Made by a program: the position numbers and the translations under genes. A stretch of DNA of 64,000 bases from Podarcis gaigeae (lineage: Eukaryota): the NCBI GenBank assembly GCA_964106915.2, contig OZ066917.1; one strand, 5' to 3'. Shown here in pieces: positions 1 through 64,000 of the stretch; the stretch's first letter is position 1, and each line of letters starts with the position of its first letter. Below the pieces are notes generated by a model that was given only the letters and a program-made list of their open reading frames with translations, was not told the origin of the DNA and searched no databases.

Positions 1-209
1 TCTGTCGTCCCCTTCTCCTTGTGCCCTCCATCTTTCCCAACATCAGGGTCTTTTCCAGGGAGTCTTCTCTTCTCATGAGGTGGCCAAAGTACTGGAGCCT
101 CAGCTTCACGATCTGTCCTTCCAATGAGCACTCAGGGCTGATTTCCTTAAGAATGGAGAGGTTTGATCTTGCAGTCCATGGGACTCTCAAGAGTCTCCGC
201 CAGCACCAC
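1..209 (-). mobile_element. BovB (RTE-clade LINE) fragment, runs off the window edge
   Basis: Reverse complement of the BovB ORF C-terminal region; about 165 bp is nearly identical to 1166-1330. Confidence 0.9.
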
Positions 210-807
210 AGGGCTTTATTATACACAGCTGAAAATCCAATACAAGTTAAAATGGCGGGGGCAGGGCGGGGGTGGAATGCAGCATTTGTATACATGTAGG
301 CCAGAATGTGTACATCACATTCCTATATCAGCAGACTGCAGCAGCAAACTAACTTCTACGTATATAAATATAGCTTTAAAGACAGCATTTCCTGCTGTGC
401 CAGCATGTTGCTATGTAAAACACTCAGGGATGGCCTCCAGCACAGTGGCCTGTTCTAAATATTTTCTTTCACTTCAGGGAAGCTTTTCAAAACCTTCAGA
501 GCTGCTTCAGCATCTGATTGATGCTCCAAGCAAATTTCTTCAGCCCAGGTGTTGTTTCTGCTTGGTACCCATCTGCTGCTTCAAGCATGATAGGTGGGGC
601 ACATTCAGTAAATAGAAGGGGAATTCTTGTTAAGGGTACCTGCTTCCTTGGGGCAGGGGAGAAAGGAAATTCCTTTAGGGATTAATTGTTTCACAAGGAA
701 ATGAAGGGAGTGAAACATATTTTCATGTGTGTCAAGTCCCATTTTTGTAACGTGACTTCCTGCTTTACAGTCTTTAGAGCTTGTTAAAAGAGTACTAAAT
801 CTGACCT

Positions 808-894
808 AAACTGCGGGAGGCAGTGGAAGGCAGAAGTGCCTGGCGTGCTCTGGTCCATGGGGTCACAAAGAGTCGGACACGACTAAACGACAAC
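808..894 (+). mobile_element. 5'-truncated BovB 3' end with 11-bp TSD
   Basis: GTCCATGGGGTCACAAAGAGTCGGACACGACT...(CAA) tail; AAATCTGACCT at 797-807 and 895-905. Confidence 0.9.
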
Positions 895-1165
895 AAATCT
901 GACCTTCCCAAATGTGTGGATTCTTCAAATCATGGCAAGCAGTCTAGTCAGATGCAGAAAGATCCAATGAACACAAAAGGGGACTTACTCTCAGACAAGT
1001 GTGCACAGGACATTGGCTATAGCTGACCAGTTAGGAGAATTTACACAGAACATTTTACAATTCTTACACTATGGAAAAACCATTAGTTTTGTGCACCTTT
1101 TAAAGGATTTTATTTCCTAACAATATGTTTTGAAATTGTCAAGCAATTGCAAGTAGTTAAGAACA

Positions 1166-1470
1166 TCAAACACATCCATTCTTAAGGAAATTAGCCCTGA
1201 GTGCTCACTGGAAGGACAGATCATGAAGCTGAGGCTCCAATACTTTGGCCACCTCATGAGAAGAGAAGACTCCCTGGAAAAGACCCTGATGTTGGGAAAG
1301 ATTGAGGGCACAAGGAGAAGGGGACAACAGAGGACGAGATGGTTGGACAGTGTTCTCGAAGCTACAAACATGAGTCTGACCAAACTGCGGGAGGCAGTGG
1401 AAGACAGGAGTGCCTGGCGTGCTCTTGTCCAGGGGGTCACGAAGAGTCAGACACGACTAAATGACAACAA
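1166..1470 (+). mobile_element. BovB LINE 3' fragment
   Basis: Translates to LKLRLQYFGHLMRREDSLEKTLMLGKIEG..RRRGQQRTRWLD-type BovB C-terminus; ends in GACACGACT...CAACAA. Confidence 0.92.
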
Positions 1471-1491
1471 GTAGTATTAATTGCAACTGCA

Positions 1492-2046
1492 TGTAAGCTA
1501 ACAGGAGCGAGCCAACAGTAAATCACACTGAGCAAGTTGGTCTTAAATCTTTATTAGCAAAAACAGGATCTGCACAGGAGTATTTGGCCTAATGAGGACA
1601 GCAACTCTTCTCCAGCAGGTCTGGCCTCCGTGAAGCAGTTGTTGAGACTGAAGGTCCCCTCTTCTCCAGGGTTTCCCCCAAGCAATTTGAGACTGTGCCT
1701 GCATGAAGCTAACTTCTCCTCTGTCCTCTTCATGCCTCTCCTGGTTTTGGGTGACTGAGGGGGGAGGGGAGCTCATCAGAGCAGCAGGAGCCTGTGCCTC
1801 TTCAGCAGCAGAACTTACCTCTGCCTCTTGGCTCTTCTGCTTCAGCTTCTGCCTTTGATTCTGGATTTGTCTGCCACAGATTCCCACTGCTCACTAAACC
1901 CTGTTAGGTTTTCAGCTTCTGAAATGTCCTCCCAATCTTCTCCCTCTGACAACTCATCATTGTCCCACCACCAATCCCCTGGCTCTGAGCCTTATTTCTT
2001 GGGGGTCCCCAGCTATCATACCTCTGTATCAAACCAGTCTGTGACA
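1492..2046 (-). mobile_element. Solo-LTR-like element
   Basis: TGT...ACA termini, AATAAA near the minus-strand 3' end, purine-skewed interior; no clear TSD. Confidence 0.5.
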
Positions 2047-2976
2047 TAAACAGTTAAGAACAGTTAAGTCCAGGAAACACGAGTTTCTATTTTATTGTTT
2101 TGTCCAAGAAAGCGTGTCTGATAATCAGATTTGAAGATCAGGATTTTTAGTGTAATTCTTCATCCCTGTAACCCACATTCCATTCTAATTTCCCACAATG
2201 CATTGCTTTGGGACACTGGAAAATTTAAATGGCATTGCTCAGTAGCTCTTCTGTTATGTTCTAGAATTAGAGTGACAGTAAGAGCAACAATGAAGTGTCC
2301 ACAGGAGAAAAGCAAGAACTCAAGATAGAGGAGCAAATTTAGAGATGCAAGAAATCCCACATTCCCTAGGCCTGCATGCCTCAAAATACACTTACTCAAT
2401 GAGCTGTCTCATTGAGATCAAAAAGATGGCTGTTCATCTTTATCTTTAAAAGCTGCTTCCTTATGTCTCTATGCCTCACTATGAGCTGTCGTGCTCAGGG
2501 TATGTCAGTGACAGAAAGCAGACAGCGGTTTTGGAGTTTTTCAACCTCTTCTCCCCAGCTCAGAACCAGCTTTGAAAGGAAGAGGGGAGGAAGGAGGTAA
2601 CAGGTATGTACAGATGGCAATTTAAGGTAGATTTTATGCATCCTACGTGTGCATGCTTTCCGAGTCGCCCACACAATGTCCTCATCTTAGTGGCAGCCTA
2701 CACTCCCTCCGTTTAATTCAGTTTTTTCCTGATACATGGATAATGCAGTAATTGGCAGGGGGGACCTCCAACATAAAATGTAACGTTATCTGAATGTAGA
2801 TGCAGTGAAGCACCTTGTGTGGGTAGGTTTTTCTTTTAAGTGTGATGTTCTGCTGGATGCTGTTAATCACCCTCTCCTCCACTTGCTTGTTGCAGACCAT
2901 AACCAACCATTCTGTTTGTAATAGCTGCAAGGAAAGAAGCGTGTTTATTTCCACTGCTTGTTGATGATGGGACATT

Positions 2977-3002
2977 GTGTGTGTGTGTGTGTGTGTGTGT
3001 GT
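2977..3002. repeat. (TG)n microsatellite
   Basis: Directly visible. Confidence 0.95.
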
Positions 3003-6000
3003 ATAAAACAGCCCTTTTGTGCAGAACTGCTTTTCCATTGTACTGAATAGGGACAGATTTATTTATTTTTTGATTTTTTAATTGAAAAAAATGGGTGTTT
3101 CTTTCTGAACCATAAAGACTTGAGCTTCAGAAATGGCCACCAGCGATTTTCCTACTGATCCAGCATTTAGAATGTTCCTCCCTGTTCTAGGGAATTATGG
3201 TAATTATCACAAGCAGGTTTTACTTCACCTCCTACTTAGGGTCCAATTAATGTATCTGCCTGGCTATTTGAATGGCAACAGTGGAAGGGTGGCTATACAA
3301 GCTGCTTGTGTGAATTGTCTTGCCAAATGGCACAGTCATTTTAGCAAACTCAAATCCCCTCCATCCCTCCAACTGGGAACAGCATAAGCTAAAATGAACC
3401 ACAGAGATGCTTCTTTACACAGATGACTTGCCATAAGGATTTGCCTTGATGTGATTGCAGTGCCACGTGGCCACACACACTGCAGAGTGCCACCGCAAAC
3501 TGGGTCTACAGTGCCTTTCATATAGAGCAGAAGGGAGGACTGGAGACACCTTTGATGACAGAACATTGGGCAAGAGTTTGGGTGAAGGAGCAGTTCTTTA
3601 TGTGGAACTGCTAACTATTATAATAGTGATTTTGCTTCAGGCTTGGTTGTGGACTGAAGACGATGGGCTGTGTTACTGCATCTTGGGAAATGTGTCGTGC
3701 AAATTGCAGTAATCACAAAATGGATTGTTAATTTGTACAGAACAGTACGGTTCACACAAATGGCACCAGCCAAACTGAGTGCAGTTGTACTATGAATCCC
3801 AACCGTATCCCCGCTCAAAGTGCATTTGCATGTGGGCTGTTAGCAAGTGTGAATCAGTCCTTAGGAAGCAGCTTGTAGGATACATTGCATACGCAGTTAT
3901 ACTTACTAGCGTAATACTCATATTTCAGAATAAAAACAGATTCAGCAACAATGTTATTTCATTCTGCTATTACATGTATTTACCATTTGTTCACAAAAAA
4001 TACAGCTCTCTCTTGCTTCCCCCAACGTTTCATTGGGTTCCAAATAAACCTGAGTTGATAGTTCAAGTTAGTATTTGCAGGACATTCAGGTACAGAAGTC
4101 TGAAGCATGCACAGAACGGTATGCTGATTATTAGTGCCTTAATATTGTGTTCTATGGGGAAATGCCACCAATTATATTTTATAACTTCACAAACATCAGT
4201 GGTGTATGGGTCCTTATCAGAATATTTGGGGTTATTTTGAAGACACTACTCGAAATACTGAGAGGTTTTTCAGAAAGCATAGTTGAAGCACACACAAAAC
4301 ATGCCACAATCCCATTTCAACAAGGTATTTTTTGTTTACATTAAGCAGTGTTGTAAACTTGATTAAACTTACAATGCAGCTTGCTTTGTCTAAGAGGGGT
4401 TATGTGGATAAAAATGTAAATGAAATCATCCAGTGGCAGGGATAATAGAGGCTCATAATGTAGTAGTTTCTGGAACACCATGACCTTTCAAAATTCATTT
4501 CTGAAGTCTGAAAACCCTTAATTGTGTGAAGTCAAGTTCAAAAGGGCTAGAACAATCTCAGGCAGCTGAAATTGGGTGGCCCTGGCTAAGAATATGGGCA
4601 TTTCTCCCCGTTTCCCCCCCCTAGACCAGCTGCACATGAACATGCCCGCACATGGTATGTGCTTACAATTTTTTTCTGGCACACAGTAGGATACTGTTCT
4701 TTCATGGTGATGAATCTGAAACATTTTCAGCCATTCAGGCCTATGCCAATGCGGATATTCATTTGACACAAGCACACTGCACAGTTTCAGCCTGGCCTGC
4801 TCCCATACTTCTCCTTGGGCCTAGTTTTCACAAAGAGCAATGTATTAAAACTTGCACAACTTCAGGCTATGCATGAGCTTAAAAGCAGGCAGTCTTCTCT
4901 TGTTTGTGCTAAACGATGGTTTTGCTTAGCATTACATGTGAATCGGTCAGTTTGTAGTTGGATATAACATGGCACTTGTGAAAATTCAGTGATCTGGACT
5001 TTAAACTGCAAGGTAGTCAGTGGCACTGTTACTGGATTAAGGTACCACTACCTTTGAAGCAGAAACAACTGTTCTCATGCATATACCTATTCCTAAGATG
5101 GTGTTACAACCAATGGGTGCTTCTACTTTGGATGTACACATGCACAAGCAGGTGGATCCAATTTCAAGATGGCTGCAGCCAAAAAACTGCTAGTGTTCCT
5201 GACATCCTGTCCACTGCTGTTCTTCAGTCCTAACCTTTTAAGAAATATTTGGTGCTGAGCTGAGATTTTATGTGTATCAACAGAATCTCAGCGGGAAAAA
5301 CCTGATTATCTGATCTTGGGGTTTCTTAAAGAAGGCATCAAAACGACTCAGAAACATACCTTTAAAAACAATCTCTCAATAATTCCCCCACCCAAAGCAC
5401 TTATTCTGATTTGTCTTTTATAAAGGCATTAACATCTAGATACTGTGTATGCTAAAGAAGAGGGGAAGCACATTAACCGTTAGTGACAATCTGCCACCAT
5501 GCTAGTCTAATGTTAACAACTATCAGCAATCCTGTATACATAACATGTGCTAGCAGGGAACAGGTAAACCATAGAATAGTCTTTGGTTAAAACCCTGTAA
5601 ATTAATAGCAAATTATTTGCACAAACCCCTATTTTCTTATTCAGACATTTTCTTTACTGTGAAATAAAAAGAGCTGCAGAGTACAGAACATGTTTGCCTT
5701 TTACGAAAGTTAATCACAGTTCGTAGCACTACTAAATTTTTGATGACAACTGCATTACCATTCCTGCCATTTGCAAATGGCACTGGAGCTAGCAGATGTG
5801 TCCTTTGATAACTCTTCTGAATGCAGTGCAGAGTTTCTCAGCAACACTTTCAAGTATGTCCAATGCTGTTTTGCTAAAACTGAAAGTATACAATTTTTCT
5901 AAAGGCAGTTTCACAGAAATGGCATAGCTATACAGATGACCAGGTGTTTGTTTTTTTAAAGCACAGCATTTAGAAATATGGGCTATTGTCTCATGATGAG

Positions 6001-6598
6001 GAGGAAAATGTGAACAAAGATTTCCTTACAGTCAAACTAGTTCTGAGATGATAATGTCTCTTTATAGTAGCATCTCTTAACAAATGAACATTTCCTTTAG
6101 GAAAAATATAGAATGATTTTAGGTGTTTTGGAATTATTAGACAGTAAAAACTGCTTCAGTTATTAGCATCTTGCTCTGGTTTTTGTGCTTTTATGCCAAG
6201 TCCTTTCAGGTCTGTTTCTTCTTCGTCTGTACATGACTGAAGAGAGCACATTTGCTTCAGAAATATGAAAAAACTTAGTTTTCCTGTTTTTGAGTAAAAC
6301 GAATGGTGCTTATGCCTGTGAAACAGAGAACTATTGCCTGACAAGTACATCAACCACAGCTTTACAAACCAGAGGGCAATTCAACAAATTCTTCTTTCAC
6401 TGTCCAAGCAAGTTGTTAGGTCCAGTGGTCTGTTGTTGACATAAACTTATGTGCAATATTAGAACACAGCCAAAAAGTATCTGCTTGGCAAGATTACACA
6501 GATCTTCAAAAGTAAGTCTTTACATCACTTGAAATATTTGTCCTTTCCCACCAATGACACTAGTCCTAGGCCACTGAAATATGTGGCCTTGTGATTTC

Positions 6599-6604
6599 TT
6601 TATT
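6599..6604 (-). terminator. First candidate polyadenylation signal (AATAAA) of HUNK
   Basis: TTTATT on the plus strand about 100 nt past the stop. Usage is unknown and more distal hexamers exist (e.g. 2944-2949, 3058-3063). Confidence 0.3.
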
Positions 6605-6705
6605 GAATGTGATAACAAAATACACAGGAAAAAACATTTCACTACTTCTATGGGAAAGTCCCAGAAAACGGCACTACACAAATTTAGATTTTCAGAAAAG
6701 TCACC

Positions 6706-7373
6706 TCAGCACTGGCCATTTATAGGGTCCATTATATTGAATGAAATTTGTGTTGGGCTCATTTGCTGCAGCTGAGGCATTCTTGCTTCCAGCGTCTTCT
6801 CTGTTGGTGACCCTACTGACTGATTCCTTTTCCGCATCATCTGTCCAATACCCATCATGGGGAATCGACCTCTGCTTTTCACACAGTTAGGGCTCCCCAG
6901 AGGATTAGAGGCATTATTTAGCTGGGTTGGAGAGACAGCTTCCTCTCTAAACGAACTGCTCTTTTCATCATATGTGAAGGACAGTTGAGTAGGATGAACT
7001 GGACTTTTAGTAGGACTGGGAGAAGTTCCCCCTGGCTTGAAGAGCGGAGACAATGTCCTTTCACTGGAACTTCTCCGACCAAAATTGACTGGCGAGCTTA
7101 GCATTCGATACTGATGCGTGGGAGAAATTTGGTCTATTTGGTCCTCTCTGTCGCCGGTTTCAAAAGAATGCACAATGTTCAGAATTAAAGGAGAATCCAA
7201 ATTCTGGCTGCCAGGGCTTGAGGGCTCTTGCTGAGGCGAATCTTGCCGCTTGGTGAGCCTTGGGGTCCTTGGAACAGGTTGCTGGATTTCAAGGTATTCC
7301 AGAGAATAGGAGGTGACACAACCTGTCTTGGCTGTAGCTGATTCATGGAAGGGGCTCAAGCCACTAGGAGAAT
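6706..7373 (-). CDS. HUNK: HUNK last coding exon ((D)SPSGLSPF...[11 protein letters not shown]...[14 protein letters not shown]...INGQC*)
   Basis: Acceptor TTGTTTTGTAG|AT; 668 nt to TGA at 6706-6708; conserved HUNK C-terminal blocks. Confidence 0.95.
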
Positions 7374-10300
7374 CTACAAAACAATTTTTTAAAAGAGTCA
7401 AGAAAAACCTTTCATGGATCCCCCCTCCCTGAGACAAGGCCAGCTATAAGTCATCAAGTGAGAAACCGCCTGAGTGAAATTCAAATCCTAAACATAAACA
7501 TACCCCCAGAACAATACAGTAAATACAAGTTTAATCCAAAATGTGTTTTCCCTTAAGGTGTGTTATCCTGCTTATTCCTTCTCTACTTTGTCTTACACTT
7601 TGCCTGCCCTTTGTCATTTCCCTTCCCAAGCTAATCAAACCTAAACCATTATCCGGGACAGAAAGAAAGATAACTGTGCATTAAGAAGTTTGAATAGAGG
7701 AAGGAATCTTATCTGAAAAGCCAGCGATGATTCAAACATACTGGAAGTCAGGAAACAGAACATTTCAGAGCATGCAATTATCCCCAAACACATTTGTCTT
7801 TCTGGGATGCATCTTGATGTTGAGTGCTGTAAGTCAACTGCTATTTCACAACTTATGCAGCAGTGAATGCGTATTTAAAACTGCCCATGCATGATGTGGC
7901 TAAATGTGACTCACTGATATGTATATCTGTGCAATACACCTAGTTACGAATACATGCTTTCTGAGTTTATAATGTACAGTTTTATATTTACATGTAAACA
8001 ATATTAAGTGTACATGCAAAAAATGTAAAATATGGAATGGACTTCTGCTAAAACCATGCTCTTAACAGCTATTCTTTGTTATGTTTGTGAACGGCCTACA
8101 GCGCTAAAATGAATTATAAAATCAAATGGCAGAAAAAGAATATGAGTGTGGAGCAAGGCCAAACTTAAATGCTATCCCATGCTTCCTGTGGAACAGTTTA
8201 CATGACAGGTCTCCTGTCATGGCTTCCCCATGGAATTCTAGCCTGATAAGAGTCCTGAGAAAATATCATCACCCTCATTAGATTACAATTCCAGGAATTC
8301 AAATATTCTATACCCCCATCTCCCTGCCACAATTAGGATTCCCTAGGGAGAGATAGTATGTGTTAAACAAGTTGATGGCTGTTATCCTATGCATCCTTAC
8401 CGGGGAGTAATCCCACTGAACACAGTGGGACATATACCCGAGTAAAGATGAACTGAGTCACACTAAAATGCTGCAAGCCTATATGCACTGACCTGGGAGT
8501 AATTCCTGAACACAGCAGGGCCAGCTTCTGAGCAGATATGTACAGGATGGCAGTGAAAGTCTGTGATATGCCCTAATTTTCTCTGATCTGCAACTTACAA
8601 AGCAAGTCTAGATCACATCAAGAGCTGGAAAGATGGCTCCACTTACCTTTGTCTGGTGCACCACCCTGGGTAGCTTTGTGATCATTCAGCAGAGCTTTTG
8701 TAGTCTGTATCTGTGTCAGAAGGCAGGTAGGAGGTTCTTTGTAGGTGGGGGAATTTTTCTCAGATTTCTTCAGAAGTGGGTGAAGAGGCTCTTCCTTCGT
8801 TTCCTGTTCCTTGACCTTTTTGTCCTTCAAATTTAAAAGCACATAAACAAAAACGGTTTGGTTTGTTGGAATCTGCTTTAGAAAGCTTCAAAAACAGGTT
8901 AAGTAAAAACACTGCTTCTTAACAGCATTCCAAGTTTGAAAAGGCAGCATTAAGTGAATGGAAGCAAGTTCATCAGGCTGGAAAAGGCACCCCAGCCCTG
9001 TTTTGGGCCTAGCAACCTTGTGTCCCCTTTGGATCCCTCTCCTTCCTGCCAGTAGTGGAGTTCCAGTAATTTGCCCCCATGTGACTTTCTTATATCTTCT
9101 TTCTCCCAAAACGCAATTCATGTGTCTGTAAATGGAGGTTTCATATCATACCAGTAATAGAACTAGGATGGGAAAGTAGGAGCAGCTTTGGTTGGGTGGA
9201 GCAGAAGGAAAACGTCCTGGGAGGTTGGTGGGACTTACAGCACCTCAGGTCTTGAGCTGTACCACCCACCACCGACAGGGATGAACACAAATGGATGGTG
9301 CATCAAGCTAATCATCGTAAATAATTGGCCAAGAAGTGAAAACTATGTGACCCCCCAACTGCTATTGAAAATTGAAGGATTCCAGAACACCAAGGTTACA
9401 ATCTGACACGCAGATTTATAAAAGAGGATACCCAGGTTTCGTATGCTCCGAGATGAAAATAAGGAGCATCCATCAACAGCCTTGAAATCTAGCACTTGGT
9501 AGCGATTGGCATGTTATCAGCTCTGATTGCACAGGGAAGGATGCTAACTGAAGTTCAGCAAGCTGTCGGACTAGAAGCTATGACAGCATTACAAAGAATT
9601 ACCTAGGATTAATAACAGTTGGTATAATATTTTATGTAGCACTTTCAATGTAAAGCATGCTTTATAATTTTTATCCAATCCATCCTCATGACAAGTGTTG
9701 GATATTGGTCACTATGATTCCCATCACTCAGATGGTGACACAGAGATGTCTCACCAAAACCACTTGCACTTTGGATTCTGGTATCTAGTGGACAGAAGAA
9801 CCTTCTTTTGCATTTGTTTTTCCCATTATTAAAATGATGCGGAAGAATTTTCTGCAAAGTGCAGGAGGACCCTAGGAGCTATCTGGCTGCATCTCCATAG
9901 TAACGCTCTGATGCGCTTTCATGTATCTCTTACGTTCAGAAAAGCTCTTTGCAAGTGGATGTCCGTAGCTGCAAGCTCGGCTGAAAAGGATGTTTTGTCT
10001 GGCTGTAGTAGCTGAAGAACACTGAGATGTGTGTCTCATTCACATGTCTGTATCAAATGAAATTATCAAGGGGCCCTTAAGACATGCTACCAACAACTGC
10101 TGGTTTCAACTACATACATGTGCTGATGATAAAGTTTTGCAATTAGCCAGAACATGAGACACAATGGAAATTGATTCCCCCTCCCCCCTGGCATAATTAT
10201 TAAATCTTTATATGATCAAATATCTTAGGAGTCACACACTTTCTATTAGTTTTTGATTCTATCCATTTGGGCTGGGTGTATGTGCATGGGCACACATATT

Positions 10301-13300
10301 TCTGTATGTGTGTATGTATGTATCTCTGTATGTATCTGTTGTGTCTATATATAGATGTACATTTATGTCTACATACAAAAACACACACATACACGCCAGC
10401 AAATGATTTTGAAAAAATGTGAAGCAAAAATATTTACTGGCCCAATTAATTTAATAAAAACACAACATCACAATTAATACCATGGCTTTAACAGCAATCT
10501 TCGAAAAGTATTCTTTCTTTCTTTTTTTTTTTTGCAAGTATTGCAAGTTAAATTACAGCTGTGAATGTTCACATCAGTCGAGTTACAGAAGAAGAAGGAG
10601 GATAAGCTCTGCTCTCCTTCAAGAACAGAGAAGGAAGAAAATGACTGCATTTCTGGACTGTTGCCAGAGAGAAGCTATGTCCTAACCTGGTTGCTAAACA
10701 ACACCGAATTGGAGGTTGACTTCTAAAGCAGAATATCTATTTTGTTTTTCAATGAGCTATAACAGTTCATTGTTTTTAAGCTCTTTTTATTGTATTACTT
10801 CTATGAAACAATAGAGGGGCAATTCCCAAACAAAGCAAAAATGAAAGGGGAGCTAATAATTACATTCATGAATTAAAATTTTCTGGTGCCCTGCTATATT
10901 GTCCAAATATTTAGTATTCAAAATAGCCTGTTGCCTGATATAGACTCCATTCCCTGGGATGTGTGCACCACCAACTCTGTGTATCCTTACATCAGCTTTG
11001 CACCTCCGTACAATTGCCCTGTATGATCAGCACACTCTCTCTGAGCCGGAGCCAAAGAGCTGGATCAAGGCTCTTGTGATAAATACATGGCATCAAATAC
11101 AATGGTTCCACTTAGGTAAGTAGGGGGTAATTAGGGAACATGGCATTACAGCAAACGTTGGGCAAAGTGTTCTCTGCCATTGAATTATTCCTTAAACAGA
11201 ATCTGTTTTGGGAAATGCTGAAACCGCTCTAAATGAAAATAACAAGCTGTGGTGCAGCATTAGCAATAGCTTAACAGTTGCTACTTTAAAAAAGAAAAGA
11301 AAAGATATCAACAGCATCTATTGTCGACTTGTATTGACTTTGTTTCTAAAAATGGGGATAGTATTATTTCCCTTTATTTATTTATTTATTTATTTATTTA
11401 TTGAATTTATATCCCACTCCTCCCTGAGGATATATTCAGCATTTGCCAAACTGGATTACCCCATGTTGCCCTGGCATGTTTTGCAGTGAGTCATATGGTA
11501 AGTTTCCCTTGCACAGCCATCCTTCAAGAGACCTCTGGGCATGACTTTTTGTTTGTACTCTTTGTTGAACCAAAGTTGAAATAACAGTCAAGGGAAATGC
11601 CCAAGTATTGCCTGGTTCCAAATAATTGTAACCTGGTTTACCTCGTAGGTGTCCTTGTTTGACTTGTATTTTTCTATCCGACACCAATGGTTCATGTACA
11701 CATTATCGGGAGCTTCTGTCTTCTGGAAGGATAAATAATAATTGTAAGGTATTTGTGGGGAGAATTAGAGCACAGATTAGTTCAAATACTTGTTTAAAAG
11801 AATTGCAATCACTACTTCCAGCCTAAATATTGGGGTGGCCAGACTGGAATCTACTGGTGGGTAGGTAGGTGATTTGCATAGTTTGGCAAGTTCTGGGTTA
11901 AGAGCATCAACATCTAAAAGGCTTCCTCCCTATTCTAAATTAGGCTGCTGAAATAAAGAATGACTCATAAAAAGCCAAGAGTGGAGTTTTGACCTGGGCT
12001 GAGCATATGGTTAGTACTACTTTGCGTTCTGAAAATATGTCCTTTCCCAGAGTCACTAATTTTGCACCTGGTTCCTCCTCCTCAGGACATTAGTGGGGAA
12101 AAATCAAGTAGATCCCACAAGCCTGAAGTCTGCCCTCCTCAGTTATTATTTGACAGTATAGTCTAACAAAATTACAATCTTGTAATTGTCTAGTAACAGG
12201 TTAAATCCAAATAACCATGGTAGGTAAACGGGTATAGGACTGTAGCCTCAATCTCACAATTATTTTACTTCAGAAATTGCTGAAAATAAATAGTCACCTA
12301 TACATCTTCTTAACATGCTTCCCTTCCAAATATAATCATAACCAGGGATGCATTTAACAATTCTTGTTACTCACAAAAATAATCACCTTCAGGTAAAACG
12401 GAAACCAATCAGATGTTGATAAACAAGCACTAACCATGGGAATTAAATTATTTTAAAAATGCGACCAGTTTCCTTGATGCTTGAACTGGAAAGCCTCTAG
12501 GGCGTCCAAATTCTCTTTTAAACAAGAAACACCCAAAAGGCAGAGGGCTTACAAGCAACTTCCTCATTAATTGCACCTCTACCTACTTTAACAGAAAAAG
12601 AGTCAACCATCATGTAGCTCAAAAGGACAGGCTAACAATTCCTTCCTGATAATCTTTTATATAGCTCTGAGGTAGCACTGCTGGGAGTTTGGACTTTTCA
12701 AAGAAGACAGAGATAACAGAGGAAAGTGCTCTTCATTATTGATGGAACCTTCCTCGTATGGAAGAGGATAAAGACTGGGCCCTCTCAAAGTGTGTCACAG
12801 GTGACAGCTACAATCCATTTCTTTAATCTAGGAGTTTCAGATTGAGGTGACAGTAACTGAGTTATTGTGCTGGTATTCACTGTCTGATAGAAATCTATCA
12901 TGGTCACAGAAGGCTGGCGAGTGATTTTCTACAGGCTCACAAAGCAACCTGGTATCACAGCGAGTTATTAAGATGATAGCTATTTCACTTTGAGGAATGT
13001 AACCAGCTTCTGGTACACCAAATTGCTTTTATGAACTAGTTCTGATACTTTGGGTGTGATAGCGATGCAGAAGAAAAAAAGATTATTTAAACTGAGATGT
13101 TCTGAGGAGAAAATGTAATAAGGAATGAATCTAGCAAAAATAAAATCAATATTCCCCCCCCCCCCCCATGCAACTCTTGCCTATAAGATGACAACATGTG
13201 AAGAGCAATTCTAACAAAGAGCCCAGGTAGTGCAGGGCAATGGACTCAACAATACATCTGCAGCCCTGCTGGAAGGGTGGAGTGTAGGGTTGTTGTTGTT

Positions 13301-13567
13301 TATTGTTGTACCAGCACCATGTTGGCGCAGCTGAGGGGCTTGAGGATGGGGACCACTTGTGGATCCTTAAGGCTTTGGATCTAGTTTCGGAGTTTTCTAC
13401 CTGGCTAGTAGCCGCCTTCTCAGTTAGCAGAGGCCAGAGGAGACACAAGGACTCACCATTCTAACCACACACACCCCAACAACATTTGGGCTTAGCATTC
13501 TGGCCTCAGTACGTTAAATGGCTATATCAGTTAAAAATCTGACCAAAAAATTGCTTCCAAATAATTG

Positions 13568-13610
<43 letters not shown>

Positions 13611-15941
13611 TTGTTAGTACAGGTATGACAAAACCTGTGAACGGCAGGTACAATTTTGAAAAGGTACTCTTCCCCTCCCCTTTTGCACTTAAATTCAAAC
13701 TTATATCAGTTTTTTAAACTGATTGATGAAATAATACTCTTATGATGAATTAAGGTTTTTGTTTCCAACATAGGGGACAGCCCCAAAATGACAGTTATTG
13801 CTACCTCTAAGAGTAAACTCAGGTGCTGAGTGCCAAAATGACGTGGCGACCGAGAAACAAGAGGGCGGTATCAGAAGGCTCAGTGAAACCCTGACATTTG
13901 CAGAAATACAAATTACAACTGTTTAAAAAATCTTCTCTCTTTTAACCACCCCCACTGTCCTTTATAGCTTATAATCTCTTGGAGGACATGGCTACCTGAT
14001 TGACAGCAGGCGCATCATTGCCACTTATCTGGATGTTGCAGGAGCAGCAAGTGAAGTCAAGGCAGTGTGGCAAACTGGCAAGAGTGCCGGGACTGGCTTT
14101 GTCGGTGAGCCTGTGCTGACTGACCTTGCTGCTGCTCTGCCCTGGTAAACGGCAATGCTACTGCCGCTGCCGCCGCCGAGACACTGGCTCTGCCTCCTCA
14201 CCTCTTACACTGGAGACCTCACTTGTAACTAAGGCTGCATACACACTATGCCTTTAAAGCACATTCAAAGGGCATTTCCCCCCTCAAAGAATTCTGGGTT
14301 CTGTAGTTTGCTATGGGTTACTTTGAATTTCAACTGAGAGAGGTAAACTACAGCGTCCAGAATTCTTTGAAGGTAACAAACTGTGGAAGATTGGCAGATG
14401 AAGATGATGGATTTTTTGGAGCTAGTCGACTGGAAGAGTCTGCAACCAGAAGGAGGGGGATTACCAAGAGGAATTGATGAAATTTAAAGACCATTTAGTT
14501 AAATACATTAAGTTAAATTAATTGGAAAAGCTTGCAAATACCAGATAGGCTTAGGATCTAAATATGAAATGTGATAAATTAATATGTTGGAATGCCGAAT
14601 GGGAATGAAAGAAAGATGCTAAGTGATTTAAGTTAATTTTATGAGAATATTGGTTTTGGAAAACCCTTAAAATGATATACACTTAAATTCAACCAGGGGG
14701 ATACGAGGAAGTCATTTAACAATGTCAATAAGATTGGTTTAAATAAGGTTATGATTTATGTTTGTTTGTTTATTTGTTTAAAAAATTCTGGAAAATCAAT
14801 AATTTTTTTTTTTTTAAAGGGAACAAATGTGCTTCGAACATGCTTTAAAGGCATAGTGTGTATGCAATTTACCTAACTTAGCAAAACAGTCCCTATATTA
14901 GGGGGAAATTCATACTTTTGTTGTATATGCATTGTCAAAGCAACAGTCAGTGGCGGATCATAAAATCTCTGTCCCACCACCATGAAACTTCCCCCTGATG
15001 TCCATGGGAATTCTATGCAGGAAGTGAATGCAAAGAATGGAACAGATATATGTCCTGAAGGAAAACAAGTAATAAAGATTTACTGCATGAGGTCATAGGC
15101 GAGAACTGTTTTGTTTAAGTGGCTTGTGCTGTGAGCTAAAAGGGCACACAGAGGTCAAGAAATGCTCTATAGGCTTTTACTTTCCAGTGCCACTTTTAAA
15201 AACAACAAATAAACTAAAATCACTAGGTTGCTTTGCCTTGCTCCCAAGTCACAGAGCGCATCGTATTACTCCTTGCTCTTACTTCCTGCATTTTAAGGAC
15301 AGTTTTAAAATAGCGCTATGCCTTTGCTATCATAATAAAGACACTATAATGCTACGAGAACCTGCTTGGAGTGAGCTCTTTCTCCAAGGTTATAAAATTA
15401 AAGTCTTCTCTGTCGCAAAATTAATGCAAAGTGTGCTGTCTCCTTAAAGAAAAATATAAACATGATTCCTCCTAACTTTTAATACATCATTAAATAGTTA
15501 ATCATGCAGATTTTCTTCTGATTGAATTAACTTCCTTGTAAACGTCCATGTGATGAACCATCATCAGTCAAGTATCTATCTTTCAGTTTAGCCCACACTA
15601 GAAACGAGGACTGCAGCCTGTTATCATTGCTCCTGCGCAAGTGCACTGGCCAGCCATGCCTTCATTCTGGATACTTCATTCTATACCCCACACAGTCATC
15701 TGGTCCTCCCTGCACCTCACAACAGACACTCCATATTCTGTGGCCATTGGGGTTTTCTTCTTTTTTGTGAGAAGAGTCCCCTTAAGTTATTTAAAATCTA
15801 CTTTTGCAAATCTTGTTGTTCCCCAGAATGAGCTGGTAAGCTCCCTCTTGTTTTTCAGTAGCCCTATTTTGACTGCACTGCCTTCAGAACTCAGCACCTG
15901 AGTTCAAGTCTTGGGGAATGGTCATTCAAGCCCCATTATTG

Positions 15942-15985
<44 letters not shown>

Positions 15986-18900
15986 TGCCCTAAACCCAGG
16001 GGTCTCAGGGCGGTTCACAGAATAAAATCACGATATAAAACCATAAAATACTTAATAAAAATAAAAACAACCCAATAGCCCCTCAACACACAAAAAACCC
16101 TACATTTTAAAAGGGCATAGGATATATATCGTATCAACCAAACTTACTCTAAGGCCTGCCAAATAGCGTTCCAGCTTCTTATTAAGCAGGATGTAGATGG
16201 CCAAAGTGTGGCAAGCCCGGTTGGAGAGGACGGTATTGATGACATCACTGTTCTTATAGCCAAGCTTTTCAGTCATGTAGAGCAGCACACTCTGGCTGAT
16301 GTCTTCTATGTGGATTCTAAATGAAGAGAAAAGGGAAGGGGTTATTTCCCCCCTCCATCTTCCAGGGAGAGCGTCACCAGGGAGAGGTGACAACAGACAT
16401 GCTATATAAACCTTAATGGCCACCATGTAACAAGAACTATATACTGTTTTAACCAAACTGATGGTAACAAAGTTGTTGAGACAAAATACTTTTTGTTAGT
16501 TTTAAATTCTGCACACACTTTGTTAAAATAATGTGCATATAAAATAGCACTGGCTGGAAATGTTTTTTAAAAAACATTATCTAGTTACAACACAAATAAA
16601 TAAATAAATAAATAAATAAATAAATACTTATATGCAACTATTTTGAGGGGAAATGTTTCTGTAGCTTGCATCTTCCCCTCATTTTTTTCTGCTGTGCCTT
16701 CTCATTGCTTCAGAATACCCACAAGACCAATAAAGGTGCTAAACAGTAAGCATAAGCACTATATATAATGTTTAGTGCCCTAGAAATAGCACATCAAGAA
16801 TGACAGCCTCCCTGGGAACCTATATTTGATTTGTTATCACTTGGGGCCAAATTCAAAGTGATGTTAAATGTTCCTTTGCATTTAACATGCATGTGGGTGT
16901 TTGTTTGTTTTGTTTAAAAGCAAATAGCAACCACTGTGGAAGCTGGTAATTATAAGGATCACAGCAGATGGAGTGGGGTTTAATCCTTTCCTTCCTCTGC
17001 TCCAGCCCCGATGAAGATGGCTTCTCCAAAGCGGACATTTGCAAAGAGAAGGAAATTCCCATTGGCACCACAAGACGTGGTGATACACAGTGGTTTACAT
17101 GGAACTATAAAAGGCAATTAGATCAATTCATGAAATATCAGTAATTACTAAATGGAACACCCTCGTACAAAGGCAGAGGACCTTTGGATACCAGTTGCTA
17201 AAGGCCAAACATGATTGTTTGGAGATACCTAGAAGCATCTGACTGGCCGCTGTTGGAGACAGAGACAATGGACAGGAGGGAACTTCAGTCTGCAATCCTA
17301 AACACACTTGCCTGGGAGTCACTGGCAGAGGAAGGGGGATGCATGGGGTGGGGTGCGGTCCGCCCCGGGTGTCATCCTTGAGGGGAGGGGTGACATCACC
17401 CCCTGCCCCCGGGTGCACAGCATGTGCACTGCTCCAGGTGCCAGAGCAGCTGCTGGGAGTAAGCCCCACTGAAGTAAGTGCCCGCCTCTGCTGGGAGTAA
17501 GCCGCAATGAATTCAGAGGTGCTTATTTTTCAGTAGACATGGACTGGATTGTGCTGTTAAAATGATCAATAGGGCCCTTAGGTTATAACGTTAGTTCAAT
17601 GACTCATCTGCTTCACACATTTTGCCTGCCATTCAACATAACACACAAAAACAAACATACACACCCTGGCTAAGGACTGCTTGAAAAATTTACAATTTTC
17701 TTACATGGAAAACAGTTCCACATTGGAAAAATGCTTGAAAACCAAGCTGGGCCAAGACATTTGATTGGTACATATTCTGACTGCATTTGTGCTTATGCAA
17801 TGAAATAGATTTATGTGTGATCATCATGGGTGACGATCTACATACACTATTCGCTTTTTCTTCCTATCTGCAAGAATGAATGGATCCATTTCAGTCACTG
17901 ACCAGAGTGTAACATATACAACAACAGAGAGCATACAGACATAAATAGATAAAATTAAGCTTTATGATAATAGACAATAAATAATTCAGATATAAAACAG
18001 GTAAAATATATAAGTCAAAACCTTAATCACTAATTTAAAACGTATTAAGTCATTGGCCATTTGATTCTCTCAAAGTTTGTGCAGCAGCAGCACAGAATTT
18101 AGCCACTTTTAAGGTAATCTCTGGTTCCCTTTCTATTAAGTATTTTAAGTAATTCCCATCTGCAAGAGATATACTGTGTAGAAAACTCATAACATCTAAA
18201 GTGCCCCAGAGAACAGGCAGTGGAACAACAATGTTTCAACAATGATTTATTTCATCCTCTGATGCACCTACTAAAGCAGCCATTTCTCTCTTGCAGTTTG
18301 CACACTTTGCGAACTTTTGTTGGTTAGAAGCAGCCAGCCCATGAATTTATTAGGTGGCCACAATAAGGCTTACCGTATTTTTCGTCCTATAGGACGCACC
18401 GGCCCATAGGACGCACCTCGTTTTTTGGGGTGGGGAATGAATAAAAAAAATATATTTCCTCCCTCCAGCCGCAGCTGCCGCCCCAAGCCTTGGACACGCC
18501 TGCCCGAAGCACGGGGCACCCTCCGGAGGGCTCCGCGTGCTTCGGGCAGCAGGCTGCCGCCCCAAGCCTCGCGCGCCCGGCAGGAGATCCTGCCGGGCGC
18601 GCAAGGCTTGCAGACACTCGCCCGAAGCACGGGGAGCCCTCCTGCCGGGTGCGCAAGGCTTGCAGACACTCGCCCGAAGCACGGGGAGCCCTCCGGAGGG
18701 CTCCCTGTGCTTCGGGCAACAGGCTGCCGCCCCAAGCCTTGCGCGCCTGGCGGGAGCTCCTGCCGGGCGCGCAGGGTTGCAGACACTCGCCCGAAGCACG
18801 GGGCACCCACCGGAGGGCTCCGCGTGCTTCGGGCAACAGATGCCACCCCAAGCCTCGCGCGCCTGGCGGGAGCTCCTGCCGGGCGCGCAAGGCTTGCAGA

Positions 18901-20502
18901 CACTCGCCCGAAGCACGGGGCACCCTCCGGAGGGCTCCGCGTGCTTCGGGCAACAGGCTGCCGCCCCAAGCCTTGCGCGCCTGGCGGGAGCTCCTGCCGG
19001 GCGTGCAAGGCTTGCAGACACTTGCCCGAAGCACGGGGAAGCCCTCCGGAGGGCTCCCTATGCTTCGGGCAACAGGCTCCTGCCGGGCTCCCAAGGCTTG
19101 CGGATAGCTTCCTGAAGCCTGGAGAGCGAGAGGGGTCGGTGCGCACCGATGCCTCTTGCTCTCCAGGCTTCAGCGAAAGCCTGCATTCGCCCCATAGGAC
19201 GCACACACATTTCCCCTTCATTTTTGGAGGGGGAAAAGTGCGTCCTATGGGGTGAAAAATACGGTATATCCATCACATAAAATCTGCAGTAGATGCTTAG
19301 AAAGGTACCAGCCTCCTCTGCTGTATTAATATCCATCCATGTGTTACATAACCCTCATTACCATAGTAACTAGCACCTCACAATGATTAAAGGTTTTTAT
19401 CCTCACAAACCCCTTTTTGAGGTTGGGAAATATAATCCTCCGCACTACAGGGCTGGGACAAAGGCACTGGGGAAGCAACGCGACTTTGCGCAAGGTTTCA
19501 CCAGAGATTTGGGGCTGATCCAGGAATTGGTCCTAGCAACCCTAAAACCATTGCAGAATACTAATCTTGCTCCCTGCTGCTGAGGAAATATCAGAGACTG
19601 AGAAGAATCAAAAGTGAGAGCTGGCATAGTAAAGCAAATAAGGGGCGAGAATTGAAAGCCAGACAGTAGCAGGCAGTGGGATGGTGCAATTAGGGCAGTG
19701 TTGCTCACCTGCCTTCCCATCACTGCTGGTTCCTGAGAGCAAAAGGAGGAGGGGAAGGGAGCCTGGATGGCAGAGCCAGTCTGATGCACCTGCCAACGCA
19801 CCTGCAGTGCGCTGAGCTCCCCATGCACCACCCGTTTCAGGAACCTGCAGTGATGCTCACGATGAGATGGCAGGTGAGCAACATACCCCTGTCTTTGCTA
19901 CCCTGCCAAACACTATTGGAGCCAGAGAGTCCTCAATCCAAATTTCCCTGCAGCTGTAGACATACTACATTGATACAAAAGAACTCATGCTCAGCCTTTA
20001 ACTTAGAATCTTAGCGTTGGAAGGGACCCAAGGGTCATCTCGTCCAACCCCCTGAAATGCAGGAATCTCAGCTAAAGCATCCATGACAGATGGCTTAACC
20101 ACTTAACCAGTATATAGTCCATTGTTTTGATTTCTTTTTCCTGCAAATGTTTTATGTTGCTGTTCCTCATTCAGATCGAAGATACTCTTGAACCCAAGTA
20201 TTTTTGTTCTGGGAGGGTGGTAATGGTAGAACGGCAGAATTTCAAAGTCATTCTTGGTCATGACTGGTGTTCTGGGAACTACAGTTCTTAGGGGCAAATA
20301 AAACTCACGTGCTTGCCATCATCGCAGTACACGTACCAACATTTCAAAACAGGAGAGATCTCTTGGACAACAGAGACAAGCTTTTTTCAAAAATTCTCCA
20401 GGCTCATAAATGCCAACTAATTCAGAAGTGAGCCAAGGGGAATTCACCCATCATTAGGGCTTATGCTGAATTTTGCAGGATCAGAGTGTGAGAGATAACA
20501 TT

Positions 20503-20553
<51 letters not shown>

Positions 20554-23500
20554 CCTCTGGCTCACTCAAGCAGCCCTTCCTCATTCAAGCAACCCTAATG
20601 ACTTCAGTGGAACTTATCATGTTGGTAAAACAGCCTTATCTTGCACAGTTTACCTGTTTGGATACGTGACATTATTCAGAACTTTTCCATTCTCATTAAG
20701 CCAACGATTCGCTAAGGCTTGTTGGATGTTTGGCCTCTTTGTAGGATCTGGCTCTAGCAGAGATCGTAGGAAGTTCACAGCCGCTGTAAAGACATTAAGG
20801 AGAGAGAAAAAAAGTGTCACATGTTTTGCAAATCCTTTTTGTAGATGATTAATTACAAGAAAGCAACTTTACCAAAAACGTATCAGCTATTACCCCAAAC
20901 ATAACATGAATGGTATTCAGCATGAATTAGAAAAGCACATGGTTTCCAAATGGAGCACACACCACCTCTAGAAACCTGCAAATATGGGCTGTATCTTTTA
21001 CAGAAATGGTGTAAATAGCTCTAAGACTACAACATATGAAGCTACCCTAAACTGAGTTAGACCACTGGACTATATAGCCCAGTACTGTCTACTCTGACTG
21101 GCAGCATCACTCCAGGGTCTCAGGCTTTCCTTATCACCAGAACCTTTTAACTGGAGATTGCAGGGTTGATCCTGGTAAACTGACATGCACTTTATACATG
21201 ACAAAATAAGCATTATGGAATCAAATCAGATGCGTCGTGAACAAACTGAGATCAGCTAAAGAAGTCCATTATGGTGATCACTTCAGTAGGTAAGACAGAT
21301 ATAACAAAACAAATAATTAAACACACTTATGGATGCAACTCTGATGAATCTGGTTTCTAACTCCTATTGAAATAATGGCAGTTACTTCTGTGTGGTTTTA
21401 TCAGCCTGATTTATGCCAAGAACAGCTCTTGTGTTTATACAAACTGCTCACACCATCAGTACATTGTCAGCTTTAAGCATGGTAATTTATTTCAAATGTT
21501 TTTAAATTAAATGTGTGTTTATATATGCCTAAGCTTAAATCAAGAGTCTGACACTTTCTTCTGTGATTTAAAGGAGGGTCACAAAGCCCAATCTTAAAAG
21601 GGTCATGTGCCTTTTTAAGTTAGGAGGCTTTTTAAAAAAAGAAAAGAAAGATAAAAAACCAAGTTGGTATCTGAGCTACAGAAAGGCTCAGTAGTACAAA
21701 ACCAAAGACTGTGATCTCTAAATCCAGTGGGATAAATCTTGCTCTCTGACTGTATAATTAAATGTGTGCGCCACAAGAAATTAATGAGGCTTTGCACTCA
21801 GCATAATAACTAATTTCTGCTTTGCATGTCACTTGTACCAAAACAGCCGTCACATGCAACTGTATTGAGTGGCCCATCTGGTGCATTCTCTAGTGACTAC
21901 AGGAAACATTTGGAGAGGGTGCCAAAATAATCTTGGATGAGTTCCACAACAAGTGCTTGGAAAACGTGACCACAGCAATACTCCCCCCCCCCTTTTGCTA
22001 CAAAGAACATCAATCCAACTAAAAGTGCCAGGTTCCATGTATTTCTGCACCTCACGTGTAAAGAGAGCTGTTCACAAAGAAGATTCACAGCAGCCTAAAC
22101 AGTCTGTGATTTTTTCCTTTACTAAAGAGAAGATAAGTTTGCCTTTAAAAGGCTACCACCTTCATTCAGCCACATTGTCATCCAACCTTCTCAGTACTAT
22201 GCAAGGGCCTTCCCTTAGCCATATTCACACCAGGCAATGATGTCATGCACTTTCCACATGAAGCCAGGAAAAGGAAATACATGCTCATGTTCCACAACAA
22301 ATCAGGGTGCCAGGAAGAGAATAAAATAAAAGGCTTGTCCAATAAATCAGGATTGGGTGGTATCTAGTAGAGTAACAAGAGATTTTCACAACATATAATC
22401 TGAACTAAACGTTTTGTAAGAATCTTACTTTTGTTGCACTGGGCCTGGAATTTAAGGCATTTATTATGTCAGAGATTTATACTCGGTGACCTGAAAATAA
22501 TTTATGTTGGTAGGGTTTTTTTTGGGGGGGCATAAAGAAGTGACTGTGTGTGATATGGGGGGCAGCATGATTTGATTCCTTTCTCCCTGTAAGGCACCAA
22601 AGGGGAGAGGTCTGAAACTAGGATCTCCAGCAGCCAATACCAGTACTTCCCACATCGCAAGCGCTCTTGATCTTCAGAAGGCCAGGATGTTTAGAACAAG
22701 GAAAAGGGTGTCCTCTAGGCCCCATCTCCTGCTTGAAAAGAGCCAGGCAGGCCAAGTTGGTCACAACATAAGGCCTTGCAGCCATGTCAGACCACCAGTT
22801 TGAGTGATTTGTCTTAAGCATGCCTATTCTGCCTACTCTCCTGCTTTGCTTTTTCTTGACTGTCACAGACTGTGACCCTTGTCTGCTGCTGACCTTGTGC
22901 CTGCTTCTATCTTCTCCACCCTTCTATTATTGCCTTGGAACTCACCTTTCTGTTTTGCTCTGGCTCAATACTTGCTTCTTGATCTTTGATCCATGTCCAC
23001 TTAACTTGCCAGTGACCACCATGCCAATTGTCCCTGGCCTGTTGGTCCTCATATGCCTAATCTGGTGCCTGACCTCCTGTACCTAATGCCTTTATGCTCC
23101 TTGTCTACCCATGTTCATATGGAACCACAGGTGCATCCTGTCCTGGAGCTAGGAAGAAGACTGACAATCCCCTTCCTTCCTGTCGTAATAAATCCCAGCT
23201 TCCCCTCCCCTTATGATCTTTTTGACAGTGAAAGGGCAAGGTCTCCTCGCTACTTAAAGGGAGAGGGGGACTGAAAGAAACTGGATCCAGAGGATGCATG
23301 ACAGGATATTTCTCTGGCAGCCTAAAGGCTACACACCTGCACAATCTTCAGACCTTACAGGATTTTAGGAGCTGGAAGAGAATGCAAAACACACCCATCT
23401 TGCATCAGATGTGAAGTGCACATGAATGTGTTCTGAGCCACTCATATGCATCTTAAAGGGGCAACCAGCAAAAATATTTACATGAAATGCAGGGCCTATG

Positions 23501-26500
23501 TGTTCTGTACCAGTATCCTACTCAAGAAGGGAACTTTGTCATATGAGTAAGACTTAAGAATGTCCCACAAATCCCCACTGTGTGTGTGTTTTTTTTTTTT
23601 TAGTTTAGTTTCAGATGTCACTTAGCTTCAGACGCTCAAGTTAACTGACCCAGAACAAGGCAGGGAAGCGAAAGCTGGAAACACTTGTTCTATGCTAAAC
23701 ATACAACAGATGTTCAGTCTACCTCTTGAAACCACTTTGGCAAAATACGGAGCCACTGTTCAGAACCAACTGAATGACTGGCATGCATTTATTAAGCTGC
23801 AAGTGTTTCAAGATGGAACCAAACAATCCAGGTCAGCCTCCTGTTTCGGTGTGCAAAATGGCCAAATGTCACTTCTTACGTTATGAGTTTTCATTCAGGG
23901 GAGTTTTCACTCCTGTGAGCAAAACTGTCATGCAGAAAGAAAAATCCATTGTTTTAGGCCCAATCACAAAGTAAGCCTATGTATGGATACAGATCCTGCC
24001 TATAATATGGGAATGCAACTGCTGCCACAGACTTCATGTATGGAAAGTGGCCCTGACTTAGACCAGTTCTGTGTCTAAAAACACTGCAATAAATTACCCT
24101 TGCTCCACTCTGGCAAGTGACGGAGCAGCTAACAAGAAAATAAATCCAGAAATACAGGCCCCTCCTTTACAGATGCTTGCCTTGTTATGTGCAGGTTTTA
24201 CCAAGACATAGCTTCCCAGGTATTTTCTTTGCTTCTTGCTCTAGCAGAAACAGAAAAACTGTACTCCTAGGGGTGGGAATGATGGGTCACTGAAAAATCC
24301 TGCTCTGACATTGGTCCTTCCCACATGCACAATGCACTTGCAAGCATGAATCACAAACCCAGAGAACAGATGCACAGCCAACATCTGAGAAACTTTCTGA
24401 GCACATGTGCTCTTCATAAGAACCACTTCGAATTTCTCCAAGCTTGTGCAACACGGCAGGATAAAAGAACAACTTGCTGCTTAGCTGGGAGGCAAATCAT
24501 CAGAAAAATCAAACTATTGTCAAAAAGTGGACACAAAAAGCAACCAGTGTGCCATAGATCAATCAGCTTTGGAAATGGAGCCCCGTGTATCTATATCTTG
24601 GAAACTGTACCATATTAGGTATCTCTCATTTTTTGCTGCAATTTATTACTATTGATCCATTTTTTTTAGATGTGTTTATTGGGGATTACAAATTTAAGGT
24701 AATAGATAGATAGATAGATATACAAAAATAAAATACAGCAATAACAAAATAAATCACATGAAAGAGAGTTGACATCATGCCAGGAAAAACAAGAGAGAGG
24801 ATACCAAGGAAGATCAAAGCATATCATCACATATGTTATGAATTTCTATACCATAAACTCAGTTAAGAATATATCTATCAATTATTCCAAAACAACACAA
24901 CACTTAAGGGCAAGCAGAATACATTAAAGAAACAGAAATTGTAAACACAAAAATTGGTCATCTGAAAGGAGGCTAAAGAACTATAAATCATTTTCATGAG
25001 AAGGCTTGCTGAAAAAACAAAGTCTTAATTTGGCACCAGAAGCTCATTACAGATGATGCCAACTTGATTTCAGTAGGCAGAGAGGTCAGTAATTCCAGAG
25101 CCAATTTATGGTCTCTGCAGGGGCAACACCAGTACCAAAGGGTCCGTTTCTCTCTTCATTAAAATTTACTCCAATTTCTTTTAATGATCTTCGTTTCTTT
25201 TCTTCTAACTCATTCTTGTGTGCTTGACCTGTTCTATCTTCTTTATAAAAGCTTCTTTCCCCTATTTTTTTCTACTGCTATTTTATATTTTTAACTACTA
25301 ACTCTTTTCTGATGTTTACTCTTCTTAACCTGAGTATCTTGCTTTCGTTCCTTTTCTCAGCTTCATTCCTTCTCTTTCTAGAATCATAGAATTCTAGAAC
25401 TGGAAGGTACGCAAAAAGTGATCTAGTCCAACCCCCTGAAATATAGGAATCATGCCCACAGCTGTCCTTGAGTGGGCTCGAACCACCAACCTTCTGGTTA
25501 ACAGCCCATCAATGTGTTGGGCTGTTAACCAGAAGGTTGATGGTTCGAGCCCACTCAATGAGCCCACTGCACCACTGGAGGCATCCATTCTTAATTCTGC
25601 TGTCAGTTTGGTGTTTTCCTGCTTTCCTTTTGTTGCAACACTTCACTGGGTTCCATTTCCTTATTAGATCCAGTGTGAGCTACCATGTTTTGTTCTTCAT
25701 ACAATCACATAATGTGAAGTAACCTTAAAGCTCATCTAATCTAAGCCCTGTGCAACACAGGGAATTTACTGCTATGGCATCCTTGATAAGAGGTCATTCA
25801 TTCTCAGCTGTATCATACCTAATGTGAAGATGGTGGTCCCAATAAGCAGAACAGCTCAGCAAGTGACTTATACCCTTGCACGGCATTTCTGTCCCATCAG
25901 ATATCCCTGCTGGCAGCTTGCATCAGTATAGAAAAGTACACAGTAGGACCTATCCATAAAATTAGCAGCTCTGCACATTATGGCTGGTGCATGGAACAGC
26001 TGCCAAACAGAGGGTATTTCAAAAAGGCACATTGAGAGCATTCAGCCAACAAAAGCCAACACACATGAGTCCAATATACAGCTCCCATTGATCCACCAGT
26101 GGGTTAGAGATAGTGGTGAAGTCTTCACTGGTGATAAGACATGCTAGTTGTTAGTCTTATTAAACTTATTAATTGCCTTACAAACTGTCTCGATGTGGCA
26201 TGGAATAAAAAATAGGATGCATCAGTACAAAAATCACATTAAATGTAAGGTTTAACACAAAATAAGAGCAGCCTGTACCAGTGACCACACCAATAAATGA
26301 TAATACAGTAAACACCACAGCTACCCCCTCTCCTAGCAACATGGCATGATCACAGGACCCAAGAAACACGAAAGCTTGCATATTGTCTCCTGTCCTGCAC
26401 TTACATGTGTTAAGGTGATGATCAACAAGAAGTATAGGAAATTCTCGTGTATATCACGAGCTAATGTGGTGGCCTCCAGATATTGTGGACTATGCTCTCT

Positions 26501-29500
26501 CATCATTCCTGACTATTGGCCATTCCAGCTGGGCTGAAGACAGCTGTAGTTCAAAACATCTGAGACCACCACTTTGGCTAGCTCTGATCTAATGCAATTG
26601 TTCACAGGAGGATCTAGCATAATTGCTGTCTGGGCTGCCCGTCTATAAGAAATGAGTTAGCAATGTCACTCAGCAGCCAAAGCCTCATTTTAATTTAGCT
26701 TCCATGTTTACCAAGTTTGTTATAAGACAAATAACATATCTGTAGTGTTAAAAACTCAGTGGTAGCTGATGCTCATTAGGACTGGTAGGGCAGCCAACAA
26801 TAGATAGAGCCAATGACAGGCGGAGCTGAGTAATTCTAGTTTTGTCCCACCTTTCTCCTCCCTGCTGAATTCTACAAGGGCAACAATAAGACTAGAGGAG
26901 AGACCTTACCCCGGGACTTGCTGTTAAGTAAGAAGACAAGCAGGTGGGGGGTTGGCCGAGGGCAGACTAGGGTTGGTGCGGCAGCACCTCATTTGGTCTA
27001 ATGGACCAGCCTCCACTGTAAACTGCTATAAATGCTAGCACCTAATTCTTCATGAAGTTGGCTTAATGGACCATGCATTTGCCTACCATCAGTATACCAT
27101 TTTTCACAGTTGATCCCTGGGATACAAGCAACTATGCTGTACCGATAAATCTGTGGCGTCTGCATTTTCAATAAATTCTGCACCCAATGCAATTTGAAAT
27201 GGGGAGGAGGGAAGGCTTCAGAATAAAATGGGTACACAGTTAAAAATTCAGTGCTCTGTATGAATAATCCTTTTGGAGGTAATTCCACTAACCCTCAAGT
27301 TTTTTGCAGATGGAACACATCTGAAGCTCAGCAGTCATAAAAAGAGAAACCATGAATTAGTCTGAGGTTTCTGCCAAGTTCCACAATTCTGGAATCCAGC
27401 CCATTTAAAATCACTAACAGAATAACAATATTTCCTGAAAGGCTTTGTGGAAAGTCGTCTTCAAGAAGGAGGGCTGAATAGCCTACAGAAAATGTTGCTA
27501 TTTATTTGACATATTACTTGGGGCTGGGGGAAGGGAGATGCATAATGGTCAGCGATTTCTGGGCTTATATATAGCCTGATAAGCTACCATAGACTGGTAA
27601 AAGCCCTGGGCTCAATTCCTGACATCTCCAAGCAGGGCTGGAAAAGACCTGTCTGAAACCATGGCGATCTGCTGGGAGTTTCCTACATGCTCAAACCTCA
27701 GAACCGTATCTGAGCCCAGGAGGGAACATCAACCCCTGTGACCAGGTGGCAATCTGAAGCCTCAGATTGGTCAGGTTCAATATAAATACCATACACTTGG
27801 CCTTCTATCTTTGGCACTCCAGGTTCAGAACCAGTATGTCACGGGCCAGTGGGGTAACAGGGTGGGGGGCTACTGCCTCTCTATCCTTTGCTTATGGATT
27901 TCATGGAAGCACCCAGCTGGTCAAAGTGGGAAACAGAACATTGAACTAGATGGATCTCTGGACTGATTCAGCAAGGTTATTGCTTGCTGCAATTAAGGTC
28001 CCAGATTCAAGCTGAGGTCAATCGTTCTGAACTGGAAGTGCACCTTCCACATCTGAATTTCGGGTACAATTGCCAATGACTCCAGCTTGGTTGTGCCACA
28101 CAAAAACAGCAAATGGGTGTATGGCATTTAAAGCCTAGACATCACATTAGTGGCTCCTCTCTTTTTTGTCTGGCTCTTTGTCTATGGGGAGCCCCAGGCA
28201 GACCAACTCTGTGTTACAAATATGTCTACAAACATGACATGAAGGCTGGCAACATCAACCCTGTCATGTGGGGAATCCCTTGCAGACAACTGCAGTGCCT
28301 GGAGACAGTCAGTTTGTGTATCCTCAGCAGTGACCAGAGGAGAGATGACCTTTAGGAGGAGTGCAGAGAGAAGAAACGCCATGGTGCATCTGCAGGAGAC
28401 AAATTGGACCCCTTCACCTGTCTCTCCTGAATCTGTCTCTCCAGCCACAGCAGGCACTGTAACCTTCCAACAGTTTGACTTCATCCCCCAAGGCACACTC
28501 CTCCATTGTCTCCCAAGACAGACAGATATCAATATGGATGGATGGGTATGTGAACATGTGAAAGGGAGTAAGTATGCAAATGCACACTAATCCTTTGGTG
28601 AAGCCTACCAGCTAATTTAAACTTTTCAATGTGCCATCATCCACTGAGAAACAGTCAAATAAATAAATATAAAGCCTTTCGCCCTGTTTCTAAAACTTGT
28701 CTAATGCAGCAATTTGTGAAGCATTGCAAAGAACGTCTACTGTTACAAGCACAAAGAGATAACAAGAAATGTCATATTAAATCAGTGTCTGAAGAGTCAC
28801 CAAACGTGCAGTAACTGAATGTGACTTTAATCAACGTTTGATGTATAAAGTTGCAACACGGCATAAAGGCTAGCAACCTTAGGTCTTCTCTATTAAGTAA
28901 TATTGCCAATACTGCTGCAATAGTGAACAGGTAAAAGTAAGAGCGTAACAGTGAAATAAGTTTAATTTCTGCAATAATACTGAACATAAACTTGTAGAAA
29001 CAGCCTACTGCCAATTATTTTCTCCTTTTTAGTGTAAATCTTCTGATACCACTCCTGACACCAGTAACATTAATAAAATACCCCACCTAACAAAACCAAA
29101 GAAAGTAACAAAAAACAGCAGTAACTCCCGCCCCAAATGTGCTGTTGAAGCAAAAGTGAAACTTTCCATTTACTCCATTGGGATATGAAAACTACTCATG
29201 CATGCAAATATTTGAAGAACTGGATTGGTCAAATTACCACAGTTTCAATAGCTCTGACAGAGAAACAAAGCAAGCAAAGTTATGTTTGTTCTAACCCACT
29301 TGCAGCTAAAGTACAAAATTGGTCATTAAGGAACAGAGCTTCATAACCATTATGACACTAATTTATAGCTTGACACACCAAACACACTTCAAACAAATCC
29401 TATGGGTAATTCTCACTATCATCTTATACTGAAACCAAGCTTGGAATGTAAAAAAGGAACGCTTTTATTTAGGCTTTTATTTATTACTCCTAAAGCATTG

Positions 29501-32500
29501 GAATAATATGATATATAACTTCCACAGTGAATTGGGTTAAGTGAATTTCAAATCATTCTGACTGAAAACGTGCCCAGGAGGGAATCTCAGGAAGATCAAT
29601 AGATTTTACTCTTGGGAAGCATGTAGCCTTTCCATCTTCTGATTAAACAAACACAGGGAGAGAGACAGAAAGCACAAATCAAGTGTGAAATTATAGACCA
29701 AGTAGGTTGATTCAGCAAAGTTCTGAACACTCAGCCCACCAGAAACAAAAGTTCTGATGTACAGTACAACATTAATTATGAGGGCTGTATGGACTTAAAT
29801 GGAGTAGCACTTAAGTAACTGCATTATTTACCTGTGGAGAGCTGAGTAGGGAAAGGATTCATTTCTTTGTCTACCATTTTCTGGTACAGTGCTCTCAGAC
29901 TGAATGGCTCCACAGTAAACGGCAGTGTCCCAGTCAACATTGCATACATATTCACCCCACTGTAAAAGAAGAGTGGTGGGGGAAACTGTTAAGAGAAACA
30001 ATTCCCTTAGAAACAAGACAAGGCATGCAAGAATGCATTAGGTTTACTAGCCTATGGTTTATCACACTTATGGAACATATATGAACATATGATGTTACTA
30101 CTGGTCCATCTAACCCACCACAGTTTATTCCAATTGACAGCAGGTCTCAAATGTTCTTTAAAGGCAATGGTCTTTTCCAGCTTTGGTATCCAAGATCCTT
30201 TTCATAGGAGAAGCAGGGATCCAAACTGGGACTTTCTGCACCCAAAGCACTTGCTCTATCACTGAGCTCTTCTCATAGAAGCCATAACACAATGTTCTCT
30301 AGAAGTGCAGCAACAGTCCGCTGGATCTTGTGTCTCAGTCATGTTTAGAGTAGACCCACTAAAACCAATGGAGCTTTAGTGTGGTTAAGTCTGAATCCAA
30401 CCCAGTAGCATTTAGCCTCCCTTCAGAGTATCTGCATAACCAGTTTCTTGAGAGATAAAACCATTCATAGCATGAAGGATCACATTACTTAAGAATTAAT
30501 TCTGATTTGAAAAGTTCACAGTTTTAAGGGGTGATTTGGTTATATGGAAATAAGATTTGCTTATGTGCAAAAGGACCATACACAGGATTGATTCACACTA
30601 TGCTGCTTCCATGCACCAAGCAAGTGCAAAACCCAAGGACTAGGCAAGTGCATTATAAGGTATATCCTATAATACAGCATTCCCTGTAGACGAACAAGCT
30701 ATGAGTCAACTGTCTCTCTCCTTAAATTAAATGGTGCAGGATGTTATTGCCTGAGAAGGTTAAAGGGCAAGAAAAAAGAACGATGGCATTCTCTGTTTGA
30801 ATCAAGTCACAGTAAGAGCTTCTTCGTTCAGCAGCTCCAGCTTGCTGTGGATGGGTGACCCTATGTAGGAGCAACCAATTAAGGAGCAGTGTGACAGTTT
30901 CAATTTGGATTTTCTCGAAGCACAGACACTGTAAATTGGGCTTCAAAATATAAAGCTCTCTGAACTAGCTGCTTGCAAACAAAGGACAAAGCAAAACAAA
31001 AAATCCCAAAGAAGGAAACTCGTATCTGTTCTTAACTGCACCGAGATCAATGGAATTAATTCAAATTTCCAGACAGGGAAGTCTGAACATTTCTTGAAAC
31101 ACATTCATCTTTGTTTGCTTGTAGTACCCTGGAGTATTAAGATTTCCACTGCAGTCACTGAAAAGTTCATATCAGTTCCTATAAAAGCAAATTATTTGAC
31201 AAGTTTCTTCAGCCAAACATATCTCCTTGTTTTCTGTCAACAACATTCTGGGTAACTTCTGTCCCTGCTTCACAAACAGCTGTAGACCACAGTTTGTAAA
31301 TCCCAATGGCCAAGGTCAACTAAACACACTAGGCAGCAATTACTTTGGAGAATGAACTGTATCATCTTATGTTTGGAAATTCCTGGCAAATTGAAATCCT
31401 GACATTGTAAATGCTAACATTTACAATCATCAGCACTGTAAACTATTTTTCCAAAGTTACATATTTTAATTTACCAGCAGCTCCAATTAGAACTTATATA
31501 AAAGTCAAGCAAGAGGAGTCAACCCCCACCCCCTGCATGCATGTAGCTTTTTCAATTATAGTAACTCACATGGACCAAACATCTATTTTGGGACCGTATT
31601 TTTTTCTTGCAAGCAGCTCTGGTGCTGCGTAGGCTGGACTACCGCACTGCGTGCTGAATGGATCAGAGTATCCCAAGATACTTGCACAGTTGCTCAAGCC
31701 AAAGTCTGTGAAAAAGAAAATAGAGCTTTCAACATTGCACAGGAGAAACAACAACCTCGCAATATTTGTACTTTGCTGCAATCATTTATGCAGCTAAAGG
31801 CTTCCTTTTTAGTTAAGAGCTTTTTATTTGAGTCTAGGGAAAATTTAAATATAAATTTAGCCAGGAAACTGGAATAACACTTATGAAAAAAAGATGACAG
31901 TACGAGCTCAAGTGTCTTAAGTAAATGCATATAAAATAGCTTTCTCCTTGCCTGGCAGAACTATTTGAGAGGCTGGAATCTTAAGAGTACAACCCTGCTC
32001 TCCTTGCATCTTTGCAACAGTGTGTGTGGTTGCATGCTACAGAACTGAGTATAGCCCTACCTATAACATCATGAGGATTTGATCAGATGCATGGTAAGGA
32101 CTTGAAACCTATTTCTTAGGATCAAGGATGAAGTGATAGACATATAGAGGATTTACACGCCAAAATAGTGTTTCCATCATTGGAGCCCTGGGGTTCTTAA
32201 GGACATCAGGAGGGCTAAGGGAACTTGAAACCTGTACTTCGGATTGAGAGCACACTGTGAGGTTACACAATACCATGAAACAATCTTTTTTGTCATTGGG
32301 GCTCCCAAGGTTCTGGGTCAGAGGGAGAGACCCATTCGGGGCAATATATGATTGCGCAGAGGGGTCACAATGCACTCCCAAACCATGTTTAAGGCAGCAC
32401 CCCAATATAGTATTTTCAGGGAGAATCCTAAAGCAATCCTAAAGGGGGGCAGGGCTTACAATGAAATGGGGGCACAGCACGTGCCACTTTTCAGTTTGAT

Positions 32501-35500
32501 GGATGGTAGTTCTATGTATGCATATGTGTGTATATCTCCCTTAAAGGTTTTATACACCTTAAACATTCAGAAACAGTCTCACACAGAGCTTTGTGTAGTT
32601 CACAATGTCTTGTTCGCTTTTTATTTCTGGTCCCATTTTAGGCAACAATTTTCATCACCTCAGAGGTGATGAAGCCTCTCTCATGAAATCATCATCATCT
32701 GGCTTCTACTGTGCACCCAGACTCATTGCTGCTAGAAAATGTGTAGGCATAGAATTAAATACATAAACAGATGTTCTGCTAAGGGGAATATTTTCCTATC
32801 AATGCCCACAACTAGCATTAATGGGAGCTATAAACAGATAGTAGAATAAGATGAGTAATCTATGGTGTCTGCAAAATGTGGATGAACAGTGCTCTGAATG
32901 AAGTTGATAGGCAGTTGAAGAATCAATGGGCCATTGACGAATTAGATATAAATATAAAAGGCTTCTCAACTAGTTTCACATTCTATTTCTGCAGATGAGT
33001 AAGCCAATCATATGGAGTGGGTGGGGTTTTGCCTGATGCTGCAAGACTAAGGCTGTGTTCACACAACAGTGTATTTCATTTCCACAATGTTACCTAATTG
33101 TTAATTGCTGCATTATATTTGAGCATTCACATGACATAAAAGCCACTTCCAGAAATGTAACACAATATAGCACAAGTTTAGTACTCATCTATGTGTAATT
33201 GACTTCCAGAAAAAAAATCTATTTGCAAATAAAACAGAAAGGCAAAACTTTCTTGGAACTGAAGCTCTCAAATCCACACATTAAAAAGCAATGGTATGGT
33301 GGTAGAAGGATGTTCACACTCCAACTATATTTGCAATGATATGCCATTATGCATGCTCAAATTTTAGATTCCCTGTTCTTAAAAACACCATGCTTCCAGG
33401 AACAGAGCCCAGATGCTGCATTTGTCTGTGGCAAAAGTAGTGATTAGGGGCTGAGAATACACATTATTAGGACTACATGTGCATGCATGTACATGAAAAC
33501 AAGCATCAACCATTTCAACTGATTAATTTTCAGGGACTGTTAATCATATTAAAAATGGCATTTCCCCATATTGCTTTAAACTCTCCATTGTTTTGTAAAA
33601 ACAATGTTGATATCCCTTGTGAAAATGGCTTTTATTACCACAGTTTTATGAGGAAGTATAGCTTACGGAAGCCACCAACTGGTAAAAACATGCTGGTGGA
33701 ATCTGTCTCCCGACTGAGAGATAGGAGGGGAGTATGCACACCCTAGGTGACAGATAGAGGTGGTTTGATGGATGTTTTTTCTGTTTCTTGTCATAGGGTG
33801 AAATGACATTCCTAACATATATCCATTGTGATTGATTTGTACTTTGTAATTTTGCCCATATGGAATAATGGTTGGAGCGTTGGACTATGATCTGGGAGAC
33901 TGAGATTCAAAGCCCCAATCAGCCATGAAGTTCACTGGGTGACCTTGAACCAGTCAACACCTCTTAGCCTAACCTACCTCACAAGGCTGTGGTAAGGATG
34001 AAATGGGCAGGAGAACCAGTATACCACCTTGAGCTCCTTGGAAGAAAAGGTGGCATATAAATCTAATTTTGTGTGTGTGTTATTGTATTTTTGTTGAATA
34101 TTGCTTTTAGGTATTGTTTTCATTTGTTAATGCTTTGTTACTGAACTCGGGGGGGGGGGTTGAAAATGAGCATACAGGTGTGAAATTAAATAAAATCAAA
34201 TCAATTTAAAGTGTCTTACTTGCAAGTAACACACTTGGGGCTGTGTGCTACTTACCAGTGCTCATTGAAAAAAATTATATATGCATAGAAGACCACAGGA
34301 TTGCAACTTCTTTTGCCACATTCCTCTAAAAAGCACTGCTATATACTGCCACACAGAATATTTTGGGACATTTATTATAACAAAAATACCAGTCAACAAA
34401 ATTGCAATAAGAGTTTCATACCAATAAGCTTGATATTGTTGTCATCATCAAGCAAGAGATTTTCTATCTTCAAATCTCTGAAACAGACAAACATGTTTAA
34501 TGAGAATGCAGGCCTTCAAGCTTTTGATATTTTCAAAGTTTCAGTAACCACTGTCATTTTCCACTTGCATCAGATTAGGATCTTAATGTTATGCTATAGA
34601 GATGATCGAGTTGTAGTCCAATGTAGTTAACATGCTGGTACACTTGGTCTAATATATGTGTTGGGGCACAATCCATCAAACAGTTCTATTCCACAAAACT
34701 GACTGAAATTAATGAGAGTTGCACTGGAATATTGTGGCTGGGAAGTCTAGTGGTATTTTCCAGCATCGTGGTATGTGTCATGAAATCATATTAGACAGTC
34801 TCCATTTGAAAAAAACATGAGAACAGACAGCTTTTGTACAGAAAAAGAGAGTTTTAAAGGCTATGTATATTTCATTTATGCTATCAAATGATATTTACTG
34901 GGTCTAGTCTTCTGCATGGAAAAGAAATACAGGCGCAATAAGGCTGAAAAACATATATCACCATAACATAAGTGGAAGAAGGAAAATGGTTCACTGACTT
35001 CAAAGCATAGTTTGGGATATTTGTGGCCTTGTGCAGTTAAACTGCATTCCTAAGGCAAACCTATGGAAGAAAAGCCAACTTTGCATTTCAAAAGGAAGCA
35101 AATCTCAGTACTGCAGAATTCTGACAATAAATATTGCACTAGCCATCACACTGTACTTAAAATTAGTTGGCTGAATGCTTCTAGAGATCAAGCAATGGGT
35201 GCCAAGAAACAAAATCTAACATGCCTGGAATAACTGTACTTGAGGGGTGCTATCAGAGACTTTCAAATGTTTTTGTCACTGTTTGCATTTTATTTCCATA
35301 GCCTCTGCAATGTTCAAAATGCTTAACAATCACTATCTCTGTCATCCTCGTAACAACCTACCTGAGGGCCTATTAATGTTACCTCTTGGAACAGAACAAG
35401 TTGCCAAAAATGCCTAAGCATTTGACAATCCTGCTAACACTTTGTGTTACATAGAAAGGAGCAAGGCCAAACTGAATGTTGTAGAGGTTTAATGCATCAA

Positions 35501-38500
35501 CTTTAAAAAATGCATATAGCAACAGCTGGGGGGGGGGGGAGATACTATCAAGACTGCACCAGACATGGATGAGGAAATTTAACCTTTTCCTCCCCTGGTG
35601 ATATCCAAAGGAAAGTATCTCTTCTGAAGTTGCTATGTGCATTGGAAGGAAAGCCCTCACTGGGGGCAACTTCAAAAGAGACATCTGCTAGTTACTTGAA
35701 GTTGTACCCTCTTCTCTATGAGTACCTGCAAATAGGCTTCATCAGCTGTAAAAAGCCACTCATTGAGATTCAGAACTTTAAAAAGTCTCACAATTTTTGA
35801 AATGAGAGTCAGGATGGTTTAAATACCTCAGCAATGCTTCAGAGGTGATTAGAAAGTTCTTTATTGACTATGGGCAACCATGTGAATTGGAAGTCATAAC
35901 AAACAAACAAAAGAATGTTATTGTTGTACTGTATGATAATCTATAAGGAAAGACATCTTTGACATTATCCGCCAAGGTCTAACCAAATGCCATGAGTGAC
36001 CCAAGCAGACAGTATGGTGACATGGTGAATAACAAAATAGATGTATTGTGAAAGAATTAGGAATGTCCTATGACTAGTTGTTGCCTACATTCTCAACTGG
36101 TGTGTCCTCTAAGTCTTCCATTACATGGCCCAATGCAGGAAACTTGGGCTATTATCAGACAGTAGAGGCTGTCTCGCAGCACACCTATGATGCAGAGAAT
36201 GATATATGAAAAGGTAATTCTTAGTCCCTTTTACAGATAGGAAATGAAGACGGAGCGATAGTGGCTTGTCCAAGGTGATAGCATGGAGGTACAGCTTTCA
36301 GACTTTGATCTCTTACATCCATATGCTATTATAGCTCACAAAATACAGAAATGTGTGTATTTTAACATCTCCCAAAGCATTGCTTAATAACCAAATTCAA
36401 GGTGATATGCATCTAGTTCCACATTGAAAGAAATAGTGGAAAAAACAGATACACAGGAAGCTGTCTTTGCCACTGGTACATTATTAAATTCCTTTCTCTG
36501 ACATTCTGACAGTAATTGCACTGAATAGGATTGAATTTGGTTAAAATTACTTTAAAAGGGTTGTTGAGAATTTCCTGTGGGATGCTATTGCAAGCACCAA
36601 AGCCTTAACTTCATTGTCTTTGTTGTTCTTACTCCCTTAGGAAGCTTAATGCTCATCCTGTTTTTGACAGCATGAAGGCCTCTGTAAATATCTTCTAAAA
36701 AGAAAAAGCTTCCCATATATTGCCATTTGAGTTTGTTTTCTTTCTGTCAGACAAAGAGACAATGACTGCTATCTAATTCTGATTTGAGACTGATGCTTCT
36801 ATGGCTTCAACAATGAACAAACCGCAGGCCAAAGTTTACAGACCTTCTCAAAATGACCCCACAGAGCCAGGACAGGCATCAGAAATGACTGCTTGGTAAA
36901 AGCTTTTGGCTGCAAAAAGAATGTACAGTATTCTTAAAACGGGGTTCTCAATTACAAACTTCATTAGGTCAAGGGAAAATCAGCCAAGCTTCCTCAAACG
37001 TTGCTAGGACAAGACAAACACAGACTGACAGTCCTGGAATCATCTTTTACAATATAATCTGGCAACAAGCAATCCAAAAGAGCATGAAGGCTACAGTACC
37101 CATCTTACATGCCTTAAAGTCCAATTAATGATGGAAGACCCTAGGGAAGCCAATAGCTCCCAAACAAAATGACTGGGCATGGTGACTGTGTTAAAAGGAG
37201 CAGCCCTGGGATCCTTTAGAAGGAATGGCAGGGTAGAAATAAATAAGAGGAGCTACTCTGGGATGCCTAGTGCTTTGGCACCAAAACAGATTCTGAGAAC
37301 ATAACAAGCCCTGCTGCAGCTGACTAAAGGCCCATATAGTCCAGCATCCTATTCTCACAGTGGCCAACCAGATGTCTATGGGAAGCTGACAAATGGAACA
37401 ATAAAAGCACGCTTCCCGCTCTGCAACTGATATTCAGAGGCCCTCAATCTCCAACACTGGGCACAGAACACAATCATAGCTACTAGCAGCCTCTGCTTAT
37501 CCTCCATCAATCTGCCTATCCCCCTTTTAAAGCTGTCCAAAGCTATCCACACTGAACACACAGAACCCAAACAAAAACAAACCATGGGGCAAACTGCACA
37601 TGACAGGAACCCATGAATTTCTTTTAAAGATATTGGTAACCTCACGTCATCTCTTTGGGAAAAACACCCAGGAAGGACTGGATTTTGTGGACAAACATTA
37701 GGAATTAACTAGGTAAACCCTCCTTTTGGGTTCCGATTTACAGCCTTTGATTGTACTTCACTGTTAAAACTCCCCAAACAGAAAATTAGAAAAGCAATTT
37801 GGTGTAATGTTTGCCCCATTGTCCCTTTGAGTTGTTGGGAACGGGAAGGTGAAGCAGTGGGCTCATGTAGTGTAGGAAGAGCTTACACTCCACTGGCAAC
37901 TCTCTGTTCTCTCACAAGATAACAGGATTCATATTATGTGAAGCCGCGGCTTTGAAATGACGAGCTCACGACCCAGAAAATTGCTGGATACTGGTGGACT
38001 GGCTACTAGGTAGCATAAGTGAGAGTTTACAGAACACAGGCTGTGTTCACACATCATTCTAAGTCAAACCACGGTTTAACATGAATGCATGAATGTGCTG
38101 GCTCCCAGGGAGGAGACTGCTTCCATTTTGCTCCTCCTCAATTCTTTCAACTCAACACAACATGGCAGCTAAGATTTGGCTGAGTGTGTCATCTGAATGT
38201 GGGACTGTGCTTAAAACTCTCTCCTCCTTAACCATGATCTGCAGCCAAGAACAAACCTTGGCTAGATATCATGGTTAAGAAGAGAGCTTAACCAAAATCC
38301 CATGTCTGGATGACACACTAAGCCCAGCATCGACTTAACTAACACAGCACACTAAAAACTAAGAGAAAGGAGAATCAGTATGTTCAGGCAGTCTCAGTAA
38401 GCCACAGTTTAGCTTACAGTGTGACATGTGAACGAGGCTACTATGGCTCACAAGGTTAAGGAGGTTTCACTTTTAGGCCAAGTACTGAAAATGACAGGCA

Positions 38501-41500
38501 GGACAAAAGAATAATTATTTCCTTAGCTGAAGAGTTGGATACCTTGAACACTTCTTTTAACCTTAAAATACCAAGTATTTTCATATGACAGTAAAATTTT
38601 CTATAGCTGAATTCAAGGTCATAAAAGTTTTAAGGTTCTTCAATAATTACAATTCACTATTTTCAATAACATGACTCATGTTGATAAGATGACTGAATTT
38701 AATCACTCCTCTCCCTCAATCTAATTATTTACCTACTTTACCACACAAGGACAAATAATTTGTGATAGAGCCGGCTGAATAATATCTCTAATGAATTTGA
38801 TTTTGTTGTTGTTGGTGGAAGTCCTTACCTGTTCTGTTAAACAAACTCAGAGATCATGAGTATATATTGTAAAAGGTCCAGAAGCAAGAAATTCCATCCC
38901 GCAACCAGCCATGTCTTGGTTATCACAAAGAGAGAATGTGAACACCTACAGATCACAGATGTGCAAGTGCTGTTATTTTTAGAGCTGATTTAAAATAACT
39001 TCATCGCCAACTGCACTTAAGGCAAGAATGAATTGTGACTTTCTAAAACATGGATTTAGCACTCCTTTTTAAAGGGTCCGTTATAATTAAAATAATAGCA
39101 AACTGCTTGAATTGATAGGTGACACATAGTGCTTGCACACTTTTAGAGCCTGCCTATAAAGCAACTCTCTACACTCCTGGCTGGATATTGTGCCAGTCAA
39201 CTAAATCACACAAAGTAGAAAAGATAGGTATATAATTTAACCATTGAGGTTGCCTTTTCTGACATTAAGTCTTTCAAACTGGATTACAGCCCATAGTTAA
39301 AACAAAATATAATTTTAAAAAACACTTAAAATTAACCAGTGAACTAACTAGAGTTTGTTTTTTAAAAAACACTGGCGTATCAACAATTAGCAACAAATGA
39401 TAAAAAAATAAAATCGGAGTCCACAAAAGTTCTGTTGCAAAATGTACATTTTAACCAACCACCTGAAACTCTGAACTGAAGAAGAATGATACGATTTCCC
39501 TTGGGAAGACTTTTCACATACAAGTTCCATCTTGTTTTATTTATAACTGCCACTGCTTAATTTATGTAACGACAGATTGATTTTATTAAACTCTTGTTTA
39601 ATAGTTGCTAAATGATATTTGCATCCATGAACATACTGTAAAGATCTCTGTGAAGCCATGGTCTTCAAAAAGCAGAACACTCGTGTTAAATAAATAAGCA
39701 AGCTCACCTGTGAACCACCCCTGCACGATGTAGGTGTTCAACAGCCAAGATAAGCTGCCGGATGTATTTGCGTGCTTCATGCTCTTCCAGCCGCTTTTTC
39801 TCATAGATTTTGTGCATCAAGTTGCCCCCTGGGCACAGCTCCATAACAAGGTAGTAGCTGTTTTCCGTTTCCAAGATATCCAGCAGCTGAGCAATGTAAG
39901 GGTGTCGGATCATCTGCTGGATCTGTCCCTCCCGCCTCAGATTCTTGGTAACATAGGTGTCCTTTTTGGCTCTTTTCTTATCAATAACTTTCACTGCCAC
40001 CTGATGGGAAAGAAAGACAAGCCATAGTTATTATTACTATTCTTGTTATTGCTCCTAACTCGAACTGTTCAATCATAACATTAACCTGAAAAAGCCGGGG
40101 GGGGGGGGGGGAGAAACACAGAAAGAAGGAACTGGATGGGGGGGGAGTGAGAGCTGAATTATACGAATATAATCTTAATCCTCCAGTGATGCGGTCTTAC
40201 ATGTATGGTGTTTGCTTTAAACAATTTTCAATGTTGTGTTTAAAGTTGTTGTTCCTACCCTGGGACCTTATGGTGAAAAGTGGCTAGTACATTTATAAAT
40301 ATTATTATTAATATTAATATTACTGTACCTCCAAATGCAATACTAATTTAATTATGTCCAACACAGTTGGTTAAGTAGCAATTTGTGACTTCTAAGCAAT
40401 CCAATTGGGGCCCAGGTGGCGCTGTGGGTTAAACCACAGAGCCTAGGACTTGCCGATCAGAAGGTCGGCAGTTTAAATCCCTGCAACGGGGTGAGATCCC
40501 GTTACTCGGTCCCAGCTCCTGCCAACCTAGCAGTTCGAAAGCACAAAGTGCAAGTAGATAAATAGGTACCGCTCCAGCGGGAAGGTAAACAGCGTTTCTG
40601 TGCGCTGCTCTGGTTCGCCAGAAGCGGCTTAGTCATGCTGGCCACATGACCTGGAAGCTGTCTGCAGACAAACGCCGGCTCCCTCGGCCAATAAAGCGAG
40701 ATGAGCGCCGCAGCTCCAGAGTCGGTCACGACTGGACCTAATGGTCAGGGGTCCCTTTACCTTTAAGCAATCCAGTTCTAAGCATTTGGTGATCAGCAGA
40801 ACCCTCAAAAGCAAAACCTACAGTACTTAATTCATACCATATTGAATGTTATTTTTCTAATTTACCCAAATAAGTAAATGTGAGGTATCCAACAAATATC
40901 CTTTTATTTTAAATTGACTTCTGTATCTTGATTCCAATTATTTAATTACTAAGCATTTGCATTTACATAACCTAAAAGCAGATTTCTAGGTCACAAGCAT
41001 TTACTGATGTTTATTATGACATCTGTGGTATGAGCAGCAAAAGAATTATGCTAATAACCATTCCTCTTTCGCAGCCTATTTCTTCAGAGTCCTATGGCAA
41101 AGGAAATGATCATACCTTGCAAATGAGATCTATTAGCTCATTGTTCATTACTGCCAGCTTATTAGAATGGAAAAGGGAACTCGCTGTTCTTTCATGCTGT
41201 TGAGCTTTGCACTGAAATCAGTTTAAAAGGTTCCTGCCCATACAAAACAAAATTCAAAGTGGTGAAGACTCTTAGTTTAGTGGTAGAGCACATAGTCTTC
41301 ATGCAAAAAGCATCATGGGAAAGTTTAATCCCCAGCATCTCCAAATGGGACTCTAGCTTTGACGGACCCCAGACAACCTATCCTTCGGCAGGCCAACCTA
41401 CATAGCTGCAACGGAAATGTTTCAATCAGTGCTGGTGCCTGGGTCTAGCTACCCTTTCCCATGATGCTTCTGACCATTGCGGAACACTGACATGATGGCT

Positions 41501-44500
41501 GGATTCAGTCACATGAGGCACTTTTTGGAATTCTTGTTAATTACACGTTTCTTCAAGTATAACACTTTTAGGCCAAATCTATCATCCCAATGCCAAGTCT
41601 ACATTACACGAATGTTCTTTTCCTTGTCAACTTATAAGATCTCCTGCTCTTTTCAACAATAACCTTCACTATATCTACATTTAATAACACTGCCCAAACT
41701 ACAGGATCACCCTGATTTCAACAGCCTTTTCCAGAAAAGTTGCTGAGGTGATGACAATAAACATTAGTTTAAACAAGAAAAGTAGCTCTCAGAAGCAGCC
41801 TCCAGGATACAGTTGACAGAAAAGGAGCAGAAGAGTTGCTGATGTGGAAGACTCAATGGCAGCTTACACTCCCAGTGCTTCCAGTTTTCTATGCCTGAGA
41901 ATAAGTGATTAATATTTCTATGTTCAGTGTGAAAAGTTGCCTGGGGGAAACTAATGGAAAGGGGATGGGCTGGCCAGGCCAGCTGACAAGGCCTTCAAAA
42001 CTGAGCAAAAATTAGTTTTAACTAGATAACACGAAGGTCAAGCAATGCTCACAAGGCAGCTGCACGATGGAAATTAACATTTGCAAAAATGCCAGGAAGC
42101 AACATATCACTGTGTTGAAATGAGGTAGTTTGGTTACAACTTAAAACACTGAAAATCACAACTTCTTTTGCACTCTTAAATGTGGAGTGAGGGTAGATTC
42201 AGGCAACCAGGAACTACTAAACCCCCATGTTCACAATGAGAGGCATTGTAGCAGTTCCCACATGGTTAACAGTCATCTGAATCCACTGTCTTAAACCAAA
42301 AAACTGAATGTGCTTTTCTCCCAATGAAGTTAGAACAATAACTCAGATTAGCATAATGTGTTTAAACAAGCTATCCTTAAGGATTAGTCTGCTGAGGACA
42401 AATTAATTCATGCATATTGAAAGGTTGTTTCCTGTTGGCAGAATAGGAAATACCACTTGCAGGCGGAAACAGAAAAGTAATGTTGGTTTCCCCCAGGATT
42501 GAAAGACACAGGAAGAAACAGAAATCTGTTGTTTGAAGTGCTTTATGAATCACATCTCTCCCATACCAACAAGTCATCCCTACCTCATTGAATATAACAG
42601 TTCATTGTTGAACACCACTAAGAGGTGAACTACATGTTACATGCATGCAACAAAGAAAGCCCCGACAGTTTTTTAAAAAAATAAAAAGCAATCTTAACAT
42701 TCACATTGTTTTAAAACCTATTACAGTTGTTCTTATTGTACAATTTTTAATAGCCTCAAGACTTAAGTGAACAGCAATACATTAATAAAATAATTTTGAT
42801 GGGGGGGAAGCTCAACTGGCTCTGGTAGGTGGAGGCAACCAAGGCGGGGTGGTTTGTAAGACCCAATAATCACAGAAATGTGTCTTCCACCTCAAGGCAC
42901 AACCTTGCAGTTTCCTTATTTAAACTCATCTGGAACATTTGCTAAGGAGTGGAGAAAACACAACAGCTTTCCTACCACCCACAAAACTCCAGAATCCAAC
43001 GTAGGATTCTTCCACCAACTTTTGCTCTTAATTACTAATATGATTACAGTACAATTAACTGAATTAAAATTGTTTGCAAAATCAAAAGTATTAAAATGTA
43101 TTAATAACAACTGAAATTGAAGCAGGTGTGCATAGGTGAGAAATGCCTGAAAACATAGGTCTGTTAGTTTAACAACCTAAAAATGGCACTCAGAATACTT
43201 CCAGATGAGGACTTAGTATGCAAATGGATCATTCAGTTATCTCAAACAGATAGTTGTGTTTTTTACTAATCGGATTTTGCCTGGAAAGGGAAATGCAGAC
43301 GAAATGGGAAAATATGAGCTGGTATCTGAATGCTACTGATGCCATGTGGATGCAGGAAAAAACCTGCATGCATGAAGAACACAATAGGCATCCATCTAGA
43401 ACCACGCTTAGACAATTTGCTATATTCTTTTACCGCTCAATCCTATGCATGTCTACTTGAAAATAAGCCTAACTGTGTTTAATGGGGCTTATTCCCAATG
43501 GAAATGGAAACAACTTTCCATTTATGGTATCATACCCTAATACAACCTTGTGCCCACCAGACTGCTCTTTACACATAGCTGTTTCATCTGCATCACAATG
43601 CTTTGATGAGGGGGCCGAACTAAAAGTAGCACTTATTTCTTAGAAGTTATGGTGTTCTTGTACATAATAAATGCATATGAGCTAATTAATTTTGCCTCAC
43701 AAGTCTGTTGCAAAGTTCAACTGGGTAGGAGAAGGGCAAGGGTTAAAGTTTTTTTAAAACAACAACAACAACAACTTGGCTTATTTAGACCATTTTTCTT
43801 TAATCCTGCTCTTTGTAAACACCCCATGGTGCTGGGACCTCCTTCTCCTTATATGCTTTATGTGCAACTCTGGTTTTACTTCCAATAAATAATTCAAGTC
43901 CTGGCGTTCGTAAAATATCCTGCTGGTGGGAAACAAAACACCAGCTCCCACAATTAAATTGAGAAAAGGCTTTAAAAAGCAAAGACAAGTTTACTGTAAA
44001 GCTGAACTTCAGTGGTATGGAAAATCACTGAAAGCAGTCGAGCTTTATAAAGAGCCCAAATCATTATGCAGAACCTGGGATGTGTTTTTTTGCAGTGTAA
44101 ATGTCCATTTCTCTTTACAACTTTTCCTGAGAAGTCCCAGAGTCTTCTAGTTAAAGTATACTGTAATCTGAACGAATATAAATGTAACTGGGAATTTCTT
44201 TTACAAAAAAGCACCCTCCCTAATATTTACCAGTACTGTACTGTGTTATTTTCTCATATGGCAAATCCAAATGATTACAGGATGTTAGTTTACCATTTTC
44301 AGTGCCCTGAAGTGGGCATGAAAAACTCTGCCTTGCAGGGATTGCTAGGGTACGTTGCCGGGACGGTGGGATGCTTTACTGTAGCCCTGGAGAAGCCTGA
44401 GAAACAGGAGAACTTCTCCACAGCTTCAAGGAAATAGGTCAATGGACTTTCCCAGAAACTGGAGTGAAGTGTGGTGCTCCAAATAATCAGTCTGTCTGGC

Positions 44501-47500
44501 TTGAGGGCCTACAACCCATTGGTTATAGAGGAGCATCAAGGGAAGACTTAGGATTCGGAGAAGCACATGGGGAAAGGACCAAAAAAAATGGCTGGAAGGG
44601 AATTGTCACTGATGCACATTGGCCATACAAATGATCTCTGATTCATGTAAGGGAGTTAGTGCTTCATCCAGTTTGGGTGTGTACAGGTGTACTATGTTAT
44701 AATTAGCAGGCAGGGTGAGTATACATGTACCATTCACAACAGAGATGTACTTTTCCCAGCTGTGGTGAATCTTTAAATAATAACACTTTTTCAGATTTTC
44801 ACCTAAAAATTAGGTTGGATAGCGCACAGAGGACGGCAACCAAGATGATCAAGGGTCTGGAAACCTAAAATAAATATCTTCTTATTGAAAGAGTCCCCTT
44901 TTTGCTTTCATGTCCCATGATTATAAAATAGAAAATCCCCGAAGCCTAAGGTCTGAGGGCAAAACCTAAGGTCAGATTCCTCAGATGCTTGTCTAACCAT
45001 GTACCAGTTCATGATTTTATGACAGTGCAAACCAATGCTTAACTTTAAGATTAGGCTGCTTTTTAAGATGCTTTACACATCAGGATAAAATGACTCCATT
45101 CCCCTGCACAATTTCCCCCCAGATTCTCTTACAAAATGATGTCATATCATCAAATACTTAAAAAAAAAATATTCAATGCACATTAGATATGATGACACAT
45201 TTACATTCACCAGGAAATACCTTTTTTGGTTTCAAGGATTTCAAAACTGAGGTGCACATTAGATTTGATGGTGCATTAGACTCAAGTAAATACAGTGGCA
45301 CCTTGGGTTAAGAACTTAATTCGTTCTGGAGGTCTGTTCTTAACTTGAAACTGTTCTTAACCTGAAGCACCACTTTAGCTAAGGGGGCCTCCCACTGCCG
45401 CCACACGATTTCTGTTCTCATCCTGAAGGAAAGTTCTTAACCTGAGGTACTATTTCTGGGTTAGCAGAGTCTGTAACCTGAAGCGTCTGTAACCTGAAGT
45501 GTCTGTAACCCGAGCTACCACTGTACAGTATTATTGCTGATAGGAGCAGATCAGGACAGAATTCCAAATACAGTGCAAGCTGCTAAATTTATCATCACAG
45601 CTCTATGTTTCTATGACATTGTGCCAAATTGTCAGATTCAGTCATAGTAATTTGGAGCAGACCTGAGTGAAGAATGCAGCCTCCAGGTCCGCTCCCCAAG
45701 CCCTGCCACAGGCCGCCAGATAGGCTAGATTTGAAATACTGGCCACCCATGATGCTCTGTGGCAGCCGGGGAAGCTTCCAATGGCCAAAACAACATGGCA
45801 AGGCTTTGGAGGCGCCGCAGCTGAAATCAAGTAAGTGGCCATTCTAACACTGAAATTTGTTTGAATGTTGCATGTTTCCCCTCTCCAGCTCTAATCAAAC
45901 ATCTACTCCATTTCCCCCAGCCCCATTTTAAATAGGGGTAGATAGTGGCCCCTACTCTCATCCACTGCACAATCAATGGACAGCATATTGTCATCTCTGA
46001 ATCAGAAGTTCAAACTATCTCACAAGCACTGAAATTCAGTCGCAGTGGAAATCTCCATCCCATCTGTTTTATTATACAGTAAACAGTAACTGAGTGAGTG
46101 GAGGCTTATAGTTAAAAGCTGCATCTTCAGATTTAATCATTTAAGGATGGAACTATTCAAGGATTAGAGATGGTGTCAGATTCATTTGGTATTTGTTCTT
46201 TACTGCTTGTTCTGGTAATTAAAAAGACTGAAGGACACAAAACAGAACATTTCAATGCAGCCTACAAAGCTTTTTTTCAAAAAACCACACGCGCACACAC
46301 ACAACCAACCCTGAGGTTTATAAGTTTAAGAAAAGGATTTTCAAACCAAATCCATGTCTTGAAATAGATCAACACTTTCCCCAAATAAAAAAAGGGAAAT
46401 CCTTCAGTGCAAGTTGCCAGGCTGTGAACTGTGTACACACAGCTGTAACTACTCTGTTCCCAAGAGAGGTGGGATTCAAAGGAATGTTCTTTTACTGCTT
46501 CAAGATAACATTTCTTGCATTACAAGCCAAATTTGGTAAGGCACTTAAACATGAACCTTACTTTAATTTCAGGAGTAGTTCCAGTGAAATGGAAGCAATT
46601 TAAGTGACTCCCATACTTTCTGTAAGGGCAGTTCCCATGACTCAATAGATGAGTTGTGAACGTGTGTTAGAATGTAAGAAATGACTTGCTGGATTAGAAC
46701 AAAGGACAATGAAGTTCAGCACCTTGCCTCCAACAGTAATCAGTCAGATGACCTTACAAAATTCATAAGCAGAACATTCCCTGTTGTTTGTTCTTTGCAT
46801 TTGGCGACCATAACACATGATTATTCTGTGCAGCACAGTACGTCTACTTCTTTCCTCAAGGCTTAACGTTTCCCAAGCCCTCCAATTACAATACTTTGTT
46901 TCTAGGAAAATTCTATTCACCCCCCCCCCAATAGAGTATCTATTACATCTATGACTGCTGTGTAGAATGAGGTAGTATGAGGATTATGGGTATTTGCTGG
47001 ATTTGACATCATTTGTGATTAGTGACAATTTGCTCACCCACGGTCACCTTTCAAATAAATTGTTTATTTACTGCTCCTTTACATGATAAGGCTTAAACAA
47101 TCCACACTTACCTATGAATATGTCATTCCACCACTGCAGCACACAACAGTAGGATTGCTTATGTAGCCATTCAAAAAAAATGAAGAGATAAACACCAGCA
47201 AGGTTACTTCTACCACAAAAATATTTGGCACTTTGGAAGCTTTTTCTTTCTTAAAATTATATGAAGACTAGAAGCCCATCTCCCTCATTGCTAGGGTGTG
47301 TATACTCTCATATCTTTTTTAAGGTGGTAGACAAGAGTACAGCTAATCAACCCCTGCCCGTTGTTGCACATATCCAAGTTTTGTGATACAGCTCTCTCTT
47401 TAAAAATACACAAAATGCCTAGAAAGCACCATTTCAAGAAAACACACTCAGAAATAGATTTAAAAGGTTAAAAGCAAAATGCATTCCGATCTACATATTC

Positions 47501-50500
47501 TTATATGTAGATAGGAGAGAATCCTTCATGCTTTTTGAAAGAACAAACTACTGTTCAATGCAGAAACACAATGGAATAAAAAATCAATGAATCAAAAAAT
47601 GGAAAGAATATTTCCATTCAAATGCATTTGCCTTCAAATATAAGTTGCAACAAATTTTAAAATATGTAATTATTAAAATTACATATTTTAATGTCAACAA
47701 CAGACACACATGCATCCCATAAAATCATTTATCTAAAATCTAAATAATAGTCATTCAAGTCAATGAAGTCACATGCATTCGCAATGCTTTCTCTAGCATT
47801 AAACTTTGGTAAAGCCAAAGGTTTCTACTTTATCGCTGACTTCATTGTTGTTGTTATATTATTCCGATAAATATTATTTCATTCTGCATGCACATCAGAA
47901 CCTGCAATTCTTTGTTTAGGGCAGAGTTCGCTAATCCTGCACCCATGGGCACCAGATTGGTGCCAGCCCTGCTAGAAAGAAAGATATTGGGCAAATTAGA
48001 GTGGTGTGGCTACCTTGCATATTTTTCCTAGTGCTGAAGAATGTTCCCTTTTGTTGTTAGACAGCAACAGCAACAGCATCATTGTGTGTGTGTGATGATC
48101 TCGATAATCGGGACCAACAGGATACAGCTGACTTCCTGTGGTAAGCATAAGGCTGTTGGGAGTGGTTGTCTCTCTAATTTTGTGTTATGCCACAGTCCCC
48201 ATGGCAGCCATTTTGTTACTGATGCCGCCATCACTATCAAAATTTGAAATGTGCCCACTAGGTTGGCAATCCCTGTTTTAAGTCATTAAAAATCCCTTCT
48301 AATTTACCAGGCTATGCTAACAACCTTCCCCTCACGACAACTGTCCATTCCTTCCCTCCCTCTTTAAAGTGGGAGACAGGAGAATTACTACCCCCACCCA
48401 CCCCTGAAGCAAGAATTACGTTTCTCATATTATAGTATCAGCAACAGAAATTTAACATCTGAAGTAAGTTAATTTGCTCAATAATTCACCAGATATTTTC
48501 CAAACAAGGATTCTGGCATTACATAAATAATGTGAAACATGCATGCTCCTTGTGCCATTAAAAACTAGAAATCCAGGTTAAGCTTAAAATACTGTTGACA
48601 AAGAGGAAAGGAATTTCAATGGGCAGTTGCAGAAATGAATGAGGAGTCTTGTGCATGATTGCTGTGACAGATGAAATACCTGTTAAGACAAGCATGGTCT
48701 GTTTCCTTTTGTTGACCAAAGCTGAATACTGTACATAACTGCCCATGAAGTAAATCAGGTTTCCAACTGCTATAAAACAGAGGTTTTTCTGGTCCTTTTA
48801 AGTTAGATGAACTAAGAAAACACAGAGCTCAAATAAAGCCAAACAAAAGTAATGCCTGGGTCACAAATGTATCCTACCTAGCTGGTTTTGATAATAGAAC
48901 AACTAGACTTTTTAATGTTGCAAATGTCTTCTGTCACAATGAGATAGATGAGACTTCTCAGATTACATGTGGCAAAACAAAAGCAGAAAACCCATGCCAA
49001 GTAATAATGTTATTTTAATAGTCAAGCCTAACGTGAAAATACTTGTTTGCAGAACTTACAAAATGACAACATTAATTTATCTATAAGGATACATGTAAAT
49101 GTTCCTATTTGAGATGTGGTGTTGAAATGTACATTTAGCTATTCCAAAGCAGTAATGACTCACTGTTCTTTATAGTTTTTCTACAGCAAATGTATGCCAT
49201 AGCAAAACAGTAGTACTGCTCTTTTGACACACAGGGGATTTCAGTTCTGGTATTACCAGCTATGCTGAATTATGGACTTGGGCAGCAGGATGCTTCAGTT
49301 GTGCGCACACAAGCTATCTTCCTCTCACTCTTTTGCCCCAGTGTGCTCCTGGACAATCCAGATGCTCCACGAGAAACACAGAAATTACTTGCATGTAAGT
49401 AGACTGGCTGCCATTTCATGTTGTCAGCTGGGGCATTTGTTCACAAGTATAACTGTTGACGAAGCGGGCTAAAGCTAGGCCCTTGACACAGAAGACGCGA
49501 ACCTTGCCATGCAAGGAAGTCAACAAGGCTATGTTCCAGTTGTTAATTTGGATCCCATTTTTTTCTTTCTCAGGGAACAGATTAGAAGCTCGAGAGGTAG
49601 CATTCTCATTTTGAAATGGCATGTTTCAAGTTGAAGCGAACCTTCTTGAACACATCTGCTGCCAACAAAGGTTCTAATTAAACTGTTTTTATAAGAACCT
49701 AACCTGTTTCACTCAAAAAAGTGTGTTATTGATAATGTTCTTAGCACTGTTTTTGTTCAAATATTACTTGAGCATGGGGCTCAAATATCTGATGAGGGCC
49801 AAGTTACATAGGAATGCCTTTCCACCTCTTTATAGGCAACTCCCAATTTACGTGGGGGTTATGTTCCAAGGCACCACGTGTTTAAGTGAAATTGTGTATA
49901 TTTGAAACACCATTGGAAAAGGTGGCAAAATCAGAAGAGCGCTTGAGATCTCATCCTCATGTACACCTCCGTCTTTAAACTTTTCCAGGTATCTGTATGT
50001 GACAGACTAGCTGTCATTTCCCAACAGGAGAAGTAAAATGGAAAATGAGACGTATTAGAGCACATTATGCACCATTGGTGCTCTATGAGCTGGGTGCCCC
50101 CCTCCTGCATTTCTAAGCCAGAAAAGGGCTTGGGCTGAATAAGAAATCATGAGAGAGAAAATTACGCAACAACGAGCTTTCTTTCAGGTTTACTTCTCCG
50201 TTATACATATATTCACAAATCTGTCCTTCTGCCCCCACTCCATCTTGTCCTTCCAAGCTAAGAAAATCCAGAGGAAAGAGATACAGAAGGCCATGCAAGG
50301 AAAAGAGTTCTCTCTCTCATTTTTCTCTTTGGGCAGATGTGTTGGAGAAAGGGGGACAAAGGAAAGTTCTTGCTCCCTCACCCTCCACACTATACACAAC
50401 CAGTGACTTTATATAGAATATTTTATGAAGCTTTATAGCAACATCTCAGAATTGACCAATGAATATGTCAGTGTTCTCCCTGGTGTAACTAACTTCAAAA

Positions 50501-53500
50501 GGACTTCAAACCTAAATGAATCCAGTGGAGGGCATGCTTTAACTAACAAAACATTTATATACAAAAGCATGACTTCAAGAACAGGCATACAACCTTACAC
50601 ATCATAAAATTGCAAGAAATACAAACACATACAGAAGAAACCAGATGTGATTTTCACATAAGAATTCACCTGGTGTCAATTTAACCTAAACACTGGAATA
50701 TTTCCACCATCAGCCATCCACAAGTGAAATGATTATATGCGCAGGGGGTGGGGAGCTGAGGCTCTACCAATGTTCACTGCTGAAGATACTGTAAATTTGA
50801 AAGCAGATTACCTCAAGAGGATAAGTACCTGCCACATGTGCATTAATTCAGTCTACTGCAGAACACGTTGAAAATTTCAGCGGAAAAAACATTAATATGA
50901 ATTTCCTAGAATCCAGGCTAGGTTTGCAGACAATAGACTTTAATAGTAAATACCATTTCCCTTTCTAGAAACATGCAGTGTAGGATGACAATTTTAAATA
51001 GGCTTGTTACTTGAGTAGCCAAGGAAAGAACTGATTATGTAACGAATAATACACAGGTGACTGCACCTCAGCAGCGTGGTGCTTATCCTGACTTAAACAT
51101 TAAGCTATTTAAAATTTCCTGCACATGTTACGTCATGCCACCTTACCAAAGCAATAAGCCCTATCCCCTCCCCCACCATACAACCACTGGATGTGTTTTA
51201 AAACAACATATGACCTTTCTTGAAATATGACATTTGCACAGATTTAATATATATAAAAATTACAGCATCAATTGTGCCATATTAGACAATATTTCCTGCC
51301 ACAAGGTTCTATCCTTCTAATGCTGGCAGTTAGTCAGGTTTTCAGAACAAGAATGGCCTCCCATTGAACAGGCGGGGATGCTGCTGTGCACTGGAAGTTT
51401 TTGATCCCCATTCTGGCCACCAGGGTGACATAAGTGATTGGTACAGGTGTGTGGCCAGGCAGGCTAGTAAAGGTATTTGTGAACCTATTTGCAAGGCTAC
51501 AAAACCCAAATGGCTGAACGGGGAATGTTGCTTGTGCAGCAACGTTCTGTAAAACTTCCCACACACTGGTCAGAGTTCCAATGCAACTGAAAAAGCTGTA
51601 CAGTACCCCAAACTTAGGGGACCACTGGTAGGAAACTCTGATTCGATTCAGCAAGTGAAGTTTCTTTGAAAAAGCAGAACTGTGGCAGGCCTGGTTCAAA
51701 TGCAAAAGCCTCTGGATGCACAGATAATGTACTTTAGATCCCAACAACAACATTCAGACTTGAGATTTCTTTCCATTAATCCAAATTTGTTGCGTTTGTT
51801 CATTTTTAATAGGTCTCAGAAAAAGATAAAAATGTGTTTTTATTTATGTCGAGGCTTATATATCGAACAAGTATCTAGACAGGAAACAAAATACAGCATA
51901 AAAATATTTAGTTACATTTCACATTTTACAAACTTGACAGTATCTTTACAAATGAACAAAGAATCAACATTTGACCAGATTTAAGCCCACTTTTGCAGAT
52001 TGGATTTTGTGGTTAATGATAAAATTACAGGCAAATGAGGACTGAAAGGAAGTTACAATAAGGCATGGCAATTCTTACTGTGATATAAAGTTATTCATCT
52101 CATTTAGTCTGCTTGGGAGGAATGTGCTATCAAAAGATTAAGCATCTGTAACAGGAAACTTGAGCCAGGTGATCAAGTTCCTCACCTACATTGGCCAGCC
52201 AGAGGGATGGCAGCTTATACCATTCTTCATCCTAATTTAGTGTAAGAAAATGAGGAGAGAGGAAAAATTCCACTGGCTGTTTTATATGTTTTACAAAGAA
52301 TTTGTGCCTAACACTTCCCTTTAAACTGATGGTGAAGAAAATCACACTTTCTTTCTTTAAAAGTGTGTGTACAGGAAGTAACTCGGAGGGAATTACAAAA
52401 GGAAAACATGGGAAGATTAAATTTATCCGATGAAACAAAAACAAAGGAGCAAAGACACAATATTACCATTTTTGAAGTGTTACTCATACCATCCAATTTA
52501 GTTAAGGGGTTTCTTTCTTACATTCAGGGCTTGCCTGTACTGTACCTCCAAAATAAGTAGTCATAGAAACCCTGCCTGGCTTGATTATCCACTTTAAGGC
52601 CACTATATTGAGTGTGGTGGATTAAAGCCCAAATGCAAAGGAAAACATGATCACCAGGTCTCACCAATATGCAGTGTCTACACACTGAAATGTAGTTGCT
52701 GCTGCCCTTCTACTGGTCCCCTTACCCGCCATTCTCCCCTGGTTGCTGCTATACAAAAACATAGTGCTGCTCACTACAGCAGGCAGGAAGAGGGAGGAGA
52801 GGGCTGACGGAAGAAGACTCTACAGCCTCACTCTGACCTGGTGCATTTAAAGATGCATTCTCCACTGCTGGGTGAGGTCCTGGAAAGCCACCATAGAGCT
52901 AATTAATGATGGGATAATCAATAGCACAGTGGTTTAATGATAATGCACATATAGCCCAATAATAACCAAGGACCTTGATGCATCTTATATAGTTTCCCCC
53001 TCCTGTCCTGACAACAATACTATGAAGTACCATATTTTTCGCTCTATAAGACGCACCAGACCACAAGACGCACCTAGTTTTTGGAGGAGGAAAACAAGGG
53101 AAAAAATATTCTGAATCTCAGAAGCCAGAACAGCAAGAGGGATCGCTGCGCAGTGAAAGCAGCAATCCCTCTTGCTGTTCTGGCTTCTGGGATAGCTGCG
53201 CAGCCTGCATTCGCTCCATAAGATGCACACACATTTCCCCTTACTTTTTAGGAGGGAAAAAGTGAGTCCTATAGAGCAAAAAATACGGTACATTAGCCTG
53301 AGAAACAGGGATTGTCTGGAGGTCACCCAGCAAGCTTCACGGTTAGGTGGAGACTTGAACCTTGGGTCTGACACATATATAAACAAGCACATGTAATAAT
53401 CACAGTGCACAAGACTGGATTATCTCAAACACAACAACTACAGGAGAAATATATCTGAGGAAGATTACACTTTTGCCAGCATTTTTACTAACTAAAGCAA

Positions 53501-56500
53501 ATGAAGGTGGGGGAAACGTCCATATTCCTGCAAATGTAATCTCTCAGCATTTCCAGTATTTAAACGTAAATGGTTGTTAATTTAGCCACTTAAGCATTTA
53601 CGGTTGCCTTGGAACAACCATACAATATACCCTGTAACTATTTCTAGGACTGAATCTTATTAAGGTTCCCTGAAAGCAAAACTCAACACCTGCTGAGAAG
53701 ATTTGGAACTGCACTGCTATTTGTATACACACTTCAGCCCCTCAGAAGTGATTCAAAAGGTAATGCAAGGCACACAGTTCAAAGGAAATGTGCCTGCTAT
53801 GGCAGCATGTAATTTTTAAAAAATTCTATGCGAAATGACTGGTCACTGACAGATCCAACAGGACCTGCTACACAGCTGTCTTTAGAGGCTGCTTGCCTCA
53901 TTCAACATCAACCTGTCAAAGGTTAACAGGAATTTCTAGCTTTCTGTGGAGTGCTTGTTCTTCCCACACAAGCCACCCCTGCATTTCCAAGGTTCTAAAA
54001 TACACAGAGTAGCAGCTGTTTGCTTTAGAAATATAGTCTAAAAACAGAGCTTTCTATAAATAAGACCACTTCTACTATTAGTCACTCTATTTTTGTTGCA
54101 CAACAACCTGTGAAAGTCTTATCTTTAGCAGCTGTTTCACACTGACTACCAGGTACTGTAATTCAAAACTGATTTCATGCAAAAAAGAAGAAGTGAAGAA
54201 TGAAGCTTTTAAAGCACTGCAGTACCATTAATGAAATGGATAAACAGATTTCTTAGTGGGCTGAAATCAAGGCAAACTATGTGACGGCAAGAGTTATCCT
54301 TGGTTTCAACCTATGAGCTACTCAAGCATTATTTAGCCTCAGGAACCAATCATCCAAACACCAAGCAGGCTCTACTAATTCTGTTGTGCAGCATTGAGAT
54401 GTTCAATAGGTTTTCAGTTTTTTCATCAGAAGCTCGAGGTGGATAACACAGTCTTCTAATTCAAGTATGTACCAACATTCACAAGGAGCCCATAGTAGCA
54501 TAGTTATTATCCCTTTCATTCACACAATAAACCTTTGAGAGGGTTAGGTTGTAAGAAAATGACAGGCATAGAGTCAACAAACTTTATGGCTGAGTGGGAG
54601 TTTGAACCTCAGGCTCTTAATTAATTGATATACTTGTATAAAAGTTTGGATTTTAAATACTTCCAGAAATAAATATATACCACAATGGCTATTTATCGTA
54701 GCAGAGAGTTTTGCAGCTAAATTGATCCAAGTTAGTTTTTTATTAATTGAATTTATATACTGCCCTATATCTGGAGGTCTCAGGGCGGCTGGGTAAACAT
54801 AAAACTGTTAATGTAGGTTTGCTTAAGCTGGGCATGAATTTTAATCTCTCTGAGACTGTATCCCAATTGTAGGCTGGCTGACTAGAAGGAATAGCTACTG
54901 AACCCTCCCAGATCCATAGACACCCATCAGAGGACTTATATAAGGCTTGACACATGGGGTTCCTGCATTGTACAGACCATTACATTCCAGCAGGGGTTTT
55001 GTCTATTAGCAGAGGAAGCTAGTCATGGATTACTCTTGGCTATGAAAGATTCAGGAGTCTGCTACAAGCATTATTTCATTTGTACAGTCTTGTCAGAAAC
55101 ACAGATGGCACAGCTCTGGTAGGAGAGAATTTTCTGTTTTGGGCTCCTTGTATTATTTAACCCAGCTTTGCAACTAATGCCATGGAAACTTACGGAGTTG
55201 CTATCGCTTTTCTTAAAGAGAGAGCGTATGCACTCATGAAACCCACCTAAAGCTAATTATGTTGTTTGCAATATTAAAAGTTTACATTACTTTATTATAA
55301 TACCACTGTAAAAATAGCTTGCCTCACTTGTTTTCAGCTAATATATGTTTAACTGCCTCAATCTTCTCTATATTCATATTGGGTAAGGAAACCATAGTCT
55401 GACAACATGAAAGTGGTATAAAAGAGTTGTCTTAAATAGAATACAAAAGACAAAACCTATAGCTATAACCAGTGCTTTTTTCTATAAAAATGTTTAGTGG
55501 TACTCTCATTTTCCTACTCATATTGAAATACTGCCCCTCAATGAGGCCAAACTTAGACCCCTAAAATGTTTAGGGTATACATACCCCCTGCGTCCCCCCC
55601 ATAAAAAAAAACACTGGCAGTAACAAAAAAAATGGCTTAGATAAATTTTGTTGTGCTTATTTCAAACCAACAACCCCTTCCCCAAACACATGTAAAAAGG
55701 GTATTGGATGTTAATCAGCCAAAAGCCTAGTTGAAGAGGAACATTTTTGCCTGGCGCCTAAAGGTTTTTAATGAAGGCACCAGCTGAACCTCCCCACCGG
55801 AGTATTCCACAAAGGTCCATTCTTCTGCTGCCACCCGCCGGACCTCTCATGTGGAGGAGGCACACGAAGAAGGGCATCAGAAAATGATGTCAGGGTCCAG
55901 GTAGGTTCATATGGAGAGAAGAGGTCCTTGAGGTATTGTGGCCCTGAGCTGTTTAAGGCTTAATTGGTCAAACCAGCACTCTGCATTGTTCCTCCGGTGA
56001 GCAACCTGGCCACCGAATTCTGCACCAGCCAAAGTTTCTGAACTGTTTTCAGAGGCAGTCCTACATAAAACTTTGATTTGACAGTCACTTTGACGAGTGG
56101 ATCTGCACAATGCACCAAGGTGAACTGCAACTCATTAATCAGTGCCACATTTATGAAAGAGACATAGATTTCTTCAGAGTTGAGTCCCCTGACATAAAAA
56201 GCTCTTTGCCACTCTGTATACAGCTCTTAGCATTTGATAAGTCCAATGTGACAGGAAGCTTGAATGGAAGAATGATTGACAGTAAGGGAGTGGAATGGAA
56301 TGCTGGGCGGAGCTAAGAGTGAGTGACAGTTTGAGTGCGGCTGCTGGAAAAAGACAGTTGGAATGTGGGTGCTTTTAACAGCTGTATAGCAACATAATTC
56401 AGCAGTTCCCCATCACTACATCTCCAGGCTGGGGGAAACAGAACCTGTTTTATCTGCTGCATGACAGGCAGAAATATAGGGAGCCTGTCAGGAAAAAGTG

Positions 56501-59500
56501 ACAAACCTAGACCCTAGTTTGTAATGCCCTACTCATGCAAAGGGGTCTCTATGCAGTCAAGGGGTAGCAGAACCATGCCACAGGTCTCATCTGTGAGGTT
56601 TACCCTGCCTTGACATCTAGGTATTACCCATGGATGTCTGCATAGGTGCACACCAGGGGCAGAGAAAACAATTTAATCTTGGGGAACATCACAGACCAAC
56701 TCTCCCTTGATTACATGGAAACCCCATCATGCGAGTAACACATAAAGAAGGCTACGGATTAGGAAGATTCTGCAGCATATACTCTTAAATAGTCTAAAAA
56801 TTTGCTTATCCAGGAAGAGTACAGCACTGTCATTCCTGTGTATGTCTTATCTCTTATGAGCCCTGATGTCTTCTGTCTGTATTACTGAAGATGAAGTCCA
56901 GTCTTAGATGAATGGAAGCATAAAGAAGTCTTGCTTTCTTTAAAGCATGTTGTAAATTCAGAACTATGTGTGTGTGTAGTCCTGGGATAAGTGGACTGAT
57001 GAGGCAGATTCACTTAGGCGAGAAGGCAAGAGAAAAACAGAGGTAGTAAAGTGCCTACTCTAGAATCATATATGAGCTCTCATGAGCCTTAAATTATTCA
57101 GTCCTAGTCCAGCTCCCTGTTGTCAGCCAATAGAACTGTTGCCCAAATAAATCTTGTTTAATTAATGGTATGAAACCTAGTTAATTGTTTGATTGATTAA
57201 ATTAAATTAGTTTGCATATGAAAAATAGGGGAAATACGTTTGTTTTTAGATTATGCAGTGGGTATAATCTTAGAAAATGCATTCTGCCTCCTCAGAATGA
57301 AGGGAATGCTTGCAGTATGTAGGTAGTATAAATATTAAAAATAAAGTTTTTACTTTTTTTAAAAAATCATCTGCTTGATAAATCAAGGGCACCTTTCTGA
57401 TTGACATAAATATGTTAGTTGATAAATGGATCTACTAGTTAAATATTTCTGCCACAACAACATCTAAGCTTGATGTTCTTCTAGCAACACTTCTATATCT
57501 ATTTTCTCTTGCTGTCCCCAAGAGATTGCTTTAACTGCTGTTCATTTAACCTCTGCTTTTACAACTCTCCTGATAACAAGGGCATGACCCATCGTTTTAG
57601 GAACACAGCACCAGATGACACTATGAAGCATATATGAAATAACAACTCGTTACCTGAACCTGATAATTCTCTGCATGTTTGCTTGGAAGCAAGATCCATG
57701 AAGCTCAGTGAGATTTAGTTTTGAGTAAACATGTACAGGACCAGACTGCATGTACAAAAGAAACAACATGTTTTATTGTGTTGGCATCTGTTTAGTAAAA
57801 AAAAGAACCTTCAAATGACTAAAAATGAGGTAGACTGTAAAGAAACTTTTTTTTTAACTAAAATAATATGTGTTGATTACAAAGACTGATCCTACAAGGA
57901 TTTACTTGGTTCAATGTGGCTTACTTCCAGGTAATGTGAACTGTGACCTTAAGCATATTTAATAACCTGAAGCATATTTATTTAGTTTATATACTTTTTA
58001 GAGACCCCATTCAAATGGTGCATTACCACAATGCATAAGAAAATTCATATTTTTTATGAAAATTAAAATACTGAAAATCAATAAAATTTAAAACAAACAG
58101 CAAGAGCTAAACGATCAAGTGAGCGTCACTAAAAGGATGATGAGAAGCTGAGGATGATGTCTGAAAGGAAATCAAAGAGGGGGTCATATGCACTTCATGG
58201 AGGAAGAAACTACAGCTGAGGAGTCAGCGCTGGAAAAGGTTTGTCCCTGATACCCACTAGCAAGTTAGCTCATTAAGGGAAAGCAACAGAGCAGGGCCTC
58301 TACTGTCAGCCCCAACACCTGGGTAGGTAAAAATGGTACTTCAAATTAATTGGTTCCAAACCATTTAAAGGTTAAGAACATAACATTAAACTGAGCTTGA
58401 ATATGAATAGACAGCCAATGCAACTGGCAGGGAATAGGTGTACATGATCAAAGCGCTTGACTCCCAAAAGCATCCTGGTGGCTGTTATATGCTATTTGGA
58501 TCTTCAGAGACAGCCCATAGTGATCTAACCAGAAACACTTCTGAAGTTTAGCCATACAAGATATCTGGATCACTGGGTCACACACCACAATTACCCAAGA
58601 GTCCAGTGTCGCTGTCAAGCATTAACCCACATACCTGTTTGGTAAGAGTTTCCAAAATATTCTGGAGTTGTCAGCTTTAAATCACATTTTGGAGTTGTCC
58701 TGGAATGGCCCTACTTATTTCCCTTACACTACCATTTAAGTGTACGTGGTTTAATTAAGCATGGTAATTTGTGTCATATACTATTGAGCAAAGCTGCATG
58801 TTATCAACAAAGTTATTATATTTAGAGCACACACTGAATAATGCCAAAAGCAAGAACCTTTCTAGGTGCGGTTGTCACCCATTCGTTATGTCAAATCCAG
58901 ACACAGTCTGTATTGAGCGTCTGTTGTAGTGTTATTGCATCTTCGCAGCACTAAATGCTTTATTTTTACTAATTGGAAAATGCATAACATATTTACTGCA
59001 AAAGCCTGGGCAACTACTGATTACTGTGTACTTTGCTATGGCCACACAACCTCTGTGTTTTTGTGTGTGTGGCATAGTCTCTATTGGACCAACAGCCTCT
59101 ACACTATAATAAAAACAGAAGGTAAAAGGTAAAGGACCCCTGGATGGTTAAGTCCAATCAAAGGGACTATGGGGTGCGGTGCTCATCTCGCTTCAGGCCG
59201 AGGGAGACGGCGTTTGTCCGCAGACTGCTTTCTGGGTCATGTGGCCAGCATGACTAAACCGCTTCTGGCACCGAGGAACAGAACACACGGAAAAGCTGTT
59301 TACCTTCCTGCAGCAGCAGTACCTATTTATCTACTTGCACTGGTGTGCTTTTGAACTGCTAGGTTGGCAGAATATTGGGCTAGTTGAGCCTTTGGCCTGA
59401 TTCAGCAGAGTTCCTCTTTGGTTCTTAAGGCAGCTTACATGTCACATTAAAAAGCACAATCCTATGCATGCTTATACAGTGATTAATCCCATTACTGTAT

Positions 59501-60450
59501 GTTCAGTGGAGCACAATACAACCATTGCACACAGGTATAGGATTGTGCTGTCATATTTTTTTAAGTGCCACAAGGCATTACTGCATTTGGCCACCTCACA
59601 TTTTAGGTCTTTGGTGGCTCTCTTCTCTTGGTGCACCTCAACACTGGAATACCCCTCCTGCTATGTGTTTTGTTTGTTGATTACTGTTATTATTACCCCT
59701 TGCCATAGGAAGAATCCCACGCACGGAAAGCGCGGGGGGCGCTTGCCCATTTAAGCAAAAAAGCCAGCGCTAGAGCTCTCGTCCATCCTTATTACAAAGG
59801 ATAGGAAGAGAACCGGAGGGAGAAGCGTCTGGGCGAGCGGGAAAGTAGCGAACAGCGGCCCCTGGGGGGCGACTCCCTGACGGGAATTTGGGGAACGCGG
59901 CGCGCGAATAGACAGAGCGAACGGGCGAGGCGGCGGGGGACTGTCGGGGAAGAGGGAACCGCTTGACCGGCCATTCAACCAAATTTCGGCCGCGGGGGGG
60001 AGGCTGGGACGGTACTGGGACAAAGCGGCGATAAGCAGGCAACTGCCCGAAGCAGTCCGGGCAGCGGAATAGGCGGCGAGGTCGCCTCACGTGGGGCCAC
60101 CTCAGGGGCAACAAAGCCTGACTCGGTTCATATGGCGGGAAAACAAAAGGCTGCCCCCCCCCCTCGAGCGCGGGGCGAGAGCCAAGTACCTTTTCTCCGG
60201 TCACGACGTGCAGCCCTTCCCGCACTTTGGCGAAGGACCCCTCGCCCAACTTCCTTCCGATCAGGTAATTGCCCACGCGCTTGGTGTGCTGGAACTCGCG
60301 GAGCCGCTCCCGGGACGCGGCCGCGTTGACCCAGGCGGCCAGGAACGTCCCCTCGGGGCTGAGGGGGGGCGTCGTGGGCTCGTCGCCGCCGTCGCCGAAG
60401 CTCGCCGCGGGGGGCTCGCTCAGGAGCCCGTCGCCAGCAGCCGCCGGCAT
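6706..60450 (-). CDS. HUNK: HUNK serine/threonine kinase, spliced CDS join(60190-60450,39708-40000,34422-34477,31570-31705,29832-29959,20654-20783,16148-16316,11642-11722,8647-8824,6706-7373), 699 aa; a possible extra small exon lies between 8824 and 11642
   Basis: Exon lengths 261+293+56+136+128+130+169+81+178+668=2100 nt, all GT-AG and phase-compatible. Kinase motifs [23 protein letters not shown] and [13 protein letters not shown] are present. The N-terminus [10 protein letters not shown] and the C-terminal block [21 protein letters not shown] match HUNK as I recall it. Confidence 0.96.
8380..8555. repeat. Two adjacent copies of a short (~80 bp) squamate palindromic interspersed repeat (ATCCTATGCA...TAC...GGAGTAA.CCCA.TGAA...AGGATTG type)
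   Basis: The same motif recurs near 17290-17555, 43437-43500, 57667-57750, 57888-57935, 59457-59545 and 62325-62405. Confidence 0.6.
8647..8824 (-). CDS. HUNK: HUNK penultimate coding exon ([20 protein letters not shown]...[25 protein letters not shown])
   Basis: Acceptor TTTTAAATTTGAAG|GAC; donor G|GTAAGT; 178 nt; DKK.KEQE and TQIQ.TKALL match HUNK. Confidence 0.92.
11374..11402. repeat. (TTTA)n microsatellite, probably a retroposon tail
   Basis: Directly visible. Confidence 0.9.
11460..11534 (-). CDS. HUNK: Candidate HUNK exon 9 ([25 protein letters not shown]), uncertain
   Basis: CAG|AGG ... GGG|GTAATC; 75 nt, phase 0-0, open. It loosely resembles mammalian ASLDTWTRDLEFHAVQ (from memory), but the acceptor lacks a polypyrimidine tract. 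Confidence 0.3.
11642..11722 (-). CDS. HUNK: HUNK coding exon 8 ([27 protein letters not shown])
   Basis: Acceptor TTTATCCTTCCAG|AAG; donor GAG|GTAAAC; 81 nt, phase 0-0; IEKY...YE resembles mammalian IEKYRAPKESYE (from memory). Confidence 0.85.
13572..13608. repeat. (AC)n microsatellite
   Basis: Directly visible. Confidence 0.95.
14233..14869. mobile_element. PIF/Harbinger-like MITE interrupted by an L1 fragment
   Basis: TAA followed by GGCTGCATACACA; perfect 26-bp inverted repeat at 14236-14261 and 14841-14866. Confidence 0.7.
14381..14816 (+). mobile_element. L1-type LINE 3' end (ORF2 C-terminal remnant plus 3' UTR) with TSD
   Basis: Remnant [13 protein letters not shown]...KFKDHL resembles squamate L1 ORF2 ends; flanked by AAGGTAACAAA (14370-14380) and AAGGGAACAAA (14817-14827). 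Confidence 0.7.
15937..16140 (-). mobile_element. L2 LINE 3' end with (TAA)n tail
   Basis: (TTA)n run followed by GCCCT...GGTCTCAGGGCGGTTCACA, the same terminus as 54740-54795; the distal part resembles 55660-55725. Confidence 0.75.
16148..16316 (-). CDS. HUNK: HUNK coding exon 7, UBA/SNH domain ([56 protein letters not shown])
   Basis: Acceptor CTCTTCATTTAG|A; donor AGA|GTAAGT; 169 nt; UBA-like M..LGY motif of AMPK-related kinases. Confidence 0.94.
16594..16625. repeat. (AAAT)n microsatellite
   Basis: Directly visible. Confidence 0.95.
18373..19264. mobile_element. Tc1/mariner (Tc2-like) MITE, 892 bp, with internal GC-rich minisatellite
   Basis: TA TSDs at 18371-72 and 19265-66; TIRs CCGTATTTTTC...GAAAAATACGG; repeated subterminal ATAGGACGCAC motifs. 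Confidence 0.9.
18480..19100. repeat. GC-rich minisatellite, ~117-bp unit, about 5 copies with one partial duplication
   Basis: Anchor CCCAAGCCT at about 18482, 18561, 18731, 18847 and 18965; each unit consists of two palindromes. Confidence 0.9.
19699..19883. repeat. Degenerate inverted repeat (old MITE remnant)
   Basis: TGTTGCTCACCTGCC pairs with GGCAGGTGAGCAACA; CATCACTGCTGGTTCCTGA pairs with TCAGGAACCTGCAGTGATG. Confidence 0.6.
20003..20095 (-). mobile_element. CR1 LINE 3' end
   Basis: TTAGAATCTTAG..TTGGAAGGGACCCAAGGGTCATCT.GTCCAACCCCCTG is the reverse complement of the CR1 terminal stem-loop and octamer tail. Confidence 0.8.
20508..20551. repeat. (AC)n microsatellite about 100 bp from the exon 6 donor
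   Basis: Directly visible. Confidence 0.95.
20654..20783 (-). CDS. HUNK: HUNK coding exon 6 ((A)[42 protein letters not shown](R))
   Basis: Acceptor TGTCTTTACAG|CG; donor AG|GTAAAC; 130 nt; kinase subdomain XI. Confidence 0.95.
21030..21176 (-). mobile_element. Old tRNA-head SINE with CR1-like tail (similar copy at about 30085-30270)
   Basis: AACATATGAAGCT.CC...ACTGAGT.AGACCA.TGG...TAGCCCAGTACTGTCTAC.CTGACTGGCAG pattern. Confidence 0.55.
22549..23166 (+). mobile_element. LTR-like segment
   Basis: TGTG...GACA bounds with a pyrimidine-rich repetitive U5-like region; no TSD found. Confidence 0.35.
25380..25558 (-). mobile_element. tRNA-Asn-derived SINE with CR1 tail, 5' end folded back into an inverted duplicate
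   Basis: CR1 tail at 25380-25450. The head GGCTGTTAACC.GAAGGTTGGTGGTTCGAGCCCAC matches the 3' half of tRNA-Asn(GTT), with inverted arms at 25468-25508 and 25518-25558. Confidence 0.75.
26455..26586. mobile_element. Old hAT-type MITE
   Basis: Internal inverted symmetry CCAGATATTGTGGACTA...TAGTTCAAAACATCTG, typical of short squamate hAT elements. Confidence 0.5.
26757..27018. mobile_element. hAT-like MITE
   Basis: Termini CAGTGGTAGCTGATGCTCATTAG and CTAATGGACCAGCCTCCACTG are imperfect inverted repeats; the TSD is only partial. Confidence 0.55.
29832..29959 (-). CDS. HUNK: HUNK coding exon 5 ([42 protein letters not shown])
   Basis: Acceptor CTTCTTTTACAG|T; donor G|GTAAAT; 128 nt. The reading frame differs from the ORF-track call at this locus. 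Confidence 0.96.
31570..31705 (-). CDS. HUNK: HUNK coding exon 4 ((D)[44 protein letters not shown](I))
   Basis: Acceptor TTTTTCACAG|AC; donor AT|GTGAGT; 136 nt; DFG to APE activation segment. Confidence 0.97.
33862..34062 (+). mobile_element. tRNA-derived CORE/MIR-like (Squam3-type) SINE
   Basis: A/B-box-like head, CTGGGTGACCTTG..CCAGTCA...CCTACCTCACAAGG core and TATAAAT tail. Confidence 0.75.
34422..34477 (-). CDS. HUNK: HUNK coding exon 3 ((R)[18 protein letters not shown](D))
   Basis: Acceptor TGTCTGTTTCAG|A; donor G|GTATGA; 56 nt; catalytic loop. Too short for the ORF track. Confidence 0.96.
37298..37540 (-). mobile_element. CR1 LINE 3' fragment (related fragments at about 17205-17290, 44810-44865 and 46668-46772)
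   Basis: AACATAA.AAG..CCTGCTG...GAC.AAAGGCCCAT.TAGTCCAGCATCCT.TTCTCACAGTGGCC. The 44810 fragment encodes [12 protein letters not shown] of CR1 ORF2. Confidence 0.7.
38039..38438. mobile_element. Old Harbinger-like MITE
   Basis: Termini GGCTGTGTTCACACATCA and TGACATGTGAACGAGGC; internal AACCATG.TT motifs. Confidence 0.45.
39708..40000 (-). CDS. HUNK: HUNK coding exon 2 ([25 protein letters not shown]...AGVVHR)
   Basis: Acceptor TTTCCCATCAG|GTG; donor AG|GTGAGC; 293 nt; kinase subdomains II-VIa. Confidence 0.97.
40407..40763 (+). mobile_element. Full-length Sauria SINE with 14-bp TSD
   Basis: tRNA-like head GGTGGCGCTGTGGGTTAAACC, body GTAGATAAATAGGTACC and (ACCTTT)n tail; TAAGCAATCCAATT (40393-40406) and TAAGCAATCCAGTT (40764-40777). 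Confidence 0.93.
45293..45523. mobile_element. Tigger/pogo-like MITE nested in the terminus of an older Tc2-like element
   Basis: TA TSDs at 45291-92 and 45524-25; TIRs CAGTGGCACCTTGGGTTA and TAACCCGAGCTACCACTG; internal TAACCTGAA repeats. Confidence 0.85.
53030..53288. mobile_element. Tc2-like MITE, short (259 bp) member of the 18373-19264 family, inserted into a MIR-like SINE
   Basis: TA TSDs; CCATATTTTTCGCTCTATAAGACGCAC...CTATAGAGCAAAAAATACGG; shares both ends with the long copy. Confidence 0.9.
55470..55616. mobile_element. Short hAT MITE (147 bp)
   Basis: TIRs CAGTGCTTTTTT and AAAAAAACACTG; 8-bp flanks GCTATAAC and GCAGTAAC (6/8 match). Confidence 0.7.
55660..56068 (-). mobile_element. 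L2 LINE ORF2 C-terminal remnant
   Basis: Translation [25 protein letters not shown] is the characteristic L2 C-terminal motif. An older L2 relic lies at about 57975-58520. Confidence 0.8.
59119..59371 (-). mobile_element. 5'-truncated Sauria SINE
   Basis: (AAAGGT)n tail plus GGTCATGTGGCCAGCATGACT and TACCTATTTATCTACTTGCAC, the reverse complement of the 40407 copy. Confidence 0.9.
60190..60450 (-). CDS. HUNK: HUNK coding exon 1 ([10 protein letters not shown]...[31 protein letters not shown])
   Basis: ATG at 60448-60450 in context AGG-ATG-C; donor AAG|GTACTT; 261 nt, phase 0; glycine-rich loop. Confidence 0.96.
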
Positions 60451-60451
60451 C

Positions 60452-60470
60452 CTGCTGCTGCTGCTGCTGC
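60452..60470 (-). repeat. (CAG)6 repeat immediately upstream of the HUNK ATG
   Basis: Plus strand CTGCTGCTGCTGCTGCTGC next to CAT at 60448-60450. Confidence 0.9.
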
Positions 60471-63172
60471 TCCCGCCGCCGCAACTCGGTGCAATCAATG
60501 CCTTCTCTTTGCAACCCTTGCTGCGCCAACGAGCTTCTGAGAAACTCGCTTCTTTCTTTCTCTAGCTCCTGCTTCTGCTCCCGCTACTCCCCAAATTCAA
60601 GTCTGCAGCACCAGCCTGCCAATGTGATCGGCACCCGCGTGTGCACGTGGGGACCCGACGGCGGCTGGCTGGCTGCTGAGGCGCACTTTGCCTCTCAGGG
60701 AAATGTCAAGCAAAGAGCAAAACAAGCAAGCAATGAAAAAGCAAAATAACAGAAAAGAAACCCGCTTCGCCAACGGGGTCTGGTGGAGATCTAGCGCGAT
60801 TCGGCCGCCACGAGGAACTGGCCCCGGATCACAGCCGCGCAGCTTTGCAGCCAGGTCCGGCGAGCTGCGAGGCTGAGGCTGTGCACGCCTCACGTTGAAG
60901 AGGGAGCCTGAGCCAGCTCCCGCAGATCAATTGTCTCCAGTCTCCGTGGAAGCCCGTTGGCTGCCTTCCCCTCATTGGATCTGTCGATCACTTTCCCCCT
61001 CCCTCTCGTACCGCCCCTGGCTGCCTCCTTCTCCTGGTGCTGCTGCTTGAGGCTCTCTTCCCCTCTTGCGGAGAAGAGTCTGGGGAGGCGGGGGGGGGGA
61101 GGAGAGAAACGTTTCATTCAGGCTAAATTGGCAGTAATTTAATCCGATCCCTCTGCTGAGAACAGATGCAATGAAAACTCGACAGCAGTCGTGGTCCTTT
61201 AGAAATTCGGGCAGCTCCCCCTGCCTCCCCGTGTTTTTGGTGTAATGCAGATTCAACCCTAAAGCCAAATCGCATCGAGGAGCCCCCTTGCCAGCGAGTT
61301 ATTTACGCCTTCAATTCACGAAGATGCTGCATTTCTCTCTATAATTAGGGCAGTCAAGCCGTGACAGGCGCTCTGCGTGACTCCTTTCGGAGCAAAGCCT
61401 GGTTTATTTTTCTCAAGATCTCTTTTATTCCTTCCCCGATAATATTTTTCTTGTGTTGCTTTGTGCCCCTTTTGTGCTTGAAAGCACTTCACTTTGCTTT
61501 CACTTCTTTGCGGGTGACATGTGCTCCAGAGCTCAGATCGTGACAGCCCTGGCAATAAAAGCATAAGCGGTCCCCACCTCCCCTTTCTGTTGTAAGAAAT
61601 TGAGACTGAAAATGCAGTTACCTTGGCAGCTTAAAGCAAAGGAAAGCCCCGCCTTATATTATACATTATTTTTATTTAGAGCTGCAGCCTCCATTTTATG
61701 TTCTCAGCCCTCTTTTAACAATTCCCAACCTCAGCTTTAGGAAGCATTACATCCTTCATTCTAACTGCTATCTTAAAACGCTCCACACTTCCACAATGCA
61801 ACTTGAGTAAATATAACTACATACAGGGACTATGAATAGTTGAGGAAAGTCACAACTATTGCTTGTGCAAGACAAACTCATAAATAATATCAATGCCCCC
61901 CCCCCCCAGGGCAAATAGAGACAGCCAATCATCCCCTCCATGTGCACAAATCACATCCTAGGCCTTTATTGAGAGTCTGCCAATCCTCAGGTGCCTTTTT
62001 TGGGGGGGATGCAGGAGGCAGGACTGGCAGGCAGGTCCCCCTTTCACTACTGGACTTCTACTTGCGGAGCTTTGGATGCCATTTATAATTAATTGACAAT
62101 TTGCTGTCCTTTAATGGTACCCCCAGATCTGCTACCTGCTATCTCCATCAGAGTGCATTTCGACGAAAAAGGCAATTGCTGGCATCAATAGCCCTAATCC
62201 TTTCTGCAAATGTTGTAATTGCAATACACTCCGTGTGACAATTACCCTGATCACTTGCTGAAATTACTAATTCCATAGTTAAGAAAAGCTTTTTATATAG
62301 AAGTATACAGGAAAAAAAGCTGAAATCATATGCTTTTGTTTACGGGAATTAATCCCTCTGAACTCAGTGTGACTTATTTCTGAATAAACACCCGTAGGAT
62401 TGGGCTATATAAGAATCTAATTTTGTTCCCCCAACGTAGTCTAATGGTAGGTCTGATGGTAACGTAACCTTAGCTTGTGTGCTGATACTGCAAAACTTTG
62501 CATACACCAATAGTACTATCACTAAGTCTTTTAATTGTGATATTTTAATAAGCCAATCACCCTACATCGTATCCCAAGGCTGAATATGGTTCTCATTACC
62601 TGTTTCCATATTCAGCACAGCACAGTAGCCATAAGGTACCTTTTCTACAAATCTAGTTCATTTCTCTCCCAGCTATGTGCAGGTTTTTCAGTTGATATTG
62701 GCCCCCTGAAGATTCAATAGACTGAAGCACTACTTTCCATCTGCCTTGCGTTCTTGTGTTCTTTATCCCAAGCCTCATATATAGTGCACTTAGATCTGTT
62801 TCGCATTGGTTATAATTTGTTCATTGCCAGCCTCTACAGGGATCCATAGGGCTAGTTCCAGATCCATAAACAGAGTGAGAGCTTAAGAGTACATCACAAG
62901 GCAATAATAAAAATAGATAAACAGGTGTTTTATTTGCTTCATGTTTTTATTGTGGCCAGTTTATTTAGCATAGCTGTTACATCAAAGAAAGACATCATCT
63001 GGTCGTATTCATTGATCCAAGGGTAATATGTTAACTTCAACTCTAGAACATTAAAGGAAGTGTTTCAGTTATTTTAAAAACTGGGATTTCCGCAGGGTGT
63101 TGAGTGTGTTGTGAGAACAGGGATCAAAAGTCAATTGCCTGCCCAGTTCCAAACCAGGACTGTAGAGAGAGT

Positions 63173-63383
63173 TACAGATAGGTAGCCGTGTTGGTCTGCC
63201 ATAGTCAAAACAAAAAAATTCCTTCCAGTAGCACCTTAAAGACCAACTAAGTTAGTTCTTGGTATGAGCTTTCGTGTGCATGCACACTTCTTCAGATACA
63301 CTGAAGAAGTGTGCATGCACACGAAAGCTCATACCAAGAACTAACTTAGTTGGTCTTTAAGGTGCTACTGGAAGGATTTTTTT
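63173..63383 (-). mobile_element. Penelope-like element remnant: pLTR 3' end plus inverted partial copy, with 12-bp direct flanks
   Basis: TTAGTTGGTCTTTAAGGTGCTACTGG...AGACCAACACGGCTACC resembles reptile Penelope termini; perfect 76-bp arms at 63220-63295 and 63301-63376; TGTAGAGAGAGT at 63161-63172 and 63384-63395. Confidence 0.85.
63262..63299 (-). ncRNA. Minimal type I hammerhead ribozyme motif (Penelope-associated)
   Basis: Minus strand GUAU-CUGAAGA-A-GUGUG(CAUG)CACAC-GAA-AGCU-C/AUAC: stem I GUAU:AUAC, CUGANGA core, stem II, GAAA, palindromic AGCU stem III and UC cleavage site. Confidence 0.7.
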
Positions 63384-64000
63384 TGTAGAGAGAGTGGTCT
63401 GAGGATAAACATGTAATGGCATCAGTGTTTCTGTTCTCTAGCATAGCATTCATGGGGTTCAGTTATTTGCCATAAAATTTTTAGAAAAGATAAGTGCGGT
63501 ATGATTGTCTTGAAGATTTGGGAAATTAAAAAAAACATTTTGCAGATAAATACACCTTAGCTAATGAAAAATGGAGCCTTTCTGTATTCCAAAGGAAAGT
63601 GAAAAAAGCCCATTGGACTATTTTCATGAAACAGATCAGTGGCACCGAAACAGGCAGATTCAAAAGTATATCAGATGGTGGGAGAATGTTGACTTTGGTA
63701 AGTATTCATACACACACTATATTAATAGTTAAAATTTCTAACTCTAAATATGTGGCCACTGCTTCCATTTTATTAATTCAAAAAGACTACACAAGGGTGA
63801 TGTCTTTAAGAATATAGTGTTTGTATGCGTACCCAAAGAGGTGGCCAAACTGATTTTGGGAGCAATCCAATGCAGAAGCAGCTGGCATAAAGCAAGCCAG
63901 TGTAAATGAAGCCAAGATAAAGTTACACCAGATCCAAAACCCATTCAGTAATGGGGCTGCTGCTGCTCTCTCTAAATCTGGCAGAGCAGTGGCCGACCTT

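Follow-up and report, generated by a model that had tools for sequence, protein, structure and literature searches.

Architecture of the insert and its genomic setting

The 64-kb window (the whole stretch of 64,000 nucleotides that was analysed) carries, upstream of a kinase gene, a short insert built as an almost perfect palindrome. Its arms (63220-63295 and 63301-63376, 76 bp each) are exact reverse complements around a 5-nt loop, ATACA, and the pairing continues outwards to 63210-63386 with a single mismatch at 63219/63377; as RNA, this hairpin folds with a z-score of -24.4, and none of 200 shuffles folds equally well. A 12-bp direct repeat, with copies at 63161-63172 and 63384-63395, encloses 211 bp. 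The arms, the loop, the extension with one mismatch and the repeat had all been described in an earlier reading made from the sequence alone (hereafter the sequence-only reading), and our re-analysis recovered every one of them. The insert consists of two terminal fragments of the element, each of them 5'-truncated, in a head-to-head arrangement (Table 1). At its left end, three bases of the duplication match the element, a possible primer-template microhomology. The window holds this single inverted pair and no further copy of the element, and none of the other palindromes in the window contains a hammerhead core.

The kinase gene is read on the minus strand, with its first exon beginning at 60450. 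The insert is 2711 bp away from this point, on the upstream side of the gene; it falls outside the exon examined and about 1.8 kb beyond a CpG-rich stretch. The exon, which we take to be that of HUNK, resembles AMPK/MARK/Snf1 kinases (best E 9e-4), and a Pfam search with its 88 residues returned 0 families.

Table 1. Coordinates of the insert, its parts and the neighbouring exon, numbered along the window
Feature	Position	Strand	Remarks
Target-site duplication, left copy	63161..63172		Last 3 bases match the element family too
Long arm: 5'-truncated terminal-repeat fragment, including the tail	63173..63305	sense on -	Family-native up to 63305
Tail, long arm only	63173..63212	-	40 nt; 37 nt when the 3-base microhomology of the far end counts as element
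Minimal hammerhead motif	63262..63299	-	Descriptor match, folding, consensus of PMC4209133 Fig. S3
Pivot: native 5-bp inverted repeat TTCAG-ATACA-CTGAA	63291..63305		Inversion junction within 63300/63301-63305
Short inverted arm, tail-less	63301..63383	sense on +	Hammerhead copy without the 5' strand of stem I
Target-site duplication, right copy	63384..63395		First 3 bases match the element too
AMPK/MARK-like kinase first coding exon (context, outside the element)	60190..60450	-	CpG-rich stretch at about 59600-61400

A minimal hammerhead motif on the minus strand

A relaxed descriptor of the minimal hammerhead (stem I of at least 3 bp, CUGANGA, stem II of at least 4 bp, GAAA, UH) matched the window once, on the minus strand at 63295, and had 0 matches in 100 block-shuffled windows. 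In the minus-strand copy, stem I is formed by 4 bp between 63299-63296 and 63265-63262; C3 to A9 of the core occupy 63295-63289 and are followed by an extra A at 63288, stem II at 63287-63274, G12 to A14 at 63273-63271, a palindromic AGCU at 63270-63267 and C17 at 63266. The consensus features present are the extra base between positions 9 and 10.1, the G10.1-C11.1 pair, GAAA, the palindromic 15.2-16.2 and UH. As read from the sequence, the predicted cut falls at 63266/63265, where the sequence-only reading had placed it. In the plus-strand copy, AUACA replaces UGUAU before the core and no stem I can form, which agrees with the claim that only the minus-strand copy keeps this stem.

The check that had been proposed for the motif gave a divided answer: the descriptor found its one minus-strand match, and the Rfam hammerhead models found none. 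Across the whole insert, the Rfam covariance models returned 15 matches at E up to 10, with the hammerhead absent among them, and on a single arm they returned 2, both attributable to chance and neither a hammerhead; this silence of the hammerhead models is probably due to the missing stem III. G12 and C11.1 belong to one CpG and are mutated in 13-17% and 11-15%, respectively, of the summed family depth, similar rates that look like unselected CpG decay in dispersed copies.

Predicted folding of the transcripts

Folding predictions agree with the proposal of the sequence-only reading that the hairpin masks the ribozyme. Holding stems I and II in the full read-through RNA is predicted to cost 58.8 kcal/mol, and the predicted probability that the core is unpaired stays below 0.01 in either of the two full read-through RNAs (that is, the core is paired at more than 0.99). 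Any read-through RNA would, on these energies, form a 76-86 bp duplex that buries the hammerhead. Since each strand carries one sense copy, a dimer cannot form in cis. For two free monomers, the best predicted pairing runs through the palindromic stem II (-30.6 kcal/mol), as against -11.1 kcal/mol for the double hammerhead, with the proviso that nearest-neighbour energies ignore tertiary contacts and protein. In published work, minimal hammerheads are described as inactive as monomers and weakly cleaving as dimers (PMC4209133), and the hammerhead of an Anolis element is reported to cut only with protein and to be dispensable for insertion in vitro (PMC11167929).

The further suggestion that an RNA lacking the antisense arm could cleave itself fares less well, in that such an RNA would still be without stem III and a second copy would be needed. 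Where the RNA begins also matters in the predictions: stems I and II form in one that begins at 63300, and one starting at 63305 favours a hairpin over the core, by 1.6 kcal/mol only. The RNA spanning 63255-63305, which had been put forward for cleavage assays, would have to be shortened, as it carries the five native bases predicted to pair with its own core. The stem-loop of the tail folds no better than shuffles (z 0.63).

A recent insertion from a very high-copy family

We compared the contigs of 4 of the 23 listed sequencing runs with positions 62600-63960. In two related species (runs X4 and X9, organisms B and F), whose flanks differ from the window at 16 and 15 of 1054 letters, a single contig joins 63160 directly to 63384, and the 12-mer is present once at this empty site in both of the two species compared. 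This identifies the 12-bp repeat as a genuine target-site duplication and makes it probable that the insertion postdates the splits from those species; the description of the insert as young in the sequence-only reading holds for both related species compared. Both junctions are present in the two same-species samples, X1, which is possibly the source sample, and X3, which comes from another sample and study and shows 3 differences in 1194 letters. Flank contigs from these two samples cross both junctions and extend 20 and 24 letters into the element. With a contig counted as bridging only if it has at least 31 letters on each side, the palindrome centre at the 63161-63395 locus is spanned by none of the listed contigs of the four runs. 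For the exact loop the evidence is the assembly, whereas contigs support the finding that both element ends point outwards.

The family to which the insert belongs is very high-copy, roughly of the order of tens of thousands. In the four runs, the depth summed over the insert amounts to 0.5-3.1 million, compared with 12-44 for the flanks (depth is not equal to copy number), and 9,078-12,765 contigs per run match the insert. Evidence on where family copies end and how they are joined comes from selected subsets, namely 24 of 1192 loose-end records and 15 of the 174 listed joints. In the former, copies end at 63170 in 75-96 contigs per run and, in a second cluster, at 63206/63212 in 38-51 contigs per run, with unrelated flanks beyond in both cases. 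These two clusters lie about 40 nt apart and coincide with the two outer ends of the insert. On the 5' side, 51-75 contigs per run stop at 63299, where stem I begins; the next consensus letter beyond it is C in all four runs, as a copied cap would give. Another 38-49 contigs per run continue beyond 63305 into conserved upstream sequence; hence TTCAG-ATACA-CTGAA is native to the family and the inversion junction lies inside this 5-bp repeat. The five bases upstream of stem I form the end of a pyrimidine-rich run that has the shape of a 3' splice site; in D. virilis, an intron end is described as meeting helix I of the hammerhead (PMC4209133).

Head-to-head copies are common in the family, and some of them pivot near the same point. 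Each of the 15 joints shown (of 174 listed) leads from a left-type arm into a right-type one, and the place of the joint varies. Six of these 15 resume at 63301/63302, and 9 of the 15 have 2-4 shared letters. Among the 9 listed records that cross the centre, 4 have at least 31 letters on each side. One of the 4 comes from X4 and another from X9; as these two lack the insertion, pivots near the centre must recur at other loci. At every listed site that is polymorphic in the family, the two arms of the insert agree. The mismatch at 63219/63377 corresponds to two spellings of an A-tract, both of which are found in the family (in loose ends behind 63215).

Relationship to published elements

Taken together, these observations point to a young, probably functionless insert of a very high-copy reptile Penelope-like retroelement, and we consider it very probable that it is an ordinary stub of that kind. 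Its architecture is one already published for Penelope-like elements, and its hammerhead closely resembles a published turtle motif. Hallmarks of Penelope-like insertions found here are the inverted, 5'-truncated head-to-head copy, the palindromic junction, the one-sided tail of 30-40 bp and the short duplication. In the published accounts, inverted pLTRs are described whose head-to-head junctions are palindromic, together with a 31-bp tail on one side and duplications of 8-10 bp, and self-priming is proposed (PMC3846280); an inverted 5'-truncated copy with a 30-40 bp tail is called typical and the tail is read as the outcome of endonuclease resolution (PMC8557442); and a tail of 30-40 bp is also described for the Anolis element (PMC11167929). 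The insert shares head-to-head 5'-truncated copies, a junction palindrome and a tail at one end with the inverted-pLTR units of EN+ Penelope-like elements as these sources present them (PMC3846280, PMC8557442, PMC2377424), and it differs from them in its reduced form, the arms having no ORF between them. Its duplication, at 12 bp, is longer than the 8-10 bp of the published Penelope-like cases (PMC3846280).

The motif from the turtle Chrysemys picta bellii (PMC4209133 Fig. S3) has, by eye, the same CUGAAGA core, extra A and G10.1-C11.1 pair, and has in common with the insert a 5-bp stem II, a 4-bp stem I, GAAA-G-C-U-H and the lack of a loop 3. The two differ in stem I (GCAU/AUGC in the turtle, GUAU/AUAC in the insert) and by one compensatory change in stem II; in the insert, a 4-nt loop makes stem-loop II wholly a 14-nt palindrome and C17 replaces U17. 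Unlike the turtle motif, the hammerhead of the insert is locked in an antisense duplex. The row for the turtle motif in that figure carries no ORF-association mark. We infer Penelope ORF parentage from architecture and motif, which are also what supports the Penelope-like origin proposed in the sequence-only reading.

The closest mechanistic parallel that we can draw is with Poseidon PAc of Anolis carolinensis (PMC11167929), in which the hammerhead is followed about 90 nt on by an internal start of reverse transcription, and two such starts bound the tail. The spacing compares as follows: the tail of the insert ends 93 nt after the cut site, and the main start in PAc lies 111-118 nt into an ORF that is cut at +26. 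PAc differs from the insert by eye in sequence and in hammerhead, and the insert has no start codon at the same place. We considered identity with Poseidon_Ac and rejected it, as the published pLTR-ORF junction is, by the same kind of comparison, unlike the insert; PAc is on our analysis a model for mechanism and a separate family. Non-LTR retrozymes were also considered; these are described as short, non-coding, hammerhead-bearing elements related to PLE pLTRs and present in reptiles (bioRxiv 10.64898/2026.07.22.740005), but they form head-to-tail tandem units, whereas the insert is a single head-to-head pair. In the open-access literature we found neither a description of the repeat family of the insert nor its core motif as text. 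The pattern of the hammerhead core retrieved 0 stretches from metagenome contigs and 0 from viral contigs. The tail pattern retrieved 71 metagenome loci, which we dropped as chance (longest alignment 27 bp). EN+ Penelope-like elements are mobilised by a telomerase-like RT with a GIY-YIG endonuclease, the ORF being flanked by the repeat; these scans of metagenome and viral contigs yielded no RT or GIY-YIG ORF to link with the family.

Route of insertion

Two routes to such a stub deserve weight. We lean towards priming from both target ends, in which the element endonuclease would cut the target with a 12-nt stagger. Reverse transcription would then begin from each target 3' end, helped by 3 bases of microhomology, at one or other of the two internal start sites of the family, which lie about 40 nt from each other. 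The two cDNAs would extend toward the 5' side of the RNA and come to a halt just past the hammerhead; their near-identical ends would anneal at the native TTCAG/CTGAA repeat, since two such ends can join only through an inverted repeat, and fill-in would yield the perfect palindrome, with the hammerhead as a passenger. With both proposed primers at 3'-end sites of the family, both outer ends of the insert would be 3' ends of the element. We infer that two-ended priming of this kind needs no additional step to explain both outer ends, the tail and its pivot, and the microhomologies. There is precedent in the Anolis element, which is reported to nick and extend both strands and in which the tail is delimited by two internal start sites of reverse transcription (PMC11167929), although these data on two-site priming concern a different family and were obtained in vitro.

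A related scheme is the twin priming of LINE-1, in which cDNA synthesis is primed on both strands of the target and leaves an inversion with a microhomology joint. The insert would depart from that scheme in the fixed position of its two priming sites, both close to the 3' end of the family sequence. We found no application of twin priming to Penelope in the open-access literature.

The second route is a serious contender, if the less probable of the two. A single cDNA primed at the tail would fold back on its own 3' TTCAG/CTGAA hairpin, copy itself and be resolved at the second end site. The cDNA strand of 63270-63305 does form a 5-bp hairpin at its terminus that leaves the 3' end free (z -2.5, equalled by 7 of 200 shuffles), and the identity of the arms over 76 bp, family-variable sites included, is explained by self-copying at least as well as by two-ended priming. 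Self-priming is, moreover, the published reading of such junctions (PMC3846280), and endonuclease resolution that of the tail (PMC8557442). However, an extra step is needed for self-copying to stop at the second end cluster with a 3-base microhomology to the target, and the mismatch at 63219/63377 matches two A-tract spellings of the family, a point weakened by the fact that a later mutation would fit too. The later steps of the Penelope cycle are called unresolved by two of the sources (PMC11167929, PMC8557442), and a genome-wide tally of stubs could decide between two-ended priming and self-priming in that cycle. On its own the locus is of minor importance, yet it is a tidy specimen that combines, in 235 bases, an empty site, two ends that would be microhomology-primed, a one-sided tail and a native pivot. 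The same tally could also show the supply of perfect dsRNA from such stubs in reptiles.

The neighbouring gene and the question of function

The sequence-only reading had seen in the insert a self-silencing ribozyme cassette next to a host promoter, that is, a ribozyme or dsRNA module acting on the kinase promoter via Dicer, ADAR or conditional cleavage. We regard such a functional cassette as very unlikely. What speaks for it is a perfect duplex lying about 1.8 kb from the CpG-rich promoter region, the presence of the insert in both same-species samples, which may also be compatible with fixation by selection, and the heavy A-to-I editing reported for lizard Penelope, at more than 40,000 sites (PMC5625713). 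The insert is absent, however, from both related species compared, and is one of very many similar copies for which proximity to a gene is expected by chance. If the depth ratios are near right, the family has a rough density of about 1 copy per 25 kb (the 64-kb window holds 1), from which, by a rough estimate, about 1 in 10 start codons would have a copy within 3 kb upstream. The shape read as a cassette is a routine insertion product of the family, as its joints and the published cases show (PMC3846280, PMC8557442), and its closeness to a start codon would fairly often arise by chance. The hammerhead, furthermore, has no dimer partner in cis, and free monomers are predicted to pair through stem II instead. 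The masked core, the one sense copy per strand and the CpG decay in the family together make a regulatory cassette unlikely, and the insert itself probably lacks a function. More generally, the editing of transcribed Penelope hairpins in lizards is plausible.

Other readings of the palindrome

A long perfect hairpin flanked by direct repeats could also be expected of a non-autonomous DNA transposon (a MITE or fold-back element) or a microRNA precursor, and the hairpin does have 14 Rfam microRNA matches by E-value. All of these matches, however, fall under their gathering scores (best 63.6 against 90 bits) and reflect the shape of the hairpin; against a MITE, the inverted repeat stops short of the left end, leaving the 40-nt one-sided tail, and other family copies break at many different places with no fixed structure. 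Either identity is, in our judgement, more improbable still than a regulatory cassette. An assembly artefact is the least credible of all the readings: the absence of a listed locus contig across the centre and the short reach into the insert would allow one, but independent contigs from the two same-species samples run into the element across both junctions, its ends facing outward, so that an inversion is needed between them, and the empty site accounts for the duplication.

A possible lock-and-pivot motif in the family

The insert as an ordinary Penelope-like stub leaves room for a more speculative proposal at the level of the family, which we think rather doubtful. The five bases that the family carries upstream of stem I might act as an inbuilt lock, pairing with the core of the hammerhead until splicing or an RNA start at stem I releases it, with the same 5-bp repeat serving as the pivot at which cDNAs primed from opposite target strands would join. 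If this were true, one motif would gate the ribozyme, set a preferred 5' end and seed many perfect hairpins that feed ADAR. Counting for the lock are the copies that end at 63299, the hairpins that the repeat is predicted to form as DNA and over the core as RNA, the intron end at helix I in D. virilis (PMC4209133) and a like 5-bp pairing visible by eye in PAc (PMC11167929). Against it, the predicted margin in its favour is small (the 1.6 kcal/mol given above), and pairing between the five bases and the core is absent from the predicted centroid fold of the 133-nt arm.

We also considered, and rejected, a general anti-core hairpin across minimal hammerheads; by eye, about 10 of the 56 motifs in Fig. 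S3 of PMC4209133 have at least 4 such pairs, which is about the number expected by chance and tells against the lock as well.

Family copies ending at stem I

The first base of stem I of the minus-strand minimal hammerhead motif (63299) is the exact end point of 51-75 family contigs per run in four sequencing runs. Beyond these ends, the flank consensus begins with a C in all four runs, which have insertions in common, with an overall agreement of only 0.35-0.39. This C could represent a copied cap base that marks the start of the RNA. On the minus strand, the native sequence of the family upstream of stem I (63300-63305 and further upstream) is rich in pyrimidines and places a CAG immediately before the stem, a combination that resembles a 3' splice site. 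In the copy at 63161-63395, a comparable pyrimidine-rich tract is supplied by the inverted arm.

Other palindromes and repeats

Further palindromes, dispersed repeats and transposon-like elements are distributed across the window (see table). The hammerhead core was not found in the second fold-back palindrome, close to which the segment 25387-25451 resembles 20004-20067. The two related elements resemble non-autonomous DNA transposons, and the first of them contains a GC-rich array with units in both direct and inverted orientation.

Palindromes and repeats found elsewhere in the window
Feature	Coordinates	Match	Remarks
Second fold-back palindrome, 97 bp	25465-25561	91%	within SINE- or LINE-like fragment
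Imperfect palindrome	38178-38324	72%	older or AT-rich
Imperfect palindrome	47657-47691	91%	older or AT-rich
Inverted repeat pair	1-170 with 1162-1331	94%	
Direct repeat pair	800-896 with 1375-1470	92%	
Inverted repeat pair	40519-40764 with 59125-59370	83%	
Further repeat	63842-63960		depth about 20-50 times flank; starts 450 bp past insert
Two related elements	about 18400-19270 and 53030-53290		similar ends, internal palindromes

Surroundings of the insert

The start codon of the AMPK/MARK-like kinase on the minus strand is immediately preceded by six GCA units (about 60451-60470). In run X9, from a related species, a 23-base duplication-like insertion accompanied by a 7-base loss lies at 63113-63136, roughly 50 bases away from the unoccupied insertion site.
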